A stretch of 64,000 nucleotides of DNA, from the sequence record NC_047770.1, one strand, 5' to 3'. Of the stretch, positions 1 through 64,000 are shown one piece after another. This stretch comes from Escherichia phage ESCO13. Numbering within the stretch: position 1 is the first letter of the stretch; each line of letters opens with the position of its first letter. The position numbers and the translations under genes were made by a program. Under the pieces are notes generated by a model that was not told the origin of the DNA, did not search any database, and saw only the letters and a program-made list of their open reading frames with translations.

Positions 1-85
1 CCGCTTTTGCTGCATAACGGCTTTCAATCTTTGCTGAATTAGCCAGTTTCTGCCGTTGTGTTTTAGCTGCGGTTTTATTTCCCAT
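1..85 (-). CDS. Hypothetical protein, 5' part only (gene continues past window start)
   Basis: ATG at 85-83 with AAGGAG SD 7 nt upstream; frame open to position 1 (MGNKTAAKTQRQKLANSAKIESRYAAKA...). Confidence 0.4.
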   Translation of the reverse strand, partial: MGNKTAAKTQRQKLANSAKIESRYAAKA

Positions 86-122
86 AGTAGCACTCCTTTT
101 AGAAGGGGCCGAAGCCCCTTTA

Positions 123-623
123 TTAGTTGTAAGCATCTAAAGTTCCAGAAGTCAGAACTTTAATTACTCGTTCAGCACGGTTTGGCGTCTGGCTATACCA
201 TCGGCTTTTACGCATGTTTTTACCTGCTTGAGTATAATATGCATTGCTGATTAAAGTCAAGCTATTTTGAAACCCTTCAGCACCTTTTAACCCCAACTGG
301 AAAACCATGTTGATTATTCCCAATTTACGAGTATCACTCACCTTATCATAGATTGGTGATAAGATAGCACTGTTTTTTATGTCTCTCTTCACTTTTGCAA
401 CATCGTCAGCAAAGATTTGACGGGCTTCTTTTTCTGTGATAACTCCATTAGTCTTACGACCAAGAAGATTATCTAAGATTTGAATAGCCTTTGCTTTATC
501 TTTTATTTTAGTCAGAAGGTGTCCTATGCCGACTGTCCAATAACCAAGATGATCTTGGTAAACAGTAAGCTTCAGTCCTTCATCGACTCGTAGCATATCA
601 AACTCATCTACTACTTTAGCCAT
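123..623 (-). CDS. Endolysin, T4 lysozyme (gpe)-like GH24 muramidase
   Basis: 166 aa; near-colinear match to remembered T4 lysozyme (MLRVDEGL..YQD..GYWTIGIGHLLTK ... INMVFQLG ... KSRWYSQTPNRAERVI..GT.DAY). Confidence 0.9.
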   Translation of the reverse strand: MAKVVDEFDMLRVDEGLKLTVYQDHLGYWTVGIGHLLTKIKDKAKAIQILDNLLGRKTNGVITEKEARQIFADDVAKVKRDIKNSAILSPIYDKVSDTRKLGIINMVFQLGLKGAEGFQNSLTLISNAYYTQAGKNMRKSRWYSQTPNRAERVIKVLTSGTLDAYN

Positions 624-630
624 TTACTTC

Positions 631-780
631 CTATTCGTCGTCTCCTACTCCGTGATCCAACTCATTAAACAACAGATGTTCTGGAGAAGTTTCACGTTTT
701 GGTTTCGTTTTCTTTATGTTGGACTTCAGCTCATTTGCCAAAGCACGAGAAAAGATCTTACGTTTCTGTTTACTTTTCAT
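631..780 (-). CDS. Small basic hypothetical protein (49 aa)
   Basis: ATG at 780, TAG at 633-631, GGAG SD upstream; fills gap between glutaredoxin and endolysin genes; below the ORF-track cutoff. Confidence 0.3.
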   Translation of the reverse strand: MKSKQKRKIFSRALANELKSNIKKTKPKRETSPEHLLFNELDHGVGDDE

Positions 781-785
781 AATTG

Positions 786-1046
786 TTACTCCGCAATTTG
801 AGCCATGAGATCACGCAGTTCGGTAAAACCGCCTACGTATGTTACCTCCCCGTTCACTTCAGACAGAATTTGTGGAAATGTGCGTGGAGGAACTCCGGTA
901 AGATCAACAACTGTTTTAGTCATTGATTCTAAATCATAGTCTTGGTCAAGACTTAAATATTCAAACTGTTTATTGCGCATAGTCAATAGTTGTTTTGACA
1001 TTTCACAAAATTGACAGTTAGGTTTACCAAAAATTACAAATTCCAT
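786..1046 (-). CDS. nrdC: Glutaredoxin/thioredoxin-like redoxin (T4 NrdC-like)
   Basis: 86 aa with CQFC active-site motif; architecture resembles T4 NrdC (C..C...LL...FE(F/Y)...PQ(V/I)...GGF..LR). Confidence 0.7.
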   Translation of the reverse strand: MEFVIFGKPNCQFCEMSKQLLTMRNKQFEYLSLDQDYDLESMTKTVVDLTGVPPRTFPQILSEVNGEVTYVGGFTELRDLMAQIAE

Positions 1047-1888
1047 TACCTCTCCTTATTAAGTAATACTGCTAAAGACTGTTCAATACCTTTATTTAAA
1101 TCTGATTTTGTAAGATAGTGACTGGTTACTAGTTGTGACTTCACCGGACGTGCTGCTGGAGCATTATAGGTTGAAGCTGATACCGCCGATATCTTAACAG
1201 GTTCTGGCATCTGTGTCAAGATCTTTTCCGCAAACTCCGCCCAAGAAATAAGATGGCTTCCTGCAAAATGGTAAGTCTTAACAGACCTTGACCAACCTGT
1301 TTTTAATACTTCAAAAATAGCTTCTGCTAAATCTGGAGCATATGTTGGACAAGAGAACTGATCAGCAACAATAATAAAATCACGTTGTCCATCATTATAG
1401 CGAGACAACATAGTTTTTAGAAAGTTATTTCCAAATTCGCTATATACCGAGGCTGTTCGAATAATATATGCATTTGGGTTAACTCCTCGCACCATTTTTT
1501 CACCAAGTTCTTTCGTATACCCATAATTGTTTATTGGGTTAGGTGTAGTGTCTTCAAAAATAGGATGAGAATAATTAAAAATATAGTCTGTGGAAATATG
1601 CACAAAATCAATTTTAAGTTTGCTGCACACTGCCGCAATATTTGCAGGGCCATAAGCATTAACAGCCAAAGCAGTAGCAAAATCTTGTTCGGCTTTATCT
1701 ACAGCCGTATAAGCGGCGCAATTAATAACACCATCTACATAATCTTCAACAATAGCGTTTCGCACAGCTTCAAAATTTGTAATATCTACACGTTCTTTAG
1801 GATAAATTAAAGATACATTTGCAGGGGCAACTTTACGTAAAGCTTGTCCCAGTTGTCCATTACCACCCAATACCAGATATGTTAGCAT
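1046..1888 (-). CDS. rmlD: dTDP-4-dehydrorhamnose reductase
   Basis: 280 aa; N-terminal GGNGQLG Rossmann motif, AAYTAVDKAE and STDY(I/V)F blocks typical of RmlD; last gene of an rml operon. Confidence 0.8.
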   Translation of the reverse strand: MLTYLVLGGNGQLGQALRKVAPANVSLIYPKERVDITNFEAVRNAIVEDYVDGVINCAAYTAVDKAEQDFATALAVNAYGPANIAAVCSKLKIDFVHISTDYIFNYSHPIFEDTTPNPINNYGYTKELGEKMVRGVNPNAYIIRTASVYSEFGNNFLKTMLSRYNDGQRDFIIVADQFSCPTYAPDLAEAIFEVLKTGWSRSVKTYHFAGSHLISWAEFAEKILTQMPEPVKISAVSASTYNAPAARPVKSQLVTSHYLTKSDLNKGIEQSLAVLLNKER

Positions 1889-2448
1889 ACACCCTCGCTA
1901 CGTAACTGTTGAAAAGATTTAGCCATTGCATCTTTTGTTGATAGGATAGGTTTAAAACCTTCATCAAAAATCATATCGAAGCCCCAATCGATCCCTATAT
2001 CAGGATCATCCCAACGTAAACTTTCTTCACTAGAAGGGTCGTATGGAGTTGTGCATTTGTATTCAAAGATAGCATCCATACTCAAAACTATAAAACCATG
2101 TGCCAAACCAGGTGGAAGCCAAAACTGCGTATGGTGTCGTGCACGAAGAACAACACCGTCCCAAGCACCGTAAGTAGGACTATCTTTACGTAAGTCTACA
2201 GCGAAATCCAATACTTCACCACTTACACAACGAACAAGCTTACCTTGCGGATTATTTGTTTGAAAGTGCATTCCTCGCAAAACACCGAAGTTTGATTTAG
2301 ACATGTTATCTTGAACGAAAGTTTGTCTACCAATGATATCTTCGTATTTTTGTTCATTATATGTTTCTAAAAAGAAACCACGGTCGTCTTTATAAACGTC
2401 TGGTTTGATAATTACCGCACCTTCAATTTTTGTTTTTTCTACTTTCAT
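1882..2448 (-). CDS. rmlC: dTDP-4-dehydrorhamnose 3,5-epimerase
   Basis: Cupin with DDRGFF..E, VQDN.S.S...VLRG.HFQ and QGKLVRC blocks as in E. coli RmlC; track ORF extends to 2568 but likely start is the ATG at 2448 overlapping rmlA stop (ATGA). Confidence 0.85.
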
Positions 2449-3323
2449 TTTCCCTCCGCTAATTTGAGTAGGTATTGCCCGTACTCTGTTTTCTTCAGTG
2501 AGTTTCCATGGTAGACCAAAGTCTCTAAAGAAATCCACCCTTTTTTGAAAGCAATTTCTTCCAGGCACGCAATCTTCAATCCTTGACAGTTCTCAATAGT
2601 CTGCACGAATTGACCAGCTTCCATCAGACTGGCGTGTGTTCCTGTGTCAAGCCAAGTAAATCCTCGTCCGAGAACTTCCACTTGTAACTTCCTGTCTTCG
2701 AGGTAGCTGCGATTGATATCAGTGATCTCCAGTTCTCCACGCGCGGAAGGGGTTACTTCTAATGCACGTTGAATAACAGAGTTATCATAGAAATACAAAC
2801 CTGTGACAGCATAATCTGATTTAGGATTTTCAGGTTTCTCTTCAATAGAAATAACTTGACGATTACTCCCAAATTCAACCACACCGAATCGTTCAGGATC
2901 TTTCACCAAACACCCGAAGATACAAGCTCCGCCCCAAACATCTACCATCTCACTAGCGTCAATCAGTAGTTTACCAAAGCTTTGTCCGAAGAATAGGTTG
3001 TCACCTAAAATAAGAGCAACAGAGTCTTCTCCGATAAAATCTTTACCGATGATGAAAGCGTCCGCAAGACCTCGTGGCTTGGATTGGATTGCGTAAGTGA
3101 GTTTTATCCCAAACATAGACCCATCTCCAAGAAGATACTCAAAGTCTTCCTGATCGCCTGGTGTGGTGATGATTAAGATATCCTTAATGTCAGCCAACAT
3201 CAATACCGATAAAGGGTAGTAGATCATGGGTTTGTCATACACAGGGAGCAATTGCTTGCTCACACTGCGTGTTACCGGATGAAGGCGGGTTCCACTTCCT
3301 CCCGCCAAAATAATACCTTTCAT
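2445..3323 (-). CDS. rmlA: Glucose-1-phosphate thymidylyltransferase
   Basis: 292 aa; [34 protein letters not shown] ... [11 protein letters not shown] ... [12 protein letters not shown] very close to enterobacterial RmlA. Confidence 0.95.
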
Positions 3324-3331
3324 AACCCTCC

Positions 3332-4324
3332 TTAAATCTTCTCACTCCACCATTGAGGGTTGTTTAAGTACCATTCAATCGTTGAGTAGAGATCTTGTTC
3401 AAATGTAGAGTTTGCACTCCAACCCAGTTCAGACTCTATTTTAGAAGGATTGATTTCATAACGCAAGTCATGTCCTTTACGATCTTCAACAAAAGTTATC
3501 AAGTTGGAAGAAGGGTAGGTTCCTGCTTCTGGATGTACAGCATCCATGTAGTCACAAACCATATAGATGATCTCCATATTGGTTTTGGGATTACGTGTTC
3601 CAACATTATACGTTTGACCTGGTTCTCCACCTGTTGCCACTTGAAGAATAGCTCGCGCATGATCCTCAACAAAAAGCCAGTCTCGCACCTGATCGCCTTT
3701 ACCATACACCGGAATCTCTTTATTCGTCAAGATACTTGTGATGATTTTTGGGATCAGCTTTTCTGGATGTTGATAAGGTCCAAAGTTATTGGAGCAGTTG
3801 GTTATCACAACAGGTAAACCGTAGGTACGGTACCAAGCTTTCACAAGATGGTCAGATGCTGCCTTAGACGCACTGTACGGGCTTGAAGGGGCATAAGCTG
3901 TCTCTTCGGTAAAGGGAACGCCAGAGTCTGCCATATCGCCGTACACTTCGTCTGTGGAGACATGTACGAACATCTTAAGTTTATTTTTTGGGAGGAGCCT
4001 TGCAGCTTCCAATAAATTGTATGTACCAATAATATTGGAGTCGATGAAAACTCGTGGATTCTTGATAGAATTATCCACATGACTCTCTGCCGCTAAGTGA
4101 ATGATGAAATCGGGATTGCACTCTACTACTAAACTTTTGACCTGGGTTTCGTTTGCCAAATCTGTTATGCTCAGTTTAACGTGAGTGATATCGCCTACAT
4201 TCTCAATATCTGCTGCATAGCCCATCTTATCAACGACAAAAACTTCGTTATTGGGATCTTGACAAAGAGAGCGCACCACGGCACTCCCAATAAAACCAAG
4301 ACCACCTGTTACCAGATAGCGCAT
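3332..4324 (-). CDS. rmlB: dTDP-glucose 4,6-dehydratase
   Basis: 330 aa; [68 protein letters not shown] blocks of RmlB. Confidence 0.95.
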
Positions 4325-4333
4325 CAGTTCTCC

Positions 4334-4660
4334 TTACCAGACATGTTGAGAAATAATAGTTTCCGTTTTAATGTTATATTTTTCAAGTAGCTTTGCATAG
4401 GCTTCTTTTGCATTCTCATTCAATTGCTCAAGATCTACAGCTATGCTTCCTTCTCCGCCTTCTAAATCAAGGCCATATATGCAATAAGACTCATCCGCAT
4501 CGTAGAAAGGAGAGATGCGGCTTAAGTCAAGACCTTCTTGTAAGAACCAGTTAAAATCTCCGTCAAATTCTTCTTCAATTCTAGGATCTTCTCCTACAGC
4601 CTCTTCCCACTTATTTAAAGGTGCACCCTGTAACATACGCCATTCGATATCAATACCCAT
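4334..4660 (-). CDS. Hypothetical acidic protein
   Basis: 108 aa ORF in operon context; start overlaps upstream small ORF stop (ATGGGTATTGA). Confidence 0.4.
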   Translation of the reverse strand: MGIDIEWRMLQGAPLNKWEEAVGEDPRIEEEFDGDFNWFLQEGLDLSRISPFYDADESYCIYGLDLEGGEGSIAVDLEQLNENAKEAYAKLLEKYNIKTETIISQHVW

Positions 4661-4814
4661 TTTTCATCTCCTCCTCTTCTTGAGCAGCTTTAATAATTGC
4701 TTCATAAATATCGTAAGCAATGCCTCCACAACATCTAGCTTCGAAAGCTATTGCTTCTGCAATGTGATCTGTTAATTCTCGTGGAATGCGAACATACTCT
4801 TTTTCACTCTCCAT
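4650..4814 (-). CDS. Small hypothetical protein (54 aa)
   Basis: ATG at 4814; stop TGA overlaps next gene start; compact operon packing; below ORF-track cutoff. Confidence 0.3.
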   Translation of the reverse strand: MESEKEYVRIPRELTDHIAEAIAFEARCCGGIAYDIYEAIIKAAQEEEEMKNGY

Positions 4815-4956
4815 CTTCTACCTCCAACCCTTCTTTTTCAAAGACTACTACTCGTCCCTCACCATGACAATTCAGGCAAGGAAATGTTACCATAATTTCC
4901 ACTTCCATCTGTCCCGTCCCACCGCACACAGGACAAAAAATAAGTTTTTCAGCCAC
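4804..4956 (-). CDS. Small zinc-ribbon protein (50 aa, GTG start)
   Basis: GTG at 4956 preceded by AAGGAGG SD; CPVCG...CLNCHG four-Cys ribbon; stop overlaps next start. Confidence 0.35.
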   Translation of the reverse strand: MAEKLIFCPVCGGTGQMEVEIMVTFPCLNCHGEGRVVVFEKEGLEVEDGE

Positions 4957-5165
4957 TATTCCTCCTTAATTATTTCAAATTTGGCAACACCATTTACAAT
5001 AATATGACCACAAGACATAACTCCTAGCCAAGGATCGCCGTTTTTCTTCAGGCGTTTACCGAATACATCACAAAAACCATTCTTCATTTCAGAGGCTTCA
5101 TAAGAAGCCCCTTTATCAAAAACGTCTTTGAATGTGTCGATTATACCAACACATTTCAAAATCAT
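4956..5165 (-). CDS. Hypothetical protein
   Basis: 69 aa ORF tightly packed between nrdB and small downstream ORFs. Confidence 0.35.
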   Translation of the reverse strand: MILKCVGIIDTFKDVFDKGASYEASEMKNGFCDVFGKRLKKNGDPWLGVMSCGHIIVNGVAKFEIIKEE

Positions 5166-6250
5166 TCGAAGTCAAGCTCCTCATCATCAGAGAGATCTTT
5201 GTTAGCTGAATTCAATTTGTAGTTAGTTAACTGAATCTCTTGGGCTGCTGACTGAATCAAATCAGGATTCAACCATTTTTCCATCCAAGCTAAAGGGCTA
5301 TGTTTAGGTGCTTTAAACTTGGCTTTCATTTTCAATCGACGATAAATAGGAGCAGCATTGAAATAAACCCACTGTTTAGACAATTCGGCGTTAAGACCTA
5401 CAATAAAACGACCTTCACTAAACAGGTAGTCACACCACTGTTCCTCTTGTTCAACAACAGTGTCGAGGATCAAAGTCAACTCTTCAATATTGTCTTCGTA
5501 AATTTTACGCCAAATTGGGTCATGCATCAATGCATCAATTACAGCATAATCCATCTTAACATGCAAGATTTCATCTAGCATAATTTTCTGGATCAGTTTA
5601 CAAGCCCCAACAAACAGTTGTTGTTCTGCCATAGCAAAAGTAGCAGAGAAGGAAGATATAAACTGAATACCTTCTAATCCAATCAGGGCTACCATCCCTT
5701 TAAGAATCAGCAGTCGAAGTTCATCGTTAGCTTCAATCAATCCTAGAGCATACTTATGACCAGCTTCTTCCAACTGACCCATGATATCAGCAATGATACC
5801 CATACGATTGAAAATTTTATCATTAATCATAATCTGATTGATGACTTCAATTGGATCTGGAGTACATTGACGGATTATTTCAGAATACGTTAACGCATGG
5901 AGAACTTCCATTTCACTCTGCTTCATCATCATAGCACAGGCTTCATTGTTACTCAAAAATGGAGAGAACAAAGTGATGATTGATTTTGCAAGAGAATCAT
6001 TTTCCCATTGGAACGATAAGTTTTTAATCATAACATCATAGTTGTTTTTAGAACAAGCTACGAAATCTTTACGTGTCTGATCCAGATTGACTTCATTCTC
6101 ATCCCAATCTTGTGCTTTTTGAAGTTTGTAGAGTTTGTGCATTTCTGGATAAGTTACGTTAACAGAATCAAAGATCCCTAATTGCTCCCCCAAAAATACT
6201 GGATATTTTCCTGTTTTGTAAACTTCATTGTGTAAATTAATTGCTGCCAT
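5162..6250 (-). CDS. nrdB: Ribonucleotide reductase class Ia small subunit (R2)
   Basis: 362 aa ferritin-like protein; E..H di-iron ligand blocks (EACAMMMKQSEMEVLHA; F.SSFSA.FA...DE.LH) and acidic C-terminal tail. Confidence 0.85.
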   Translation of the reverse strand: MAAINLHNEVYKTGKYPVFLGEQLGIFDSVNVTYPEMHKLYKLQKAQDWDENEVNLDQTRKDFVACSKNNYDVMIKNLSFQWENDSLAKSIITLFSPFLSNNEACAMMMKQSEMEVLHALTYSEIIRQCTPDPIEVINQIMINDKIFNRMGIIADIMGQLEEAGHKYALGLIEANDELRLLILKGMVALIGLEGIQFISSFSATFAMAEQQLFVGACKLIQKIMLDEILHVKMDYAVIDALMHDPIWRKIYEDNIEELTLILDTVVEQEEQWCDYLFSEGRFIVGLNAELSKQWVYFNAAPIYRRLKMKAKFKAPKHSPLAWMEKWLNPDLIQSAAQEIQLTNYKLNSANKDLSDDEELDFE

Positions 6251-6575
6251 TTAAGTCCTCCACTATATAACACATGCTTTTAAGTTCTGCAATATCTTCT
6301 TCGCTTGCTCCGTCTATCTTATAAACACCTTCTAGACCATCCCATACACTTTTAGTTAAGATTATTGTTATGTTATTTTCTGATCTTGCTCTACCTAATG
6401 CAAAAGCCGTTGCACTAGGATCATCAGAAGCCCATATTTGTATATCCCTAAGTTGGTAGGCAGCAATATAATTGCAACACCAATGTAAAGTAAAATCTTT
6501 GGAATCTACCAAGATAACGGTTCCATCACGTTTATGGATAGGTGATGCGCCTGGTAACACTATTAATGTTTCCAT
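6237..6575 (-). CDS. Hypothetical protein between nrdA and nrdB
   Basis: 112 aa ORF, ATG at 6575 with AAGGAG SD; no family recognised. Confidence 0.4.
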   Translation of the reverse strand: METLIVLPGASPIHKRDGTVILVDSKDFTLHWCCNYIAAYQLRDIQIWASDDPSATAFALGRARSENNITIILTKSVWDGLEGVYKIDGASEEDIAELKSMCYIVEDLNGSN

Positions 6576-6616
6576 ATTTTCTCCTTAGAAAATAAAGGGG
6601 CCGAAGCCCCTTGATA

Positions 6617-8863
6617 TCACATAGAGCAGCCTTCACAACCAGATTCTTTTAAGTTATCTTCTTGTGCTAAAGAGTCTGCTGATTTTGTTCTACTGTTAAG
6701 GTAATACAATGACTTGCCACCCAGTCTAGCAAAATTCAGAATAAACTGCATCTCAGCTTTCACTGATAAACGTCCACCTACCAATTTAGAATAATCTAGC
6801 CAAGAATCACAAGAAATTCCTTGGTCCGTAAACTTGGTAAAGATACCATACATTTCTGCAAGATCTTTAGCCGGAGTGTCCCAGGCAGACTGGTAGAACA
6901 TTTTCAGTTTTTCATAATCTGGAACAATAAATAATACGCTACCTTTCTGACTTTGTTTATACATAATAGTATCACGAACAGGGTACAGAGAGTTAGTAGT
7001 ATTGCTTACCAAACTGCTGGACTCATTAGGTGCAATAGCAGCCAAGACACTGTTACGGATACCACCTTGTTCAATGATTTCAGCACGTAAGCCTTCCCAG
7101 TCCATTTTAAGATCAAAATTACCGATACTATCTACTGTTTTAGCATAAGTGTCAATTGGTAGCCAACCTTGAGGCCATTTGGTCTTATCGATCCATTCTG
7201 CATTACCTTTTTCCTTAGCCAGACGCAGAGAGGCTTTTGCCAACCAAAAGTAATGACGTTCTGCAAGTTCATGCATTAATTTTTTAGCATAAGCATCTGA
7301 ATAATTTACAAAATTACTTGCCAAATAATGCGCTAAGTTTGTAATACCTACACCAATAGATCTACGTGCTTTAGCAGTTATTTCGTTATGTTTAAATGGA
7401 TAATCCATTGTTTCAATAACGTTGTCAATTGTCAATACAGTGTAGTATGCAACATCCTCATATTCTTCAGGTAAGACACGACCAGCGACAATAGAAGATA
7501 AGAAGCATAAAGCCAATTCTTGATCTTCTGTATTCTCACCAGTAAAGAGATCCGGCATATTGTGGAAAGCTTTAGTTGGTAAGAAGATCTCTTGACACAG
7601 GTTTGATTGATACACCGTATCCAGGAAAGGTGTATGGTTGTTAACGTTGTCAGCAAAGAACATGTAAATACGTCCTGTTTCTGCACGTTGAACAATAATC
7701 TCTGTCAGAAGATCACGAGCCTTAACAAATTTTTTCTTAATGCGACGACGGCTTACTTTGTCATAAACTGCATCAAACTCTTCTTCACTTTTATACAAGG
7801 CTTCATAAAGTTCAGGAGCATCATCACAACTAACTAACATCCAGTCTTCGTTTTTTGCTGCTCGACGCAAGAACGAACGGTTAACAACAATAGAATAATC
7901 TAGTTTGTCTACTCGTTTATCTATAGGTGTTGTTGGATTCTTCAGTCGAATCAGATCGTCGAAGTCTGGTTCAAGTATGGTAAAGGTAACTGTAGCACTA
8001 CCTCCACGGCTTGCTTGCTTCGAAGCTCCAACACTATCTTCCATCCATTTCAGATATGGAAGAAGACCACCATGAATAATACGATTATTCTTAACACCTT
8101 GACCTGTGGCACGAGTTTGAAGATTAACACCAATACCTGCGTTATTCAACGTATACTCATGAGCTAAGTAATTAGCAATGGCTAAAGACTCTGCCGTATC
8201 GTCTGCACGGAACAAACAACAAGACGCACTTCCTTTGATTGGAGTTCGTAGAGTTGTCAGATATGGCGATGGCAGATTAATCTTAAGATCGCTGACATAA
8301 GTATAAAGTTTTTTAATATCTTCTATACGGCGTTCTTTTGGTTGGATCTCCATAACCTTCATTGCGATACCAATGAAAAGGAACTGTGGAGACTCATGCA
8401 CCACATCGTTTACTGCATCTCGAATAAGATATTTATCCACCATTTGACGTAAAACAGAATAACCATAAGTTAGATTTTTATTATGCTTTACAATCTTACC
8501 GATTTCTTTGATCTCTTCATCAGTATAATCCATTTTAGCCCAATGACCACGTTCTACCATATCATGATAAAAGGTATTCAGTGAAGGGATACTGTGGTAT
8601 CCCCCATGAGCCTGTTTGTAAATCATACCCAGAAGAAGTCTTCCTGCCATATCACTGTAAGCTTGTGTTTTCTTGTCAATACACGCTGCAATCATTGCTT
8701 TATGCAGATCACGTGTAGACACACCGTCATAACACCGCTTCACAGCTTCTAATTCAATTTCAGACCAGTTTAGTTTACCTGCTGCAAATTCAGACCACTT
8801 GCGAAGTTTTTCTGGATTAAACTCCTCTGTCTTACCGTTAGATTTAGTTACAAAACGAATCAA
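6617..8863 (-). CDS. nrdA: Ribonucleotide reductase class Ia large subunit (R1)
   Basis: 748 aa; N-terminal ATP-cone-like segment (V.KSNGK.E.F...KL), catalytic-Cys blocks, C-terminal CEGCS redox tail. Confidence 0.9.
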   Translation of the reverse strand: MIRFVTKSNGKTEEFNPEKLRKWSEFAAGKLNWSEIELEAVKRCYDGVSTRDLHKAMIAACIDKKTQAYSDMAGRLLLGMIYKQAHGGYHSIPSLNTFYHDMVERGHWAKMDYTDEEIKEIGKIVKHNKNLTYGYSVLRQMVDKYLIRDAVNDVVHESPQFLFIGIAMKVMEIQPKERRIEDIKKLYTYVSDLKINLPSPYLTTLRTPIKGSASCCLFRADDTAESLAIANYLAHEYTLNNAGIGVNLQTRATGQGVKNNRIIHGGLLPYLKWMEDSVGASKQASRGGSATVTFTILEPDFDDLIRLKNPTTPIDKRVDKLDYSIVVNRSFLRRAAKNEDWMLVSCDDAPELYEALYKSEEEFDAVYDKVSRRRIKKKFVKARDLLTEIIVQRAETGRIYMFFADNVNNHTPFLDTVYQSNLCQEIFLPTKAFHNMPDLFTGENTEDQELALCFLSSIVAGRVLPEEYEDVAYYTVLTIDNVIETMDYPFKHNEITAKARRSIGVGITNLAHYLASNFVNYSDAYAKKLMHELAERHYFWLAKASLRLAKEKGNAEWIDKTKWPQGWLPIDTYAKTVDSIGNFDLKMDWEGLRAEIIEQGGIRNSVLAAIAPNESSSLVSNTTNSLYPVRDTIMYKQSQKGSVLFIVPDYEKLKMFYQSAWDTPAKDLAEMYGIFTKFTDQGISCDSWLDYSKLVGGRLSVKAEMQFILNFARLGGKSLYYLNSRTKSADSLAQEDNLKESGCEGCSM

Positions 8864-8879
8864 CTTCTCCTCCCTATTA

Positions 8880-9134
8880 TTAATGCATATTCAAAACATC
8901 TACATCATAACCGAACTTCATTTCATTAAAAAGTCCATTAGCATATAGAAAACCTTCAAAATGAGTTATGTCATCAAACCCTTTTGCTTTTGCTCGACGG
9001 TCTGCTTCTTGTCTTTTAGGAGATAAACGTTTTGAAGTGTCTAGAATTACAGTTACATTACAACCAACAGTTTCATCAAAATAGACTTCGATTTCACAGC
9101 CTTCATATTTATTATCAGTCATTGTCCCTCTCAT
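8880..9134 (-). CDS. Hypothetical protein
   Basis: 84 aa ORF in operon context. Confidence 0.4.
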   Translation of the reverse strand: MRGTMTDNKYEGCEIEVYFDETVGCNVTVILDTSKRLSPKRQEADRRAKAKGFDDITHFEGFLYANGLFNEMKFGYDVDVLNMH

Positions 9135-9541
9135 TGATTAGTATCATCTGCTTTCGCAGGATCATAAGAGTTACCGAAATCATCCATCTTAATATGTGAC
9201 GCACCCCAACCTGTAAATTCTTCATCACCAAAATGAAAAATATCATTTTCTTGATAGATTCGTTTAAAACCACAATTAGGTGAAACAGGGAAAGTGAAAA
9301 GCGTTGTATTTGCAAACACTACTCGCTTATCGTTATTGCTTCGGATATTCACATTACGCTCAACAGAATAGTGTGAATCTTCAGCCATACCCAGCATTAC
9401 AAGCGACGCTCTAATAACAGCATTTTGTTTCTCGTGTGGGATATTGCCATTGTGTTTATTTGATTCTAGTTTCCAGATAGGGGTAGACATTACAGTAGAC
9501 ATGCTTACGGTAGCCCAAGTTGTAGTATTTACTAATGACAT
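9131..9541 (-). CDS. Hypothetical protein
   Basis: Track ORF runs to a GTG at 9574 with no spacer after its SD; ATG at 9541 with GAAGGAG SD 5 nt upstream is the likelier start. Confidence 0.4.
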   Translation of the reverse strand: MSLVNTTTWATVSMSTVMSTPIWKLESNKHNGNIPHEKQNAVIRASLVMLGMAEDSHYSVERNVNIRSNNDKRVVFANTTLFTFPVSPNCGFKRIYQENDIFHFGDEEFTGWGASHIKMDDFGNSYDPAKADDTNQ

Positions 9542-9595
9542 ATTTTCTCCTTCATTTTGAATGGGAGGACTCACCTCCTCCCAGTATTGTGCTAT

Positions 9596-9623
9596 ATTAT
9601 ACTAAAACTAATACTAAAGTCAA
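9596..9623 (-). promoter_or_regulatory. Sigma70-like promoter (TTGACT-16-TATAAT)
   Basis: Minus-strand -35 at 9623-9618 and -10 at 9601-9596, downstream of thyX stop and upstream of the 9541 start. Confidence 0.5.
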
Positions 9624-9639
9624 TAACTATTTAAACAGA

Positions 9640-10638
9640 TCACCATTTAGTATGATTTGTTAAAAGTTGACGATGTTGAATCCAGCCTTTGAAATTGCCA
9701 GACCAAAACTTACCATTACGATCTACATGGGTAATACCTGGTTCCCAAGAGTTAAAATCCCAAGGAGCATTGATAAACAAATCTTCAAAACAGTTCTCTC
9801 CATATTGTTCGCATGTTTCTTGCATTGGAGTGGCTTGATGTTCAAACGGAGAAGCATGAACCTTGCGCCCAGTCAGCAAGCGACCATAGATATCTAAAGC
9901 TTTATCTTTAGTTGCATTTAAACGACGATAGCTAACCTGTGCACAACACGAAGCTGAAATAGCTTTGGCTTCTTCCAAAGTAAGCACAACGACTTCTCCA
10001 GATTCATTTTGAACGTAGTATCCACCAAAAACAAAATGATCGTCACCTTCTGTGCCAATAGTATCATAGAAATGGTCTACATAAGGTGTGTGCCATTGCC
10101 CTGGTTTCAGCACTTCTGGTGTAGATCCTTCATACTCTTTGTGCATCTCTTTAGCCAAAGCTTCGATAGTAGGATCGGCTTCTTTGTCATCACGTAGCCA
10201 CCAGAAATTTTCATATTCTGTTGCTGTCAGAACTGTTTTAATTCGTTGGAAAGGTTCCAGAAGACGGTTTGCAACTTGTTTGTGGTACCCTGCCAAAGAA
10301 AATTCTTCTGCAAAACGTGCTGCACTAAGCGCGGCAAGATCCCACCACTCTTGAGCAGTATAACCTGCATCAATAAGAGCGTCATGATCAACACCTTTAT
10401 CCTGCATACCAGGTTGGTTAGCCCCAAAACGATAAGGACGAGCAGGTTGATTTCGCACCATTTCAATCAGTGTTTTAACAGGTATAGCACGGCTAGAAGC
10501 AGCATTACGACTGAACAGGCGGTGAGTCATCAATTCTGAATGAATAATACGTGGATATTCTAGTTCAAAAGTTACAATCTCTTTTCCGTCTTCAGTGATG
10601 GAATGCGCAATAATACTAGCCGAAATCTGTTTTGTCAT
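9640..10638 (-). CDS. thyX: FAD-dependent thymidylate synthase (ThyX-like)
   Basis: 332 aa; ThyX-type signature HRLFSRNAASSR (xHRxxSxxxxSxR); sits with nrdAB and other nucleotide-metabolism genes. Confidence 0.6.
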   Translation of the reverse strand: MTKQISASIIAHSITEDGKEIVTFELEYPRIIHSELMTHRLFSRNAASSRAIPVKTLIEMVRNQPARPYRFGANQPGMQDKGVDHDALIDAGYTAQEWWDLAALSAARFAEEFSLAGYHKQVANRLLEPFQRIKTVLTATEYENFWWLRDDKEADPTIEALAKEMHKEYEGSTPEVLKPGQWHTPYVDHFYDTIGTEGDDHFVFGGYYVQNESGEVVVLTLEEAKAISASCCAQVSYRRLNATKDKALDIYGRLLTGRKVHASPFEHQATPMQETCEQYGENCFEDLFINAPWDFNSWEPGITHVDRNGKFWSGNFKGWIQHRQLLTNHTKW

Positions 10639-10647
10639 TTTTTCTCC

Positions 10648-11256
10648 TTAGTTTTTAAAATTGTTCAAAGTGTTAAAAACATCCAAACATGTTAGCCACT
10701 GATCTTCTAAACCTGTGATCACAACATTTGGTTTTTTCTTTAGTTCTTCTAGATGGTTATCTTTATAAGGCGTATTAAAATATATTTTAACCACTTCATC
10801 TGGAAAATATAGTAGGTTATCAGCCCTGTCATCTATTGCTATATCACAAGGCAATAAGTATTTTTCTTTCGTAGCAAAAAAGCCGTTGCCAGATCCTTTG
10901 CTAAAATCAATCGTATCTAATGTTCTTAAAACATGCTTATGTTTAGAACTTAAGTGACCACCTTTTGTCACACTCGCGATCAAAAGATTGCTACCTTTCC
11001 TTGAAACATACTTTAAGAAATCTGGCATACCTGGAACAAAACCCATTGTATCGTAGAGATGAGGATTATCCAGAAATCCGTAAGGATCTATGTTGAACTC
11101 TTCCCTGAAACCAGGAAAATAGTTGGTAAGATCATAATCTGCATTTTTTGTGAATGTGTCGATTTTAACACCAAGGCCACTAATCTTATTCAACCATTCT
11201 AACCAAGCAACATCTAACGGAGCCACAACTAAATCCCAATCACATACTATCTGCAT
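10648..11256 (-). CDS. HAD-superfamily hydrolase, possible 5'(3')-deoxyribonucleotidase
   Basis: 202 aa; N-terminal DWDLV (DxDx[TV]) and later DDRADN motifs; family assignment tentative. Confidence 0.35.
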   Translation of the reverse strand: MQIVCDWDLVVAPLDVAWLEWLNKISGLGVKIDTFTKNADYDLTNYFPGFREEFNIDPYGFLDNPHLYDTMGFVPGMPDFLKYVSRKGSNLLIASVTKGGHLSSKHKHVLRTLDTIDFSKGSGNGFFATKEKYLLPCDIAIDDRADNLLYFPDEVVKIYFNTPYKDNHLEELKKKPNVVITGLEDQWLTCLDVFNTLNNFKN

Positions 11257-11275
11257 AAAACCTCCTCTCTCTTTT

Positions 11276-11303
11276 AGTATAGTTATCTTATACTAACTTT
11301 CAA
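11276..11303 (-). promoter_or_regulatory. Sigma70-like promoter (TTGAAA-16-TATACT)
   Basis: Minus-strand -35 at 11303-11298 and -10 at 11281-11276, followed by GAGGAGG SD and the ATG at 11256. Confidence 0.4.
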
Positions 11304-11868
11304 TTTCCTGCAATAGGATTTTGACTATTTGTTTACGGCGTTTTGCTACTGTGCTTTCAGGTTCTATTTTACGCTTCTTCAGCCATGCTTTATCTTTCTT
11401 AGCTCTACACAAAGCTATCGCTTCTTTTTCAGCTTTTGCTTCTTCAAAAGATATGCCTTGCTTGTCTGCATAAGCAAGAATAGAGTTGCACAATTTACAA
11501 ACCATTCGCAAATCTTCTTCTTTCACATAGATCAAACGGAAAACAAAAAGAGGAATATCATCAAAACATTGAAGTTGTTTTGCTGCGTGAATATGATCCA
11601 CTTGGAAGTCTTTCATTCCTCCTCTATGTCCACATATTTCGCACTCACAATTCCAAACTTGTTTTGGTTTTCCAGTTTTCTTATCTAGTATTACATTGCC
11701 GTCTTTATCTACGCGATCAACTTTAAAACGCCTTGCATTGATAACCTTAATTTTATTAGGGTGTCTCATCCATGCTTTTCTAAAACATCCCCTAAGATAA
11801 GTATAAAATTCCGCTTGTGTTTTCCAGGGTGTTCCTTCACCCCACATTATTTTTGGTTCACCTGCCAA
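11293..11868 (-). CDS. HNH endonuclease (possible homing endonuclease)
   Basis: 191 aa; CECEICGHRGG...FQVDHIHA...CKLCN zinc-binding HNH motif; inserted among nucleotide-metabolism genes. Confidence 0.6.
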   Translation of the reverse strand: MAGEPKIMWGEGTPWKTQAEFYTYLRGCFRKAWMRHPNKIKVINARRFKVDRVDKDGNVILDKKTGKPKQVWNCECEICGHRGGMKDFQVDHIHAAKQLQCFDDIPLFVFRLIYVKEEDLRMVCKLCNSILAYADKQGISFEEAKAEKEAIALCRAKKDKAWLKKRKIEPESTVAKRRKQIVKILLQEIES

Positions 11869-12035
11869 TATTGCTCACCTTTTTAGCTGTATATTCCCCT
11901 GGTGGGATATTGTGTTTAAAAAACAAAAGGCGGTCTAACCCCGCCTTGCACATTGTTTCTGGAATAGTCAAAGTTAGTAAAAGTTTATCACCTTTTCGGT
12001 TGAATATTTTATAAACTTCTCCTGCTCCATATTGT

Positions 12036-12437
12036 TTAGTATTGCTCGCCACTAATACGTTCCTTAAGTTGTTTAATAGCTTCGATTGCATCTACATAAG
12101 AAGAGTTATACATGTGTTTCAGTGCCACTCGGATTAAAGGATCTTTTGTGAAGAAATCAATAAGAAGCATAGCTTGATCATGTTTAGCTGCATTTGTCAT
12201 AGATGGATAATTTTCACGAACCATATACGTGTTATTTTGCATAAGGGTTCTTTCTAGTTCGATACAATGAATAGCTTTATCTAGGTTAATCTGACGTTCA
12301 CCTTTAATACGTGTTGCGTATTTTGCCAATTTGCAAAAACAAGGTGTGCCACCAACCAAATAAGCTAGTTCAATAGGTTGCATTGCCATTTTTGTGTAGT
12401 GATCACCGTCAACCTGATTATCAAAAGCATTAGACAT
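12036..12437 (-). CDS. Hypothetical phage protein (DUF3310-like GDHY...QPIE motif)
   Basis: 133 aa; N-terminal DGDHYTK...MQPIELAYL resembles a conserved phage family of unknown function. Confidence 0.4.
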   Translation of the reverse strand: MSNAFDNQVDGDHYTKMAMQPIELAYLVGGTPCFCKLAKYATRIKGERQINLDKAIHCIELERTLMQNNTYMVRENYPSMTNAAKHDQAMLLIDFFTKDPLIRVALKHMYNSSYVDAIEAIKQLKERISGEQY

Positions 12438-12657
12438 AATTTTCCTCCTGAATTCCTACTGCGCCTTCTTCTGGGTAATCTGTGTAATAAGCTACCCTAC
12501 CTTGATAGATAACATCACCATCATCATTGTAGATTGCTGTATCTTCTTGAATTGTTATTTTAACGTCAAGTAAATCTGGGTCTTTCTCGATGGTATAGTT
12601 TAAACCTAACATTTCAAACAGTTCGAAAATTTCGTTACCTGTTAATGTAATGCTCAT
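12430..12657 (-). CDS. Hypothetical protein
   Basis: Track ORF starts at GTG 12693, but a promoter -10 overlaps that codon; ATG at 12657 with AAGGAGG SD is the probable start. Confidence 0.45.
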   Translation of the reverse strand: MSITLTGNEIFELFEMLGLNYTIEKDPDLLDVKITIQEDTAIYNDDGDVIYQGRVAYYTDYPEEGAVGIQEENYV

Positions 12658-12684
12658 ATTTCCTCCTTTTATTGTGGTTAGCAG

Positions 12685-12714
12685 AGTATACACTAATATA
12701 AAATTTTTGTCAAT
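12685..12714 (-). promoter_or_regulatory. Sigma70-like promoter (TTGACA-18-TATACT)
   Basis: Minus-strand -35 at 12714-12709 and -10 at 12690-12685, immediately after a terminator and before the SD/ATG at 12657. Confidence 0.5.
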
Positions 12715-12737
12715 AAAAAAGGGAGCAATAAGCTCCC
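12715..12737 (-). terminator. Rho-independent terminator (minus strand)
   Basis: GGGAGC-AATAA-GCTCCC hairpin (12721-12737) followed on the minus strand by TTTTTT (12720-12715), just after the stop at 12744. Confidence 0.6.
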
Positions 12738-12743
12738 TGATTA

Positions 12744-13703
12744 TTAGATTCCAATAATAGTTGCTGCTCGTTTATCTTTGGATCTGGTGTTTGCTCTACT
12801 ACGTGACAAACCTCCACAAGATTCACAACGAATGATATCGAAAGAACTTACCGCAGTGTGGTATTGCTTACCAGTAACAACGTGAACATGATCACTGCCG
12901 CAACGAGAACAACGGACTTTCTCATCTGGGTAATAAGCGGATAAGTTAGGATGCTGTGGAATCCACGGAAGGATTTTCATATACAAATCACGGAGTGAAA
13001 CAACATCACCGTCATTGTAAATCTGCATACGTTCAAAAGCATCACGATCACCTTCACAACATGCTTTCCATAAAGGGAACCCCTCGTTATCCAGTTTTTC
13101 ACTTTCTGTTTCGAAATATGCTCCCATTTCTTTAAGGGAGTTGGAAGGAAGTGCAAATTGTTTCTTAGCTGCCTTCAATGTATCAACAACTACATAATTA
13201 GAAGGAGGAGCCATATCGTGATATGCAAATCGTTGGTTAATGTATGCACGGTCAAACTTATATCCGTTGTGTGCCACAACTACATCTGCCTCATTCAGAA
13301 GGTTCCAAAGATCTTGGCAAAGCTCCCAATCATCTGTATGATCAATATCAAAAAGAGGATAAGAAGACAAGTTCTTACCTTCCACTTCACCAGTATACAG
13401 GTCGGCAGAAGAGTAAGATAACAAATAACCCCTACGAATTACTTGATCTGGAGAAATGAAGGCTTTGAATCGACGGAAAGTATATGCAATCTCTGGTGCA
13501 GTTTCAACATCAATAATTTTAATAACTGGTTGTTTCTTTTTAACTGGCTCTTGTTTACTTGCACCGAAACGTGCAAGGAAATCATTTACTGTGCTTTTTC
13601 TTGTCGGGCTACCTAAAACAATTGCTGCAATATTGCGAGAAGACATACCCTCTGCACTCATACTAAGGATATCTGCTTTCTGCTCTTCTGTTAATCTGCT
13701 CAC
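12744..13703 (-). CDS. Putative HTH-containing DEDD-type 3'-5' exonuclease with C-terminal zinc ribbon
   Basis: 319 aa; N-terminal HTH-like segment, exonuclease-like blocks IIDVETAPE, VVAHNGYKFDRAYI, YNDGD, and C-terminal CSRCG...CESCGG. Confidence 0.45.
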   Translation of the reverse strand: MSRLTEEQKADILSMSAEGMSSRNIAAIVLGSPTRKSTVNDFLARFGASKQEPVKKKQPVIKIIDVETAPEIAYTFRRFKAFISPDQVIRRGYLLSYSSADLYTGEVEGKNLSSYPLFDIDHTDDWELCQDLWNLLNEADVVVAHNGYKFDRAYINQRFAYHDMAPPSNYVVVDTLKAAKKQFALPSNSLKEMGAYFETESEKLDNEGFPLWKACCEGDRDAFERMQIYNDGDVVSLRDLYMKILPWIPQHPNLSAYYPDEKVRCSRCGSDHVHVVTGKQYHTAVSSFDIIRCESCGGLSRSRANTRSKDKRAATIIGI

Positions 13704-14389
13704 TCTGCCTCCTGTTGTGAGATGTATGACTGAAGCATACTCTCAAATGTTGTATCGTCATTATCCCAGCGTTTCATGTATACCAACTGGAAAATTGTTT
13801 CTATCCATTCATCTGTTGTCATATGGACTTCTTCTCCATCCCAAGAAGTAAAATTAACACCATCTGGGAACCACGAGTAGTAAGTATCTTTAACTGTTTG
13901 GAAAAGCTCTGCTTGAGTTTTACAAGCTGAAAGAAGATTAAAACAAGTAATATCTCCAAACTTAATATCAAAATCTTGATAAGGTCGGATACTATCTGTT
14001 TTATCTCCCATTAGCATCTGATAGGCTAACCAATAACTTCCCCAACCTTTAACTTCTTTCTTTTTACCTTTATCTACGATCCATATGTCGCCAATAGACT
14101 CGTCAATAAGAATTATATCTGGATTTTTAAATACTCCATCCTCTTTGTAGAAATTAAAAAGGATACTAGGAGTATGTAAACTATCTTTATCTATAGACAC
14201 TACAATATAAGAAAATTTACCCGTCCTTTTATAATCTTTATAACCTTGGAAACCATACTTCTCTAACTCATCGTCAGCCTCTATTACAGTAACAACATCA
14301 CCATTGTGGAACTCCACAAGATAATCTTTGGTTTCTGAAAGCTGAAGTGGTTTGATATCTAATCGTTCAGACTTATATTCTACAGGCAT
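13700..14389 (-). CDS. Hypothetical protein (possibly longer; see ATG-less upstream frame)
   Basis: 229 aa from ATG at 14389; same frame stays open for 147 more codons upstream to the TAA at 14833-14831 with no ATG/GTG/TTG. Confidence 0.45.
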   Translation of the reverse strand: MPVEYKSERLDIKPLQLSETKDYLVEFHNGDVVTVIEADDELEKYGFQGYKDYKRTGKFSYIVVSIDKDSLHTPSILFNFYKEDGVFKNPDIILIDESIGDIWIVDKGKKKEVKGWGSYWLAYQMLMGDKTDSIRPYQDFDIKFGDITCFNLLSACKTQAELFQTVKDTYYSWFPDGVNFTSWDGEEVHMTTDEWIETIFQLVYMKRWDNDDTTFESMLQSYISQQEAE

Positions 14390-14830
14390 TTTGAAGGCGT
14401 GTCTGAAAGTTTTTCCTACGCCAATAACTCCGCAATATTTTTCTAAACGTAGATGTTTTAGAATACCTAAGACTTTTGTTTTAGCTGCTTGGAAGGTGTG
14501 TCCGATATCTTCTGGCGGGTATTGCTTATCAATAATTTCGAACTCTTCCTTTGTGAAGGGACGTTTGTTTTTGGAGGCTCTTTCTGCATTTGTATCTCCT
14601 AGCCAACCTCCAATTTTAGTCTTACTTTTACCCCAAAACTCTGTCTTATTTTTAAATTCCTTTTGAGCACCTGAAGGGATGTGCTTCGCAATGATTGTTC
14701 TTTTCTCTAATGCAGACGCTGCTTGGAAAGCAATCTGATCATAATCAATTGCAGCTATTGTCTCTTCGTTGACATATAAATGAAGATCTTCAGGTTTAAT
14801 TAAAATATAACCGCTAATATTTCCCCCTAA

Positions 14831-15040
14831 TTATTCATCGTCATCCTCTGTTGAGAATGTTTTAGTATACGGACATTGACGACTTTTCGGGATTGCTATA
14901 ACTTCATCTTGGTTAGCGTTAGAATAGTAGCAATATTTTGTGTTGCCATTAACTTCAGAATCAGACAAGATTAAAGTAATTTGACCTGCTGCTACTGTGA
15001 AACTAAAAGCTAAAAGAACGACTGTCAGAATCTTTTTCAT
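14831..15040 (-). CDS. Small secreted/membrane-anchored protein with signal peptide
   Basis: 69 aa; MKKILTVVLLAFSFTVAAGQ signal-like N-terminus; AGGAGG SD before ATG 15040. Confidence 0.45.
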   Translation of the reverse strand: MKKILTVVLLAFSFTVAAGQITLILSDSEVNGNTKYCYYSNANQDEVIAIPKSRQCPYTKTFSTEDDDE

Positions 15041-15050
15041 AACGCCTCCT

Positions 15051-15079
15051 AAAAAGCCTACCTCATTAAGTAGGTAGGC
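15051..15079 (-). terminator. Rho-independent terminator (minus strand)
   Basis: 7-bp stem GCCTACC/GGTAGGC (15056-15079) followed on the minus strand by TTTTT (15055-15051), after the stop at 15113. Confidence 0.5.
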
Positions 15080-15108
15080 ATAATATCATAACTAATCCCG
15101 CAAGTCAA
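15080..15108 (-). promoter_or_regulatory. Sigma70-like promoter (TTGACT-17-TATTAT) abutting a terminator
   Basis: Minus-strand -35 at 15108-15103 and -10 at 15085-15080; predicted start site falls inside the terminator stem. Confidence 0.45.
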
Positions 15109-15112
15109 GAAC

Positions 15113-15991
15113 TTATTTAAGGATTGTTGCTTTGGTTAAATCTTCCATCAGACCTCGAATCTCATTGAAGCACAGAAGGACTGAAGCTTCAATACTACCT
15201 TCTTCGTCTGCAAAATATTTCGGAAAACGTAGTTTAGAAAGTTTAAACTCTTTATCCACTACAAAATCTACAACACCGTCATATTCAAGACCGATTGCAA
15301 CAACATCTTTACCATCTTCTTTTAGTTCGACAGCTTTAGACTCGTATAGAGATTCTTTACTCCAAACAACAACGCCCTCGCTATCCTCCATTTTGATATA
15401 ATTTCCGAGAGTAATACGATCTGCTTCGTGATTCTCCAGCAATTCACCAAAACCTTTTACAATAGCTTCTTCGTGCACACTAAAACCTACCGAAGGGAAA
15501 GTCCCCAGGACGGAACGGAGGAAAGAAGTAATCTCTTCTGCAACCTTTTTACTTCCATTAAGAACATAAAGAAGATTCGTAGTTTTATCCAAGACAACAT
15601 AGTTAAAGAAATCTTCAGGTTCTGTTTCAGGCAATAGTGCAAATTCAATATCTTCTTTCATTGCTTTGACTACTTCTTTATCGACATAAAACTCTTTACC
15701 TTCGCTCTCCATGTCCTGACGCATTTCTTCTAGACGTTCATTCAGAATACGTTTAACTTTCTTTTTATCTACCTTCTTCACAGATTGACCTACATTAAGC
15801 AGTTCAAGATCTGAAAACTCTTTTACAAATTTAGAGTCATCTTCGAAACGAACAAGACCGATAGTGTGTGACTGGGAGCCTTCTGCTGTTACAAATTCCA
15901 GAGGAATATCTGTAATGCTGTTAAGGGATGCTACAGAAGCATTGTCACCAACAACCATAGGCAGAGCGGATTTAAAAGATTTTACAAACAT
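15113..15991 (-). CDS. Hypothetical protein, weak resemblance to RdgC recombination-associated protein
   Basis: 292 aa; length and some blocks reminiscent of RdgC; assignment weak. Confidence 0.3.
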   Translation of the reverse strand: MFVKSFKSALPMVVGDNASVASLNSITDIPLEFVTAEGSQSHTIGLVRFEDDSKFVKEFSDLELLNVGQSVKKVDKKKVKRILNERLEEMRQDMESEGKEFYVDKEVVKAMKEDIEFALLPETEPEDFFNYVVLDKTTNLLYVLNGSKKVAEEITSFLRSVLGTFPSVGFSVHEEAIVKGFGELLENHEADRITLGNYIKMEDSEGVVVWSKESLYESKAVELKEDGKDVVAIGLEYDGVVDFVVDKEFKLSKLRFPKYFADEEGSIEASVLLCFNEIRGLMEDLTKATILK

Positions 15992-16047
15992 GTTTCCTCC
16001 TATTTAATACATCTCACATTACCGCCCATAAAGGGCGGCTTACAACA

Positions 16048-16773
16048 TTACTTATTAATAATACCTGCAATATTAGGTTTGACAAAGGTCGATGGTTTCA
16101 TGATCTTACCTTTATCATCAAAGAACACATACACTTTCTGTTTTTCATTATAAACAGCATGAACACCAGTGTATGCCCCTTCTGGACGATTGGCATTTCG
16201 TTCTTCAATTGCAGCGCATTCTTGTGCAATGGCTGAATCGATATCCGAAGTTTTCCAAGTTTTCAGCAACTGTTGTTTAGTTGGATACTTGGAATCATTA
16301 CTTTTCAATACCTCTTTAATAACTTTCTTTTCTGGATATTTTGAACGGATTAGAGTGTCACGAGACATACGCATAATACCAGCAGCCATTAGTGCCATTT
16401 GAACTGGCTCTGTAAATGTTTGTTCCAAAGCATCAAAATCAGTATACACAGTTGGAGTAAAAACATCGCCTACAGCATAGTCCAAGAAATTCATCGTATG
16501 TTCTTCACCAAAGAACATGTAGGTCAGATAACTGGATACTACAAAAATATCCGCTGCTGCATCCAAGAGTTCTACATGATCGTTTACTTTCGCGGCTGTT
16601 TCATACTCTTTAAGCTCTTCACGAACGAATCCGATTTGGGACATAAATAGCTCTTGAGTGAATTCAGGTTGTTCACCACCTCGTGCTTTAGCATTCCAAT
16701 CAATCACGTGCTTCGCTGCATTTTTGAAAAATTCAGTATCGAACTTAATATCTTTAAAAAAATTCTCGATCAT
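16048..16773 (-). CDS. MazG-like all-alpha NTP pyrophosphohydrolase
   Basis: 241 aa; EE..E / D..D metal-binding helix pair (FVREELKEYETA ... VELLDAAADIFVV) typical of MazG/HisE-like enzymes. Confidence 0.45.
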   Translation of the reverse strand: MIENFFKDIKFDTEFFKNAAKHVIDWNAKARGGEQPEFTQELFMSQIGFVREELKEYETAAKVNDHVELLDAAADIFVVSSYLTYMFFGEEHTMNFLDYAVGDVFTPTVYTDFDALEQTFTEPVQMALMAAGIMRMSRDTLIRSKYPEKKVIKEVLKSNDSKYPTKQQLLKTWKTSDIDSAIAQECAAIEERNANRPEGAYTGVHAVYNEKQKVYVFFDDKGKIMKPSTFVKPNIAGIINK

Positions 16774-16782
16774 TATAACTCC

Positions 16783-16965
16783 TTATTTAAAATAGCTTTC
16801 TAGAAAGTTGCTAATATTTACTACAGTCTCACCCATGTAAATTCCTGCGAAACCGAAAACAAGCATACGTGGAATATTGAAATACCATTTATCCGCTGGA
16901 AAAGATGCCAGAATTACAATAGCAATTGCTATCAGCATCATAAGAATTGTTGCTAAAATTATCAT
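16783..16965 (-). CDS. Small hydrophobic membrane protein
   Basis: Track ORF runs to 17043; internal ATG at 16965 has a GGAGG SD; product is one long hydrophobic helix. Confidence 0.35.
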   Translation of the reverse strand: MIILATILMMLIAIAIVILASFPADKWYFNIPRMLVFGFAGIYMGETVVNISNFLESYFK

Positions 16966-17156
16966 AAAAATGCCTCCAGGTATTTTGAACAATGATAAGC
17001 TAAGAAACAAGAAACTACCGCATACCCAACTCCAGACATACATGAATCAATCACAACACATACGGTTCTTTTCTTTGAATTCTTAGGAAAGTTTTCCGAA
17101 GCATTCATACAATAAAAAGAAAGTACACTGAAAACGATTAAAATGGCTAAGAACAT
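16962..17156 (-). CDS. Small membrane protein
   Basis: 64 aa; AAGGAGG SD before ATG 17156; N-terminal transmembrane segment; stop overlaps next start (ATGA). Confidence 0.4.
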   Translation of the reverse strand: MFLAILIVFSVLSFYCMNASENFPKNSKKRTVCVVIDSCMSGVGYAVVSCFLAYHCSKYLEAFL

Positions 17157-17165
17157 TTTTCCTCC

Positions 17166-18293
17166 TTACTCTGCTGGTTCCCAAGTGCCTGGGATCATTT
17201 CTCGAATACGAACACCAACAGGTTTTGTTGGAATACCTTCATCTGAAAATTCTTCATACTCTATTTCAACGAACTGATTAATCAAGGTAGAAGCATTCTC
17301 TGCTTTACGATAATTGATAGTCTCATGAGCATCTTTACGCATTAAGAATTCGACTACTTTACCATTTTCCATCTCACCTGTCAACACTCCATCGCCATTT
17401 TTATCGCTTTTTGAATTTGTTACTTTAACTTCAAGGGTGTGGCGAGGCTTACGTTTAATAACGTCATAAGAACGTTTATCAAATTCGTAAACTCCGTGAG
17501 CATTACGATATACTACACCTTCAGCTTTCTCAAGTAAAGCTTTTTCATAGAAAGCGTCAAACTGCTCTTGGTTTTCAATATACTCTGTATGAACTACACA
17601 AATAAGCTCGTCAAGACCATAATCTTCAACTACTGCCTTAAGAGCAGCAAGAGCATCAACACGTTTTTCAAACGGTAGACCTGGAACTGGAATATCGTAT
17701 ACGTAATAATTCAGCAAAGGTGTATTTGCATTATGCTTCTTCCAAGCACTGTTAATTTGTTGCAGACTAAGGACACCTAACCCAGCAAACACTTCACCAT
17801 CAAGAGGATGACCAACAACTTCACTAATAAAGTTTGGAATACCTTTCCAATGAGGTGGCAGGTTATACACTTCCCCAGCTTTTGATAAACACTCCCCTTT
17901 CATGTTAATCATAGAACGTAACCCGTTCAGTTTGTATTGTGCATAACCAGGGAACACAACCCTTTCAGGATAATCTTTATAATCCTGGCATTTCATTGGT
18001 GTGGAAGGAACATGGTTTTCAGCTTCTTCTTTTGTTTTATAATAGCCATTCTTTAACTGTTTTGTCCATTTGGCAAAAGCTTCAAGTTCAGCTTGTTCTT
18101 CCGGTGTTGTTTCATTGGAACGACCAATGTTTTTTGCTTCTGCTGTATAAGATTTTTCTGTGATCTTTCCACCTACTCTTCCATGAGCTACAGTAACAAC
18201 TGCACCATCTGTATATACTGTCCACTGTTTAAGTTTTCCTTTTGAATCTTTACCATACAGCGTTTGATTTGTTTGTTGCATTAGTCCTCCCAT
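17166..18293 (-). CDS. ATP-dependent DNA ligase (nucleotidyltransferase superfamily)
   Basis: 375 aa; motif I variant KLNGLR, motif III DGEVF, motif IV EGVVYR and motif V Lys-rich block VIKRK parallel T4 DNA ligase blocks. Confidence 0.55.
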   Translation of the reverse strand: MGGLMQQTNQTLYGKDSKGKLKQWTVYTDGAVVTVAHGRVGGKITEKSYTAEAKNIGRSNETTPEEQAELEAFAKWTKQLKNGYYKTKEEAENHVPSTPMKCQDYKDYPERVVFPGYAQYKLNGLRSMINMKGECLSKAGEVYNLPPHWKGIPNFISEVVGHPLDGEVFAGLGVLSLQQINSAWKKHNANTPLLNYYVYDIPVPGLPFEKRVDALAALKAVVEDYGLDELICVVHTEYIENQEQFDAFYEKALLEKAEGVVYRNAHGVYEFDKRSYDVIKRKPRHTLEVKVTNSKSDKNGDGVLTGEMENGKVVEFLMRKDAHETINYRKAENASTLINQFVEIEYEEFSDEGIPTKPVGVRIREMIPGTWEPAE

Positions 18294-18502
18294 TTAAAAA
18301 CTGAAATTTTCAATCTGTTACACACTTCATCCAAATCTGCGTCGAGTAACGTTGTAGATGTTGCCAACATATAATCAATGCTTGTGAAACCTTGCCCTTT
18401 GGCATAGTCAAGCATATCTTCATACATATCTTCAAGATCACCGTCATCAAAAGTAGCTAGAAAATCCTCGTCTCCGCTACGAACATAAAATGCAGTACTC
18501 AT
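18281..18502 (-). CDS. Hypothetical acidic protein
   Basis: 73 aa ORF in operon context. Confidence 0.4.
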   Translation of the reverse strand: MSTAFYVRSGDEDFLATFDDGDLEDMYEDMLDYAKGQGFTSIDYMLATSTTLLDADLDEVCNRLKISVFKWED

Positions 18503-18690
18503 TCTTCTTCATCCCAAGATTCAAAAGCACAACAATCATCGGTTTCTATAATACCAACACGTCCGCAGGTATTGCAAGTGATTTTATCCCCGTAGAATAA
18601 ATAATTTTTATCACCCTCTGTGTTTACAGTTATGTCATTACTACCACAAGGGCAAGTCAGCCAACCAACAACAACGATATCTTTTTTCAT
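18499..18690 (-). CDS. Small zinc-ribbon protein
   Basis: 63 aa; CPCG ... CNTCG ... CC cysteine pattern. Confidence 0.4.
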   Translation of the reverse strand: MKKDIVVVGWLTCPCGSNDITVNTEGDKNYLFYGDKITCNTCGRVGIIETDDCCAFESWDEEE

Positions 18691-18699
18691 AATCCCTCC

Positions 18700-26580: not shown

Positions 26581-26853
26581 ACACAACATTAAGAGCACTG
26601 TGATTGATCGTCGTATCCTGTGCACAAGGTCTGCTCGAAAGACAGTGTTCTTAGTATTGTGTTGATCACAAAAAGAGTCACCCGAAACTTGACCGGAGTA
26701 GGGTTGGATGGGGCAAAATGAGAAGCGGCTCTCCCATCGACAGCAACGAAGAATAATATTTGACTTTGGTTTTGTATTATTTTAAGTTAGCTTACCGAAC
26801 GTAGGGCTAGTCACCCAACGGGATACTCGTCACTGTCCCAATCAATAAAAGTC

Positions 26854-26883
26854 TTGACAACAAATAGTAAAATGTAGTATAGT
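26854..26883 (+). promoter_or_regulatory. Candidate internal promoter (TTGACA-18-TATAGT)
   Basis: TTGACAACAAA box then TATAGT, 12 nt before tRNA-Gly. Confidence 0.4.
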
Positions 26884-26894
26884 AAATATATATG

Positions 26895-26968
26895 GCGTTC
26901 TTGGTGTAGCGGTAGCATTCCGTCCTTCCAAGTCGGCGGCACGAGTTCGATCCTCGTAGAACGCTCCA
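26895..26968 (+). tRNA. tRNA-Gly (anticodon TCC)
   Basis: Acceptor GCGTTCT/AGAACGC, anticodon loop CTTCCAA, T-loop TTCGATC, encoded CCA. Confidence 0.75.
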
Positions 26969-27066
26969 AATTATTTAATAAAGGGTTGCCAGAAAACTTT
27001 CTCTTTTACTCATGGTTTTCTCCTTCTCTCACACTTCTTCTGGTTGCCCTTCATTAAATGATTTAT

Positions 27067-27142
27067 TGGTTTGTAGTGTAGTCCGGTAGCACACGACACT
27101 TTGACTGTCGTAGGTTTGGTTCAAATCCAGACAGACCAGCCA
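27067..27142 (+). tRNA. tRNA-Gln (anticodon TTG)
   Basis: Anticodon arm CGACA-CTTTGAC-TGTCG; T-loop TTCAAAT; encoded CCA. Confidence 0.8.
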
Positions 27143-27235
27143 TATAACAAAGGTGAGTCACTACCTTAAGTGTGAAGTTAAAAACGAGGAGCCGCCGAAC
27201 ACTTTCTTTTGCGGTGTACCTTTAGAATGTTATCA

Positions 27236-27312
27236 CGGGACGTAGCACAGCTTGGTAGTGCGCTCGCTTTGGGAGCGAGAGGTCGAGTGTTCGAATCACT
27301 CCGTCCCGACCA
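27236..27312 (+). tRNA. tRNA-Pro (anticodon TGG)
   Basis: Anticodon arm CTCGC-TTTGGGA-GCGAG; T-loop TTCGAAT; encoded CCA. Confidence 0.85.
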
Positions 27313-27318
27313 ATTAAA

Positions 27319-27392
27319 TGTTTCGTAGTTCAATGGTAGAACCCACGACTGATAATCGTGAGACACAAGTTCGATTCTTGTCGAAACAACCA
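27319..27392 (+). tRNA. tRNA-Ile (anticodon GAT)
   Basis: D-arm GTTC-AATGGTA-GAAC, anticodon arm CACGA-CTGATAA-TCGTG, encoded CCA. Confidence 0.85.
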
Positions 27393-27394
27393 GT

Positions 27395-27464
27395 TTCCCG
27401 TTAGACTTACAGGATAAGAGTTCCACAGCTTATTGTGATGCTGGTTCGAATCCAGCACGGGATA
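27395..27464 (+). ncRNA. tRNA-like element with truncated anticodon arm
   Basis: Acceptor with 1-72 T.T mismatch, normal D- and T-arms, but only 16 nt where anticodon arm plus variable loop need about 21; no encoded CCA. Confidence 0.4.
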
Positions 27465-27470
27465 CATAAT

Positions 27471-27549
27471 AGCGGGATAGAGGAGTCTGGTCGTCCTCGC
27501 CAGTTTCATATGCTGGAGATCATCGGTTCAAATCCGATTCCCGCCTCCA
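27471..27549 (+). tRNA. tRNA with anticodon CAT, initiator-like features
   Basis: Anticodon loop TTCATAT; A1.C72 mismatch at acceptor end and A11:U24 pair; T-arm ATCGG-TTCAAAT-CCGAT resembles E. coli tRNA-fMet; encoded CCA. Confidence 0.7.
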
Positions 27550-27664
27550 AATATCGCTTGCCAGCGGTATCTTTGAAGACCTTGCCTGGTTCCTTCTAAG
27601 ATGGAGGGGTGCGACTCCTTAACGCACAATTATAATAAAGCATTTCAACTTAACAGTATTTACT

Positions 27665-27687
27665 AGCCTCCTTATTGGAGGCTTTTT
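27665..27687 (+). terminator. Rho-independent terminator closing the tRNA cluster
   Basis: 7-bp stem AGCCTCC/GGAGGCT with 5-nt loop followed by TTTT. Confidence 0.7.
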
Positions 27688-27706
27688 GCTATCTATTGAA
27701 TAAAAC

Positions 27707-27735
27707 TTGACTTATTATTTTTTATATGTTAAGAT
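27707..27735 (+). promoter_or_regulatory. Candidate promoter (TTGACT-17-TAAGAT)
   Basis: -35 at 27707-27712, -10-like TAAGAT at 27730-27735, then AGGAGG SD and ATG 27757. Confidence 0.45.
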
Positions 27736-27756
27736 AAAGTTTAGGAGGATTTTATT

Positions 27757-28053
27757 ATGCCTAAACTAAAACGTGGTCGTGGAAGACCAACAGCCGAAAT
27801 GCAACAGATCTACGCAATGGATGCGGCGCAAGCAAGTGTAAAAGAATTATTTGCAGAGCATTATTTAGAAGCTATGCGATATATTGTTGAACTTGTTAAT
27901 GATAAGGATGCAGCAAAACCTCTCCGCTTCCAAGCAGCTAAAGCTATTAAAGAGCAAGTAGAAGAATGGTTAGAAGAACATTATGAAGCTATGGAAGAAG
28001 AAACTCCTGCCGTGCAGAATACAGATGACGTTCCTAAAAAGATCGTAATCTAA
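27757..28053 (+). CDS. Small DNA-binding protein with AT-hook (possible small terminase or regulator)
   Basis: 98 aa; N-terminal KRGRGRP AT-hook, acidic helical C-terminus. Confidence 0.4.
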   Translation: MPKLKRGRGRPTAEMQQIYAMDAAQASVKELFAEHYLEAMRYIVELVNDKDAAKPLRFQAAKAIKEQVEEWLEEHYEAMEEETPAVQNTDDVPKKIVI

Positions 28054-28103
28054 TCCCTCTCCTCTCTTGGGGCTTTGCCCCCTCCTCCTTGTTATTTTTA
28101 ACA

Positions 28104-28138
28104 CCCCTCTCCGAAAGGTTAGGGGCTTTTTTATTTTT
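28104..28138 (+). terminator. Rho-independent terminator
   Basis: CCCCT...AGGGG stem with GAAA tetraloop followed by TTTTTTATTTTT. Confidence 0.6.
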
Positions 28139-28143
28139 AATGC

Positions 28144-28173
28144 TTGCAATTGTATATACTTTTGTGATAAGAT
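28144..28173 (+). promoter_or_regulatory. Candidate promoter (TTGCAA-18-TAAGAT)
   Basis: -35-like TTGCAA at 28144-28149, TAAGAT at 28168-28173, then GAGGAGGA SD and ATG 28195. Confidence 0.35.
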
Positions 28174-28194
28174 CAGATATGAGGAGGATAAAAT

Positions 28195-28365
28195 ATGCGC
28201 AATTTTGTAGTTAAAAATGATTTTAACCGTTCTTCTTATCATAAAGATAAAAAGAATGATTACACACGGGCTTGGAACTTGGAGGAAGAACTTTATGATG
28301 ACAGAGAAGACGTGGGAAGAGATCCTAGTGGAGGCTCAACCGATGGAAGTGAAGAAGATAGTTAA
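28195..28365 (+). CDS. Small hypothetical protein (56 aa)
   Basis: ATG at 28195 with strong SD 6 nt upstream; acidic C-terminus; below ORF-track cutoff. Confidence 0.3.
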   Translation: MRNFVVKNDFNRSSYHKDKKNDYTRAWNLEEELYDDREDVGRDPSGGSTDGSEEDS

Positions 28366-28432
28366 CAACGCCCCTTCTCTTCCTAAAATAAAATTTTATG
28401 AGGAAGTAGAAGATAATGAATCTAAAGACTAA
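28295..28432 (+). CDS. Small hypothetical protein (45 aa), alternative frame
   Basis: ATG at 28295 with GGAGGA SD; overlaps 28195 ORF in another frame; only one of the two may be real. Confidence 0.25.
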   Translation: MMTEKTWEEILVEAQPMEVKKIVNNAPSLPKIKFYEEVEDNESKD

Positions 28433-28808
28433 AACTGTATTAGGTTTTGTTTTAATTGTTGTTCTTATTCTTGCCGGAATGTTTGCTTATAACAAGATAC
28501 ATGAGTCTGGCTACAAAGATGGTGTTGCCTATCAAGCGCAATTATATCAAGCAGCCCAAGCAAAAGCAAAACAGGATTTTGATGTTCTTCAAAAAAGAGC
28601 AGATGAAGAAAGAGCATTATTAAATACCCAAATAAACAACTTGTCTAAAAACAATGCACAATTAAAAGCAGATTTAGAGAAGAAGAAACAAACGATCAAT
28701 GAGGATACAACGAATTATGCAAAAACTAATTCTGGCAGTATGTCTTGCTTTGCCCCTAATGATGACGGGTTGTTCATCATCAACAAAAGTTTCCCCAGTT
28801 CTTATTGA
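28416..28808 (+). CDS. Inner-membrane spanin (Rz-like)
   Basis: 130 aa; N-terminal TM helix then coiled-coil periplasmic domain; contains the start of the overlapping lipoprotein gene. Confidence 0.5.
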   Translation: MNLKTKTVLGFVLIVVLILAGMFAYNKIHESGYKDGVAYQAQLYQAAQAKAKQDFDVLQKRADEERALLNTQINNLSKNNAQLKADLEKKKQTINEDTTNYAKTNSGSMSCFAPNDDGLFIINKSFPSSY

Positions 28809-29043
28809 TGAGTGTAAGGCTGTAGCCATAGAAAAGGTTAAAGGTCCAGATTCGGATTTGATGGATAAAGTATCGACACCTGTGCCATACACTAAAAATC
28901 AAATTGCAAAAGGGGTTAGTAGATCTGAAGTTGTTAACAACCAAACTCAAAACAACGCTCTTTGGGAGCAAGATAGACGAAAGGTTTTAGGTTTACAAAC
29001 ATATATTAAAACACTGCAAGAAAAAGGTATTATTGCTGAATAA
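28699..29043 (+). CDS. Outer-membrane lipoprotein spanin (Rz1-like)
   Basis: Signal peptide with lipobox LMMTG-C; starts in +1 frame inside the Rz-like gene; possible start also at 28717. Confidence 0.5.
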   Translation: MRIQRIMQKLILAVCLALPLMMTGCSSSTKVSPVLIDECKAVAIEKVKGPDSDLMDKVSTPVPYTKNQIAKGVSRSEVVNNQTQNNALWEQDRRKVLGLQTYIKTLQEKGIIAE

Positions 29044-29052
29044 GGAGGGAAT

Positions 29053-31128
29053 GTGGCAAAGAAAAAGGCAGCAGGTAGTTTAGCTGGAGTAGATATTGAA
29101 GTAAAGGCTCAACCAGGTAAACAGACTCTTGCAATGGATTTAATGCCAGAAGTTATGATTTATGGTGGTGCCGCTGGATGTGTTTCTGCTGAAACGGAAT
29201 ATCTTACAAAAGATGGTTGGAAACAGATTAGTGAATATTCGGGAGAGGATATTTACCAATACAACCCTAAGAATAAGCGTTTAGAATTGGTAACACCTTA
29301 CTTTGTAGAATACGATTTAAATGGAGATAATCTATACAGAATAACAAATGGTGTAGGATTGTTCCAAGAACTTAGTATGGAACACCGTTTTGTATTCTAT
29401 AAGAAAAAGAAATCAAAGAAACATTTCGAGATTCTTGTAGGAGATCTTATTGCATTACAGCAAATAGGAAAACCCCTGCAAGGTTATGTAGAAAATCCAT
29501 TCGGTAAACGTGTTCCTTTTAACATACCTGGTAAAAAGAGCACTTACTTAAAAATACACGAGGTTATTTCAACAGATGATAAGAAATATTGTTTTGAGAC
29601 TCCAAGCAGCTATATTGTCTTTAGACGTGGCGATCACTGCTTCGTTACTGGGAATAGCGGCAAGTCTCGTCTGCTATTGCTGAAAGCTTTAAAATACGCC
29701 TACAAAGACCCTTTGTTTGGTGGAATACTTTTCCGTAAGAACACCACTGCTCACCGTAAACCAGGTGGTCTGTTTACAGAAGCAAAACGTTTGTATCTTC
29801 CTTTACAACCGCACGTAAAAGAAAGTACAATGGATATCATTTTTGAAGCCACTGGCGGCGGAACCCTCAAATTTGACCATTTGGAAAACGATAACGTAAC
29901 CGCAGAAACAAACCATCAGGGTACACAGTATTCAATGGTAGGTTTTGACGAGTTAACCCACTTCACACAGTATGAAATGCTCTATCTTCTGGGACGTATG
30001 CGTTCAGAATCAGAAACAAGCTTCATGTTGTGCACATGTAACCCCGATGCAGATAGTTGGGTTTTGAATTGGGTACTACCTTATCTCGATGAGGGCGGTT
30101 ATCCTAGAGAAGATATGTGTGGTAAACAAAAATATTTCATCATTGTTAACGATGAACCTGTTTTTGCTGACACACCTGAAGAACTGAAAGAAAAATATCC
30201 AGAAAACTGTTTCATGGAAAACCCTAATACAGGGGAGACAGTTGTTATTGAACCACAAACTTTCGTATTTATCGGTGGGACAATATTTGATAACCCAGAA
30301 TTGATTAGGCTTAACCCTAATTATTTAGCACAGCTTAAATCACAAACAGCAATCAAAAGAGCACAACTCTTGGACGGCTGTTGGTTTGCACGTATACAGA
30401 AAGAGTCTTTCTTCCAACGTGAATGGTTGCATAAGATATCTTATAAAGATGTTCCTAATAATCTTAAACTAATGCGAGCATGGGATAAAGCTGTTTCAGT
30501 TCCTACAGAAACTTATCGTTATCCAGACTATACAACATCTGTCAAAATGGGTAAAGACCAAGATGGTAATATCTACATCTTTGGTGACTATGATTATGAT
30601 GCTGTGGATGAGAAAAGTAAAATTTTCGGAAGGTTTCGAAGATTACCTGGGGAAAGGGATAACCTGATTCTAAATCAATGTAAGATTGATGGACCAGAAG
30701 TTACAGTAGTTCTTCCTAAAGACCCATCTGGTGCTGGGACAATAGAATATACAGAGTCTGCAAAGAAACTTATTCTAGAGGGTTTTGTTGTTAAACCAGA
30801 TGCTATGCCAGGCAACAAGAAAAAGCTTCAGCGTTTTATGCCTTTTAGTAGTGCGTGTCAAAACGGTTTTGTTTATATTGTTGAAGATTCTTTCCCTAAT
30901 GTGGAAACTTTAACCCACTTTTATAAAGAATTGGAATCTTTCAATGGTGAAAGATCTACAGCCACTATTAAAGATGACATTCCCGATGCTGCTGCTTCTT
31001 GTTTCAATACTCTGTCAAAAGAGAATACTTTCAAAGCAGTAGCTATCCCTGCAACAACAAATGCTCCTACAGGATACAGTAGAATGAACAGCGGATTTCA
31101 CCAACCGTATAGTGTCCGTAAAAGATAA
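29053..31128 (+). CDS. Terminase large subunit, interrupted by a mini-intein
   Basis: 691 aa; Walker A G-A-A-G / S-G-K-S split between residues 42 and 202 by a Cys...Asn insertion; position directly before portal. Confidence 0.8.
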   Translation: MAKKKAAGSLAGVDIEVKAQPGKQTLAMDLMPEVMIYGGAAGCVSAETEYLTKDGWKQISEYSGEDIYQYNPKNKRLELVTPYFVEYDLNGDNLYRITNGVGLFQELSMEHRFVFYKKKKSKKHFEILVGDLIALQQIGKPLQGYVENPFGKRVPFNIPGKKSTYLKIHEVISTDDKKYCFETPSSYIVFRRGDHCFVTGNSGKSRLLLLKALKYAYKDPLFGGILFRKNTTAHRKPGGLFTEAKRLYLPLQPHVKESTMDIIFEATGGGTLKFDHLENDNVTAETNHQGTQYSMVGFDELTHFTQYEMLYLLGRMRSESETSFMLCTCNPDADSWVLNWVLPYLDEGGYPREDMCGKQKYFIIVNDEPVFADTPEELKEKYPENCFMENPNTGETVVIEPQTFVFIGGTIFDNPELIRLNPNYLAQLKSQTAIKRAQLLDGCWFARIQKESFFQREWLHKISYKDVPNNLKLMRAWDKAVSVPTETYRYPDYTTSVKMGKDQDGNIYIFGDYDYDAVDEKSKIFGRFRRLPGERDNLILNQCKIDGPEVTVVLPKDPSGAGTIEYTESAKKLILEGFVVKPDAMPGNKKKLQRFMPFSSACQNGFVYIVEDSFPNVETLTHFYKELESFNGERSTATIKDDIPDAAASCFNTLSKENTFKAVAIPATTNAPTGYSRMNSGFHQPYSVRKR
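29179..29655 (+). other. Mini-intein (Hint domain, about 159 aa) inside the terminase P-loop
   Basis: Starts with Cys43 (CVSAETEYL...), S..H block near LSMEH, ends HCFVTGN followed by Ser; removal restores GAAGSGKS Walker A. Confidence 0.6.
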
Positions 31129-31131
31129 TTG

Positions 31132-31160
31132 TTGACAAAAGTCACTTTAAAGTGTATTAT
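31132..31160 (+). promoter_or_regulatory. Sigma70-like promoter (TTGACA-17-TATTAT)
   Basis: Consensus -35 at 31132-31137 and -10 at 31155-31160 between terminase stop and portal start. Confidence 0.55.
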
Positions 31161-31229
31161 AACTAGATAGGTGAGGTTGTATATAATACAGCCTTGCCTT
31201 AACGATTTTATACCTGACTGGAGGAACAA

Positions 31230-32795
31230 GTGTCAACAGGAAAAAGAACGTACACTAAAAAGTCAGAATACTGGGACAAAGGTGCTGCAAATAAAGCTGC
31301 TCTCTCTCCAACAAAAGAGGCAGAGAAAGAGAAAACGTTACTCCTGTCACCTGAAATAGGAACGATCGGATTAAACTCAATCAAAGCATTTACGAATTTC
31401 ATGCAACCTTATGAGACTCGTTTCCCAGAATGTATTCGCACTTTTAAAGAGATGGGTGAAGACCCTGATGTAGCTACTGCTCTTGACGCTACATATATCT
31501 TTGTAGATAGAGCATTCTTTGATTTCAAGATAAAATACAATGTAAACTCGGCAAAGTCAAGAAAAGCTGCTAAGTTTATTGATTACATGTTACGCAATAT
31601 GCAAGCCCCTCTACGTCAATATGTTAGATCACTTTTGACATATAAGCAATATGGTTTTGCATTCGCAGAGAAAGTTTATGAGTTGGATGAAGATCCTAAG
31701 AGTCCTTACTTTGGGTATTGGCGATTGACCAAACTGGCTTTTAGACCACAAGACACTCTTCACATGGCTCAACCTTTTACATATTCGGCAGACGGACGTT
31801 CTATTCTATCTGTTAACCAGAATATCACCAATACGATGTTAGCTCCAGGTAATACAACTTTAGAAACTGGTATTAAAGAAATTCCTTTCAGTAAAGTTTT
31901 ATTTGTTGGTAGTAACATTACAGAGAATAACCCACTAGGAGTTAGTCCGCTTTTAGCTGTATATCGTAGCTGGCGTGAAAAATCTCTTATTCAGGAATTT
32001 GAGGTTATTGGGGTATCTAAAGATTTAGGCGGTATGCCAGTTCTTAAGGTTCCAAGTGACATTCTAAACAGGGCATCTTTAGATCCTGCTGGGGATGAAG
32101 CACAATCTCTTCGAGTTCTCCAAGCCAATATCGCTAACCTGCACTCTGGTGAGCAAGCCTATATGGTATTGCCTTCAGACGTTTATGAAGGCACAGTGAT
32201 GCGTCAATACGATCTTGTATTCCAAGGTGTTGATGGCACGGGTAAACAGTTTGACACTCAAGCACTAATCAAACAACGCAAACTGGATATTTATAACCGC
32301 TTTGGTGCGGGTGTGTTGATTATGGGTGATGGTGATGCAGGAAGTTTTGCGCTTTCTGACAACAAACAAACACTATTGTCTCATTTTATTGAGCGAGATG
32401 TAGATATTGTTGTAGAAGCTATAAACTCTCAACTGATCCCTCAAACACTACGACTAAACAATATCTTCCTTTCTGATGAAGATATGCCTAAGTTTGTCAG
32501 TGGTGAAATGGGTGATCCTGATATTGAAGTAAATGCTAAAGCTATTCAGCAGTTGGTAGCCTCTGGTGCAATACCTTTAACCCCAGAAGTTATTAACGAG
32601 TTCCTTGAAAAAATTGGTTTTGAATATCGTATCCCTGACGATATTGTTGCCAATAAAGAGAAATTCTTTGAATTCATGGATAACTATATGCCTGACAAAA
32701 CTTCACGATCAGGAGATGGTTTAGCTACAGCGGGAACTGGAACGTCTGATACTGTTTCTGCTTTAGATCCTTCGGCACAAAACCTGTCGAATTAA
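31230..32795 (+). CDS. Portal protein
   Basis: 521 aa, GTG start with GGAGGA SD; position immediately after large terminase; size typical of portals. Confidence 0.6.
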   Translation: MSTGKRTYTKKSEYWDKGAANKAALSPTKEAEKEKTLLLSPEIGTIGLNSIKAFTNFMQPYETRFPECIRTFKEMGEDPDVATALDATYIFVDRAFFDFKIKYNVNSAKSRKAAKFIDYMLRNMQAPLRQYVRSLLTYKQYGFAFAEKVYELDEDPKSPYFGYWRLTKLAFRPQDTLHMAQPFTYSADGRSILSVNQNITNTMLAPGNTTLETGIKEIPFSKVLFVGSNITENNPLGVSPLLAVYRSWREKSLIQEFEVIGVSKDLGGMPVLKVPSDILNRASLDPAGDEAQSLRVLQANIANLHSGEQAYMVLPSDVYEGTVMRQYDLVFQGVDGTGKQFDTQALIKQRKLDIYNRFGAGVLIMGDGDAGSFALSDNKQTLLSHFIERDVDIVVEAINSQLIPQTLRLNNIFLSDEDMPKFVSGEMGDPDIEVNAKAIQQLVASGAIPLTPEVINEFLEKIGFEYRIPDDIVANKEKFFEFMDNYMPDKTSRSGDGLATAGTGTSDTVSALDPSAQNLSN

Positions 32796-32823
32796 AAATA
32801 TTTAATATTTTTTAATTTTTCTA

Positions 32824-32852
32824 TTGACAAAACAACAAATATCCTGTAGACT
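32824..32852 (+). promoter_or_regulatory. Candidate promoter (TTGACA-17-TAGACT)
   Basis: -35 at 32824-32829 and -10-like at 32847-32852 after an AT-rich tract. Confidence 0.4.
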
Positions 32853-32888
32853 AAGATTTATGGGATATCTGTTTTTAAGAGGTTTCAA

Positions 32889-33368
32889 ATGGAACTCAAT
32901 AAAGATACACTGTGGGAACTCTTCAAAACCTTCGCTGGTTTTAAAGAGAATTCTGAATCCCAACAAGATTCTATACCATCTCAAAAACCTGAAACTCTAG
33001 TCAAACAAAATAAATTTGATGAAGAAAAGATGCAGGTTATTGAGGTCTTGTATTGTCCACCTGAAGAAGACGATCTCCACGGAGAGCGCATGTCTGATTT
33101 GGAAATCAGGAAGATGGTTGACAACTTCAATGAGAATATTACCAACATTAGTGGTAATCTTGGTCACATGAAGAACACCGATAAGTTTTCTCCAATTAAA
33201 GCTTGGGTAAATGAAGTCGATTGTTACATTGGTGACGAACTCGTTGTGGAAGGAACTCCCCTCGTTAAAATCCAATTCAACGACCCTGAATTATATCAAG
33301 CTCGTAAAGACGGCGTTCTTAAAGGTTTGAGTATAGGCGCAATGGGCGTTAAAGTCAAGAAGGACTAA
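32889..33368 (+). CDS. Head morphogenesis protein (function unclear)
   Basis: 159 aa between portal and scaffold genes. Confidence 0.4.
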   Translation: MELNKDTLWELFKTFAGFKENSESQQDSIPSQKPETLVKQNKFDEEKMQVIEVLYCPPEEDDLHGERMSDLEIRKMVDNFNENITNISGNLGHMKNTDKFSPIKAWVNEVDCYIGDELVVEGTPLVKIQFNDPELYQARKDGVLKGLSIGAMGVKVKKD

Positions 33369-33370
33369 TC

Positions 33371-34486
33371 GTGGCAAATACATATTTAACTAACGTAGAC
33401 TTTTCTGGAAAAGCTACGGAAGAGTCACTAGGTGCTCATATTGCTTACACTTTTGATTTTCAAGGTGGAGCGGCATCTGGTTATAATACCCCCCTTTTAT
33501 TTAAGTCAGACGGATCTCCAGACATAACTTTTGAAAAGTTAGAAGCTCTCACTAAAATGGGAGAAGATGTTACAGAGTTACGTAAAAGCTATATTCAACA
33601 AGTGATGGATCGCATTTCTGAAAAAGTGCGTGAAAAATTTGAAGCTGGTTGGGATTGGGTTTACGTTATTGATGCTGACTTCGATGCGAACGTTGCAATT
33701 TTCTGTTCAGATAACGGTATGTTCTCTGTTGGCTTTAAAGTTGACGGACTGAATGTTGAAGTTGAAGAGGTTGCTAAACCTGTTGTTCGTGTTACTGATT
33801 ATCAAGTTGTTGATGGTGATGTAATGATCTCCATTGATTTCTTTGAGGACGTTTTAGACGATGCTTTGAGTAATCTCGTTAAGAGTTCCTTGAAACAAAG
33901 TCAAGTTAAAGATTATTTAGTGAAAGCTCACGCTAAAGCTAATACAAACTCTGTGGATGCAGAGGCTAACCCCGCAGGTGATAAATCTGCAAACACAACT
34001 GGAATCAATAAAGGAGAAACCCCTTTGGAAAATATCAACAAAGAAGAATTCCTGAAATCTGCTGAATTCCAAGAACTGATGAAAGCACAGATCGCTGAAG
34101 CTGTAGAAAAAGCAGCCGCAGATGCACGTGCAGCCGCAGAACTTGAAGCACAGGAAAAAATCGCTAAGGCAGAACAGGAAGCAGAAGAACTTCGTAAAGC
34201 TGAACAAGCTCGTATCGAAGAAGAATATACAACTGTTGTTAAATCCTATTCTTTCGTAGAAGAAGACAAAGTTGAAGCTCTCGTTAAATATCTGGTAGAC
34301 AATAAAGATATCGCTGAAACTATCGTCAAAGCATTCGAAAAAGCACGTGCAGAAGTGGACGCAGTTAAGAAAGAATTTGGAGCAGAACGTGGTGTTGATG
34401 TGATCAATACTCAACCTGTAGCTAAATCTTCTTCTGAACTGATTAGTCAGAAAGCTGCTGAACTTAAAAAAGCCCAGAAACAATAA
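33371..34486 (+). CDS. Scaffolding protein
   Basis: 371 aa; long A/E/K-rich coiled-coil segment; immediately upstream of decoration and capsid genes. Confidence 0.55.
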   Translation: MANTYLTNVDFSGKATEESLGAHIAYTFDFQGGAASGYNTPLLFKSDGSPDITFEKLEALTKMGEDVTELRKSYIQQVMDRISEKVREKFEAGWDWVYVIDADFDANVAIFCSDNGMFSVGFKVDGLNVEVEEVAKPVVRVTDYQVVDGDVMISIDFFEDVLDDALSNLVKSSLKQSQVKDYLVKAHAKANTNSVDAEANPAGDKSANTTGINKGETPLENINKEEFLKSAEFQELMKAQIAEAVEKAAADARAAAELEAQEKIAKAEQEAEELRKAEQARIEEEYTTVVKSYSFVEEDKVEALVKYLVDNKDIAETIVKAFEKARAEVDAVKKEFGAERGVDVINTQPVAKSSSELISQKAAELKKAQKQ

Positions 34487-34505
34487 TCTTAGGAGATTAA
34501 ATTAA

Positions 34506-34904
34506 ATGGCTAAAGGAATTACTTTATCTAACTCTCGCCAGGAATTCGGACACCTGGTTCTGGGTGGAGTGTTTAGCTCTGACCTTGGACACTGTGTACG
34601 TGAAGTTAACCTGGTTAAAACAGCAACCATGAAAATTGGTTCTATCCTGAAAGCTGACAACACTGAAGCTGCTAAAGCTGAAGCTGCCGATGCTGCTAAA
34701 GTTCTGATTTGGACTGATGCTCTGTTCGGTATTGATGATGTAGCAGTAGGTGACACTTTCACCGCAGTTGTTGGCGTACGTGATCTTACTCTGAACCGCT
34801 TTGCAGTATACTACAAAGATGGCTCCCTGGTAGATGACGCTGGCGTAGCAGCACTGGAAACACATGATCTGAAACTGACCGAAAAAGTCGTTTTCACTTC
34901 TTAA
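34506..34904 (+). CDS. Head decoration protein (lambda gpD-like)
   Basis: 132 aa; blocks similar to lambda gpD; strong SD. Confidence 0.55.
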   Translation: MAKGITLSNSRQEFGHLVLGGVFSSDLGHCVREVNLVKTATMKIGSILKADNTEAAKAEAADAAKVLIWTDALFGIDDVAVGDTFTAVVGVRDLTLNRFAVYYKDGSLVDDAGVAALETHDLKLTEKVVFTS

Positions 34905-34925
34905 TTTTAATAGGAGATTAATATA

Positions 34926-35927
34926 ATGCCAGCAGTAATTTTAGATCAGGTTGTAGATTTCAGCCCTATGATCGAACTTCAGGATTCCCCTGATACACTG
35001 ATTGCCAGCCTGAATCTGTTCAGTGTTGACTATCATTCAACTACCGCTATTGAAATCGGTAAAGAAAAAGCTGAAGATGCTCTGATCTCCGCTCGTGAGC
35101 GTGGTGGTGAGCGTAACTTCCTGACCATGAAAAATCCAGAACTGAAAGCGTTCCGCATTCCGTTCTTCCCTCTGGATAAAAACATCAAAGCTCAAGATAT
35201 TCAATCTTTCCGTAGCTTTGCAATGGCAGGAATCAATGACTCTCTGCGCACAGACGCTGAAGTTGTTAACCGTTATATGTCCCAGATTCTGCGTGACGTA
35301 GCAAAAACCAAAGAGAAAATCTTTGCAGAAGCAGTTATGGGTCGTGCCTATAACGGCGTAGGTGGTGCAGCTAACTCTGCATACAACTGGTATACCGAGT
35401 GGAATGCTACCCAGAAATCTGTTGCTGTAGACTTTGCTTCTACCACTGTTTCTCCAGCAGCCACTATCGAACAAGAAGCTCGTGCTTACATCATCGATAC
35501 TAAACAAGATGGCTCTACCGCTACCCGTATCGTAGCTCTGTGTTCTCGTGAATTTTTCGCATCTCTGGTTAACTCTCCATTTGTTCGCCAGGCGTATCAG
35601 TATTTCCAGGGAACTCCTAACCTTCTGCGTGACCGCCTTAGCGGTAACATGGATGTTCAGGTGTTCGAATGGAACGGTGTAACTTACATTGAAGATATCC
35701 ACGGTAACATCCCTGCTGGTGAAGCATATGTTCTGCCTATGGGTATCGAAGGTATGTTCCAGGCGCACTACGCTCCTGCGGATACTCCAGAACTGGCTAA
35801 CACCCAGGCTCGTGAACTGTATACCTTCATGATCAGCCAGCACCGCACTATTCAGCTTCAGTCTGAATTCTCGCTGCTCGCAGTTAACACCCGTCCAGAA
35901 CTGGTAGTTAAACTGACTACGGCTTAA
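34926..35927 (+). CDS. Major capsid protein (lambda gpE-like)
   Basis: 333 aa; C-terminal ANTQARELYTF block matches lambda gpE GNTQARGLRTY; followed by a strong terminator. Confidence 0.75.
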   Translation: MPAVILDQVVDFSPMIELQDSPDTLIASLNLFSVDYHSTTAIEIGKEKAEDALISARERGGERNFLTMKNPELKAFRIPFFPLDKNIKAQDIQSFRSFAMAGINDSLRTDAEVVNRYMSQILRDVAKTKEKIFAEAVMGRAYNGVGGAANSAYNWYTEWNATQKSVAVDFASTTVSPAATIEQEARAYIIDTKQDGSTATRIVALCSREFFASLVNSPFVRQAYQYFQGTPNLLRDRLSGNMDVQVFEWNGVTYIEDIHGNIPAGEAYVLPMGIEGMFQAHYAPADTPELANTQARELYTFMISQHRTIQLQSEFSLLAVNTRPELVVKLTTA

Positions 35928-35948
35928 CAGAACTCTGTTAATATTAGA

Positions 35949-35980
35949 GGCTCGTCCGTGATGGGCGAGCCTTTTCTGTT
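35949..35980 (+). terminator. Rho-independent terminator after capsid gene
   Basis: GGCTCG...CGAGCC stem (35949-35971) followed by TTTTCTGTTT. Confidence 0.65.
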
Positions 35981-36011
35981 TACAATAAGAGTTTACAATG
36001 AGGAGATTGAT

Positions 36012-36356
36012 ATGTCAAACCCAGAATTGAAACGTTACTTTAGTTATCACGAAATGATTCGTGATTTCGAATCGCTTTCACCACTGATTGATGCTGATAA
36101 AACATTAGTATCTGCGCCACCAATGTCTTTCTATCTGAAAGATGGTCGTATTGCATTAGGTGGAAACTTCATTCACTTCCTCACGCGTTTGAGAGAAGAA
36201 ACAGGTATTCTTGTGCATCCTTTTGCAAGTGAAGAACACATGGGTTACTATCTTGTAAGTTACGAAGACTATGCACCTGTAAAAATCAAAGAAGAAGTTT
36301 TAAAAGTAGAAGCGGTAGACACTCCAGCTAAAAAACGTTCCCTTCGTAAAAAATAA
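36012..36356 (+). CDS. Hypothetical head/neck protein
   Basis: Track ORF from 35958; ATG at 36012 with GAGGAG SD lies beyond the terminator. Confidence 0.4.
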   Translation: MSNPELKRYFSYHEMIRDFESLSPLIDADKTLVSAPPMSFYLKDGRIALGGNFIHFLTRLREETGILVHPFASEEHMGYYLVSYEDYAPVKIKEEVLKVEAVDTPAKKRSLRKK

Positions 36357-36365
36357 GGTGGGCTT

Positions 36366-36914
36366 ATGCTGAATGCGGTAGAGTTGGCACCACTGATCCG
36401 AATTCTTGTTTATAACCCTTCTCAAGAAGTATTGCCAGATGCAATGCTGATTCAGATCGTCCAAACTTGGATTGATATTATAGGGAATGAAGATAAGGAT
36501 AAGTGTGCAGTATTGTGGAACAGCTTGATTTCTGTTTTAGAGTATTTATGGAACAACGATGTTCTTAATAACAATACTCAAACAGGAGGAGCTATGTCCC
36601 GCAGAGAAAAGATGGGTGAAGTCGAAGTTGAAGTTAAATTTAACAACGGTCAAGTAACTTATAAGTCTCCGTGGGAAGATATCTATCATAACTATTTAAA
36701 TGGTCTTATGGTGATCCCTGGGTGCACGGCAGGACGAGGAGCAACCAGTAAAGTTCTTATTGGTGGTGTTGATGCTCGTGAGATTGATCGAGTAAACAGT
36801 GATCCTAACTCTGTAAATGGTCTTGGTAATGTTGCAAGTGTTGATCGTAATACACGCAACGTTAATTATTTGCGAAATTACGGACCTGTTTCTTTTTATC
36901 GTAGGGACAAATAA
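36366..36914 (+). CDS. Putative head-tail connector/completion protein
   Basis: 182 aa; position between capsid and tail genes. Confidence 0.35.
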   Translation: MLNAVELAPLIRILVYNPSQEVLPDAMLIQIVQTWIDIIGNEDKDKCAVLWNSLISVLEYLWNNDVLNNNTQTGGAMSRREKMGEVEVEVKFNNGQVTYKSPWEDIYHNYLNGLMVIPGCTAGRGATSKVLIGGVDAREIDRVNSDPNSVNGLGNVASVDRNTRNVNYLRNYGPVSFYRRDK

Positions 36915-37402
36915 TGGAAAGTGAGATCTTACCAGGTGACGATACAGATTGGGAAACCATTATCAAAAAGATGATGGACCTTGAACAAGTTCAAATCGAA
37001 GCTGGTTTTTTAACAAACAAAAGGCATCCTGAATCAGATCTCACTATTCCTGCAATAGCAGCTATTCAACAATATGGTAATGAAACAAACAACATACCTG
37101 CTCGCCCTTTTATAACAGATGGTGCTGTTATCTCACAGAACAATATCGCTAAAAAGATGAAGCAGGTTTTTGCAAATTACCTAATGAACAATGTTGGGTT
37201 GGCTGTTTTTGAGCCTATAGCGAGAGCCTCTAGAGAAGGAATAGCTCAAGCGATTGCAATGCAACGTTATCGTCCTTTATCTCCTGTGACAATTAAGATA
37301 CGACAAGATAAAGGCAACTATTCTAATCATATCTTAATAGATACGGCATATATGATAAATGCAATCGAAACAAAAATCACAAAAAGCAAGTCTAAAAAAT
37401 AA
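36914..37402 (+). CDS. Putative head-tail joining protein
   Basis: 162 aa; ATGA overlap with upstream gene. Confidence 0.35.
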   Translation: MESEILPGDDTDWETIIKKMMDLEQVQIEAGFLTNKRHPESDLTIPAIAAIQQYGNETNNIPARPFITDGAVISQNNIAKKMKQVFANYLMNNVGLAVFEPIARASREGIAQAIAMQRYRPLSPVTIKIRQDKGNYSNHILIDTAYMINAIETKITKSKSKK

Positions 37403-37403
37403 C

Positions 37404-37432
37404 TTGCATAAACTTTGTTTTTGATGTATACT
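37404..37432 (+). promoter_or_regulatory. Sigma70-like promoter (TTGCAT-17-TATACT)
   Basis: -35 at 37404-37409 and -10 at 37427-37432; implies the downstream gene starts at GTG 37448. Confidence 0.45.
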
Positions 37433-37447
37433 AAAAAGGAGATACAA

Positions 37448-37864
37448 GTGTTACTAGATCAATTTACTCTCCTTGATCTAACTGAATACCAAGGTCGTAG
37501 ACGAGTCTACAAAGAGGCCGTTGGTTCAGTTATTGCTAACTTAGAAAGTAGTGTAGAATATGAACCATTTACTATTGAAGCTGCAAGCTTACAACCGATA
37601 TCTGGTAAAACACTGAATGCACTACCTGAAGGTTACAGATCTAAGGCTCAATATAGTTTCTGGACTAAAACAGAAATGAAGGGGTTACAACAAGGAACAG
37701 AACAGCTATCAGATCAGATATTGATAGATGGTAAATGGTATTCTGTTTATTCCCTTAAAGATTGGACCAGAACATCTTTCTTAGTCCATCATCACTGTGT
37801 TGCAATATTAGACGATCAAAACAACTCCTGGTCTTATGGAACAGAAGGAGGAAACTTTGGCTAA
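37448..37864 (+). CDS. Putative tail completion protein
   Basis: In-frame GTG at 37448 preceded by AAGGAG SD; track ORF start (TTG 37415) lies inside the promoter. Confidence 0.4.
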   Translation: MLLDQFTLLDLTEYQGRRRVYKEAVGSVIANLESSVEYEPFTIEAASLQPISGKTLNALPEGYRSKAQYSFWTKTEMKGLQQGTEQLSDQILIDGKWYSVYSLKDWTRTSFLVHHHCVAILDDQNNSWSYGTEGGNFG

Positions 37865-38495
37865 TATTTACCAACAAATAGAAGCATACGAAAATGCCAT
37901 CTACTTAAATATAGGTGGCTTCCTTCAAGAATTAGTGGGGTTGCCAGTCTATGTTATGGATAAGCCATTCATTAAACCGGATACTCCTTACCTAGCACTA
38001 CGTATTATCACTTCCAGCGATTCTGGAGGTTGGTCTTACCGAAGCTCTATTCAAAATGATATGTATTCCTACGAGATGGATAATACCTACGAGATTGAAC
38101 TCGTAGCCTATCGTGGAAGACCTACCACTTTGATGAGCTATGTTCTGGCTGCTCTCCGTGGTGCAGAGGAATTAAAATACAAACATCTCTATTCTAAAGG
38201 TCTTGGTTTTTTAGGAGCCTCTAATATAGCTCAAGCCAATACAATTGTAGACGGAGATAAGACTGAATTAAGAGCGCGTATGGTTATGACGTTCAACACT
38301 CGCATGAGTATTGAAGATATTGCTACTACACCAATAGAAGCAATCAACATGCACATCCGTTCATTCAGAGATAGTTACAATGATCCTATCCCTTTAGATT
38401 TAATTCTAAACAGGGTTTATGCAATTACTTTGGTTCCAGGCGAATACTCGTCAGTTAATCAAAATGGATCATTATTTAACAACCCTACCGAATAA
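37836..38495 (+). CDS. Hypothetical structural protein
   Basis: 219 aa; alternative TTG start at 37857 has AGGAGG SD. Confidence 0.4.
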   Translation: MEQKEETLANIYQQIEAYENAIYLNIGGFLQELVGLPVYVMDKPFIKPDTPYLALRIITSSDSGGWSYRSSIQNDMYSYEMDNTYEIELVAYRGRPTTLMSYVLAALRGAEELKYKHLYSKGLGFLGASNIAQANTIVDGDKTELRARMVMTFNTRMSIEDIATTPIEAINMHIRSFRDSYNDPIPLDLILNRVYAITLVPGEYSSVNQNGSLFNNPTE

Positions 38496-38529
38496 ACTCA
38501 TTGGAATTAAGTTTCTAACAGGAGCATAA

Positions 38530-39903
38530 ATGGCAACTTTTCGTGAAAAGGTAGCAACCGTAACTTTACTGTATGGTGCTACATCAATTCGTGAAACCCA
38601 GTTCGATATTCCCCTGATCCTTACAGGTCAGAACGTAACTGGCGAAGCGATTCAATATTACTCTTCTTCCGATGCACTTTTGGAAGCAGGTTATGGATTA
38701 AATGATCCAGCGTATATTATGGCAGTCAAACTGTTTAACGGTTTGTTCCCACCAGATCAAGTTATGGTTGGTAAGCGTGAAGTTACAAACTTTACTCTAA
38801 CTCCAATCGTAGAAGATAGTGCAACTTACACAATTACCATCAAAAATGGTACCAAGAAAAAAGAATTTAAATTCATTGCTGATGACACTGCAACTGCACA
38901 AGAGATTGTAGTTGGTCTGACTGAAATGATCAATGCAGATCTTGTTTATGGCCCACTGTTTACAGTAGCTAACAACGGCGCTGCAATGACTTTCACTCCA
39001 GTAGAAGGTAAGTTTGGTTCTATTGACAGCACAGGTTTCACTCAAGAAACTGTCTATGCTAATGCTATTACGGAAGATATTGCTGCTCTGCATGATATTG
39101 ATAGTAGCTGGTTCTGGACCCTTTCAGATTCCCATGAAACAGAAGATGTTCTAGCTTTGGCTGCATGGGTAGAAGAGAATGATAAAGTTTACTTCTTCTC
39201 TAGCTCTGAACCTGGAATTAAAACGAAAGCAGAAGATAACGTTCTGGAACGACTGAATGACCTCGGTTATAATAACACTTGCTTTGCTTTGTGGATGACC
39301 GATGCAGATTCTGTATTCCCAGAAGCAGCAGTTGTTGGTGCAATCTGTTCTCGTCAACCTGGTTTAACTACTCTTCACGGTAAAACACTGGTAGGTGTAG
39401 AGATCGAGAAACTGGATCAGACTTCGGAAAACAATATTGTTCAACAGAACGGTAACATCTATCGTAAAGAGCATGGAACTCTGTTCTATCGTGATGGATT
39501 GATGGTTAGCGGTTTCTTTGTTGACTATGTTGTTCATGCTTTGTGGTTTAAAGCTCGCACAGAAGAATCACTGTTTACACTGTTTAAACAACAGTCTATG
39601 CTGGGCGGTGGTGTTCGTGCTACTTCAAACGGTCTAGCTTTGATTCGACAAGCTGTTCTGGCTAACCCGATCCAAGTAGGTATCCTCAACGGTTCCATCG
39701 CTAATGAAGTTGTTACTTCTGAAGAGACTGGTTTGCGTGTCGATCTGAAACCTATAGTTTATATTCCTTCTCGTGCCGATATGACCGATGCGCAAATCAA
39801 TGCTCGTCTGGTTGATGGGATGAAGATTGAATATGTTTACGCTGGCTTCTTCCATTACGTTAAAGTTCAGGTCAACGTCCTGACTAACCGTACTGCAAAC
39901 TAA
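38530..39903 (+). CDS. Putative tail sheath protein
   Basis: 457 aa; immediately upstream of tube, frameshifted chaperone and tape-measure genes (P2 FI/FII/E/T order). Confidence 0.5.
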   Translation: MATFREKVATVTLLYGATSIRETQFDIPLILTGQNVTGEAIQYYSSSDALLEAGYGLNDPAYIMAVKLFNGLFPPDQVMVGKREVTNFTLTPIVEDSATYTITIKNGTKKKEFKFIADDTATAQEIVVGLTEMINADLVYGPLFTVANNGAAMTFTPVEGKFGSIDSTGFTQETVYANAITEDIAALHDIDSSWFWTLSDSHETEDVLALAAWVEENDKVYFFSSSEPGIKTKAEDNVLERLNDLGYNNTCFALWMTDADSVFPEAAVVGAICSRQPGLTTLHGKTLVGVEIEKLDQTSENNIVQQNGNIYRKEHGTLFYRDGLMVSGFFVDYVVHALWFKARTEESLFTLFKQQSMLGGGVRATSNGLALIRQAVLANPIQVGILNGSIANEVVTSEETGLRVDLKPIVYIPSRADMTDAQINARLVDGMKIEYVYAGFFHYVKVQVNVLTNRTAN

Positions 39904-39949
39904 TACGGCGGGGGTTAAGCCCCCGTTATCAAAATAAAGAGGATCTATA

Positions 39950-40429
39950 ATGGATAAAATGCTTACTGGCGTAATGGCCTACGACCCATCTCAAGTTATC
40001 CTTTCATTAGGTGGTTGGGAACCGTGGGGTTTTGCGGCTGATACTAAAATCGTTATTGCTAAATCTAACGATATTATCAACCCTTATTCAGGGACTGATG
40101 GGGACGTTTCATTAGCTTTGAGTCGTAACCGTTTGGGAACACTCACAATGTCTTTGCAACGCACATCTCCAGCTAACGAAGTACTTGCAACATATGCACA
40201 AACAATGTATTCTACTCGTCAAGTAGCATTCAGTGTTTACTTGGAAGACCCACGTGGCTATTACATTAGCACGATTGGATGGATTCAAAGTCAGCCTGAA
40301 GATACTATTGGCGAAATGATTACAGAGAACCAATGGGTTATTGGTCTTAAAGATGCAAGCCTTCTGCGTAATGAAGTTGGTGTAGGTTTGAGCACCCTTA
40401 ACTCAATCTCTGCTCTGACAATTCAATAA
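39950..40429 (+). CDS. Putative tail tube protein
   Basis: 159 aa; between sheath and chaperone genes; followed by a strong terminator. Confidence 0.5.
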   Translation: MDKMLTGVMAYDPSQVILSLGGWEPWGFAADTKIVIAKSNDIINPYSGTDGDVSLALSRNRLGTLTMSLQRTSPANEVLATYAQTMYSTRQVAFSVYLEDPRGYYISTIGWIQSQPEDTIGEMITENQWVIGLKDASLLRNEVGVGLSTLNSISALTIQ

Positions 40430-40434
40430 TAAAT

Positions 40435-40457
40435 AAAGGGCAGAAATGCCCTTTTTA
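40435..40457 (+). terminator. Rho-independent terminator after tube gene
   Basis: GGGCA-GAAA-TGCCC hairpin followed by TTTTT. Confidence 0.7.
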
Positions 40458-40474
40458 TCATTAGAGAGGAAAAT

Positions 40475-40957
40475 ATGTCACAAGAACAAGATAACACAAT
40501 TCAAAAATATGCTCGACCAGAAGAAGTAGTTGAGATTCCGTTAGATGGAAACAGATCTGTTACTTTCCGTATTATGAAGTGGAGTCCATCTAAAGTGTTT
40601 GACAGGATTCCAGAATTAGGTAGTGTTCTGGTTGTTCCTATGACTATGTATAGCACAGCAACAATGTCCGCAGACGAAGACCTTGAGTCACGTATTGCTA
40701 TGGCACTGATCCAACTTTTTGCAGGTTTGGAAGAAAAGAATTTAACTGTCTTTTTGCGTAAAATTTTAGATGAGGTTTATACCCAAGACGGTTATAACGT
40801 TGCAGAAAATTTTGATGAATTATTTATGGCTCACCCAGAACTAGTGTTAGATCTTACTGCTAAAGTTCTGGAGGTAAACTACGGCCCTTTTTTCAAACGA
40901 GGTTTCGGAAAACTGTTCACACAGCTTCAGGCGATGACGAGTTTAGCAGCAAATTAA
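40475..40957 (+). CDS. Tail assembly chaperone (gpG/gpE-like, short product)
   Basis: 160 aa; directly upstream of tape measure; contains slippery heptamer near its 3' end. Confidence 0.55.
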   Translation: MSQEQDNTIQKYARPEEVVEIPLDGNRSVTFRIMKWSPSKVFDRIPELGSVLVVPMTMYSTATMSADEDLESRIAMALIQLFAGLEEKNLTVFLRKILDEVYTQDGYNVAENFDELFMAHPELVLDLTAKVLEVNYGPFFKRGFGKLFTQLQAMTSLAAN

Positions 40958-41223
40958 CACCTGCGATTGAACATGCTATCGACACAGCAACGAAAACCCT
41001 TACTTTGAAGTGGTATGAGGTTATTCTTTGCAAAGTCGTTAAAGATACCTCGGAAACACTGAAAACATTGGATAACTACGGTGTAGATTATCTTTTAAAA
41101 CTATATGAGTATTTAACATACGAAGAGTATGTTGAAGCCATGTATGTTAAAGACACTTCAATAAAGAGAAAACATCAAAACCAGACAAATAAAATGTCAG
41201 ATTTGTTTAAGAAACTTGTTTAA
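40475..41223 (+). CDS. Tail assembly chaperone, -1 frameshift fusion product (gpGT/gpE+E'-like)
   Basis: A -1 slip at T TTT TTC (40888-40894) enters a frame open from 40864 to the stop at 41221-41223, which includes track ORF 41005-41223. Confidence 0.5.
40888..40894 (+). promoter_or_regulatory. Programmed -1 ribosomal frameshift slippery site (T_TTT_TTC)
   Basis: X_XXY_YYZ heptamer in the zero frame (ccT TTT TTC) about 20 codons before the chaperone stop, upstream of tape measure. Confidence 0.5.
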
Positions 41224-41243
41224 TCCAACACGAGGAACATACT

Positions 41244-43232
41244 TTGTTAGAAATTAACGCCTCCAGAATTAGTAACGTGGTTACGTTTAAGGTGGACAAG
41301 AACAGTCTCAAGGAAGCAAAAGATGCCGTGTTGAGTGTTCAGAAGTTTGCAAATAAAATGCAACCCACTATGAACATGACCAAGTTTAGACAACAAATGA
41401 AAGAGATTGAGCGTGAACTTAAGAAAGCTCAAACTCAAAGTCAAAAACCTATGCGAGCACCTACTCCCGCCGGAGCGGGTGCTCCTGTAGGAGGATCTGG
41501 TAGACCTAGAACTCCTAAAACCCCGCAAGGAAGAGAAGAAGAAAAAGCTCGTAAAGCTGCTGAACGCGAAGCTAAAGCAGCAGCACGTAGGGAAGATTTA
41601 GGTAATCTTCGTTTGCAGAACTTTAACTACAGAGCAAGAGCATTTAGTAAAGCCAGTCCTGGCGCTATGCAAGAAGCTAGGGACGTTATGGGTAAAGCTG
41701 TAGAGCAATACAAAAAGGGTGAAATAACTCTTCAACGTATGAACCAAGCTCTTGCTCACCAGTTGGATGCTTTACGCAGATCTCATCGTGAAAAGAATGC
41801 TGAAATAGAAGACGAGGTTCGCGGTCGTCGCCGTATTCGTAGAGAGCTAGAAGCAGAAGCTAAAATGCGTATACGTATGCGAAATCGTGAACTTAGAGAT
41901 ATAGAACGCAACCGTAAGCGTGAATTAGCTCAACAAAAACGTGATCGTGATCGTAGATACGGACAATTAAAAGAAGGTGCAGCAGGTCTTAATCCACGCA
42001 TGATTGCATCCTCTTTGATAGGTGCTGGGCTGTTTGCAGGTGGTTCTGTAGTTGGTAACACGTTGATGAATACTAACGAAAGAATTAAACTTGTAAGTCG
42101 TGGTGCTGAAAACGTTCAGACAAACGCCAACGCTATTTTGGCAATGACAGCTTGGGGTGAACAGAACGGTGTAGACTCTGCAAATATTATTAAATCAATA
42201 GATAATATTAAAGACGTTCGTGAACGTCTTGGTAATACTGTTTTAGCTGCAAAGTGGAATGAGAAAGAAGGGAAGTGGAAAGGCGGTGATAATGGCATAA
42301 CTGACATTATGAACTTGTTCGGATGGAATCCAGAACAGCTTAAACCTTTACAGAACGATCCTTTAGCTTTTATTCAGGCTACTGTTAATGAAGGTGAGCG
42401 TCGAGGTATGAACTCTGCTCAAATCGGGCGACTTCTTGAAAACCTTGGTGATGACCTTATGCACTACCAACGTATGTTTAGTAAAAACGGCGAAGGGTAT
42501 AATGAAGTATTGAAAATGCTTCAAAGAACAGGTGCAACATTAACTCAAGAACAAATAGATGCTTCTAAAGAGTTTACTCGTTTTGCTGCAACAGTTCAGC
42601 TTGTAGGTCAAGGTATGCAGAACCACTTCTTAGAGGGTTTTGTGAAAGCCTTACCTAAAGATGATTCTTGGTTGGATAACGTTAAAGTGCTAGATCAGTT
42701 TGCCAAAGATTTAGGTGAAGAACTCGGTAAGACAACAGTTCAATTAGGAGGTTTTGCTAAAGAATTAGGAGATGGCTTCGGATCTTTTACCAATTGGCTT
42801 AAAGAAACATTCCCAGATACATTCGGAGACAACACAGATCCTAATAAATCTATGGCACAAAAAGCATACGAGGCAACGCAAAGTGGAGACAGCAATCCTG
42901 TAGCAGATTGGTTGTACAATTTAACAGGTATTGATACACAAGACATTGGTCGTATGTGGAGAGGAGAACAAACAAGGACACGTGCTTTTGGATTTGGTAA
43001 TCCTCTTGAAGATTTACGTGAATCAGCCTATACACCTAACGTAAGTTTGGCTCGTAATCAACCTGTTGTTGAGAATACGGTAGCAATACCAAGTGATCTT
43101 ATCAAAGTTACGATCAGCCCTTCTTCAGAGTTTGGAAATATTCTTGATGCAAGAATTCAAAATAGCGGAAATAGCATTTTCCAACGTTTGTCTCTTTCAA
43201 CTCTAAGTGGACAATCTAACACTGGTGGTTAA
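41244..43232 (+). CDS. Tail tape measure protein
   Basis: 662 aa; Arg/Glu/Lys-rich helical repeats; follows chaperone genes; TTG start with GAGGA SD. Confidence 0.7.
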   Translation: MLEINASRISNVVTFKVDKNSLKEAKDAVLSVQKFANKMQPTMNMTKFRQQMKEIERELKKAQTQSQKPMRAPTPAGAGAPVGGSGRPRTPKTPQGREEEKARKAAEREAKAAARREDLGNLRLQNFNYRARAFSKASPGAMQEARDVMGKAVEQYKKGEITLQRMNQALAHQLDALRRSHREKNAEIEDEVRGRRRIRRELEAEAKMRIRMRNRELRDIERNRKRELAQQKRDRDRRYGQLKEGAAGLNPRMIASSLIGAGLFAGGSVVGNTLMNTNERIKLVSRGAENVQTNANAILAMTAWGEQNGVDSANIIKSIDNIKDVRERLGNTVLAAKWNEKEGKWKGGDNGITDIMNLFGWNPEQLKPLQNDPLAFIQATVNEGERRGMNSAQIGRLLENLGDDLMHYQRMFSKNGEGYNEVLKMLQRTGATLTQEQIDASKEFTRFAATVQLVGQGMQNHFLEGFVKALPKDDSWLDNVKVLDQFAKDLGEELGKTTVQLGGFAKELGDGFGSFTNWLKETFPDTFGDNTDPNKSMAQKAYEATQSGDSNPVADWLYNLTGIDTQDIGRMWRGEQTRTRAFGFGNPLEDLRESAYTPNVSLARNQPVVENTVAIPSDLIKVTISPSSEFGNILDARIQNSGNSIFQRLSLSTLSGQSNTGG

Positions 43233-43239
43233 TAAAATA

Positions 43240-43262
43240 CCTCGCTTCGGCGGGGTTTTTTC
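43240..43262 (+). terminator. Rho-independent terminator after tape measure gene
   Basis: CCTCGC-TTCG-GCGGGG hairpin followed by TTTTTT. Confidence 0.7.
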
Positions 43263-43269
43263 GTTTCCC

Positions 43270-43299
43270 TTGACACGAAGTTTCTATATGTGTTACAAT
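43270..43299 (+). promoter_or_regulatory. Sigma70-like promoter (TTGACA-17-TTACAAT) for baseplate operon
   Basis: -35 at 43270-43275; -10-like TTACAA/TACAAT at 43293-43299. Confidence 0.45.
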
Positions 43300-43358
43300 A
43301 ATCAATATGGGAAGATCTTGCATCTTCCTTTTGGCATTATCATTACTACGAGGTTATC

Positions 43359-44060
43359 ATGGCAGCAATGACTCCACAACAGTCGGTGAGAGCCGTCTAT
43401 AAGGCAGAACAGGAAATCAACTCTACCGAGAATAAAAATACCTCGGCATCTACTGTAAAGGGTGATAATGGTTTCTGCATTTTAGCAAGTGTTTATAATA
43501 GTTCAAGTGATCAATACATTCAAAACTTTAAAGCAATTACTTTCGATTCGGTCCCTGAAGTAGGTGTAACTCGTGAGGCAGATGTTACAAGTTTTCCAGT
43601 AGAATCAGGATCGGATGTAAGTGACCACGTTCAAATAAAAAACAACAGATTTAAACTTTCAGGTATAATTACCGAAACACCAATTCGGCTTATGCGAGAT
43701 CAATTATACAGTGCAGGTGTAAATGGGGCAAGGATTTCTCAAGCAATAGAATATCTAGATCAAATATTTGAGTCAAGACAACCAATAGTTCTTTTGACAG
43801 AACACAGGACTTTTGAAAATGTTATTCTGAAAGGGTACTCTTATGATTATAAATCTGAATTTGCTATGCAATTTGATTTAGAGTTCGAACAAATTCGTCT
43901 AGTCTCTAAGGCCACTACTAATGCTATTGCTGTAAAAACAGCACCAAATAAGTCAACTGGTGGTGATGTGAAAGGTCAAGTCGCTTCTAATGGTCCTAAG
44001 TCAGATATTACAGTAAGAACTGCTGAAGCTACTAATACCCCAACAAACAACGGAGGTTAA
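43359..44060 (+). CDS. Putative tail/baseplate protein
   Basis: 233 aa; first gene after tape measure. Confidence 0.35.
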   Translation: MAAMTPQQSVRAVYKAEQEINSTENKNTSASTVKGDNGFCILASVYNSSSDQYIQNFKAITFDSVPEVGVTREADVTSFPVESGSDVSDHVQIKNNRFKLSGIITETPIRLMRDQLYSAGVNGARISQAIEYLDQIFESRQPIVLLTEHRTFENVILKGYSYDYKSEFAMQFDLEFEQIRLVSKATTNAIAVKTAPNKSTGGDVKGQVASNGPKSDITVRTAEATNTPTNNGG

Positions 44061-44062
44061 TA

Positions 44063-44476
44063 GTGACAACTTATTCTAAAACAACAAGGTCTACAAGTAA
44101 TACTGGCTACAGTGCAGTTTATCTGGAGGACCATTCTACTTATTTTGCATGGTATCTGAAAACTGAAGAGTACCCTGATCAAACATATACAGTTACATTG
44201 GATGGAGTTGATTATGACATTCGTTTAAGGTGGAACACTAGGGACGAGTCTTGGCAATGTCAGATAGGATTATCTGGAGATGATCCAAGTATAAGTTTCA
44301 AAGTTACAAATGGTTTAGATCTTCTTAAACCTTATAAATATCTTGAAAGTGTGCCAGATGGTCAATTGTATATAGTAGATACAGTTAAGATTAATGGTCG
44401 TCCTGGGTATACAACTACAGGTCGAGATAAACGTTTTGTATTGGTTTATATTGATAACAAACCTAATCAGGCGTAA
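44063..44476 (+). CDS. Putative baseplate protein
   Basis: 137 aa; operon position. Confidence 0.35.
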   Translation: MTTYSKTTRSTSNTGYSAVYLEDHSTYFAWYLKTEEYPDQTYTVTLDGVDYDIRLRWNTRDESWQCQIGLSGDDPSISFKVTNGLDLLKPYKYLESVPDGQLYIVDTVKINGRPGYTTTGRDKRFVLVYIDNKPNQA

Positions 44477-44485
44477 GGAGATAAT

Positions 44486-45496
44486 ATGGCAGAAAGAGAG
44501 TATACAAAAGCTCCTGCCCCTAATTTAAACAGGGCATACAAATTATTAATTGGTTCTGCCACAAACACAATACAGAAGAGAACTAAGAACTCGGCATTTA
44601 AATCTACAGTAGATTTGGATACCAAGTTAGGGACAACAGAAAAATCCTCTTCTAATTTGTATTTGTTGCAAGACCATCAAATAACCTTCAGTATTAAGAA
44701 AGATAATAACAAAGATCCTAACCAAGCAGAGATTGTAGTTTATAACCTTTCGGATGATACTGTTAACTATATAAACCGTGGTATCCGAAATAACTTGGCT
44801 GTTGCTTTAGCGGTAGGATACGAAGGTGAAGAGTTGGTTATGGTCTTCAAAGGAACTATCCAGTGGGTTAGTGATACTTTTGACTCGGTAGACAGGAAAA
44901 CCACTTTACACTGTTTGGATGGCGGTATTAACATTGCAGAAGCAAGAACAAGCCGCAGTTATCCAAAAGGAACTAAAATCAAACGTGTTGTGACAGATTT
45001 GGTAAAGGATTTAGGAACTACAGAAGGTAATATACACGTAGATAATGATCAAACCTTATCTTCAGCAACAGCTATGTGTGGAAACACTTCACATTACCTA
45101 GAACATATTTGTAAAAGTATTGATCACAATGTGTCGATACAAGATGGATCTGTTTATGTCACTCCTCGTTCACAAATGTCTAGTGCACGTAGCGCCTACA
45201 TTAGCCCTGAAACTGGTCTGATAGGAAGTCCAGAACCATTCCACAACGATATAAAACCTACTAAAAAAGTTACCAAGTCCTCTAAGAAGGCAAAGAAACC
45301 TACAGATGGTGTTAAATTCAAATGCCAAATGAATGGTGCAATACTACCAGAAAAAACAATCTGGTTAAAAAGCCGAGATTATGATGGTCCATTTAAAGTT
45401 GTTTCTGTTTCTCACAATGGTGATAAAGAGGGTAAAGAGTGGGTTACTGAAGTGGAGTGTGTATCCGTGTCTGAAATAATGACTAAGGAGAAATAA
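44486..45496 (+). CDS. Putative baseplate hub protein (P2 gpD / Mu gp44-like position)
   Basis: 336 aa; position after tape measure and before spike. Confidence 0.35.
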   Translation: MAEREYTKAPAPNLNRAYKLLIGSATNTIQKRTKNSAFKSTVDLDTKLGTTEKSSSNLYLLQDHQITFSIKKDNNKDPNQAEIVVYNLSDDTVNYINRGIRNNLAVALAVGYEGEELVMVFKGTIQWVSDTFDSVDRKTTLHCLDGGINIAEARTSRSYPKGTKIKRVVTDLVKDLGTTEGNIHVDNDQTLSSATAMCGNTSHYLEHICKSIDHNVSIQDGSVYVTPRSQMSSARSAYISPETGLIGSPEPFHNDIKPTKKVTKSSKKAKKPTDGVKFKCQMNGAILPEKTIWLKSRDYDGPFKVVSVSHNGDKEGKEWVTEVECVSVSEIMTKEK

Positions 45497-46230
45497 TGGA
45501 TGCATTGAATTTTGTCACAGCAATGCGCGGATTAATGACAGAACAATTAGCAGAAGTCCATACAGCCCTGCCAGTCCGTGTGACTGGCGTTAATTATGGT
45601 GCTAAAACTGTCACTTTAGAATCTATTGTTAAAAACACACGATCTAGTGAAGATGAAATAGATTATCCTACTTTTGAAGATGTTCCTTTTATGGTTAATG
45701 GGGGTGGGACAGGAAGAATCTCATTCCCTATTAAAGCTGGCGATTTAGGAACTGTTATATTTTCTGAAAGAGATCCTTCTAATGCACTGCAAACTAGTGG
45801 AGAAACCTCTTCATCATCCACTTTTATGCAGCCTTGTGGATTATACCCTATTTGTTTTATTCCCAAAATAGCTACAGGAACAGATTCAACAGAAGCCGTA
45901 GATTCTGAAAAGGTAGTTATTTCTAATAACAAAAACACGTACGCTTCTTTCGACCCTACAGGTAATATTTCAATATGGAATAGTCAAGGGATGAAAATAG
46001 ATATTACTACCTCCGGTATTACTATTACAGATGGCACAGGGACTTTGGATCTAAAAGGTGGTAATTTAACTTTCAAAGGCGGCGTGGCAGATATCAATGG
46101 TCTTAAAATAGATCAGAACGGTTTGATGACAGATGGTAATGGCATCGGATTCCATACTCACACGCACACGGTTCGTAACATTCAGAGCGGTAACTCAAGT
46201 GCCGAGTCCTTAAAACCAACAGGAGCCTAA
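45496..46230 (+). CDS. Putative baseplate spike (gpV/gp45-like) with His-rich apex
   Basis: 244 aa; C-terminal GFHTHTHTV His-x-His motif; ATGA overlap with previous gene. Confidence 0.45.
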   Translation: MDALNFVTAMRGLMTEQLAEVHTALPVRVTGVNYGAKTVTLESIVKNTRSSEDEIDYPTFEDVPFMVNGGGTGRISFPIKAGDLGTVIFSERDPSNALQTSGETSSSSTFMQPCGLYPICFIPKIATGTDSTEAVDSEKVVISNNKNTYASFDPTGNISIWNSQGMKIDITTSGITITDGTGTLDLKGGNLTFKGGVADINGLKIDQNGLMTDGNGIGFHTHTHTVRNIQSGNSSAESLKPTGA

Positions 46231-46231
46231 C

Positions 46232-46858
46232 ATGGGAATCCCTTTTGACTTAAAACTTGGGCCAAACAACGACCTCATCATGGATGATGGGGATTTGGTC
46301 CTCACTACAACCAGAACAGAAATTGCAGCACAAACTCTTGGGATAACTCTGAACACGTATCGTGGGGAGTGGTTTTTAAATACTAACTTCGGTGTTCCTT
46401 ACTTACAAGAGATTATTGGTGTTGCTAGAAAGAAAGATATTGTAGACAGAATATTTTTAGCAGAGATTGCCAAAAACGTTTACATAGATACAATAAACAG
46501 TTATAAATCTGCTTATGACATGGATCAACGTTATTACTCAATGACAGTTATGGTCACAGTTGGAGCAGATACAGTAACATCTATATTCAATACTCAACCT
46601 TCTGAAGAGTTTATTTACCCTGAAGCTGGTGAAGACAATGCAGCGATCACTTGTGAAGCTTACAGTATTGTTGAGAATTCGAATAGACTTTATCGCTTTA
46701 TCAACTTTGTTGGTTTGCCACGTGATACCTACTCTACTTGGTGGAATGAATGGTCTACAGAGTCAGCAGTGGAAAGAATCATGGTTAACGAAAAAGGTGA
46801 TGCATTAGCTACAAACAATAATTTCGGTATAACAGCTATGACAGGAGTAGAAGAGTAA
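46232..46858 (+). CDS. Baseplate wedge protein, gp25/GpW-like
   Basis: 208 aa; YRGEWFLNTNFGVPY matches the GE...FG signature of gp25/GpW-like proteins. Confidence 0.5.
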   Translation: MGIPFDLKLGPNNDLIMDDGDLVLTTTRTEIAAQTLGITLNTYRGEWFLNTNFGVPYLQEIIGVARKKDIVDRIFLAEIAKNVYIDTINSYKSAYDMDQRYYSMTVMVTVGADTVTSIFNTQPSEEFIYPEAGEDNAAITCEAYSIVENSNRLYRFINFVGLPRDTYSTWWNEWSTESAVERIMVNEKGDALATNNNFGITAMTGVEE

Positions 46859-47331
46859 TGGCAGATTTAACTACGATCAAAGTTTCTGATCTTACACAAA
46901 CAACCTCTGTGTCTGATACAGATTTCTTTGTAACAGATCAGGCTGGAATAACAAAGAAAACTTCTTTGAAAGTGCTGTTGAGTGGTGCAGGGGTAACTAG
47001 AAACCGTCTGAATGCACGGGGAACAGTAACTAGCACCCTGGCATTAGATATTAGTTCGGCAGAATATTTTTCAGCAACTTTATCTTCTGCAACGTGCACA
47101 ATTAGTTTTACTAATATTCCAGTAGCAACAAATGCAGTTTTAAACTTTACTTTAGCTTTGCGTCAAGGAAGTGGTGCAAATAAAGTCGTATGGCCTTCTT
47201 CTGTAAAATGGAGTTTTGGTCGTTCCCCAGTTTTGAGTTATCGTCAAGGTGCAACAGACACTTTTGAGTTTATCAGTTATGATAATGGAGCAACTTGGAC
47301 AGGTAGCTTAGTTTTAGCAGGAGTTATTTAA
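46858..47331 (+). CDS. Hypothetical baseplate-associated protein
   Basis: 157 aa; overlapping start/stop with neighbours. Confidence 0.35.
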   Translation: MADLTTIKVSDLTQTTSVSDTDFFVTDQAGITKKTSLKVLLSGAGVTRNRLNARGTVTSTLALDISSAEYFSATLSSATCTISFTNIPVATNAVLNFTLALRQGSGANKVVWPSSVKWSFGRSPVLSYRQGATDTFEFISYDNGATWTGSLVLAGVI

Positions 47332-50207
47332 TGTCAAGAGTTAAGCACAATATTGACAACACGTTTCAGTTGATTGAAGGGTTGGTTCAGTTTTTGGAAA
47401 GAAATACTGGGCTTACCATAGATCCTACGGTTCAGCATTACATTATCAACCCACAAAACGTATTGGCGAACAACAGACACTTTATTAACTGGACAGCGCA
47501 GGAAGGGCAACCAAACGGTGACGCTACTACCGAAGGTCAATCTGTGCTTATCACTGGTTTTGCTTATGCATATTTGGCTACAGGGGATAAAAAATATCTT
47601 GAATCTGCCGAGAAGTATTGGCAAGCCTATATAGATCACTTCTTCGGGGGCCAACCTATTCCTGATCCTCCGGCTAAGTATCGTCCCAACTGGATCATCA
47701 ATGGTAAAGAACCACGTTTAGCACATTACCCTCTCACAGATGATGGGTATCCTACGCACGGTGGGTTCAAAGGTAGCATGATGACTTGGATTAACGGAAG
47801 GACTGTTATTCCTAAAGGTGCACCGCATTGGGGAGAATACTTAGATAAAGCTTGGTTTGCTTTCAATGGTAATCTTGGTTGGAACTCCGTTAACGCAACA
47901 GTTTATGCAACTAACCCAGATGGTTCAACTAACTGGAAAGAATATGGAGATCAGTGGGACGTTGAATGGATTATAGATCGTCTAGGACGTAAAGTTGATT
48001 GGGATGGTAACATTTTATCTACAGGGCACAGCTTCGCAGAATATGGAACAGTGCAACTTAAAAATGCTTCTGTGAACGGTGATTATAAATTCAACTACGC
48101 TACATGCAACCCTGTAGAACACGGTGGATATCTGCTTAAGCGTAATGAGATGTGGCATAACCGTCCTGTAAACGTTCCGGTAGAGTTAGGCTATCAAGAT
48201 AATGCTTCCGATGCTGAAACGTGGTGGTGTGATGCAAACTACTTGATGTATCAGATCACAGGAGAGAGAAAATACTGGCTTTGCTGGCAATCTTCTTTAT
48301 TGTTGTGTCAAGACTACTCAAACATCGATATGTTTGATAAATTCTTCCGTAGATCTACGACAGCAATAATTCCTTTTACAGATGGTATCTCGTATGATTA
48401 CTCATACCCATCTACAGCAATACCTAAATATTCTCGTGACGAATTAGGATATACAGTAATTCGCCAAGATGTTTCAGCACAAACAACTCTAGAACAACAG
48501 GCAGTTTGGTTCAGAGTGGATCAGAATTCAAAACTGCGTATTGAGTTTCAAGGTGTAGATGATGCAGGGGAAGGTGTTCTTTTCCGTCCAGAGTTAGAAT
48601 TAAGCAAGACTAAGAGTGAAACAGACACAGTGACATATCGTTGTGGCTTACCTCTTGGTGCAGCTAATATGACTAAGATGGATATACCTTTATCTAGTTT
48701 TATGCGCACCGAACCTCCTGGAGGTGGTGTATATATTATTGCTGAACCTAGAATCATTGTTGACTGGGGAAGCAATACTGTGATACAATATAAATATGCA
48801 ACTGGTATTGCTGGGACAAATAGTGATCAGATAGTTTCTGCTAATATGGATTCAGATGGTGGTTTTACTATTGGATTTTGGTTAACACCAACTAAAACAG
48901 CCAATTTAAAATCTATTACCTATCGTTCATACGCAGATGATTTTAACATCACTATTACGGATTCCGCAGGTTGGAGATGGTGGGCCATGTTAGAAAAAAC
49001 AAATTCTGCATGGGTTACTAAAGCTTTAAGTCCTGCTGATTTCAAATTAAGCACTTGGCAACCTAATCACAATGACACAGAGACAAAACCTTCGTCAATA
49101 AACCTGACTGCTGTTGATCAGATCAACATTGCATTGGATTCTGAACCTGCAAATGGCTTGACAGGGGCAATCGACTTTTATTGCGTTAACGATATCCCAT
49201 CTTTGTATTCTTCAGCCGCTGGTGATGATTACACAATGTATTTCAGGGTTACAGTTTCATCTGAAAATCCTTATACAGCAAAACTTGGAGATTGTACAAT
49301 ACTGGACTACAAACTTGACAGTTTGAATTATACTCCAGGAATCATTCCATTTTCCAATATTAGTGATCCTAACACAGCATTATATGACGGTTGGCGTGGT
49401 ATTCCTTACCCAGGTTATCAATACCCATCCTTATATTGTTTTAAAGGGAGAGATATTGACTGGGTTCGTATGAACAACAGTATAGACTTTTTATATGATT
49501 CACAAATGTGGTTTTATAATAAGTTTGCCCCTGTGATGCCTGGGCCAATGGCACAAGCTTATGTTTGGGATCGTTGGGATGCTCATAAATACGGAAACAA
49601 GAATGAGTTCACAATGTATCATTGGAACGATAAAGCTTGGGATGGTTATGAAGCACGAGCATTCTTCTGTGCATGTCATACAGTATACGAACTGAAACAA
49701 CGAGGAGCAGAAGTTCCTGCAAAACTTTTAACAGTTTGTAAAAACTGGATCAACTATCTGAAATGGTTCCAAGATAACAACGAAGGAAGAACACCAACAA
49801 TATTTTATCCCAATGGAGAAGTGGCTGCGCCTGTAGATGACTTTACAAGTCACATGTCTGCGCTCTTTATGGCGGGATGTGCTATAATGGGGATGGCTGG
49901 ATATGATTCAGAAATTCCTAACATTAGAATAGTAGCAGACCGCTGTTTTGAACTTATTCAGGAAAACTATATTGTTCTTGGTCCTAATCACGTCATGAAT
50001 GGTTGTTGGAGTGCCGCTCCTAGACCAGACAGTGATAACGGAGTCTTCTTTGGCTTCCACGCTGGAGAGTTGTTACGTGGTTTTGGGTTGTATGCTTTAT
50101 ACAAAAAACTTAATCCCCAAAATGCATTACCTGTTTTGGATTCGAGCAATATTCCTGCACTTACTGTTTTGACAATGGCAAACATTAGTGTGGACGTTAC
50201 CGAGTAA
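47331..50207 (+). CDS. Large tail-associated protein, possible polysaccharide depolymerase
   Basis: 958 aa; N-terminal region has (alpha/alpha)6-toroid-like pattern (SVLITGFAYAYLATGDKKYLESAEKYW); W/Y-rich; inserted between wedge and gpJ-like genes. Confidence 0.4.
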   Translation: MSRVKHNIDNTFQLIEGLVQFLERNTGLTIDPTVQHYIINPQNVLANNRHFINWTAQEGQPNGDATTEGQSVLITGFAYAYLATGDKKYLESAEKYWQAYIDHFFGGQPIPDPPAKYRPNWIINGKEPRLAHYPLTDDGYPTHGGFKGSMMTWINGRTVIPKGAPHWGEYLDKAWFAFNGNLGWNSVNATVYATNPDGSTNWKEYGDQWDVEWIIDRLGRKVDWDGNILSTGHSFAEYGTVQLKNASVNGDYKFNYATCNPVEHGGYLLKRNEMWHNRPVNVPVELGYQDNASDAETWWCDANYLMYQITGERKYWLCWQSSLLLCQDYSNIDMFDKFFRRSTTAIIPFTDGISYDYSYPSTAIPKYSRDELGYTVIRQDVSAQTTLEQQAVWFRVDQNSKLRIEFQGVDDAGEGVLFRPELELSKTKSETDTVTYRCGLPLGAANMTKMDIPLSSFMRTEPPGGGVYIIAEPRIIVDWGSNTVIQYKYATGIAGTNSDQIVSANMDSDGGFTIGFWLTPTKTANLKSITYRSYADDFNITITDSAGWRWWAMLEKTNSAWVTKALSPADFKLSTWQPNHNDTETKPSSINLTAVDQINIALDSEPANGLTGAIDFYCVNDIPSLYSSAAGDDYTMYFRVTVSSENPYTAKLGDCTILDYKLDSLNYTPGIIPFSNISDPNTALYDGWRGIPYPGYQYPSLYCFKGRDIDWVRMNNSIDFLYDSQMWFYNKFAPVMPGPMAQAYVWDRWDAHKYGNKNEFTMYHWNDKAWDGYEARAFFCACHTVYELKQRGAEVPAKLLTVCKNWINYLKWFQDNNEGRTPTIFYPNGEVAAPVDDFTSHMSALFMAGCAIMGMAGYDSEIPNIRIVADRCFELIQENYIVLGPNHVMNGCWSAAPRPDSDNGVFFGFHAGELLRGFGLYALYKKLNPQNALPVLDSSNIPALTVLTMANISVDVTE

Positions 50208-50215
50208 GGGGTAAA

Positions 50216-52279
50216 ATGAAACAAGCTATATTTACTGTCACGCGAGACAAGAGAGTAAATGCGAGTTCATTTAACTACACGACTGTTGACGGAACAGCAG
50301 TCGCTGGTAGAGATTATATAGCAAAATCGGGAACACTTGTGTTCCCTGATGATGCTGATTCTGCTACCATTGTGGTTGAAGTATTTGAACGACCAAAGAA
50401 CTCAATAGATCTTAACTTCTCCCTCCAAGTTTCAGGGATTAGTCAAAATAACATGATGGTTGAAACGACCATCAATTGTATTATAACTACTATCCAAGAA
50501 AACACTACTCCAATAACTTGGACTACAAAAGACGTTAAAATGTTCTCTCCTATGTATTGGACAATAGACTCTCAAGCAACGGAAAGTTGTTCTATTGTAT
50601 CTCATGGAGACTCTTTTACTGCAAGATTTGTAAACAGAACAGCAGCAGGTTTGGCAGGGGTTATCTGGAGCACAGTTGACAAATATGATCACAAAGGTGT
50701 TGGGTATTTACCCCACACAGATTTAAGTTCAGAGAAACTTTGGTTTAAAATGGAAATTAGTCAAAACATGCCAGGTTTTAAAGAAGAACCTTTGGTGCCG
50801 ACTTTGACTGTAACTCTCCTGGATAAAAGTGTTCATTATGTCAGTTTAGGATTCTACGCTTCAGATATTTCAGAAGATGGTAAAACAGCCACAATCAAGT
50901 TAGATTTTGGTAATATCTTTTCTGGCCCTAATAATGATATTCCTTTGGATATGAGTGCTGTAGATAATATTTTCTTCTCTTTGATTACAGCAAGGTATGA
51001 AGAAATAGAAGAGATTGTACCTATTGCCAGTCAAGAGGCTTGGTTTACTTTCACTCTTCTTGAACCTACTTCTGGTTACAGTATGATGAAAGTCAGCAAC
51101 CTTGTCCAGCCTGAACATGATATTCGCATGTGCACATCTTATGATGATATGTATAACCTGACTCCAGAGAGAGTTATTTATAATACGTATGCACTAGGTT
51201 ATCGTGGAATGATTAACCATTACAACGGAATGTCTCACTATTATGAGTTCTCATGGAACGGAACATCTTGGGCTTTAAATAGATCTGTTTTCCTGAATCC
51301 GGCTACAGAAGCTTGGCTTAACAGTTTCCATTCTATAGCTAATGAAAATGGCTACACAATAATGAACTCTTTGAGTTTTGAGTTGATGAGCACAGTTTGT
51401 CCTGTAGAATGGGTTCAACATGATTGGAACGATGCTCTTGCAGCAACAGGTTATGAGCCGCCTAGTTATGTGTTATCTCCAACAATTGATGAAGGTATGG
51501 AATATTTGCAAAATGTTATTAACAAAATAGCATCTATTTCTCAAGCTAACAATATTCCAGTCGTCATTCAAATTGGTGAACCTTGGTGGTGGTATAATAC
51601 AGCAAGTAAAATGCCTTGTATATATGATTACACTACCAAACTAGCATTCAATACAGAAACAGGCTTATTTGCACAAGATGCAGGAACAATAGATAATTAT
51701 AAAACAGGAACACCGTTTGACGAATACTATGCATTTTTGTCTCGTAAACTAGGATTAAGAGTTACAAAGTTTGCAACAGACACTAGAGCAACTTATCCAG
51801 GAGCTAAAGTAACATTGCTTCCGTTCTTACCGTCAATTATTGGCAACGGTTTGATGGAGAAAGTTAACTTTCCGTCTGATTACTACATTCCTGAAGCTTT
51901 TGATTTTTACTGTTCAGAGTGTTACGACTGGCTTCTGGAAGGTAAAATGATGAAAGCATTTGATGCAATTACCATACCACATGAAAAATTAGGTTTTGAA
52001 TATTCTGATATTCACTATCTTTCAGGTTTTGTTCCAGATGCTACTCTTGCACCTTTGTATGGCTTCGATCCTGAATCAAACTACCGCACGTATCTTTGGA
52101 AAATGATTATAGGTAATATAGTGTTGAACGCCAATAAGTTCAATGGACTTACACAATATATATGGGCCTATCCTCAAATAATGCACGATTCCATCACGGT
52201 AGTTAATTCTCAATCCCAAGTTTTCTATATGGGTAACGTGCCTTTGAACGTTTATTTACAGGATACAGTATATGCCTAA
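50216..52279 (+). CDS. Large tail-associated protein (unknown; possible receptor-binding/enzymatic)
   Basis: 687 aa ORF in baseplate/fibre region. Confidence 0.35.
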   Translation: MKQAIFTVTRDKRVNASSFNYTTVDGTAVAGRDYIAKSGTLVFPDDADSATIVVEVFERPKNSIDLNFSLQVSGISQNNMMVETTINCIITTIQENTTPITWTTKDVKMFSPMYWTIDSQATESCSIVSHGDSFTARFVNRTAAGLAGVIWSTVDKYDHKGVGYLPHTDLSSEKLWFKMEISQNMPGFKEEPLVPTLTVTLLDKSVHYVSLGFYASDISEDGKTATIKLDFGNIFSGPNNDIPLDMSAVDNIFFSLITARYEEIEEIVPIASQEAWFTFTLLEPTSGYSMMKVSNLVQPEHDIRMCTSYDDMYNLTPERVIYNTYALGYRGMINHYNGMSHYYEFSWNGTSWALNRSVFLNPATEAWLNSFHSIANENGYTIMNSLSFELMSTVCPVEWVQHDWNDALAATGYEPPSYVLSPTIDEGMEYLQNVINKIASISQANNIPVVIQIGEPWWWYNTASKMPCIYDYTTKLAFNTETGLFAQDAGTIDNYKTGTPFDEYYAFLSRKLGLRVTKFATDTRATYPGAKVTLLPFLPSIIGNGLMEKVNFPSDYYIPEAFDFYCSECYDWLLEGKMMKAFDAITIPHEKLGFEYSDIHYLSGFVPDATLAPLYGFDPESNYRTYLWKMIIGNIVLNANKFNGLTQYIWAYPQIMHDSITVVNSQSQVFYMGNVPLNVYLQDTVYA

Positions 52280-52532
52280 AGAAAGTGGTTTTAAAAAATT
52301 TATTCGCGGAATGTTCTGCACTTACCCTGGCAACGGGGTAAGCTCTACAAAAGTCTGGAACGCTGTAGGCATGTCTGTTATGACAGGCATGTTTATCTTT
52401 TTAGGAATAGAAAAAGAAATTCCTGAATGGATGGGTTGGGCTTTTGTTTTCATGATAACTCCTTCTCGCCTCATGAAAAATCTTATTGATTTACGCTGGG
52501 GCAGATCACAATCTACCAAAGAGGATGACTAA
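52272..52532 (+). CDS. Small protein with hydrophobic segments
   Basis: 86 aa; two hydrophobic stretches; overlaps neighbours. Confidence 0.35.
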   Translation: MPKESGFKKFIRGMFCTYPGNGVSSTKVWNAVGMSVMTGMFIFLGIEKEIPEWMGWAFVFMITPSRLMKNLIDLRWGRSQSTKEDD

Positions 52533-54019
52533 TGGATGAATATGGTTTGACAGATGCGGGATTTGTAATCCCGACTTTTGACGATGTTCTAAACAACTAT
52601 ATGACAGCAGTAAAAAACACATTTGGTGCAGATGCAGCCACTTCGGAAGATACTGTGATCGGACAACTGTTTAGAATAATTGCATACACAGATTACACAT
52701 TGTGGGAAGGTATGCAAGGTGTTTATAATACTCAAACACTAGATGGTGCAGAAGGTATTTATCTTGATGAAATCTTTTCTAAACGCGGTTTCTATCGAGC
52801 AGGGGCAGCAGCAAGTACAGGTTATGCCTATGTTAAGAGTAATAACAAAGCAGCTTGGACTTATGAGTTAGGCACGGATATTTACTTCAACTCTGATAGT
52901 GATATGAACTACTATGTTAGCACACCAACTATGTTGAATGCTAAGATTGCAGCTTATCAAATCTCTCGTGCTAATGCAACTGCTACAGGTGTTCCAAATA
53001 TTACTTTTTATGCACAAAGTGCGGTGGATGGAGGACTAAACAGTAAAACACTTGCACCTGGTTCTTCTACATTTATAACCGATCTTGAAACTTTTATCAA
53101 GGCGAATTTAACAGAAGCTGATCGTAGTCTTGTATTTTCTGATTCAGGTAACTTATCAATTGGTTTTACTTCTTTAACCAGTGATACTCCAGTGGGGCTG
53201 GTAACTCCTATTAAATTTTATGCTAGTGTTCCGGTTGGAACCAAGTGGAGTGAGATTCCGGTAGTTGCAGCAGAGAAAGGATACAATCCTGTTGGTGTGG
53301 AGTCTATTACAGGGATATCTTCTACCTTTACAGGTTATCTTGATAGTGGTAACTTCTATTCATTTTCCCCTGGTCGAGATGTTGAGACAGACGCAGAATT
53401 CCGCTCTCGTTTCAATGACAACGTTGACGAAGCTAACGCAGGGACACGAGCAGCTATTGTGAAAGCTCTGCTACTTACAGATGGTGTTACTAAGGTGAAG
53501 ATTTATGATAACCCTACATTACATGATCAAGAACATGCTCCAGCTATGACTTTCCAGACTATAGTTTATGGTGGCAGTGCAGAAGAAATTGCAAATGTTA
53601 TCTATAAAACCAAACCAATCAACACTTTGACACACGGAACAACAAACATAACAGTTACAACAGAAGATGGAGGACAAGAAATTATTCGCTTCTCTCCTGG
53701 TGCTTCTGTTATGTATTCCGTAAAACTTGTTTATCAAACTGTCAACGGAACAACTTTAAGTGGAACAGAAAAACAAAACATCGTAGAAGCTTTACAAAAC
53801 CTGCAAGCTTACTTTGAGTTAGGTTCTTCAGTAACGAACGATCAAATCAAAGGTGTTATTTATGCAGCACTTGCTTTTGGACGCTTGACTTCTCTTCGTG
53901 TTTATGTTAAACTTAATACTGAGGATGACAGTAAATATACAGAGAATAATATAGTTCCTGCTTATAATGTTGTCCCTTCTTTTGACCTTGATAACATTTC
54001 TTACGAGTATGGAGTGTAA
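52532..54019 (+). CDS. Baseplate protein, gpJ/gp47-like
   Basis: 495 aa; position immediately upstream of gpI-like and fibre genes. Confidence 0.4.
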   Translation: MDEYGLTDAGFVIPTFDDVLNNYMTAVKNTFGADAATSEDTVIGQLFRIIAYTDYTLWEGMQGVYNTQTLDGAEGIYLDEIFSKRGFYRAGAAASTGYAYVKSNNKAAWTYELGTDIYFNSDSDMNYYVSTPTMLNAKIAAYQISRANATATGVPNITFYAQSAVDGGLNSKTLAPGSSTFITDLETFIKANLTEADRSLVFSDSGNLSIGFTSLTSDTPVGLVTPIKFYASVPVGTKWSEIPVVAAEKGYNPVGVESITGISSTFTGYLDSGNFYSFSPGRDVETDAEFRSRFNDNVDEANAGTRAAIVKALLLTDGVTKVKIYDNPTLHDQEHAPAMTFQTIVYGGSAEEIANVIYKTKPINTLTHGTTNITVTTEDGGQEIIRFSPGASVMYSVKLVYQTVNGTTLSGTEKQNIVEALQNLQAYFELGSSVTNDQIKGVIYAALAFGRLTSLRVYVKLNTEDDSKYTENNIVPAYNVVPSFDLDNISYEYGV

Positions 54020-54021
54020 AA

Positions 54022-54651
54022 ATGGCAGTGAGTGTTGACCATGTAACAACTTGGGCCAGTATCAATGAAGATGTTAAAAACCTTCTGATTGAAGATTTTA
54101 AATCTTCTCCTAACATTGTCAAGCTCCTCTACATCGTATCCAGTGAAAAGCAAAAGATAGATCAGGCAATGATCTATCTTGCTAAACACCGCTTGATCTC
54201 TACAGCCACAGGCAAATACCTAGATATTCTAGGGGAAGAAATGGGGATCGAACGTAATGGCTCTGATGATGAAGAGTATAGAACAATATTAAAAATCAGG
54301 GCTTACCGCGTAGCCTCATCGGGGACTCGTGGTGACATAATTGATATCTTCGCCCGTTTCACAGGAACAGAGCGTGAAACGCTTAATACTTACGTAGGTT
54401 TGAATAAAACCTTTGATGTGTTTTTCTACAACCTGTGTCTTCAATCTGATCAAGCTTTAGAGCAGTTGCTAAGTGTTTTCCCTATTATTAGTAGCTACCG
54501 TCTTGGAGCAAAAGCAGGATCAGCTTTTGGTTTTAGTTCTTATTATGCTACCAAACCGCCTCATGGTATTGGTGGTTTAGGTTCCCTGTACATGGAATCT
54601 ACTGGGGATGAAACAGGACGCATGTGTACGCTTCTCAAGCAAATAGATTAA
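54022..54651 (+). CDS. Baseplate/tail protein, P2 gpI-like
   Basis: 209 aa; ATGKYLDILGEEMGIER block resembles gpI-family motif. Confidence 0.45.
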   Translation: MAVSVDHVTTWASINEDVKNLLIEDFKSSPNIVKLLYIVSSEKQKIDQAMIYLAKHRLISTATGKYLDILGEEMGIERNGSDDEEYRTILKIRAYRVASSGTRGDIIDIFARFTGTERETLNTYVGLNKTFDVFFYNLCLQSDQALEQLLSVFPIISSYRLGAKAGSAFGFSSYYATKPPHGIGGLGSLYMESTGDETGRMCTLLKQID

Positions 54652-54660
54652 GGAGTTTAA

Positions 54661-55722
54661 ATGGCGAAGCCAATATATTATCCTGACTGGGCTACACAAA
54701 CTGTAACGCTCCCAGGAACTTTAAACACAAACAAAATTAGACCTAAAGAAACCATCCGCACAGTTGGTATGGATTATGGTCAAATCATGACTTGCGAAGA
54801 AATGAACTGGATTCTTAATAATATCGGTTTATGGATTCGCTATTTGGTGGATGACTTTCTTCCAACTTTACCTAATACCTACTTGCCTTTAGTGGGAACT
54901 AAGATTACAATGGCAGGTGATGCTACTGGTGAGGCTACTTGGAACGGTAACAAAGAAGTTACTTTATCTATCCAGGTTCAAGATAACAGTCATAATCACT
55001 TGTCGGCAAACATTACGGATGCCACTAGTTCAACAGTAACACCAAACGTGTTGGTAAAACGTGATGCGGGTGGTGCTATTTATGGTGGTGATGTTTATGT
55101 TAACGGTACTTCCACAACAGATCCTGCAACACTGTTCTTCAAAAACTTTGCAGGACAAACAAATGGTGAGATTTCTGCCGAGTATCAAAGCGGAGGTCAG
55201 CTTTACATCTATCGTAGAAATCCTAGCACAGGCAGTGTATCGGCAGGTGTTCGTTTATATGATGCAGGTTATGTTCTAATAGATAATCCAAGATCAAACA
55301 GTGGACAAGACACTTCTAACGGAAATGCTTTAGTTCGTTTAGATTATCTGAACTCTCGTTTGACTTCCCTTCAGAACACATTGCAGACGAATATTAACAC
55401 TGTTCAAAACAACTTGAATAATGTTAACAACAACCTCTCTTCTCGTATAAACAATGTAGAAAGTAATCATCAAAGTCAGATTACAAATAACTACAACTAT
55501 GCTAACGGAACCTTTGTAAGAGATATTCGTTATACTAGCCAAGGTGTGTATTATCCACCAGGGAACGAGGTTTCTTGGACTTATATCTGTTCTTCTGGTT
55601 ATGTTCTTTCTGGTATTATCGTACAGGAAACAGGACGTAGCTCTGCGGATAACATCGGTGGGGTTTACTTCAAACGCCTCCAGCGCAACGTTAACGGAAA
55701 CTGGTACGATATTGGAGGCTAA
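54661..55722 (+). CDS. Tail fibre protein
   Basis: 353 aa; central N/L/Q-rich coiled-coil; follows gpJ/gpI-like genes. Confidence 0.5.
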   Translation: MAKPIYYPDWATQTVTLPGTLNTNKIRPKETIRTVGMDYGQIMTCEEMNWILNNIGLWIRYLVDDFLPTLPNTYLPLVGTKITMAGDATGEATWNGNKEVTLSIQVQDNSHNHLSANITDATSSTVTPNVLVKRDAGGAIYGGDVYVNGTSTTDPATLFFKNFAGQTNGEISAEYQSGGQLYIYRRNPSTGSVSAGVRLYDAGYVLIDNPRSNSGQDTSNGNALVRLDYLNSRLTSLQNTLQTNINTVQNNLNNVNNNLSSRINNVESNHQSQITNNYNYANGTFVRDIRYTSQGVYYPPGNEVSWTYICSSGYVLSGIIVQETGRSSADNIGGVYFKRLQRNVNGNWYDIGG

Positions 55723-56268
55723 ATGATATTTACAAACTTTAAAAAATATATTCCTGAAGACCCTGAACTAAAAGAATTGGTAGAAGCAGAGAACATTCTT
55801 TTTCTTCGTTGCGATCAAGGTTACGACTGGTATGATTTACGTAGCACAGAATTCAATAACGATAAAATGAAAGTCGTTTTTGATGATCAAAATCGTATTG
55901 TGTTTTGGAATACTGATCCTACACTACTTTGCCCTGAAGATCTTTCTATAGCACAAGTAGACTTTAATATAGATACTTTTGAGGATATTAGGAACAAGGT
56001 TCTGGATTTAGAAACCTTAACTCTTAAAGATAAAGAGTATTCCCGTGAAGAGTTGATGACACAAGCTAGTGCAAAAATTCGCTCTTTACAAGAAACAGCG
56101 GTAGCACTTATAACACCTTTACAGTATGCTAAAGATTTAGAAATGGCTACTGAAGACGAATTAGCTTATCTTAAAAATCTTCAAGTTTATGTAGTTAAAC
56201 TAAATCGTGTTCCGCTTCAAAAAGACTATCCTTACGCTATAGATTGGCCTACATTACCGACAGAATAA
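55723..56268 (+). CDS. Putative tail fibre assembly protein
   Basis: 181 aa directly downstream of fibre gene (ATGA overlap). Confidence 0.35.
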   Translation: MIFTNFKKYIPEDPELKELVEAENILFLRCDQGYDWYDLRSTEFNNDKMKVVFDDQNRIVFWNTDPTLLCPEDLSIAQVDFNIDTFEDIRNKVLDLETLTLKDKEYSREELMTQASAKIRSLQETAVALITPLQYAKDLEMATEDELAYLKNLQVYVVKLNRVPLQKDYPYAIDWPTLPTE

Positions 56269-56277
56269 GGGATCACT

Positions 56278-56613
56278 ATGGAATTTCAAGAAGCATGGGG
56301 ACTTGCAAAGGATGCAATAATCCCTTTAATCGGAGTCATCTGGTTCTTTTTCAAACAAAAAATGGATAAATTCGGCTCTGATCTTGAGGAAATGGAGGAG
56401 AAAAGTCGAGAGCTAGAGAAGAAGTTGGTCTTTGTTGAATCAACTTATGCAACTAAAGCCGAACTTACCCAGATGCTAAATCAAATTAACTCTACATTAA
56501 TGGCAAATAATAACACCCTTGAGCAAAAAATTGAAAAGATTATGGACCTCAAGAATGCGACTATCCAAATGATGCTAGATGACATAGTTAAACGTACACA
56601 GAATAAGGGGTAA
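56278..56613 (+). CDS. Small membrane-anchored coiled-coil protein (holin-like or fibre accessory)
   Basis: 111 aa; single N-terminal TM helix followed by coiled-coil. Confidence 0.35.
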   Translation: MEFQEAWGLAKDAIIPLIGVIWFFFKQKMDKFGSDLEEMEEKSRELEKKLVFVESTYATKAELTQMLNQINSTLMANNNTLEQKIEKIMDLKNATIQMMLDDIVKRTQNKG

Positions 56614-56616
56614 TTA

Positions 56617-59600
56617 ATGGCAACATTCCCAACATATCCAGCAACGTCTCTCGAACAGGGCGTAGACCTGGTTATTTTCTCATCTAACCAACTCCATGAT
56701 GTTATTAATGGAAGTGCTACAGAGAGTATTGAAACAGAATCAGGGTTGATACCAACCCTGAGAAAAGCCCTTGTTGACAACTTTTTCTTTAAAAGCCCAT
56801 TGGATTGGGCGCAAGGCACAAACGAAACAGTTTTTAACCAACTACGTTATTTTCAGAATGGGGTATTGAGCGGTTATTATTATGCTCCTAATGCTACACT
56901 GGTAAACCCAATTCCTATGCAAGGGACTCCAGTAGGAGATAACAACTGGGTATTGTGGGGACTGAAGACAGAACAACTAGCAACAGAAGTCACCCCGTGG
57001 GTATACTCTGGTGCAACGGGTTATGAAACAGTAATTAGTCCTCCTTACATCTTTGATAGTGCTATTGTTACGATCAATGGTGTTATTCAGGTTCTGGGGG
57101 AAGCTTTCCGTATAGAAGATAGTAAGATCATCTTATCTGAACCTTTGGGACACGATCCTGCAACAGGACTACCAAACAAGCTTTTTGCTTATATTGGTAA
57201 AATCGTAGCTTCAGCAGATACAGATCCTAATCTAGAGAACCGTCTTGTTAGTTTAGAAACAAAAACGGAAGAACTAACAGAAAGCATGGATAAAGTCCCT
57301 CTGCAAACTATTGCTCGTAAATATGGTTTGTTAGATGACGAGGTGGCTTACGCAACAGCAGGTCAATCGTTAACAGGGATTAAAGCTCTGTATGATCCAG
57401 TAGCACAGTCTTCCTACACATTACCTCCTAACATCACAGGAACTTTAACATCCTTGTCTGTTTCTGGAGTAATGACTTATTCTGGGGGGTCTGTAGATCT
57501 TTCTGCACTAGCTGTTGAACGTGGACAGTTTGTTCATTTGCCTACAAGCTTTGGTAATAACGTAACTCTGACAGCTAAAAATCAGACGATTGGACGTGGT
57601 GCTGGTCGTTATCGTTGGGCTGGAAGTTTACCAAAAAGTATTTTGGCCTCCGATACATTGGAGACAAGCGGTGGATTAGGTCCAAATGCATGGGTTCTGA
57701 CCAATACAGAAGGACTGTTAACCCCTCGTGGTGGAACATACAACGATTTATTCGATGTTGTCTACTTGTCAGAATTTGCTAACAACACAACAACATATAC
57801 CACACCAGAAGCAGCTTTCCAAGCGGCACTGTTAGCAGCAAAAGCTTCGAAAAGCAAGATTCTCGATGCTTACGGTTGCGATATGACTTTCACGACAAGC
57901 TCTTTTGATATTCAAGGTATCACTTTGCGTGGGGGTGTGTTCCGTGGTCAACGCGACTATCGTGTGCAAAATGCTACAGTAGAAGGCACAACTTTCCGTA
58001 ACTCTCGTGTTATGTATTGGGGTGGTGCTGTGCGCATGTTCGATTGTTTGTGGGACGGTGCTCCTCGCGCAGGTCAAGTTGGTAGCTTGGTATTCCAAGG
58101 CAACCCAATATCAGGTACTTTTGAAATTGATAACTGTACTTTTAAAAACGGGTTGTATGGCATCCTTCAACAAGGAACAGGGGAACCAGTAACACATGGT
58201 GTCTTCCGTAACCTTACCTTCATGGACATGCAAGGTGATGCAATAGAACTGAACGTCATCAATAAACATTATGACGATGGTTGTGTGATTGAGAATATTT
58301 ACCTGTCTAATATCGATGGGACTAACGCTCCTATTCCTCTGTCCAACTGGGGTATCGGTATCGGTGTAGCTGGTAAAGGACCATATGGTTACGGAATACC
58401 TGATGATCAATATTGCAAGAATATTACAATTCGTAACGTTTTTGCAAAACGTTGTCGTCAGATTGTCCACGTAGAAGTTGGTCGTAATATCTCTATCGAA
58501 AACATTCATGGCGATCCAGACCAAACTGTATCTGTTGGGACAGGTTTGGCAACTGGCGCAGTTGTAATGTATGGAAGTAAAGACTTTACGATTGATGGTG
58601 TTTATGGAGAGCCTAAAACAGACGGTAGCACACTTGCAAGTAATATCCGTATGATTTATTTGGAGTGGGGAACTAACGCAGTTCTGGACGAAGAGGGTAA
58701 TCCGGTAGTTCCGGCACAGGGTAGACCTTCAAATCCATGCTTTAACTATTCTGTTCGTAACATTCACACCAAAACTGGGCGTGTTTTTGCGGGAGTTTCC
58801 GCTGGGCCAGGTTATGAAAACAGAGTTAGCTTTGAAAATATTCGTTGCGCCGCATTGCAGTTGTTCGGTATAGCTTCTTGGCTTTCAATGTCTAACATCA
58901 CCTGTAATATCTTCGATTGTGTTGGTCAACCTGAATCTGGTCCAGGGACATTTTATGATGGATTCTTCCGTAGAGAAAAATCTGTTCTTGAAATGGTTAA
59001 CGTAAACTGTTACCCAGATGGCAAGACGATGGTTACTGGTCGTCCACAGTGGAGCCGTTGCCGTTACTCGGATATTCATCGTGTCAACTGTAATGTTGAA
59101 GCTAATATGTATACCAATATCGCAGGTGGTATTGGAGCTATTGTAGGGACAACGGGCAAAGTTTATTACTTAGAGCCTAATCCTAGTCGAAACATTGATG
59201 GAATGCATTTCCCAACGGGGAAAGAGTTTGACAAAGGGGATATGATAGTCAAGGCGGATAATACGTTCTTCCTTGTAACAACAAGTGGGGCATATATTCC
59301 AGATATCCCAGCTTTCGGTATTCGAGCTACACAGGCAGGAGATACCTTCCTGACACAGAACTTGACTCCTAACGGGACAGCAACAAATGCTTCTTGGTTG
59401 TATCATTACCCTCTGTCAGCAGGGACACGTATCCGTATTCCTGGTGCTGGTGTAGGTGGAGCAGATTTGGACACAGTTATTACTCGTGCACCTTATCAAG
59501 ATAATGATACGTGGACTAACCCAGTTAAAATAGACATTGCAGATCCAATTGTAACGCCTACAAGTGCTGGAGTTAGAATTAAAACCATACCTAATGATTC

Positions 59601-59670
59601 CAGTAATGTTTCTGTAGGTAATACTGCGGTTATTCGCCCAACGCCAGTAGTAGATGTGCCAACAACCTAA
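56617..59670 (+). CDS. Tailspike with right-handed beta-helix (pectate-lyase-like) domain
   Basis: 1017 aa; repetitive Gly/Asn/Val-rich strand pattern of parallel beta-helix; followed by terminator-like hairpin. Confidence 0.55.
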   Translation: MATFPTYPATSLEQGVDLVIFSSNQLHDVINGSATESIETESGLIPTLRKALVDNFFFKSPLDWAQGTNETVFNQLRYFQNGVLSGYYYAPNATLVNPIPMQGTPVGDNNWVLWGLKTEQLATEVTPWVYSGATGYETVISPPYIFDSAIVTINGVIQVLGEAFRIEDSKIILSEPLGHDPATGLPNKLFAYIGKIVASADTDPNLENRLVSLETKTEELTESMDKVPLQTIARKYGLLDDEVAYATAGQSLTGIKALYDPVAQSSYTLPPNITGTLTSLSVSGVMTYSGGSVDLSALAVERGQFVHLPTSFGNNVTLTAKNQTIGRGAGRYRWAGSLPKSILASDTLETSGGLGPNAWVLTNTEGLLTPRGGTYNDLFDVVYLSEFANNTTTYTTPEAAFQAALLAAKASKSKILDAYGCDMTFTTSSFDIQGITLRGGVFRGQRDYRVQNATVEGTTFRNSRVMYWGGAVRMFDCLWDGAPRAGQVGSLVFQGNPISGTFEIDNCTFKNGLYGILQQGTGEPVTHGVFRNLTFMDMQGDAIELNVINKHYDDGCVIENIYLSNIDGTNAPIPLSNWGIGIGVAGKGPYGYGIPDDQYCKNITIRNVFAKRCRQIVHVEVGRNISIENIHGDPDQTVSVGTGLATGAVVMYGSKDFTIDGVYGEPKTDGSTLASNIRMIYLEWGTNAVLDEEGNPVVPAQGRPSNPCFNYSVRNIHTKTGRVFAGVSAGPGYENRVSFENIRCAALQLFGIASWLSMSNITCNIFDCVGQPESGPGTFYDGFFRREKSVLEMVNVNCYPDGKTMVTGRPQWSRCRYSDIHRVNCNVEANMYTNIAGGIGAIVGTTGKVYYLEPNPSRNIDGMHFPTGKEFDKGDMIVKADNTFFLVTTSGAYIPDIPAFGIRATQAGDTFLTQNLTPNGTATNASWLYHYPLSAGTRIRIPGAGVGGADLDTVITRAPYQDNDTWTNPVKIDIADPIVTPTSAGVRIKTIPNDSSNVSVGNTAVIRPTPVVDVPTT

Positions 59671-59676
59671 TGGAAT

Positions 59677-59703
59677 AGAGGGGGGGATTCCCCCTCTTCT
59701 TCC
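59677..59703 (+). terminator. Terminator-like GC hairpin after tailspike gene
   Basis: 8-bp stem AGAGGGGG/CCCCCTCT followed by a weak U-tract. Confidence 0.45.
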
Positions 59704-59733
59704 AATAGAATGGTCTAATGATAGGAGAGATAA

Positions 59734-61758
59734 ATGAATTTAACAAGACCTAATAGTGCGATAGCCGATCTGGTAGAAGCTACTTATCGAAAACGTCGCA
59801 GCTTTGAGGCAGGTTTTACATTACGTAATTCCCGTGAAGTTTTGCTGTTAGCAGCAGAAGGGAATTATTACCAATGGAAAGGAACTTTTCCTAAAGTAGT
59901 TCCAGCAAACTCTACGCCAGCCACCACAGGTGGTATTTCTTCCCTTGCATGGCAAAATGTTGGGACCGCTGATGATATAGCAATTATCAATGCCAAGTTT
60001 ACGGCAGTGCAACAACAGATTAATGATTTGTCAGAAGCAATACCTGAAGCTGGTAAATCGGCTTATCAGATCGCACTTGATAATGGTTTTGTTGGAACAG
60101 AAGCCCAGTGGCTTGCTTCTTTGAAAGGAGATACTGGTGCTCAACTTAATATTAAGGGATCATTAGCAAGCACTAGTGAACTACCATCTACAGGTAACAT
60201 CGCAGGAGATGGTTATATCGTAGGTGATGTGATTTACGCTTGGGATGGTTCTGTTTGGAAACTTATTTCTTCTCTTGGACCAGAAGGGAAATCAGCTTAT
60301 GAGGTATGGTTGGCAGATGGTAATACAGGATCTGTTTATGACTTTCTTACCTCTATAAAAGGTGATAAAGGTGATGTTGGTCCTACAGGGCCACAGGGAG
60401 CACCTGGTGTTAACGCCAACGGTTTTGATTATCGTGGGGATTTACCTTCTACAAGTAACTTACCACAACCTAACTCTGAAAACGTAAGCCAAGCTTATTC
60501 TATCAATGGTAATCTTTATGTCTCTAATGGGACAGCTTGGGTCAACATGGGTAATATTGTTGGTCCTCAAGGTCCACAAGGTGAGGCAGGTAAAGACGGT
60601 CTTGATGGAACAGATGGAGATGAAGGGAAATCTGCATATCAAAGTTGGCTGGATGCTGGTAATGAAGGGACAGAAGTAGATTTTATTGCCTCACTTAAAG
60701 GTCCAAAAGGAGACAAGGGTGATCAAGGAGAGCGAGGTCCACAAGGTGAACTAGGTCCACAAGGACCAGTGGGTGCAACAGGATCAGGCTTAGAGATTAT
60801 CGGGGTTCTGAACAGTGAAGCTGAACTTCCTCCTACTGGAGAAGTAGGTGACGCATATAAAATTAATAATGATTTATATGTTTGGGTCCAAGATGCTACG
60901 GAATGGATGAATGTTGGCAGTCTTGGAGGAACATCAATTACAGCTAAAGGTCATGTTCCGAACAGTGAAGCTCTCCCTGTTTACAATAACTATGGTGATG
61001 CTTACTTAACTGAAGACACTAGTAATCTTTACATCTATACCTACGATCAAGACACCAATTCCGCATCTTTTGTTGACATGGGAAGTATTAAAGGCGACAA
61101 AGGTGAAAAAGGGGATAAAGGAGATAAGGGTGATCCTGGAACAAACGGAACCAACGGTACTGATGGGACCAACGGTAAGGATGGCGCACAGTGGTTTGTA
61201 GCAACAACTAATCCAGTCACAGGAGACGGTGTTATCAATGATTACGCCTTCAATACTACCACTGGAGCAGTGTTTAAGAAAACAGATTCTTCTACGTGGA
61301 CGCTTATAGGCACTCTTCCTAGTATACCAGAAGCCCCTCAAGACGGCTTGACGTATGGTCGGTCTGATGGAAACTGGATCGAAATATCAGGATCAGATCC
61401 TACGGAAGCTATAACACCAACTAGAGTTACAGCAGGTTTCATGGAACTTGAAACAACTACTGCCAACTCTGGAGCATCTTGGACTCCTTCTGGAACTTCC
61501 AATATGTATGTTGTTACAGTAACTGATGCTCTGACAGTTGGAGCATGGCCTGGTGTCACTGGCTCTACAAAACCTAAAGCATTTTCAGCAATGATTTATT
61601 TGATTCAAGATACAACGGGACACACGGTTACACTAGATGCGTCTTATGGAGCACTAAATGATACAGAAATAGCAACTACTGCTAACGCAGTAACAATTTT
61701 GCAATTAACGTATCCTGGTGTGGGTGATATCGTGGACATGGTTGTTGTAACACGATAA
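59734..61758 (+). CDS. Tail fibre with collagen-like Gly-X-Y tracts and GKSAY repeats
   Basis: 674 aa; three copies of GKSAY...WL..GN.G......SLKG.KGD plus GPQGPQGEAGKDG and GDKGEKGDKGDKGDPG tracts. Confidence 0.65.
   Translation: MNLTRPNSAIADLVEATYRKRRSFEAGFTLRNSREVLLLAAEGNYYQWKGTFPKVVPANSTPATTGGISSLAWQNVGTADDIAIINAKFTAVQQQINDLSEAIPEAGKSAYQIALDNGFVGTEAQWLASLKGDTGAQLNIKGSLASTSELPSTGNIAGDGYIVGDVIYAWDGSVWKLISSLGPEGKSAYEVWLADGNTGSVYDFLTSIKGDKGDVGPTGPQGAPGVNANGFDYRGDLPSTSNLPQPNSENVSQAYSINGNLYVSNGTAWVNMGNIVGPQGPQGEAGKDGLDGTDGDEGKSAYQSWLDAGNEGTEVDFIASLKGPKGDKGDQGERGPQGELGPQGPVGATGSGLEIIGVLNSEAELPPTGEVGDAYKINNDLYVWVQDATEWMNVGSLGGTSITAKGHVPNSEALPVYNNYGDAYLTEDTSNLYIYTYDQDTNSASFVDMGSIKGDKGEKGDKGDKGDPGTNGTNGTDGTNGKDGAQWFVATTNPVTGDGVINDYAFNTTTGAVFKKTDSSTWTLIGTLPSIPEAPQDGLTYGRSDGNWIEISGSDPTEAITPTRVTAGFMELETTTANSGASWTPSGTSNMYVVTVTDALTVGAWPGVTGSTKPKAFSAMIYLIQDTTGHTVTLDASYGALNDTEIATTANAVTILQLTYPGVGDIVDMVVVTR
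60052..61170 (+). repeat. Intragenic repeat region (three ~28-codon GKSAY modules and collagen-like triplets)
   Basis: Repeat modules begin near 60052, 60286 and 60625; Gly-X-Y tracts near 60361-60412, 60562-60627 and 61072-61170. Confidence 0.55.
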
Positions 61759-61762
61759 CAGA

Positions 61763-61786
61763 AGCCCCGAAAGGGGCTTTCTTTTT
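61763..61786 (+). terminator. Rho-independent terminator after collagen-like fibre gene
   Basis: AGCCCC-GAAA-GGGGCT hairpin followed by TTCTTTTT. Confidence 0.7.
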
Positions 61787-61799
61787 ATGGAGGGTTTAA

Positions 61800-64000
61800 A
61801 TGTTTCCAATTCCAATATTTACTATTATGACCAGCACTGGTGTCGTTCCTCTGCCAGCAGGTATTGTTAAAAAAGTAATCACTTTAGATTACCCAGATAA
61901 CGCTGGTAATTCTAACAGCAGTTTAGCAATTTTGCTTAATGATGGTAGATTGTTTACTCAAGGCGCAAACCTCTTTGGTGAGATTGCAGATGGAACTCGT
62001 AGTGCACGATTCAATAATTTCCACTTAGCTTCTACTGTAGTAGCGGATGTGTTTACCGCAGATCGTTGTTTTGTTATTAAAACTAACAGTGGGGGATGGC
62101 AATATTCAGGATTGACAGCAGGGTTGGTAGGATCTATAGCAGCAGGTGGTACGGATGCATGTGTAACTACCTGGACCAGCTTTCCATCTGTAATAACAGG
62201 GACTATTTCTTTAGCCAATCTTAAAGAGGTTAAAGGAGGGTATAACAATACTCTCTGGTTAATGAATAGTGGTGTTCTTTATGGATCGGGTCAAAACACA
62301 GTAGGTAGTTTAGGTGCAAGCACTACTAACGAAGTTTCTACTCCTCGTCAGATAACAAGCGCAGCAGTTGCTTTTGATGCAGGTTACAACCAATGCTCTT
62401 ATGTCAACAATGTGGGAACCTTGCGTGTTTGTGGAGCTAGTAAAGGTTTAGCAGGTAATAATAACACAACAACAGCTTTTGTCAATGCCACAATATCCAC
62501 TACTGAAACAGTGTATGTCAAAGATTACATCAATACAGTTTCCCAGACAATAGTTGTAGGAGATACCTCCGGTGGCACGGGTACAGTAAACTACTTATAT
62601 GTTAGATCTAATACAGAAACAACCTACACTAAACTGGATACCTTTGCAGCAGGTTTCTCAACATGGAAGTTTCCACCAAGCCGCCACTCTTTTTTCGTTG
62701 GGATCAATAATTCCTTGTGGGCTATTGGTAAGAACTACACTGCAAACTTAGGTTTGGGGTATGATTCTGCGAGCGGAGATCCACTCCAAGTGGGAAAACC
62801 AGTTAAACCTGAAGGAGTGGGTTCTTGGGATATAAACAAGCTCACAAGCGTTCATACGCTGAATATGGATGTTACTAACCAATTAGGTTATCAAGGAACC
62901 TTTTTCGTTTATAATGGAGATATGTATTATTCCGGTATTTGGAAAGATGGGAAAGCCTCGTATCTGTTCAATAGTGGTCTAAACTATAATAAATTCACAC
63001 CAATAGCAAGCTCCGTGATTACGGGCGATATTCTGGCAACAGGCTTAACTACAGATTCTTTAGGAATTTGTATTGTAGGTGGAACTAAACAGTTGACACA
63101 TTCTGTTAGCCCAGAAGGAGGCAAACTTTTCAATATTAAATACACTTCTTCTGCCCCTGCAAACATGACAATATCATCTACTGGTTTAATGACTTTCCAT
63201 GCAGAAGGTGGTTTTGATGCAGGTATGACAGCCTTAAACGCTGAAGGAACAACTTTATCAGATACCTCTGGAGGATATGCTTCAACATTGAGTGTTTACA
63301 CCCCTAGCTTATCTGCGATGGATGTAGGAACAACACAAACAATGGTAGCAGAAATAACGCCAACAGGAGCAGCAAGCTTACCTGGTATGGTTGTTGAGTA
63401 TTTCTCTAATGACCCTACGGTAGCAACAGTTGACCCCGTTACAGGCGTTATTACAGCGGTTGCTGATGGAGGTTGTCGTATCGGTTGTAGAGCAACTTAT
63501 CAAGGTGTGGTAACTGCCGAAGATAGTTCTTATCTCACAGTGAATGCTGTGGTGATTGTGATGGATTATGATTTGACGCAAGAAACTATTCCGGCGGATG
63601 TAAAGGTCAACAGGAGTAACCGTTATGCCAGGGCTTCTGGAGATATCCTTGTACCTACAGAGAGTTCTGCTCCCGTAGCACCTTTAGAATATGTTGGTAC
63701 AACTCCACAAGGTAGACGTGTTGTAGCAGCCAACCGTACACATATCTTTATCAACAATAACTTGACAACAGCTTCCCCGTGGTTGAAGACGAACTTGACA
63801 GTCACGGCATCAACAATCAACTCTCCGGTTGGAACTACAGCTAACACTTACAAGTTAACACCTTCTACAACTTCAGGACAACATATTTTATCAGCAGTGA
63901 ATACAGCTTCTGATATTACAGCAGGTAAGCACTGGGCGGCATCCGTATTCTTGAAGCCAGACGGGATCACTAAAGTGAAACTCAAATTGACTTCAGGAGA
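61800..64000 (+). CDS. Tail fibre/receptor-binding protein with C-terminal Ig-like (Big_2-like) domain, 3' end beyond window
   Basis: ATG at 61800 with GGAGGG SD; frame open to window end (over 730 codons); Ig-like block VAEITPTG...VTAVADGGCRIGCRATYQGV. Confidence 0.5.
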   Translation, partial: MFPIPIFTIMTSTGVVPLPAGIVKKVITLDYPDNAGNSNSSLAILLNDGRLFTQGANLFGEIADGTRSARFNNFHLASTVVADVFTADRCFVIKTNSGGWQYSGLTAGLVGSIAAGGTDACVTTWTSFPSVITGTISLANLKEVKGGYNNTLWLMNSGVLYGSGQNTVGSLGASTTNEVSTPRQITSAAVAFDAGYNQCSYVNNVGTLRVCGASKGLAGNNNTTTAFVNATISTTETVYVKDYINTVSQTIVVGDTSGGTGTVNYLYVRSNTETTYTKLDTFAAGFSTWKFPPSRHSFFVGINNSLWAIGKNYTANLGLGYDSASGDPLQVGKPVKPEGVGSWDINKLTSVHTLNMDVTNQLGYQGTFFVYNGDMYYSGIWKDGKASYLFNSGLNYNKFTPIASSVITGDILATGLTTDSLGICIVGGTKQLTHSVSPEGGKLFNIKYTSSAPANMTISSTGLMTFHAEGGFDAGMTALNAEGTTLSDTSGGYASTLSVYTPSLSAMDVGTTQTMVAEITPTGAASLPGMVVEYFSNDPTVATVDPVTGVITAVADGGCRIGCRATYQGVVTAEDSSYLTVNAVVIVMDYDLTQETIPADVKVNRSNRYARASGDILVPTESSAPVAPLEYVGTTPQGRRVVAANRTHIFINNNLTTASPWLKTNLTVTASTINSPVGTTANTYKLTPSTTSGQHILSAVNTASDITAGKHWAASVFLKPDGITKVKLKLTSG

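Follow-up and report, generated by a model that had tools for sequence, protein, structure and literature searches.

Why does a lytic coliphage carry four genes for the synthesis of activated rhamnose, where did they come from, and to what is the sugar attached? The genes lie in a 64,000-nucleotide stretch of the genome of Escherichia phage ESCO13 (NC_047770.1; hereafter the window), the first 6000 positions of which are 99.3-99.4% identical to Phapecoctavirus genomes (ESCO5 and TSP7_1, 99%) and 98.3% identical to phAPEC8, and which aligns with ESCO5 in four collinear blocks at 96.9-99.0% identity, covering about 63 of 64 kb. On these alignments we assign the window to Phapecoctavirus (Stephanstirmvirinae), that is, to a phAPEC8-like E. 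coli myophage. No locus with at least 80% of the cluster covered was found in 5426 complete E. coli genomes, and the setting is that of a lytic phage genome and not of a bacterial chromosome, as an earlier note on this DNA had read it. The pathway itself is already known: dozens of GenBank records annotate it, and in phAPEC8-like or phi92-like coliphages it has been taken up by Olsen et al. 2020 (PMC7552041), by Maffei et al. 2021 (PMC8594841) and in PMC10269720, whose accounts end at a complete pathway of unknown function, perhaps serving DNA glycosylation. The Phapecoctavirus/Justusliebigvirus locus in GenBank is the same locus (phAPEC8, ESCO5 and TSP7_1 are 98-99% identical, with the same four genes and flanks) and nothing in the locus itself sets ESCO13 apart, such that the novelty implied in the earlier note was overstated.

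The four genes, rmlB-rmlA-rmlC-rmlD, are contiguous, full length and all on the minus strand, occupying exactly positions 1046-4324 of the window (Table 1). Each product clears the cut-off of its NCBIfam equivalog model over its full length, with Pfam in agreement: RmlB scores 429.8 bits against a cut-off of 365.1 (TIGR01181, model positions 1-319 of 321), RmlA 459.5 against 360.65 (TIGR01207, residues 2-289 on model positions 1-285 of 286), RmlC 224.3 against 155.75 (TIGR01221; PF00908, 1.4e-66) and RmlD, marginally, 238.0 against 224.05 (TIGR01214; PF04321, 1.2e-73). Motifs are intact in all four: RmlB has GGLGFIG (the extended-SDR GxxGxxG), TDEVYG (catalytic T-D-E) and YSASK (YxxxK); RmlA has the nucleotide-binding loop G-G-x-G-T-R-L as GGSGTRL at residue 8; RmlC has RGMH (the R-G-x-H base of the cupin fold), YKC and WDDP (conserved Tyr and Asp); and RmlD has GGNGQLG (GxxGxxG), STDY (S/T-D-Y) and YGYTK (YxxxK). 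The top PDB sequence matches of RmlD are all RmlD, the best being those of B. anthracis (3sc6) and C. acetobutylicum (1vl0), at E ~1e-44. Homology searches therefore recover the complete RmlB/A/C/D set that the earlier note had recognised from the letters, and the genes are predicted to encode a complete, intact dTDP-L-rhamnose pathway, leading from Glc-1-P and dTTP through RmlA, RmlB, RmlC and RmlD in turn. Because RmlD passes its equivalog cut-off so narrowly, C4 reduction may instead yield 6-deoxy-L-talose, the product of Tll-type homologs. The start of rmlC is an ATG that overlaps the rmlA stop (ATGA); the 228-aa GTG ORF listed for it by the ORF tool is over-extended into rmlA, and the 188-aa reading is preferred.

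Table 1. Features of the rml region in window coordinates, and the glycosyltransferases (GTs) of the close relative ESCO5.
Feature	Position	Strand	Basis or remark
UUCG-tetraloop hairpin, second copy	104..119	-	Just past lysozyme stop; downstream boundary of rml block
Phage lysozyme	123..623	-	PF00959, 6.6e-11; final gene of block
Glutaredoxin (NrdC-like)	786..1046	-	PF00462, 1.8e-9; GRX NCBIfam scores sub-threshold; downstream of rmlD, co-directional, overlapping
rmlD	1046..1888	-	dTDP-4-dehydrorhamnose reductase, 280 aa; TIGR01214, PF04321
rmlC	1882..2448	-	dTDP-4-dehydrorhamnose 3,5-epimerase, 188 aa from ATG; TIGR01221, PF00908
rmlA	2445..3323	-	Glucose-1-phosphate thymidylyltransferase, 292 aa; TIGR01207, motif
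rmlB	3332..4324	-	dTDP-glucose 4,6-dehydratase, 330 aa; TIGR01181, motifs
rmlB-rmlA presence/absence cassette	2449..4324	-	Precisely missing from ESCO37-type Phapecoctavirus
108-aa ORF	4334..4660	-	Adjoins rmlB on its upstream side; left border of rmlBA cassette, conserved
nrdB, class Ia ribonucleotide reductase beta subunit	5162..6250	-	ORF and annotation of 99% identical ESCO5; upstream, same block as rml
GC-rich UUCG-tetraloop hairpin, then T-run	6596..6611	-	Terminator scan; after nrdA
nrdA, class Ia ribonucleotide reductase alpha subunit	6617..8863	-	ORF and ESCO5 annotation
ESCO5 gp211			Small; GT by PHROG only
ESCO5 gp212			GT-A with DDD motif
ESCO5 gp213, gp214			GT-B, GT4-like paralogs

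The pathway is embedded in a co-directional block that runs from orf112 and nrdB through small ORFs, rmlBACD, the glutaredoxin gene and orf49 to the lysozyme gene. The rml genes are packed into this block by junctions that either overlap or span 8-9 nt, rmlD sharing 7 nt with rmlC and 1 nt with the glutaredoxin gene, and rmlB is preceded by the Shine-Dalgarno (SD) sequence AAGGAG. The flanks are those the earlier note described, with glutaredoxin and lysozyme downstream and nrdB and nrdA upstream of rmlB, five small ORFs lying between; the 108-aa ORF next to rmlB, which has no match in Pfam or NCBIfam, is kept in ESCO5, ESCO37 and PHB05. The 16-mer of the hairpin occurs as two exact copies in the window (0 expected), and these bracket the rml block; the copy after nrdA is likely both the terminator of that gene and the upstream boundary of the block.

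The earlier note took RmlA, RmlB and RmlC to be very close to enterobacterial enzymes and proposed recent capture from a host; in its strictest form, such a capture from an enterobacterial rfb locus would have been passive, the genes being cargo without a dedicated phage function. The phage genes do share enzyme families, chemistry and catalytic motifs with bacterial rfb/rml operons (E. coli rfbBDAC, and rffG/rffH of the enterobacterial common antigen (ECA) locus), but in comparison with the E. coli K-12 proteins only 50% of amino acids are identical in RmlB (to RfbB and RffG alike), 62% and 63% in RmlA (to RfbA and RffH), 50% in RmlC and 31% in RmlD, and every enterobacteria-specific NCBIfam model failed (PRK10084, 400 where 649 is required; PRK10217, 392 of 698; PRK15480, 408 of 588; PRK09987, 119 of 308). 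The order B-A-C-D differs from the K-12 order B-D-A-C, as already remarked in that note, and the genes sit in a nucleotide-metabolism unit of the phage rather than beside Wzx, Wzy and glycosyltransferase genes as part of an O-antigen cluster. No close donor was found: across 100,044 species (one genome per species) the best bacterial relatives of RmlA are 59-66% identical and spread over many phyla, none exceeding 66%; across the 5426 E. coli genomes, DNA identity to the cluster is at most 70% and coverage at most 45%; and RmlD is nearer to solved structures from Bacillus and Clostridium than to the Salmonella one. Within the phages, PHB05 of the sister genus Justusliebigvirus has the same B-A-C-D-grx-lysozyme order with RmlB/A/C/D identities of 64/71/62/55%, saturated synonymous sites and pN well below pS, and the rml genes of phiWec-type phages are about 80% identical, such that order and position are common to three genera under strong purifying selection. 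What speaks for capture is confined to rmlB and rmlA, which behave as a mobile presence/absence cassette in Phapecoctavirus and whose GC3, at 0.40-0.41, is the highest in this neighbourhood (rmlCD, 0.23-0.27; median of neighbouring genes, 0.29); rmlCD is never lost. We give recent passive capture next to no probability and regard it as effectively refuted. Judged from these comparisons, the cluster has long belonged to the subfamily Stephanstirmvirinae and has been inherited vertically within it.

The two halves of the cluster differ in their distribution. While rmlCD is at least 95% identical in 69 phage records, rmlBA is at least 90% identical in only 41, and it is missing from about 40% of Phapecoctavirus records, all of which retain rmlCD. 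In ESCO37 rmlC comes straight after the 108-aa ORF, the junction falling within the two Shine-Dalgarno GGAG sequences; Mt1B1_P17, anhysbys, ZCKP1 and others likewise keep rmlCD without rmlBA and show a clean junction (see also PMC10269720), and the Klebsiella relatives KP2025 and FKP3 also have rmlCD alone. Recognition of rmlBA as a widespread cassette is new, the polymorphism having been reported in print only for ESCO37. In the hosts, the rmlA/B region is matched in 5423 of the 5426 E. coli genomes, via rfbA/rfbB or rffH/rffG among the matches listed, while rfbD is present in only 2365 (~44%). Every E. coli host would accordingly make dTDP-4-keto-6-deoxyglucose via RffH/RffG for enterobacterial common antigen, and since RffH/RffG are universal and rfbD is not, RmlC and RmlD would be the steps that a broad-host-range phage must bring. 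We think it highly probable that rmlC-rmlD is the conserved core of the pathway and rmlB-rmlA a dispensable flux booster.

A sugar donor calls attention to the enzymes that might use it. As the earlier note stated, no glycosyltransferase (GT) is seen in the window, whether by tblastn and HMM searches that took the GTs of this phage family as queries or in the ESCO5 annotation of the matching span. The picture in that note is nevertheless incomplete: all close relatives have a run of four GT genes about 10 kb past the window's right end (107.4-110.5 kb in ESCO5, where they are ~75 kb from rml). This cluster is at least 95% identical in 63 Phapecoctavirus records, 66-75% identical at the DNA level in phiWec, Justusliebigvirus and Klebsiella relatives, and 35-71% identical at the protein level in Citrobacter phage Tr1, and the phages that carry it are the same set of taxa as the rml carriers. 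None of gp211-214 has a convincing transmembrane segment (maximum 19-residue Kyte-Doolittle value at most 1.65, peaking in a Rossmann-core strand). The GT-B model (pLDDT 94.6) is GT4-like and resembles BshA, MshA, PglA, TarM, SdgB and Gtf3, and for the GT-A model (pLDDT 87) the best match is the viral GT-A STIV A197; these are generic GT4 and GT-A folds that do not fix the acceptor, and the T4 alpha- and beta-GTs are absent from the best 50 fold matches. Linked to them solely by co-occurrence, the rml product probably feeds these four soluble GTs.

Relatives of the GT genes are found well outside the subfamily. Temperate prophages of Serratia, Enterobacter and Pseudomonas, as well as viral contigs, harbour a cassette like gp211/212/213 (35-51% identical); there it is found between terminase and either the lysis genes or a point downstream of antiterminator Q, and in P. 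alliivorans it directly follows the major capsid gene. The Enterobacter version includes its own SDR sugar-nucleotide enzyme, and chromosomal homologs in Burkholderia and Trinickia adjoin invasin-type adhesin genes. As the prophage cassettes occur without rml, the GTs would not be intrinsically rhamnose-specific. More distant GT-B relatives in viral contigs have, in one case, a clear TAGT neighbour (1e-15) and in another (L158) a borderline Tet_JBP neighbour. The searchable literature holds no description of a link between rml and the GT cassette, or of the cassette's prophage relatives.

As to the acceptor, our tentative choice, and the use we consider most likely, is the phage's own virion proteins, which are made late in the cytoplasm and would carry the sugar there, in analogy to the glycosylated capsid and tail tube of mycobacteriophages. 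Ramsey gp106 has an N-terminal GT-A domain homologous to the gp212 family (hhalign probability 99.3%, E 1e-20); the gene belongs to the cluster-F glycosyltransferase locus and adjoins an ortholog of Che8 gp110, and the Che8 counterpart of this locus glycosylates capsid and tail tube (PMC12363180). Che8 gp108, gp109 and gp110 themselves gave only noise against the phage GTs, with no detectable homology, and a scan of the head and tail proteins in the window showed no conspicuous Ser/Thr-rich tail. Che8 gp108-110, Corndog and Myrna (Freeman et al. 2023, as covered in PMC12363180 and PMC11256854) likewise have clustered soluble phage GTs and serve as a working analogy, with the difference that they draw on host sugar nucleotides whereas ESCO13 brings its own dTDP-rhamnose pathway. 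The late-operon placement of the prophage cassettes, beside terminase and capsid genes, the SDR enzyme of the Enterobacter version and the adhesin-linked chromosomal homologs favour virion proteins; the placement of the rml and GT clusters of Stephanstirmvirinae among nucleotide and replication genes, the setting of T4's DNA glucosyltransferases, speaks against them, as do weak matches of gp212 to DNA-GT families (Pfam TAGT, 1.3e-3; PHROG T2/T6 beta-glucosyl-HMC-alpha-glucosyltransferase, 5e-6) and the TAGT and borderline Tet_JBP genes at distant loci.

These last observations are equally the case for DNA as acceptor, which Olsen et al. 2020 put forward (PMC7552041): rhamnose, alone or in an oligosaccharide, would be placed on modified genome bases as an anti-restriction or anti-defence hypermodification like the glucosyl-hmC of T4. 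Both clusters lie in modules with nrdAB, thyX, primase/helicase, DNA polymerase and Dam (PMC7552041), and the protein resembling thymidylate synthase is a highly diverged ThyX; T-even phages are likewise lytic myophages with sugar genes among early nucleotide and replication genes (T4 alpha/beta-glucosyltransferases), and the arabinosyl-hmC of RB69 illustrates that phages can supply unusual sugar chemistry of their own (PMC6024577). That same thymidylate synthase homolog, however, matches only Thy1/ThyX, weakly, and is ThyX-type and not ThyA-type; the ESCO5 annotation contains no hydroxymethyl-pyrimidine pathway, with neither a dCMP/dUMP hydroxymethylase nor TET/JBP; the phage GTs resemble GT4 and minimal GT-A enzymes rather than the T4 ones; and phi92-like phages and their relatives are "exceptionally susceptible" to RM systems in BASEL (PMC8594841). 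The close prophage homologs of the cassette, moreover, belong to small temperate phages, and the 12-21 kb of context around them contain no hydroxymethyl-base pathway; we hold DNA glycosylation to be quite unlikely. Remodelling of the host envelope is also unlikely; on this reading the LPS core, O-antigen or ECA of the infected cell would be altered, through rhamnosylated lipid-linked intermediates or by draining dTDP-4-keto-6-deoxyglucose from dTDP-Fuc4NAc (ECA) synthesis, leaving receptors masked, superinfection blocked or fewer progeny lost on debris. The RmlC/RmlD intermediate is the very one that WecE needs for ECA; LPS-core sugars are the terminal receptor of these phages, and their glycan-binding fibres are many (PMC8594841); the GT4/GT-A fold neighbours PglA, TarM, TarP, TarS and RmlT act on lipid- or polymer-linked glycans; and in E. 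coli a dysregulated RmlA is by itself enough to disturb both cell division and the synthesis of O-antigen (PMC12773781). Against this, a lytic cycle allows new glycans little time to reach the outer membrane, and no Gtr-type membrane proteins or flippases are found beside the GTs. Lysogenic-conversion genes usually occupy the integrase/att region, while the lambdoid-prophage cassette lies away from it, in the Q-dependent late region by terminase. Nor do gp211-214 show the features of serotype-converting Gtr systems (GtrA, GtrB and a membrane GT near integrase/att), the phage being lytic and the prophage homologs late-region genes. Among eukaryotic viruses, Mimivirus (UDP-L-rhamnose) and chloroviruses use a virus-encoded activated-rhamnose pathway and GTs to decorate capsids or fibrils independently of the host, although by a UDP-rhamnose route with unrelated enzymes.

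Taken together, we consider it likely that an old phage rml pathway with an rmlCD core serves the phage's own GTs, with virion proteins as the tentative choice of acceptor. A broader reading, possible but doubtful, is that Stephanstirmvirinae and many temperate phages of Proteobacteria share a portable cassette of two to three GTs that builds a glycan on virion proteins late in infection, to which the coliphages add a private supply of dTDP-L-rhamnose, giving a rhamnose-containing glycan whatever the host serotype. The searchable literature holds no demonstration of a glycosylated virion for any phage of Gram-negative bacteria; if true, this would be the first, and in genera that feature widely in therapeutic cocktails.

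The earlier note's run of four contiguous dTDP-L-rhamnose genes, in the order rmlB-rmlA-rmlC-rmlD, is confirmed on the minus strand at 1046-4324: each product aligns with the full length of its NCBIfam equivalog model and scores over the curated cut-off, RmlD only marginally (see table). Pfam is consistent with all four assignments, and the motifs GGSGTRL of RmlA, GxxGxxG, TDE and YxxxK of RmlB, RGMH and WDDP of RmlC, and GxxGxxG, STDY and YxxxK of RmlD are intact. A 228-aa open reading frame with a GTG start, called for rmlC by the ORF tool, was rejected as an over-extension into rmlA. We consider the observation real and, as far as sequence can establish function, the four enzyme assignments secure. 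The genes are tightly packed, with gaps of 8-9 nt or overlaps at their junctions (ATGA for rmlA/rmlC, 7 nt for rmlC/rmlD and 1 nt where rmlD meets grx, the gene for glutaredoxin) and a Shine-Dalgarno sequence upstream of every rml start. A terminator scan found no terminator-like site between nrdB and the lysozyme gene. Exactly two copies of a 16-nt UUCG-tetraloop hairpin (AGGGGC-UUCG-GCCCCU) are present in the 64 kb, against an expectation of 0 by chance, and the unit between them comprises orf112, nrdB, five small ORFs, rmlBACD, grx, orf49 and the lysozyme gene.

Features of the ESCO13 window, of the related phage ESCO5 and of homologous loci elsewhere (window coordinates unless another source is named)
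Feature	Position	Strand	Details
rmlB	4324..3332	-	330 aa; TIGR01181 429.8 (cut-off 365)
rmlA	3323..2445	-	292 aa; TIGR01207 459.5 (cut-off 361)
rmlC	2448..1882	-	188 aa; TIGR01221 224.3 (cut-off 156)
rmlD	1888..1046	-	280 aa; TIGR01214 238.0 (cut-off 224; marginal)
Hairpin copy 1	6596-6611	-	just after nrdA; with T-run
Hairpin copy 2	104-119	-	just after lysozyme gene; without T-run
ThyX-like gene	9640-10638	-	332 aa
NT5C-like deoxynucleotidase gene	10648-11256	-	adjoins ThyX-like gene
tRNA cluster	25537-27549	+	10 genes: Met x2, Arg, Ser, Asn, Thr, Gly, Gln, Pro, Ile
HNH gene 1, missing here	ESCO5 36064-36723		between nrdA and nrdB
HNH gene 2, missing here	ESCO5 53002-53607		
Tail-protein gene, missing here	ESCO5 83032-85797		
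ESCO5 gp213, gp214			paralogs, 41% identical; weak GT-B Pfam matches; PHROG 7162
ESCO5 gp212			227 aa; GT-A with FDDDCYP motif
ESCO5 gp211			187 aa; in PHROG named glycosyltransferase
gp213 homolog, Burkholderia dolosa	L095 7205-8440		
gp213 homolog, Trinickia symbiotica	L096 8001-9026		
GT-B gene, IMG/VR contig 3300042868_001092	L158 6001-6960		32% identical
Tet_JBP-like dioxygenase gene, same contig	L158 4441-5232		34.8 bits (cut-off 34.9)

Elsewhere in the window, the gene labelled thymidylate synthase, checked in a search for a hydroxymethylase, encodes a very divergent ThyX-like protein: its Pfam Thy1 match reaches just 33 bits and spans half the protein, and PDB sequence searches gave no match. 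The tRNA cluster lies where genes switch from the minus to the plus strand.

Over its first 6000 nt the window shares 99.3-99.4% identity with Dompiswa phage TSP7_1 and Escherichia phage ESCO5 and 98.3% with phAPEC8, and as a whole it aligns with ESCO5 (Stephanstirmvirinae, genus Phapecoctavirus) in four collinear blocks of 97-99% identity. The only ESCO5 genes missing from it are two for HNH homing endonucleases and one for a tail protein; the corresponding window sites are 6302-6656, 22943-22975 and 52265-52287. An endo-N-acetylneuraminidase gene has been described as present only in ESCO5 and REC (PMC10269720), and from its position the missing tail-protein gene is apparently this one. Across 5,426 complete E. 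coli genomes, no place covered at least 80% of the rml cluster and the best DNA identity was 60-70%, so the cluster is neither chromosomal DNA nor an E. coli prophage. Together with the collinearity with ESCO5, this bears out the earlier reading of the stretch as phage rather than bacterial DNA.

The GenBank host labels of several records (MG065650, MG065645, MG065689, MG065656, OP562383, MH252123 and OR584014) are at odds with their close match to E. coli Stephanstirmvirinae. Identity to Phapecoctavirus is 97-99% for Campylobacter phage B15, Acinetobacter phage ABPW7 and Klebsiella phage ZCKP1; Campylobacter phages A145, A110a and C3 come in at 65-74%, level with genomes of the sister genus Justusliebigvirus, and Pseudomonas phage PsgM04F carries a gp212 (a glycosyltransferase gene of ESCO5) that is 81% identical. 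Either these records carry questionable host labels or the phages infect an unusually wide range of hosts.

The proposal that RmlA, RmlB and RmlC are very close to enterobacterial enzymes and were recently captured from a host did not survive comparison, and we reject it. Identity to E. coli K-12 proteins is 50% for RmlB (to RfbB and RffG alike), 62% and 63% for RmlA (to RfbA and RffH, respectively), 50% for RmlC and 31% for RmlD; for scale, within E. coli the paralogs RfbA and RffH share 67% identity and RfbB and RffG 74%. The phage proteins fall short of all enterobacteria-specific NCBIfam models by wide margins. Among 100,044 species represented by one genome each, relatives of RmlA reach only 59-66% identity (64% in E. 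albertii) and are scattered over Gammaproteobacteria, Bacteroidota, Bacillota, Campylobacterota and other groups, and, among solved RmlD structures, the phage RmlD is more similar to those of Bacillus anthracis and Clostridium (E ~1e-44) than to that of Salmonella (2e-29). The Justusliebigvirus PHB05 has the identical order B-A-C-D-grx-lysozyme, with RmlB, RmlA, RmlC and RmlD 64, 71, 62 and 55% identical to those of the window, synonymous sites saturated and pN far below pS, and phiWec-type phages carry the complete cluster at ~80% DNA identity. The low identity to E. coli, the lack of a close donor, the shared synteny and the low pN relative to pS indicate a cluster ancestral to the subfamily and maintained by selection; on this comparative evidence it is a vertically inherited feature of phAPEC8-like and phi92-like coliphages.

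Not all of the cluster is equally stable. By megablast, rmlC-rmlD is present at at least 95% identity in 69 phage records, but rmlB-rmlA at at least 90% in only 41; ESCO37, Mt1B1_P17, anhysbys, ZCKP1, ETEC-TG, WPEC2, iGC_PHA_EC001 and ABPW7 have only the rmlD-rmlC part, as do the more distant Klebsiella phages KP2025 and FKP3. The absence of rmlA and rmlB from ESCO37 was reported in 2023 (PMC10269720); in that genome, rmlC directly follows a 108-aa ORF, the junction falling inside two Shine-Dalgarno GGAG sequences. In the window, GC at third codon positions (GC3) is 0.40-0.41 in rmlB and rmlA, the highest of 27 minus-strand genes checked (median 0.29), and 0.23-0.27 in rmlC and rmlD, whereas all four genes are at ~0.2 in PHB05. 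A possible cause of the anomaly at 2445-4324 is that this lineage has had its rmlBA cassette replaced. As a mark of capture it was discarded: it is real in the genus and absent in Justusliebigvirus, and no donor was found.

Host gene content offers a reading of this asymmetry. Of the 5,426 complete E. coli genomes, 5,423 match the phage rmlA/rmlB region, in the rows listed through rfbA/rfbB or through rffH/rffG of the enterobacterial common antigen (ECA) locus, while a homolog of rfbD covering at least 80% of the K-12 gene occurs in only 2,365 (44%). Consequently, any host should supply dTDP-4-keto-6-deoxyglucose, but most cannot complete rhamnose. RmlC and RmlD would thus be the steps that the phage must bring, with RmlA and RmlB adding just extra flux, and the constant retention of rmlCD alongside a dispensable rmlBA fits hosts that universally supply the 4-keto intermediate.

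Searches of the window by tblastn and HMM with the glycosyltransferase (GT) cassette gave no match, in agreement with the earlier note, which saw no such gene there, and the other minus-strand hypothetical proteins of at least 100 aa yielded no GT or DNA-modification domain. In ESCO5, four adjacent annotated GT genes (gp211-214) lie at 107.4-110.5 kb, ~10 kb past the right end of the window, adjoining primase/helicase, Dam-like methyltransferase and DNA polymerase genes; none of the four products has a convincing transmembrane segment. The GT cluster is at least 95% identical in 63 Phapecoctavirus records. In phiWec, Justusliebigvirus and Klebsiella relatives it recurs with 66-75% DNA identity; the gp212 and gp213 homologs of Citrobacter phage Tr1 are 35% and 71% identical in protein sequence. 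The phages with the GT cluster are the same set as those with rml.

Because PDB sequence searches with gp212 and gp214 returned only noise, structure prediction (AlphaFold) and Foldseek were used for the gp212 and gp213 families. The gp213 family model (pLDDT 94.6) has a GT-B fold; the nearest structures are those of GT4 enzymes, namely sucrose-phosphate synthase, BshA, MshA, PglA, TarM and the protein O-glycosyltransferases SdgB and Gtf3/GtfC. The gp212 model (pLDDT 87) is a minimal GT-A that best matches A197 of the archaeal virus STIV, followed by collagen hydroxylysine GTs, polypeptide GalNAc-transferase and TarP/TarS, with the rhamnosyltransferase RmlT at rank 48. The T4 alpha- and beta-GTs are not in the top 50 of either fold search. 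By tblastn, gp212 is linked to GTs of ~350 Mycobacterium phages, and profile comparison (probability 99.3%) shows homology with the N-terminal domain of Ramsey gp106, whose gene adjoins an ortholog of Che8 gp110. An account of capsid glycosylation describes Che8 gp110 as essential for it (PMC12363180). BLAST and hhalign comparisons of gp211-214 with Che8 gp108-110 gave no credible relationship, so just the link between gp212 and Ramsey gp106 holds.

Homologs of gp213 that look bacterial (40-51% identity) lie in prophages. Serratia sp. M24T3 and Enterobacter huaxiensis each have gp211-, gp212- and gp213-like genes followed in order by genes for HNH, the two terminase subunits (small, then large) and a protease-capsid fusion. 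The block is located downstream of lysis genes or antiterminator Q, and in Enterobacter the cassette also contains an SDR epimerase/dehydratase gene. A gp212-like/gp213-like pair stands just before terminase in Pseudomonas silvicola and several metagenomic contigs, and a Pseudomonas alliivorans prophage has a three-gene cassette directly after the major capsid gene and before connector and tail genes. In all seven distinct phage contexts sampled, close cassette homologs sit in late operons beside terminase or capsid genes. Chromosomal homologs of gp213 (42-45% identity) are found in Burkholderia dolosa and Trinickia symbiotica. Immediately upstream of each lie an invasin/intimin-type inverse autotransporter gene and a gene for a conserved 555-571-aa protein. 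This arrangement recalls adhesin-specific protein glycosyltransferases, and the locus may be one for adhesin glycosylation.

More distant relatives give a mixed picture. IMG/VR holds at least 482 stretches encoding the GT-B family, from which 34 non-redundant loci outside Stephanstirmvirinae-like contigs, most of them distant (~30-35% identical), were examined with Pfam. Within three genes these have hexapeptide acyltransferases (6), large terminases (5), methyltransferases (4) and portals (4), and further other GTs (GT2, GT_PLOD and one clear TAGT), a formyltransferase, two DNA methylases and one borderline Tet_JBP; the mix takes in glycan-tailoring enzymes, terminase/portal and a few DNA-metabolism genes. 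The TAGT (1e-15) is a downstream neighbour in its locus. The Tet_JBP-like dioxygenase gene is three genes upstream of its GT-B gene, and a 384-aa ORF downstream of the latter may, from its size and the family counts, encode a large terminase. Some branches of the GT-B family may belong to DNA-hypermodification clusters.

As to what is rhamnosylated, we tentatively favour virion proteins, at somewhat short of an even chance, because the cassette homologs keep to late operons beside terminase and capsid genes in seven of seven contexts, the small temperate phages carrying them show no route to a hydroxymethylated base, chromosomal homologs adjoin adhesin genes, and mycobacteriophages provide a precedent. 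Window proteins were also scanned for Ser/Thr-rich O-glycosylation tails; the only hits, tail-fibre repeats and a disordered portal C-terminus, were not distinctive. The literature searched reports no glycosylated virion for phages of Gram-negative bacteria. Glycosylation of DNA was suggested when the position of rml in a DNA-metabolism region was called 'peculiar' (Olsen et al., PMC7552041); the rml and GT genes do occupy a replication and nucleotide neighbourhood in Stephanstirmvirinae, gp212 has weak TAGT and beta-alpha-GT matches, and one TAGT and one Tet_JBP appear at distant loci. However, ESCO5 has no annotated hydroxymethylase or TET, and relatives with this 'putative dTDP glycosylation machinery' are nevertheless exceptionally susceptible to restriction-modification systems (Maffei et al. 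2021, PMC8594841), leaving DNA a quite improbable acceptor. Remodelling of the host envelope or diversion of ECA precursors is chemically plausible and, in our estimate, rather unlikely; the remaining probability goes to acceptors other than virion proteins, envelope or DNA.

The rml pathway itself was already known, being annotated in dozens of phAPEC8-like and phi92-like genomes and remarked on in print, and as a known, vertically inherited feature its novelty is low; in the literature searched, neither the phage rml genes nor the GT genes had been studied functionally. The rmlCD core with its rmlBA cassette, the co-inherited GT cluster and the portable late-operon relatives are leads, not results, toward the target of rhamnose. 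What the retention of rmlCD, the co-occurrence with GTs and the late-operon relatives in prophages do is sharpen the question of how a lytic coliphage uses its own activated rhamnose. In mycobacteriophages, a virion glycan coat lowers antibody recognition. If the virions of Phapecoctavirus and Justusliebigvirus are glycosylated, this would matter for phage therapy, both genera being common in cocktails.

Follow-up and report, generated by a model that had tools for sequence, protein, structure and literature searches.

The startless frame and its neighbors

The window analyzed here is the whole 64,000-nucleotide stretch of Escherichia phage ESCO13 (NC_047770.1) presented above. The features that concern us lie on its minus strand and are listed in the order in which that strand is read.

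15080 to 15108, minus strand: promoter-like site TTGACT-17-TATTAT with an upstream TG (consensus scan)
15056 to 15079, minus strand: T-run hairpin preceding the small ORF (consensus scan)
14831 to 15040, minus strand: upstream 69-aa ORF with a signal peptide (SignalP remark in the phi92 record)
14390 to 14830, minus strand: flagged stretch, comprising four putatively untranslated codons that carry a Shine-Dalgarno (SD) sequence and predicted exonuclease residues 1 to 143
13700 to 14818, minus strand: predicted full-length gene (372 codons and a TGA stop) for a 5'-3' exonuclease/flap endonuclease of the T7 gp6/PHROG 107 type
14387 to 14389, minus strand: internal ATG (Met144), the start used in all inspected GenBank annotations of close relatives
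12744 to 13703, minus strand: DEDDh-type exonuclease gene, whose GTG start overlaps the TGA stop of the preceding exonuclease gene (GTGA)
12720 to 12738, minus strand: terminator-like hairpin after the DEDDh exonuclease gene (consensus scan)

The homologue of the DEDDh exonuclease carries a precomputed Pfam hit to PF13482. The arrangement of promoter-like site, small ORF, exonuclease, DEDDh exonuclease, and terminator-like hairpin suggests a single transcription unit. RdgC-like and MazG-like genes are located upstream.

A codon listing of the minus strand gives the TAA of the small ORF at 14833-14831, followed by 147 sense codons (14830-14390) and then the ATG at 14389. An earlier note on this DNA had stated that the frame of the ORF at 13700-14389 stays open for 147 further codons upstream, with no stop, ATG, GTG, or TTG, and both the translation and the codon listing bear this out. 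The upstream 69-aa ORF and the startless stretch share one frame in the ESCO13 window. Apart from the stretch's own frame, the minus strand holds only out-of-frame ORFs of 40 aa and 30 aa here, in agreement with the note's statement that no other minus-strand ORF of at least 60 codons covers the stretch; the other five frames of these 441 nt contain 5 to 13 stops each.

The note had also judged such a stop-free run unlikely to arise by chance. Based on triplet frequencies in the window, 147 stop-free codons have a probability of ~2e-4, and none of 100,000 shuffles of the segment was free of stops. The probability that 147 sense codons lack ATG, GTG, and TTG, computed from the codon usage of the 45 long ORFs in the window, is ~8e-4. 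The window has 94 stop-to-stop ORFs of 100 codons or more; of their startless leaders, this one is by far the longest, with 147 codons, the runner-up having 80.

Coding capacity and predicted fold of the extension

The 376-aa stop-to-stop translation matches PHROG 107 ("exonuclease") continuously over residues 14 to 371 (E = 1e-55). The 147-aa extension on its own also matches this family (E = 5e-7), and the PHROG 107 segment that it matches lies directly before the segment matched by the annotated part. A comparison with related phages was proposed in the earlier note; tblastn retrieved 1,211 phage records, 899 of which cover at least 80% of the full length. The reading frame is intact in full-length relatives, but not in L036, where a stop comes early, or in L041, which runs into a contig end. 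An alignment of 16 relatives shows 25 invariant positions within the first 145 residues, with D25, Y26, D27, S35, E38, and H46 among them. When the extension was compared with eight relatives, pN was 0.16 to 0.35 and pS was saturated at 0.68 to 0.84. That pN lies far below pS means that the extension is evidently under strong purifying selection, similar to that on the rest of the gene. By these sequence comparisons, the 147 codons are real coding sequence that supplies the N-terminal 143 residues of a predicted 372-aa exonuclease.

Pfam searches with the full protein and with both halves gave insignificant hits only, including one to PF02739, a family that is recorded on distant homologues. 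A profile-sequence search of the PDB with a 55-sequence alignment found no relevant solved relative. In the absence of a significant Pfam or PDB match, the family assignment rests on PHROGs, hhalign, and fold comparison. Alignment by hhalign with the T7 gene 6 exonuclease gave a probability of 95% over the catalytic core, with the motifs R-x-P-x-YK-x-NR, E-x-DD, DKD, and GD-x-D aligned between the two proteins. The AlphaFold2 model of the 372-aa protein has a mean pLDDT of 95.8, and its N-terminal 143 residues are fully ordered, with a strand at residues 16 to 25 that ends at D25 and a helix at residues 26 to 37. Foldseek comparison of this model agrees with a 5'-nuclease fold, and the model shows the PIN-like alpha/beta arrangement. 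Sequence and model together predict that the protein is a FEN/T7-gp6-type 5'-3' exonuclease.

14738 to 14746, minus strand: D25-Y26-D27 at the end of strand beta-1, putative first catalytic carboxylates, assigned from FEN knowledge

In FENs, the first metal-binding aspartate is positioned at the end of beta-1. On the basis of established FEN knowledge, we take D25 and D27 to be putative catalytic carboxylates. In 55 homologues, the most distant at 30% identity, conservation of both residues is 90% or higher. Residues E180, D182, D183, D210, D212, D272, and D275 are invariant in the alignment of the same 55 homologues and are candidates for further metal-binding carboxylates. According to the model, a product beginning at Met144 would lack the first metal-binding aspartate and half of the central sheet.

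Start region in ESCO13 and its relatives

14822 to 14828, minus strand: SD sequence AGGGGGA, whose GGGGG core ends 4 nt before the ATT
14816 to 14818, minus strand: ATT (AUU), the near-cognate codon nearest downstream of the SD and proposed as the start

The upstream TAA is immediately followed by TTAGGGGGAAAT-ATT-AGC-GGT-TAT, which places the ATT at 14818 at a distance of 12 nt from the stop of the upstream ORF. Only four codons are open upstream of this ATT, and no in-frame ATG, GTG, or TTG occurs for 143 codons. Were initiator tRNA to decode the ATT, the predicted N-terminus would be M-S-G-Y-I-L-I-K. The duplex of AGGGGGA with the 3' end of 16S rRNA has a predicted energy of -9.3 kcal/mol, which is better than that of ~65% of the ORFs in the window and is matched by only 1% of random positions. 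By reading, the ~55 nt downstream of AGGGGGA contain no ATG, GTG, or TTG in any frame; thus, unless the ATT is its target, the SD would be an orphan. Its spacer of 4 nt is among the shortest that still function. Two further in-frame ATT codons occur close downstream, at 14806 and 14800, and on sequence alone either might be used instead. Across the 121 nt around the start, the RNA is predicted to be no more stable than its shuffles (z = 0.21).

The long ORFs of the window, and those in the remainder of the closest record (MG065650, 150 kb), were scanned for other genes with a strong SD and a near-cognate start. None was found in the window or in the remaining ~87 kb of that genome, the candidates returned from the window and MG065650 being weak, short, and probably spurious. 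Thus, the near-cognate start appears to be specific to this gene. A phage initiator tRNA that reads AUU was also considered; by reading, the two tRNAs with a CAU anticodon in the window lack the three anticodon-stem G-C pairs of an initiator.

The homologous region was collected from GenBank phages, IMG/VR, metagenomes, and contigs encoding database homologues, yielding 31 distinct sequences that span 50 to 100% protein identity. The homologous start codon is ATT in 15 of these, ATC in 10, ATA in 5, and CTG in 1, with ATG, GTG, or TTG in none (0/31). These four codons are exactly the near-cognate set reported to initiate at ~1 to 2% of AUG in E. coli (bioRxiv 10.1101/063800). An SD of the GGAGG or GGGGG type precedes the start by 4 to 5 nt in the relatives, with duplex energies from -9.3 to -12.9 kcal/mol. 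The value of -9.3 kcal/mol belongs to the near-identical Phapecoctavirus sequences and phiWec179, and other relatives fall between -10 and -12.9 kcal/mol except L041, a locus cut by its contig end, which has a weaker SD (AGGAAAG, -4.2 kcal/mol). In four loci (L015, L026, L027, and L029), an in-frame TAA stands directly before the ATC (AGGAGGAGTAA-ATC-GGT-TAC), so the ORF begins exactly at the ATC there. The first canonical codon is encountered 10 to 147 codons downstream, at a site that differs from lineage to lineage.

Two relatives at 55 to 57% identity (P0025 and P0030) at first appeared to have an ordinary ATG. This reading was rejected, as an SD followed by ATT or ATA lies nine codons upstream and the ATG itself has no SD; the corresponding N-terminal peptides, ITEEFKTIS and IPHKFNTIS, are homologous to ISKFETIS of other lineages. 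In L038, L045, and L046, an ATG without an SD occurs six to nine codons downstream and is a possible alternative start.

Orthologues from Vequintavirinae carry ATG or TTG at the homologous codon in the outgroup loci checked (5/9 loci). The outgroup reads ATG-GGT-TAT where the near-cognate clade reads ATC-GGT-TAC, i.e., M-G-Y versus I-G-Y or I-S-G-Y. In a neighbor-joining tree, all near-cognate sequences form one clade against the canonical outgroup, and Fitch parsimony assigns 10 start-codon changes to the whole tree, mostly among the four near-cognates inside the clade. Across 61 GenBank phage records, the 101-bp start region shows at least 99% identity, and 125 records conserve it; among the matches listed, it is 100% identical in at least 25 records. 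Selection against ATG was not significant across ~18 quasi-independent lineages (0 ATG; P ~0.125 under drift alone), a result attributable to the rarity of G at neutral third positions (10.9% at the 4-fold third positions of the gene). A weak start may plausibly have been selected for, as the nuclease may be harmful in excess.

The region is 98.5 to 100% identical to that of ~63 phAPEC8-like phages (Phapecoctavirus, Stephanstirmvirinae). All five phAPEC8-like records that we inspected list only the 229-aa ORF, as "putative exonuclease," and leave a 441-nt gap; in phAPEC8 and ETEC-TG the gap is filled with spurious out-of-frame mini-ORFs. The annotation is truncated because gene callers accept only ATG, GTG, and TTG. 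The annotated start of the phi92 (Justusliebigvirus) homologue is a GTG located 32 codons inside the frame, and the record remarks of the exonuclease, "No RBS identified; weak Prodigal statistics." In phiWec179, the annotation begins at a TTG that lies 11 codons past the proposed start. Homologues at 50 to 86% identity in a large protein database have lengths scattered between 229 and 373 aa, since each caller settles on whichever canonical codon comes first. A core replication/recombination nuclease of Stephanstirmvirinae is consequently listed in truncated form in every record inspected, of ~125 that contain the start region. Products of 229 aa, 345 aa, 364 aa, and other lengths are recorded, most of them without the first catalytic aspartates, and the affected records include those of phAPEC8-like and phi92-like phages used in phage-therapy work.

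Probable initiation at AUU, its alternatives, and known systems

We consider it probable, at roughly 0.85, that the full-length FEN-type exonuclease starts at the AUU at 14818-14816. A non-canonical start was one of four options listed in the earlier note, and it is the one that the ATT with its SD, the near-cognate codons of the relatives, and the ATG/TTG outgroup strongly support. The strong SD would position the 30S subunit at this AUU, and initiator fMet-tRNA would pair with the codon despite a mismatch at its third position, the situation known from infC and pcnB of E. coli. With an operon order of small signal-peptide ORF, exonuclease, and DEDDh exonuclease, ribosomes finishing the upstream ORF, whose stop is 12 nt before the AUU, may also feed initiation. 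AUU, AUC, AUA, and CUG are codons that IF3 discriminates against. The expected result would be low, IF3-sensitive synthesis of a potentially dangerous nuclease; the use of AUU itself, the expression level, any IF3 dependence, and any adaptive reason for AUU are inferred here. The searchable literature on the start codon of this gene, on its N-terminus, ribosome profiling, or reporters, and on ATT starts in phages yielded nothing specific. The combination of a conserved startless N-terminal extension and an orphan SD offers a simple signature for finding more such genes.

Termination-reinitiation coupling would refine the AUU start, changing how ribosomes reach the codon and not the codon itself. 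Ribosomes leaving the upstream ORF would be held by the adjacent SD and restart at the AUU, and they would make most of the exonuclease; the strength of the start codon would then matter little, leaving its third base free to vary by drift (U, C, or A). In essentially every resolved relative, 8 to 13 nt separate the upstream stop from the start, and this stop is often the UAG of UAGGAGG, also in cases with an unrelated upstream gene, such as the methyltransferase gene of L045. The missing ATG is likewise compatible with neutral third-base drift (P ~0.125), and re-initiation in E. coli responds to both IF3 and IF2 (PMC2268962). However, tight gene packing is ordinary in phages and is also found in the ATG/TTG outgroup orthologues; thus, the packing is not specific to the near-cognate clade. 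We regard coupling as possible but somewhat doubtful.

It is more speculative still that the weak start is a control device and not a tolerated defect, in one of two versions. In the first, UAGGAGG-N4-5-AUH would let post-termination ribosomes restart efficiently on a near-cognate codon before IF3 proofreading, so that exonuclease synthesis would depend strictly on the upstream ORF being translated. In the second, exonuclease output would rise as free IF3 drops relative to ribosomes during infection, and the start would act as an IF3-read timer for a nuclease that degrades host DNA or removes primers. If either were true, this would be the first natural phage near-cognate control element kept across a virus subfamily. 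The mechanism would be new only if the coupling or the IF3-timer reading holds; otherwise, it would be initiation of the infC/pcnB type. The occurrence of AUU, AUC, AUA, and CUG at one orthologous position, with saturated synonymous divergence, constitutes a natural variant series that could test how a strong SD, upstream termination, and IF3 jointly permit near-cognate initiation.

It is highly improbable that the 229-aa ORF from the ATG at 14389 is a real or additional product preceded by an untranslated stretch. This ATG is the first canonical start in the ESCO13 lineage and is the one used in every close-relative GenBank annotation inspected, but it has no SD (duplex of +0.4 kcal/mol) and is not conserved as a start, the first canonical codons of relatives falling at widely different positions. 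Moreover, the 143 residues upstream of it are strongly conserved as protein and hold beta-1 with D25 and D27, and full-length orthologues with ATG exist. At most, a 229-aa product might occur as a minor isoform.

Another option in the earlier note was stop-codon readthrough that joins the two products. It would act on the TAA at 14831-14833 and link the signal-peptide protein with the exonuclease, which the relatives make very improbable. The two ORFs share a frame in the ESCO13 window, and a 444-aa "fusion" protein (P0005) is present in a public protein database. Of 22 resolved loci, however, 11 have the upstream ORF in frame 0, 9 have it in frame 2, and 2 have it in frame 1; a second, intervening in-frame TAA is present in some relatives, and in ETEC-TG a 1-nt insertion breaks the frame relation between the two ORFs. 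P0005 was rejected as a natural fusion, as its contig DNA has TAG where the protein has Q; judged from that DNA, it is evidently a gene-caller artifact from an alternative code table. For a DNA nuclease, a signal peptide that is cleaved off would also appear to make no functional sense. The note's two remaining options were a sequencing error, with which an assembly error may be grouped, and a recently inactivated gene, here one that would have lost its ATG. Both have nothing in their favor beyond the missing canonical start and can be dismissed, given that dozens of isolates sequenced independently carry an identical sequence (identity across the 101-bp start region is at least 99% for 61 GenBank phage records), that the frame is intact and under purifying selection in lineages with saturated synonymous sites, with near-invariant catalytic residues in the stretch, and that the non-canonical state is common to the whole clade, down to 50% protein identity.

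Among the closest known counterparts of the gene are its Vequintavirinae orthologues, such as rV5 ORF94, ADU18_0070 of Cronobacter phage PBES02, and 00890 of Serratia phage ChuuTotoro. These share 37 to 42% identity over the full length, the N-terminal position with the G-Y motif right after the start, a similar SD, and a similar placement directly behind an upstream gene. They differ in having an ATG or TTG start and in being annotated at full length (370 to 379 aa). Compared with T7 gene 6, T5 D15, and T4 RNase H, the ESCO13 protein is larger (372 aa), with family-specific insertions in its N-terminal half. Relative to the FEN/5'-nuclease superfamily, it falls below Pfam PF02739 significance and is known from sequence and model.

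Internal AUU initiation in E. coli was reportedly described for bacteriophage T4 gene 26* by Nivinskas et al. in 1992. That gene would likewise provide a phage protein initiated at AUU in E. coli, but its AUU is an internal start for a second, shorter product, whereas the ESCO13 AUU would be the sole start of the main product.

In E. coli, infC (IF3) and pcnB [poly(A) polymerase I] have been named the only confirmed genes with non-canonical starts (bioRxiv 10.1101/063800), and the AUU or AUC of infC is the target of IF3 autoregulation (PMC5499595). As in the proposed ESCO13 start, AUU is the sole full-length start of both genes and is preceded by an SD; infC-type starts are AUC in some species. 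The codon belongs to the IF3-discriminated class, as it does here. Unlike infC and pcnB, the ESCO13 gene encodes a phage nuclease and not a host translation or RNA factor, and its AUU start is predicted from sequence. No autoregulatory logic of the infC kind is evident, the product being an exonuclease and not IF3. Finally, in contrast to infC and pcnB, the phage start switches among AUU, AUC, AUA, and CUG within a single clade.

Possible variants and misannotated copies of the exonuclease locus

Among relatives of the phage, the database homologue P0005 (444 aa; locus L044, on a contig of Logan SRR30397360) joins the small signal-peptide ORF to the exonuclease, with a TAG read as Gln. This contig was evidently gene-called with a TAG-recoded table; thus, P0005 was rejected as a natural fusion and represents an artefact. 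In Escherichia phage ETEC-TG (OR786310.1; locus L003), the Shine-Dalgarno run contains one G more (GGGGGG versus GGGGG), which leaves the ATT of the exonuclease untouched and throws the upstream ORF out of the exonuclease frame. Either natural variation or misreading of the homopolymer during sequencing could account for the additional G. The exonuclease ORF of a phi92-like contig (CYGL01000168.1; locus L036) stops after 263 codons; this copy may be disrupted, or the contig may be misassembled.

Out-of-frame mini-ORFs also lie inside the N-terminal coding region of the exonuclease:

14467-14589, minus strand, mini-ORF of 40 aa
14599-14691, minus strand, mini-ORF of 30 aa

These mini-ORFs have been labelled "hypothetical protein" (G377_gp266 in phAPEC8; CDS0151 and CDS0152 in ETEC-TG). 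Almost certainly, they are not genes but spurious calls that fill an apparent annotation gap.

We note that MG065650.1 ("UNVERIFIED: Campylobacter phage B15"), with Campylobacter jejuni in its host field, is 100% identical to the exonuclease region of the window (1,701 nt tested) and clearly describes an E. coli Phapecoctavirus of the phAPEC8 type. Further "Campylobacter phage" records (A145, A110a, and A12a) also match E. coli phage genera; thus, the Campylobacter host labels of all of these records, including B15, look wrong.

Elements flanking the exonuclease gene

At 13700-13703 (minus strand), the sequence GTGA combines the GTG start of the DEDDh exonuclease gene with the TGA stop of the upstream exonuclease. 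This overlap of stop and start suggests that the two nucleases are translationally coupled. On the other side of the locus, a consensus scan retrieved the following element:

15056-15108, minus strand, sigma-70-like promoter-like site, then a hairpin and T-run

The promoter-like site (TTGACT-17-TATTAT, with a TG upstream) was judged a good sigma-70-like match. It is directly followed by the GC-rich hairpin and T-run, bounded on the 3' side by the Shine-Dalgarno sequence of the small signal-peptide ORF. As read from these motifs, the putative order of promoter and then terminator would be odd.

Other start-less leaders in the window

Five other ORFs possess long in-frame leaders (57-80 codons) devoid of ATG, GTG, and TTG:

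33928-34245, minus strand
35037-36014, minus strand
55339-55767, minus strand
58111-58728, minus strand
59416-59739, minus strand

A Shine-Dalgarno sequence combined with a near-cognate codon was found in none of these leaders (0/5), which argues that they are probably noncoding or overlap upstream genes.

CAT-anticodon tRNAs

The window carries a tRNA cluster that contains tRNA-Ile(GAT) and two tRNAs with a CAT anticodon:

25537-27549, plus strand, cluster of 10 tRNA genes
25537-25611, plus strand, first CAT-anticodon tRNA
27471-27549, plus strand, second CAT-anticodon tRNA (79 nt)

When the sequences were read by eye, the three G-C pairs of an initiator-type anticodon stem were absent from both CAT tRNAs. 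The acceptor stem of the second appears to be topped by an A1xC72 mismatch. The first is similar to E. coli tRNA-Ile2 (ileX).

Follow-up and report, generated by a model that had tools for sequence, protein, structure and literature searches.

The half of a tRNA that is formed by the acceptor stem, T arm, and elbow is the part read by most tRNA-binding proteins and by RNase P. The stable RNAs C and D (species 1 and 2) of phage T4, whose function is unexplained, are small RNAs that lie among the T4 tRNA genes and are matured with them. The SegB paper makes no mention of the T4 stable RNAs. mascRNA and menRNA, which derive from MALAT1 and MEN-beta (RF01684), are tRNA-shaped RNAs with a reduced arm that lacks an anticodon, are produced by tRNA-processing enzymes, and carry a CCA end, as is well established (see also PMC11693755). 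Part of the current understanding of phage tRNA genes is that they counteract bacterial immunity that cleaves tRNAs. The idea that RNAs from phage tRNA clusters act as decoys or supplements against tRNA-cleaving defences is present in the literature, and recent work shows that such RNAs do counter these defences (PMC13096335, PMC10264068, PMC11555353).

Here we analyzed a 64,000-nt stretch of Escherichia phage ESCO13 (NC_047770.1), hereafter the window, which is 100% identical to Escherichia phage vB_EcoM-Ro121c4YLVW (Stephanstirmvirinae, Phapecoctavirus). A 70-nt tRNA-like element lies inside its tRNA cluster. The element is non-decoding, with a hairpin that has no conserved anticodon. Comparative sequence evidence leads us to favor, with moderate confidence, the reading that it is the gene for a small non-decoding tRNA-like RNA, one of a discrete family in the tRNA clusters of virulent enterobacterial phages, and we propose that this RNA is a trans-acting mimic. 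We found no description of the family in the literature.

Location and putative expression of the element

Ten tRNAs were called by ARAGORN at 25537–27549. The element (27395–27464) starts 2 nt past the CCA of tRNA-Ile and ends 6 nt before tRNA-Met, and the coordinates of these neighbors confirm the earlier note, which had placed it between tRNA-Ile and a CAT tRNA. The 78 bases that separate the Ile and Met genes carry no annotation in the database records that were opened. The neighbors and candidate transcription signals are as follows.

27319–27392, plus strand: tRNA-Ile(GAT), upstream neighbor (ARAGORN; Rfam, 72.2 bits)
27471–27549, plus strand: tRNA-Met(CAT), downstream neighbor (ARAGORN; Rfam, 50 bits)
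26854–26883, plus strand: sigma-70-like promoter TTGACA-18-TATAGT upstream of tRNA-Gly (consensus match only, 11/12)
about 27665–27690, plus strand: intrinsic terminator-like hairpin with a T tract at the end of the tRNA unit (from the sequence; a terminator is annotated at the equivalent site in phage ASO2A)

These features suggest that a single transcript, Gly-Gln-Pro-Ile-element-Met, likely begins at the promoter-like site, which would give the element a plausible expression context.

Several other features of the cluster were recorded. The downstream tRNA-Met(CAT) has an A1·C72 mismatch and a discriminator U, is labelled tRNA-Pseudo-CAT in phage phAPEC8, and shows a compensatory C:G to T:A change in its T stem within Phapecoctavirus. 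Two further tRNAs were missed by ARAGORN: one at 25923–26009 (35.7 bits against the Rfam tRNA-Sec model), labelled tRNA-Ser(TGA) in phage ASO2A, and one at 26235–26319 (39 bits against the Rfam tRNA model), labelled tRNA-Tyr(GTA) in other records. Because ARAGORN misses these two genes, the published tRNA counts for Phapecoctavirus differ (10–13).

The Gln-Pro spacer (27143–27235) is missing in phages ESCO37 and ESCO25, where the two genes are 5 nt apart, and contains an extra tRNA-Pro in vB_EcoM_01; these differences indicate a cassette-like turnover inside the cluster. The Gly-Gln spacer (26969–27066) folds into a long imperfect hairpin with a minimum free energy (MFE) of −24.2 kcal/mol and a z-score of −5.2 (0 of 200 shuffles were as stable), and with 2% variable columns in 12 Phapecoctavirus genomes it is more conserved than some tRNAs. 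The 130-nt spacer between tRNA-Ser and the tRNA-Tyr-like gene (26105–26234) has a predicted multibranched fold with an 11-bp closing stem (MFE −34.1 kcal/mol, z-score −3.2) and may be another structured RNA. A stretch that resembles it, as judged by eye without an alignment, is present in the Vequintavirinae phage A7_1 (locus positions about 1200–1315).

Architecture of the 70-nt element

The element is composed of the following parts.

27395–27401, plus strand: 5′ strand of the acceptor stem, TTCCCGT, with T27395 mismatched opposite T27463
27402–27420, plus strand: U8-A9 (TA), then the D arm GACTT-ACAGGAT-AAGAG (27404–27420), read from the sequence
27421–27423, plus strand: 3-nt linker TTC (family consensus N-C-C)
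27424–27437, plus strand: short hairpin CACAG-CTTA-TTGTG in the place of the anticodon arm (14 nt; 5 bp including one G·U pair; tetraloop)
27438–27439, plus strand: 2-nt linker AT in the place of the variable loop, read from the sequence
27440–27456, plus strand: T arm GCTGG-TTCGAAT-CCAGC (5-bp stem, 7-nt loop of the T-Psi-C type)
27457–27464, plus strand: 3′ strand of the acceptor stem, ACGGGAT, and discriminator A (no encoded CCA; CAT comes next)

The acceptor stem has seven positions, which form six Watson-Crick pairs and the T·T mismatch at 1:72. This mismatch and the normal T arm had both been described in the earlier note and are present as described. The same note had regarded the D arm as normal, which is incorrect: only three inner Watson-Crick pairs (C:G, T:A, and T:A) form, shifted inward, and the outer positions are A·A and G·G. 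The G18G19 dinucleotide is kept, in a 7-nt loop.

Between the linker and the T arm there are, as had been pointed out, only 16 nt (the 14-nt hairpin and AT) where a tRNA needs about 21. The 4-bp CACA/TGTG stem with a 6-nt loop, previously proposed as the best local pairing, is also the minimum-energy fold of this hairpin. Addition of the G27428·T27433 pair, which is A-U in relatives, gives 5 bp and a CUUA tetraloop. The fold z-score of the element is −2.58, which, together with its scores under the tRNA and family models given below, sets it apart from a chance sequence. The Phapecoctavirus hairpin is the weakest in the family (−3.0 kcal/mol). With its 1:72 mismatch, the loss of two D-stem pairs, the weakest hairpin, and no CCA, the Phapecoctavirus copy is the most eroded member of the family.

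A protein-coding reading was also considered. The open reading frames that overlap the element are all at most 82 amino acids long, and it was rejected because each of them also crosses bona fide tRNA genes. The hypothetical-protein labels placed over the element in some records are taken as spurious.

Tests against tRNA models

ARAGORN with default settings did not call the element, and a 2.5-kb search with the Rfam tRNA model gave no match to it at E ≤ 10. When 81 nt were searched in isolation, the same model scored 24.6 bits (E = 0.0013), below its gathering threshold of 29 bits, and the alignment left the whole anticodon arm as an unaligned insertion. A canonical cloverleaf, which the earlier note had said would overturn its reading, is thus not recovered by the covariance model. 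Among the homologues described below, the scores of the Rfam tRNA model form a gradient, with 42.8 bits for the Gamaleyavirus type, 33.3 bits for phage SABI, 27.9 bits for 05F01, and 24.6 bits for phiEB49; the score of the window copy (24.6 bits) was obtained in the isolated 81-nt search only, and the copies of KP8, A7_1, and UPEC06 gave no match.

Relaxed ARAGORN settings could force a cloverleaf, and the isotypes were Ser(gct), Asn(att), and Leu(caa) for near-identical Phapecoctavirus copies. Elsewhere in the family, the same settings produced "anticodons" of 2 or 4 nt, or "Stop(tta)" for the SABI type. The forced cloverleaf was rejected on account of its mismatched anticodon stems and inconsistent isotypes. 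A 5-bp anticodon stem with a 7-nt loop (U33, anticodon, R37) is not present; its place is taken by the 14-nt hairpin of 4–5 bp with a 4–6-nt loop. The variable region between this hairpin and the T stem is AT, or 2 nt, as against a threshold of at least 4 nt. With its 4–6 nt, the loop of the window copy is unable to display an anticodon. The element matches none of the Rfam families; among them, the models of known tRNA mimics (mascRNA, YrlA, tmRNA, and others) gave no match overlapping 27395–27464 at E ≤ 10.

Homologues in enterobacterial phages

BLAST searches located the element at 94–100% identity in at least 69 Phapecoctavirus-type records (coverage of at least 80%). Homologues with 80–84% identity are present in the Vequintavirinae phages A7_1, A73, W70, UPEC06, and LTH01. 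The Drexlerviridae phage phiEB49 has a homologue with 77% identity, in which a 7-nt loop is possible and which is annotated as tRNA-Val(AAC). Further homologues were found in the Klebsiella phages 05F01 (Stephanstirmvirinae, 147 kb) and NDO71, and in Schitoviridae: KP8 (annotated as tRNA-Leu), SABI, and about 20 Gamaleyavirus records (often tRNA-OTHER). SABI is a 76-kb phage whose record carries no lineage. All of the phages that bear a homologue infect Enterobacteriaceae, and each copy resides within a tRNA cluster. Its neighbors vary with the lineage: Ile and Met; Tyr and an ORF; Arg and an ORF; or Gln and non-tRNA sequence. In the 1.07-kb tRNA locus of phiEB49 that was examined, only one true tRNA is found, beside the element.

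Members of the family are either left without annotation or given mutually inconsistent database labels (tRNA-Val, tRNA-Leu, tRNA-Thr, and tRNA-OTHER), and these missing or wrong labels distort tRNA counts and arguments on codon usage. The records MG065650.1 (Campylobacter phage B15), OP562383.1 (Acinetobacter phage vB_AbaM_ABPW7), and OR584014.1 (Pseudomonas phage PsgM04F) contain a Phapecoctavirus-typical cluster or element with 79–100% identity, and their host labels look doubtful.

No intact orthologue, with a canonical anticodon arm, was found among about 130 genomes. In close relatives, where the earlier note had named an intact tRNA as grounds for abandoning its reading, none occurs at the position of the element. 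The comparison across related genomes that had been proposed there shows that the non-canonical layout is common to all homologues found.

A BLAST search with the element in 5,426 complete E. coli genomes gave no match, and no host or prophage source was found. When the family motif was run over species genomes of bacteria and archaea (185,579 in all), five matches came up, none of them family-like; this motif contained TAGGCTTA, so that copies with TAGACTTA, the window copy among them, would escape it. In IMG/VR, a scan with the pattern AGGATAAGA...GGTTCGAATCC returned, beyond Phapecoctavirus and phiEB49 contigs, only unrelated tRNA-like or coding matches. A looser scan (CTTA...AAG...GGTTCGAATCC) gave no new family members and was swamped by ordinary tRNAs with GCTTA/TAAGC D arms.

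The looser IMG/VR scan exposed other tRNA-like sequences with truncated arms, in contigs L091/L107, L096/L196, L146, and L149. They have a good T arm and a truncated middle hairpin, and a perfect 7-bp acceptor stem is present in the ones that were checked (L091/L107 and L149). Examples are the hairpin CCCCA-GCT-TGGGG and the middle region of L091/L107, which is 16 nt long. These sequences suggest that anticodon-less tRNA look-alikes may be a general phage feature. Downstream of the tRNA clusters of KP8 (locus positions 1655–1757) and of a Gamaleyavirus contig (L034, 2085–2233), the permuted tmRNA model also matched weakly, at about 33 bits against a threshold of 47.

Conserved architecture and covariation

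The layout is the same in all members of the family. The acceptor stem (7 bp) and U8-A9 are followed by a D arm, in which C:G, U:A, and U:A pairs and G18G19 are invariant, and by a linker of 3 nt that usually reads N-C-C. Next come a hairpin whose closing C:G pair never varies, the 2-nt linker A-Y, and a standard T arm. In an alignment of 21 sequences, the inner D-stem pairs are invariant (21/21) and the outer two are mostly unpaired, being formed only in the Gamaleyavirus and SABI-type members. Invariants specific to the family are a G·A in the D stem, the CC linker, and the C:G pair at the base of the hairpin. The middle hairpin is 13–19 nt long across the family and has a loop of 3 to 9 nt, as listed below.

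Window: 5 bp and a 4-nt loop
A7_1 and UPEC06: 7 bp and a 3-nt loop
KP8: 7 bp and a 4-nt loop
phiEB49: bulged stem and a 3- or 7-nt loop
SABI and 05F01: 5 bp and a 9-nt loop
Gamaleyavirus: 5 bp and a 6-nt loop

The 9-nt loop, RACUUAAGA, is kept in SABI, 05F01, and the metagenomic relative L031 while its stem covaries (G:C to A:U), and comparison of these sequences suggests that it may have a function of its own in the SABI/05F01 sub-branch. A CCA is encoded in most other lineages and is absent in the window copy. Because the acceptor sequence and the discriminator (A, G, or C) vary between lineages, no single aminoacyl-tRNA synthetase or acceptor-specific partner is implied.

A covariance model (R1) was built from 15 members, and true tRNAs over 467 kb were used for comparison. 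The members scored 66.9–86 bits, and true tRNAs at most 43 bits. The score of the window copy, 80.8 bits, is partly circular because its sequence is in the seed alignment; members outside the seed (L055, L049, L076, L022, L036, L039, L037, L035, and L042) scored 72.6–86 bits. The window has a second tRNA-like element at 26422–26499 (fold z-score, −3.8). Its acceptor stem is 7 bp long with one G·U pair, the loop of its T arm has 8 nt, its middle hairpin is long and interrupted, and a clear D stem is lacking. This element scored only 23.7 bits under R1, and its membership in the family was rejected.

Covariation was assessed in the model-based alignment of 21 sequences, with shuffles and slid partners as controls. 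Standard pairs occupy 90% of the cells, as against 76% in the shuffles, and 11 of the 21 pairs have changed on both sides and are still paired. The covariation score is 0.363, compared with 0.137 in the shuffles (0 of 500 reach it) and at most 0.10 with slid partners. Six of the seven acceptor pairs covary; the T stem is 100% paired, with two of five pairs covarying; and the middle hairpin is 92% paired, with three of five covarying. A MAFFT alignment and RNAalifold independently gave the same picture. These comparisons indicate that the helices are kept by compensatory substitutions across four phage families and that the RNA structure is selected. A canonical anticodon arm is found in none of the members, which makes the non-canonical layout ancestral to the family.

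Variation within Phapecoctavirus

All 12 of the Phapecoctavirus tRNA clusters that were aligned contain the element, and several genomes that keep it have the Gln-Pro spacer absent or replaced. Six variable columns and the indels are confined to the D, T, and hairpin loops, the linkers, position 72, and the G·U/A-U pair, and no Watson-Crick stem pair is broken by substitution within the genus. The sequence of the hairpin loop changes even among near-identical genomes. Two lesions were seen: G19 is replaced by A in ev052, and the T loop has a 1-nt insertion in ESCO25. The proportion of variable columns is 8.6% in the element, 1.4% in tRNA-Ile, and 5.1% in tRNA-Met, figures that are qualitative only because rearranged Pro and spacer regions distort the table. 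These sequences show signs of a looser constraint on the element within the genus than on the neighboring tRNAs.

Possible roles of the element

The earlier note had left two readings, a decaying tRNA pseudogene or a deliberate tRNA mimic. Of these, the mimic fits the sequence evidence, and the pseudogene is contradicted by it, because all relatives found have the same layout, no intact orthologue exists among them, and compensatory substitutions have kept the stems. The element is thus probably a working tRNA mimic rather than a dying gene. The tRNA shape has been kept and decoding has been given up, which excludes supplementing translation and indicates that the fold is used in another way, for instance for mimicry, sequestration, or control of processing. 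We favor a mimic or decoy that acts in trans because the half of the tRNA read by proteins and the family-specific invariants are kept while the hairpin drifts.

On the basis of established tRNA biology, the promoter at 26854 would drive a transcript that includes the element together with Gly-Gln-Pro-Ile and Met. RNase P would cut at 27395, where U is at position −1 and the elbow nucleotides are intact, and its cut at the downstream tRNA-Met would free the 3′ side. Exonucleases would then trim CAUAAU, and the host CCA-adding enzyme would finish the end, giving a stable RNA about 73 nt in length, L-shaped but short in its lower arm. Speculatively, this RNA could act in trans through its acceptor/T-arm/elbow half by occupying a tRNA-binding factor, with the hairpin as a structural strut only. 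The most likely target, also speculative, would be a defence enzyme with which the host attacks tRNAs, and the RNA would be its decoy or competitor; alternatively, the target could be a tRNA-handling protein of the phage or the host. Against such a role count the high abundance that decoys normally need and the erosion of the Phapecoctavirus copy.

The conservation of the acceptor stem, T arm, and elbow could equally be explained by a role in cis in precursor processing. The element would then be a processing or stability module whose fold is kept for RNase P and 3′ exonucleases acting on the polycistronic precursor, and once freed the RNA would do nothing of its own. RNase P is known to recognize the parts that are conserved, namely the acceptor, the T arm, the G18G19 elbow, the U at −1, and the RCCA that many copies encode. 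In phiEB49, A7_1, KP8, and SABI, moreover, no further tRNA-like unit follows the element in its run, which suits protection of a 3′ end. We nevertheless regard this explanation as unlikely: the neighbors differ in every lineage, so that no specific partner depends on the element; adjacent tRNAs are processed without such spacers, Pro and Ile being just 6 nt apart; and the family-specific invariants given above, from the D-stem G·A to the C:G pair of the hairpin, are conserved although RNase P does not need them. Still less probable is an aminoacylated non-decoding RNA, charged independently of an anticodon, that would donate its amino acid or bind the ribosome or EF-Tu and modulate translation. 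Most lineages do encode a discriminator and CCA, and a Levitt-type 15:48 pair, in an alignment read by eye, covaries between A:U (SABI and L077) and G:C (05F01 and L034), which argues for a full L-shape. However, the discriminator and the pairs 1:72 to 3:70 vary, there is no G3:U70, long variable arm, or G−1, and the window copy is mismatched at 1:72 and lacks CCA.

We give somewhat less credence again to a decaying pseudogene that hitch-hikes in a mobile tRNA cassette. The window copy falls under tRNA thresholds and is mismatched both at 1:72 and in the D stem, lesions occur in the ev052 and ESCO25 copies, and the element evolves faster than the flanking tRNAs. However, the derived architecture is common to four phage families, so that the non-canonical state is ancestral, and more than half of the pairs have changed on both sides with pairing retained and no intact orthologue in the genomes searched. 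The stems are also not eroding at the rate of the loops, their Watson-Crick pairs are intact in the genus, and there is no patchy loss among the 12 clusters. The least credible of the explanations is an unusual functional decoder, such as a tRNA for suppression or frameshifting whose anticodon loop departs from the standard form. The conserved loop of SABI, L031, and 05F01 on its covarying stem, in which relaxed ARAGORN reads the anticodon UUA as "Stop" (ochre suppressor-like), would suit it, as would the 7-nt loop of phiEB49 and its tRNA-Val(AAC) annotation. However, loops of 4–6 nt (window), 3 nt (A7_1), and 4 nt (KP8) occur, the loop size excludes decoding for the window copy, and the variation of the loop among near-identical Phapecoctavirus genomes leaves no conserved anticodon.

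The trans-acting mimic has a more specific form that we consider possible but rather doubtful: the family may be widespread, previously undescribed RNA anti-defence factors that bind, neutralize, or soak up host tRNA-targeting immune nucleases, or that hijack another tRNA-binding host factor. If so, the fast-evolving hairpin would reflect an arms race, and the other truncated-arm tRNA-like sequences in viral metagenome contigs would represent the same strategy. The family occurs in phages studied for therapy (Phapecoctavirus, Gamaleyavirus, and KP8-like Klebsiella phages).

Comparison with known systems

The element shares with canonical tRNAs (RF00005) the 7-position acceptor stem, U8-A9, G18G19, the T arm with its TTCGAAT loop, the discriminator, and the location in a tRNA cluster. 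Unlike them, it lacks the 5-bp stem and 7-nt anticodon loop, has a 3-nt linker between the D arm and the hairpin instead of one nucleotide (position 26), has a "variable loop" of 2 nt, and has a D stem of effectively five positions with internal mismatches. The element is tRNA-derived, yet it fails as a tRNA in the anticodon arm, the variable loop, and the score thresholds. The best-scoring true tRNA under R1 is tRNA-Arg(CCT) of phiEB49 (43 bits), which has the D loop ACAGGATAA and the T arm GCTGGTTCGAxTCCAG in common with the coliphage members. It differs from the element in its canonical anticodon arm (CCT) and D stem, and the shared sequences suggest that it may reflect the ancestral tRNA type of the family.

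The T4 RNAs C and D resemble the element as small stable RNAs of a tRNA cluster, but they are longer and are not known to be homologous to it. The tRNA-like domains of YrlA and tmRNA also mimic the acceptor stem, T arm, and elbow without a decoding anticodon; unlike the element, they are parts of larger RNAs, with a Ro-binding stem in the former and an mRNA-like domain and G3:U70 in the latter. The likeness to mascRNA and menRNA is a functional analogy only: these RNAs are eukaryotic and have no sequence relationship to the element, and the Rfam mascRNA model gave no match to it.

Follow-up and report, generated by a model that had tools for sequence, protein, structure and literature searches.

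The window, the whole 64,000-nt stretch of DNA that was analysed, derives from a phAPEC8-like coliphage (Phapecoctavirus, Stephanstirmvirinae), and its region 25300-28000 matches Escherichia phage vB_EcoM-Ro121c4YLVW at 100% identity and many relatives at ~98%. This region carries a tRNA cluster on the + strand (25537-27549). ARAGORN detects ten tRNAs in it, and two more, a tRNA-Tyr(GUA) at 26235-26319 and a Ser(UGA)-like tRNA at 25923-26009, were recognised with Rfam. Degenerate tRNA-like remnants (26422-26498 and 27395-27466) are also found in the cluster. Near-consensus sigma-70-type promoters lie at 25298, 25885 and 26854, each ahead of a group of tRNAs; the last one (TTGACA-18-TATAGT, 26854..26883, + strand), recognised only by its match to the consensus (11 of 12 positions), would, if used, be the probable start of a Gly-Gln-Pro-Ile-...-Met(initiator-type) transcription unit. 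At the other end, an intrinsic-terminator-like hairpin with a U-run (27665..27690, + strand), located ~115 nt 3' of the tRNA gene that starts at 27471, probably marks the end of the tRNA operon; since this hairpin and U-run follow it, the gene at 27471 seems to close the operon. The same hairpin is also the source of a weak RyhB-like match in Rfam.

The tRNA(CAU) at the 3' end of the cluster (27471-27549, + strand; hereafter the 27471 tRNA) is a real and conserved gene. It is detected by ARAGORN and by the Rfam tRNA model (50 bits, E=7e-9), its RNA folds alone into a cloverleaf in which base 1 is unpaired, and the gene is found at 95% identity or more in ~110 phage records, which shows that it is not a chance match. 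In GenBank, it is labelled simply tRNA-Met (for example in OR062524). The gene comprises a 76-nt body followed by an encoded CCA, and all bases involved in tertiary interactions are conserved. Read directly from 5' to 3', it consists of the acceptor 5' strand AGCGGGA (27471..27477), UA, the D-arm GAGG-AGUCUGGUCGU-CCUC (27480..27498), a single G, the anticodon arm CCAGU-UUCAUAU-GCUGG (27500..27516, with the CAU anticodon at 27507-27509), the variable loop AGAUC, the T-arm AUCGG-UUCAAAU-CCGAU (27522..27538), and the acceptor 3' strand UCCCGCC with the discriminator U73 (27539..27546, U73 being 27546), ahead of the CCA.

In the acceptor stem, A1 (27471) lies opposite C72 (27545) and is unpaired, and this mismatch is followed by G2:C71, C3:G70, G4:C69, G5:C68 and G6:C67. 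A pair at 1:72 is present in every other tRNA of the cluster that was inspected. Three features set the register: U8, the encoded CCA and the position of the T-stem, which abuts the acceptor 3' strand. An acceptor register starting from G27472 was considered and rejected, because it needs an extra base in the 3' strand and displaces both U8 and the CCA end. The A.C opposition at 1-72 and the A11:U24 pair of the D-arm, both proposed in a sequence-only reading of this DNA, can thus be read from the sequence, and so can the resemblance of the T-arm to that of tRNAfMet; E. coli metY has the same T-loop (UUCAAAU) and the same variable loop (AGAUC). The anticodon stem is formed by C27:G43, C28:G42, A29:U41, G30:C40 and U31.G39. 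As had also been pointed out, it therefore does not carry the three G-C pairs of initiator tRNAs (29:41, 30:40 and 31:39); only the middle one, G30:C40, is present. Two further departures had gone unmentioned: position 73, the discriminator, is U where E. coli has A, and in the anticodon loop UUCAUAU, U32 and U38 replace C32 and A38.

Homologues and identity elements of the tRNA

Formyltransferase recognises an unpaired 1:72 as its major determinant, A73, G2:C71, C3:G70 and G4:C69 as minor ones, and in addition R11:Y24 (PMC9976931). The 27471 tRNA combines a CAU anticodon with an unpaired 1:72, G2:C71/C3:G70/G4:C69 and R11:Y24, and lacks A73. None of the features of an elongator tRNA-Met that were looked for (a paired 1:72, Y11:R24, likeness to metT) is found in it.

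We searched 5,426 complete E. coli genomes by BLAST with the 27471 tRNA at a permissive threshold and, among the matches listed, only places annotated as tRNA-Met were found, with a median of 4 places per genome. E. coli has four initiator tRNA genes per genome. The single match that was inspected is metY, between argG and rimP. The elongator gene metT, the reference sequence of which gave a 100% match on check, occupies two places per genome. Structural comparison points in the same direction: over 60 structurally fixed positions, the 27471 tRNA is 68% identical to metY, 47% to metT and 47% to an Ile2-type reference (a prophage tRNA-Ile annotated in RefSeq, ileZ-like), and identity to metY rises to 74% when the anticodon arm is left out.

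Two covariance models were built as surrogates. The first (R1) was made from 50 viral initiator-like tRNAs with the canonical CUCAUAA loop, leaving out metY, tRNAs with a D-arm of the 27471 type and members of the class described below; the second (R2) was made from 50 viral tRNA(CAU) with G:C or C:G at 1:72, that is, elongator-Met and Ile2 types. With these home-made models, which are partly circular for 1:72 and 2:71 because the training tRNAs were sorted by an acceptor-stem rule, the 27471 tRNA scores 65.0 bits against R1 and 49.4 bits against R2; the contributions of the D-arm and the T-arm are independent of that rule. Controls scored 90.7/63.8 (metY), 77.3/57.9 (the tRNA-Met of Pseudomonas phage pf16), 65.4/79.3 (metT) and 69.2/78.9 (ileZ-like tRNA) against R1/R2. 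The margin of the 27471 tRNA in favour of R1 is therefore +15.6 bits, as compared with +19 to +27 bits for canonical initiators.

These results bear directly on the simplest reading of the gene, namely that it encodes an ordinary elongator tRNA-Met, which would add to the host supply for AUG codons. The plain tRNA-Met label in GenBank and the lack of the three G-C pairs would both fit such a function. However, it is very improbable given the mismatch at 1:72 and the A11:U24 pair (features with a background of 2% and 9%, respectively, in other phage tRNAs, see below), the lower identity to metT than to metY, the R2 score 15.6 bits below that of R1, and a number of places per E. coli genome that equals the number of initiator genes and not the two obtained with metT.

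The second CAT tRNA of the window

ARAGORN finds two tRNAs with a CAT anticodon in the window, as had been stated, the 27471 tRNA and a tRNA at 25537-25611 (+ strand). The latter had been described as resembling a lysidine-type tRNA-Ile2, and this assignment holds, as judged from homology and determinants. In E. coli, it is matched best by prophage tRNA-Ile genes (84%), and its identity at structural positions is 85% with the ileZ-like tRNA of an Stx prophage (tRNA-Ile in RefSeq). The ileZ-like gene that was inspected is preceded by a lambdoid antiterminator gene, and two tRNA-Arg genes come after it, in the ileZ-argN-argO arrangement; in the phage, a tRNA-Arg(UCU) directly follows the 25537 tRNA, as in the ileZ arrangement. 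The 25537 tRNA scores 76.4 bits with R2 and 65.4 bits with R1, again with the home-made models, and it carries C4:G69, C29:G41 and A73, which are among the isoleucine determinants of E. coli (PMC9976931).

The possibility that the 27471 tRNA is itself a second tRNA-Ile2, with C34 converted to lysidine and reading AUA, is suggested by its CAU anticodon and by the fact that phages often carry AUA-reading tRNAs. We regard it as barely conceivable, because in the 27471 tRNA the isoleucine determinants A73, C4:G69 and C29:G41 are absent and replaced by U73, G4:C69 and A29:U41, because identity to the ileZ-like tRNA is only 47%, and because these very determinants are found in the Ile2-type tRNA at 25537, with which the phage is already equipped.

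The 1:72 mismatch in close relatives

We compared the 27471 tRNA with 15 close variants from the Stephanstirmvirinae, found in Phapecoctavirus and Justusliebigvirus genomes and in metagenomic contigs. Position 1:72 is mismatched in all 15 (A.C, U.C, C.C or C.U), and opposite C72, position 1 takes each of the three non-pairing bases and never G. Over the same set, the T-stems change by compensation (AUCGG/CCGAU, GUAGG/CCUAC, GCAGG/CCUGC, GUUGG/CCAAC and AUUGG/CCAAU). That the mismatch survives base changes in relatives while the T-stem compensates argues that it is selected and no accident. U73 is also present in most Phapecoctavirus and Justusliebigvirus variants, and a phi92 sublineage has UCCCGUU followed by A73. 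In the more distant relatives phiEa21-4, AS-yj and Sugarland, a weak A1:U72 or U1:A72 pair is found instead of a mismatch.

Altogether, the nearest host homologue, the structural identity, the surrogate covariance models and the persistence of the 1:72 mismatch in relatives support the classification of the 27471 tRNA as initiator-type, which agrees with the initiator-like identity that had been suggested for it.

A class of phage tRNAs that shares the anticodon arm

The exact 17-nt anticodon arm CCAGUUUCAUAUGCUGG also occurs in IMG/VR tRNAs that have quite different acceptor, D and T arms, and all exact-17-mer carriers that were inspected are mismatched at 1:72 (L018 and L027 after correction of a one-base register error of ARAGORN). 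To define a class, we used a pattern that fixes only G30, U31, the UUCAUAU loop, G39 and C40, plus a generic T-loop. This core is therefore invariant by construction, and the grouping is our own and unpublished. The pattern was found in viral contigs at 86 loci, corresponding to 64 distinct tRNAs; class counts leave out five members (L018, L027, L054, L085 and L096) that have either the one-base ARAGORN register error or odd T-arms.

Positions 1:72, 2:71, 3:70, 11:24 and the discriminator lay outside the search pattern. Among 60 well-parsed members, 1:72 is a mismatch in 44, A-U or U-A in 10, G.U in 2, and G:C or C:G in 4, while 2:71 is G:C in 55/60, 3:70 is C:G in 52/60 and the discriminator is A in 49/60. 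The 1:72 mismatch is thus found in 75% of the class (with A-U/U-A in a further 15%) vs 2% (15/747) of the other tRNAs of the same loci, and R11:Y24 in 85% vs 9%. The ~7% of members with G:C or C:G at 1:72 may be elongators, or may have been misplaced by one base by ARAGORN. An alignment of 54 class members has 93% of its structural cells paired and a covariation score of 0.63, compared with 0.16 in shuffled alignments (none of 500 shuffles scored as high). Pair 1:72 is unpaired in 41 of 53 aligned sequences, while every other position of the acceptor stem is base-paired in 98% or more; in the anticodon stem, pairs 27:43, 28:42 and 29:41 covary freely across the class. By its core arm, its initiator-type acceptor and its location within a phage tRNA array, the 27471 tRNA is a member of this class.

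Each locus carries exactly one class tRNA (78 loci), and in 29 of 34 tRNA-rich loci it lies beside one or two other CAT tRNAs, the pattern expected of an initiator alongside elongator Met and Ile2. A general A+T drift was considered as the origin of U32, U38 and U31.G39; this was rejected because such bases are found in only ~5% of the other phage tRNAs of the same loci (U38 in 6%, U31.G39 in 4.5%). We then searched one genome each of 185,579 bacterial and archaeal species with the class pattern and obtained only 35 matches, of which ~22 are real tRNAs. Most of these ~22 sit in 8-kb stretches with 12-28 tRNAs, which is a phage-like array, and one species-genome match (L189) is the 27471 tRNA itself on a contig binned into a MAG. 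So few matches, mostly in phage-like arrays, suggest that cellular genomes essentially do not use this arm and that it is essentially restricted to phages.

Initiator-like tRNAs are also found in phages outside this class. The canonical GG-CUCAUAA-CC arm is present in IMG/VR viral contigs at no fewer than 120 loci and, among the matches listed, 67 of 99 parsed canonical-arm tRNAs have an initiator-like acceptor stem. A D-arm of the 27471 type occurs in 45 viral loci, where it is joined to a graded series of anticodon arms, from three G-C pairs in pf16 through CUGGU-CUCAUAA-GCCGG and CCAGU-UUCAUAA-GCUGG to CCAGU-UUCAUAU-GCUGG. The commonest form in this series is CUGGU-CUCAUAA-GCCGG, which has two G-C pairs and U31.G39. 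Since viral contigs commonly carry such tRNAs, the data do not support the expectation that it would be unusual for a phage to encode one. It is the recurrent, non-canonical and phage-restricted anticodon arm that stands out as unusual, rather than the existence of a phage initiator-like tRNA as such.

The class data also allow two other readings of the gene to be weighed. In the first, the weakening of its initiator signature would let the methionine tRNA be put to two uses, initiation and elongation at AUG, as in animal mitochondria, where a single tRNA-Met serves both. The single initiator G-C pair, U73 and an A.C pair that is able to wobble when protonated fit this idea. So do the weak pairs at 1:72 in phiEa21-4, AS-yj, Sugarland and 15% of the class, and the fact that only two CAT tRNAs are found in the 64,000-nt window, the other one being of the Ile2 type, with no separate elongator tRNA-Met. 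We nevertheless consider dual use unlikely: the close relatives have a true mismatch in 15/15 cases and never a pair, other CAT tRNAs usually accompany the class tRNA in tRNA-rich loci, an elongator tRNA-Met is supplied by the host, and R11:Y24 and G2:C71/C3:G70 are hallmarks of a dedicated initiator.

In the second, the RNA would have no use in translation: the gene could be a decaying pseudogene, or its product could act as a decoy and titrate a host factor with affinity for initiator tRNA (a toxin or Fmt). The presence of degenerate tRNA-like remnants in the cluster and the breach of the three-G-C rule speak for such a reading. Yet decay is hard to reconcile with a perfect cloverleaf, compensatory changes in relatives, an encoded CCA, conserved tertiary-interaction bases and one copy per phage across very diverse phages, and a decoy would be expected to keep the canonical arm that toxins recognise, when it is precisely the arm that has changed. 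The chances of either seem slim to us.

Discussion

We consider it probable that the gene at 27471 encodes a phage initiator-type methionine tRNA that belongs to a widespread and essentially phage-restricted class of variants, acting by the mechanism proposed below. The annotation of the gene as tRNA-Met was already known. Neither its initiator-type identity, as predicted from sequence comparison, nor the phage-restricted class without the three G-C pairs is described in the literature that we searched, the coverage of which is incomplete; we came across only passing annotations of tRNA-fMet. One tRNA-fMet is annotated in the Erwinia jumbo phage pEa_SNUABM_47 (PMC7760394). The class may have gone unrecognised because annotation labels its members simply tRNA-Met.

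In the proposed mechanism, the gene would be transcribed at the end of the tRNA operon, and its RNA would be matured by host enzymes. The identity of methionine tRNAs for MetRS lies chiefly in the CAU anticodon, with A73 as a minor determinant here too, and the host MetRS would charge the phage tRNA with methionine through this anticodon. Host Met-tRNA formyltransferase would then formylate it, given that it carries the unpaired 1:72, G2:C71, C3:G70, G4:C69 and R11:Y24. A non-Watson-Crick 1:72 keeps initiator tRNA off EF-Tu; the mismatch would do the same for the phage tRNA, leaving it for use with IF2 at the ribosomal P site. We infer each of these functions of a formylatable initiator (methionine charging, formylation, EF-Tu exclusion and P-site use) from the presence of all determinants except A73, together with G30:C40.

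Few tRNA features in life are as conserved as the three G-C pairs of the initiator anticodon stem, and their partial loss in the phage tRNA could be taken as an objection. In E. coli, however, G30:C40, and above all G30, was found to be crucial and adequate among the three (Shetty et al. 2017, PMC5389676). The pair that E. coli needs by experiment is the one that the phage tRNA keeps, so that the two missing pairs are no argument against initiator function. A tRNAfMet mutant of the au/GC/gu type sustains E. coli, with poorer growth in minimal medium, and an A-U as the first pair is natural in alpha-proteobacteria and some mycoplasmas (PMC5389676). Because strains of the au/GC/gu type grow less well, the efficiency with which the phage tRNA would initiate on E. 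coli ribosomes is uncertain; its U31.G39 also has the orientation opposite to that of the G31.U39 tested in E. coli.

What could be gained by changing the arm is a more speculative matter. Our preferred hypothesis is that remodelling of the rest of the arm (A29:U41, U31.G39, U32 and U38) would make the tRNA insensitive to factors that recognise the canonical arm, and phage protein synthesis could then keep starting while the host initiator pool is attacked or decays. VapC toxins of Shigella and Salmonella are described as cutting tRNAfMet between A38 and C39 (PMC4105405). Both bases of this site are replaced in the 27471 tRNA, by U38 and G39. Going by the position of the cut, the remodelling may be hypothesised to provide an escape from anticodon-arm nucleases such as VapC-type PIN toxins. 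For other phage tRNAs, changes in the anticodon loop have been put forward as a means of evading the anticodon nucleases of the host (van den Berg et al. 2023, PMC10264068). In its most general form, the idea would be that unrelated phages carry a remodelled initiator that goes unseen by factors, whether of the host or made by a phage, which inspect or destroy the canonical arm, and that they could thereby continue to initiate translation, or gain a private initiation channel, during a shutdown of host initiation; this is conceivable, and we put it forward tentatively, as a conjecture that may well prove wrong.

These observations bear on the debate over why phages carry tRNAs. One published analysis came to the conclusion that tRNA-fMet is generally avoided among the tRNAs that phages encode (van den Berg et al. 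2023, PMC10264068); contrary to this conclusion, our analysis suggests that phages do encode a disguised tRNA-fMet, annotated as plain tRNA-Met. Dozens of unrelated phages carry the same arm solution, and a natural phage initiator-type tRNA that keeps only G30:C40 independently matches the minimal requirement established in the laboratory. If the arm indeed confers toxin resistance or relaxed IF3 proofreading, it would add a new layer of phage-host conflict at translation initiation and provide a ready-made orthogonal initiator scaffold. The question is directly testable, since phAPEC8- and phi92-like coliphages and E. coli are easy to handle.

Among known systems, the closest in the host is E. 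coli tRNAfMet2 (metY), the best host match of the 27471 tRNA. Both have CAU, an unpaired 1:72, the G2-G6/C67-C71 pairs, A11:U24 and G30:C40, in addition to the shared T-loop and variable loop. They differ at the ends of the acceptor stem, which has C1xA72 and A73 in metY but A1xC72, U73 and A7:U66 in the phage tRNA, and in the D-arm, where the phage tRNA has a longer D-loop and a G13:C22 pair in the D-stem. The main difference lies in the anticodon arm, UCGGG-CUCAUAA-CCCGA in metY vs CCAGU-UUCAUAU-GCUGG in the phage tRNA, with the loss of two G-C pairs. In this respect, the phage tRNA resembles initiators with fewer than three G-C pairs, those of alpha-proteobacteria and some mycoplasmas and the au/GC/gu mutant of E. 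coli (PMC5389676), with which it shares A29:U41, G30:C40 and a G/U wobble as the third pair. These initiators are, however, cellular or made in the laboratory and have the CUCAUAA loop and G31.U39, whereas the tRNA described here is phage-borne and has U31.G39, U32 and U38.

Comparison with phage tRNAs completes this picture. By analogy with the tRNAs of van den Berg et al. 2023 (PMC10264068), which have changes at or near the cleavage site, U38 and G39 of the 27471 tRNA would lie at the A38|C39 site of VapC; the class described here was not recognised in that study. Finally, the tRNA-Met of Pseudomonas phage pf16 has a D-arm nearly identical to that of the 27471 tRNA (UAGAGGAG..UGGUCGUCCUCG) and shares its variable loop and T-loop. 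It is also mismatched at 1:72 (A1xA72) but, unlike the 27471 tRNA, it has the three G-C pairs, the CUCAUAA loop and A73. With this D-arm, these loops and this mismatch joined to a canonical arm, the pf16 tRNA argues that the 27471 tRNA belongs to the initiator lineage.

Other CAT-anticodon tRNAs in viral loci

Besides the initiator-like class, defined by the anticodon-arm core G30 U31/UUCAUAU/G39 C40, two further sorts of CAT-anticodon tRNA were found in viral contigs. One, on the minus strand of a phi92-like contig (L020, 8146-8221), has the body of a GAT-type tRNA-Ile and the anticodon arm CUCGA CUCAUAA UCGAG. Its relatives in three other viral loci (L002, L003 and L026) carry the GAT (Ile) anticodon where this contig has CAT; the anticodon has been switched, the rest of the tRNA being identical. 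The other sort is a second recurrent phage type present in several loci (e.g. L012, 1599-1673, and L021, 984-1058), with a GGUGAUG/CAUCACC acceptor, a UUCAUAC anticodon loop (U32 and C38) and a CUCGAAU T-loop in which C replaces U at position 54. Because position 1:72 is paired, this type probably represents a phage variant of elongator Met or of Ile2.

Genomic neighbours and host labels of class members

At 309-385 and 3727-3810, one viral contig (L010) carries a class member whose variable arm is long and a CUA-anticodon (amber suppressor) tRNA, a combination suggestive of a recoded phage. On a second viral contig (L018), a class member (1519-1596) adjoins a tmRNA gene (1685-1972). Among GenBank records labeled 'Campylobacter phage', B15 (MG065650) is up to 99.9% identical to E. 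coli Stephanstirmvirinae phages over the tRNA region, and the initiator-type tRNA is also common to A150 (MG065639) and C3 (MG065656); the Campylobacter host label of all three looks doubtful.

Other members of the window's tRNA cluster

All features of the cluster described here lie on the plus strand. ARAGORN made no call in the window at either a tRNA-Tyr(GUA) (26235-26319; Rfam, 39 bits), which is annotated in GenBank record OR062524, or a Ser(UGA)-like tRNA (25923-26009), matched only by the tRNA-Sec model at 35.7 bits, below that model's threshold. The 86-nt tRNA called Asn (anticodon GTT, 26329-26414) shows a long variable arm and G73, the build of a class-II (Ser/Leu/Tyr-like) body, here with an Asn anticodon. 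It is kept across phi92-like loci and also seen in L011 (7568-7652).

Two tRNA-like remnants, at 27395-27466 and 26422-26498 (folding z-scores of -3.2 and -2.8, in listed order), each combine a good T-arm with an acceptor stem of 7 bp but lack a proper D-arm or anticodon arm. Neither was called by ARAGORN or Rfam; degenerate tRNAs and stable tRNA-like RNAs are both possible readings.

Finally, at 25537-25688 the Ile2-type tRNA is directly followed by tRNA-Arg(UCU), a gene order resembling that of ileZ-argN-argO, the cluster of rare-codon tRNAs in Stx and lambdoid prophages.
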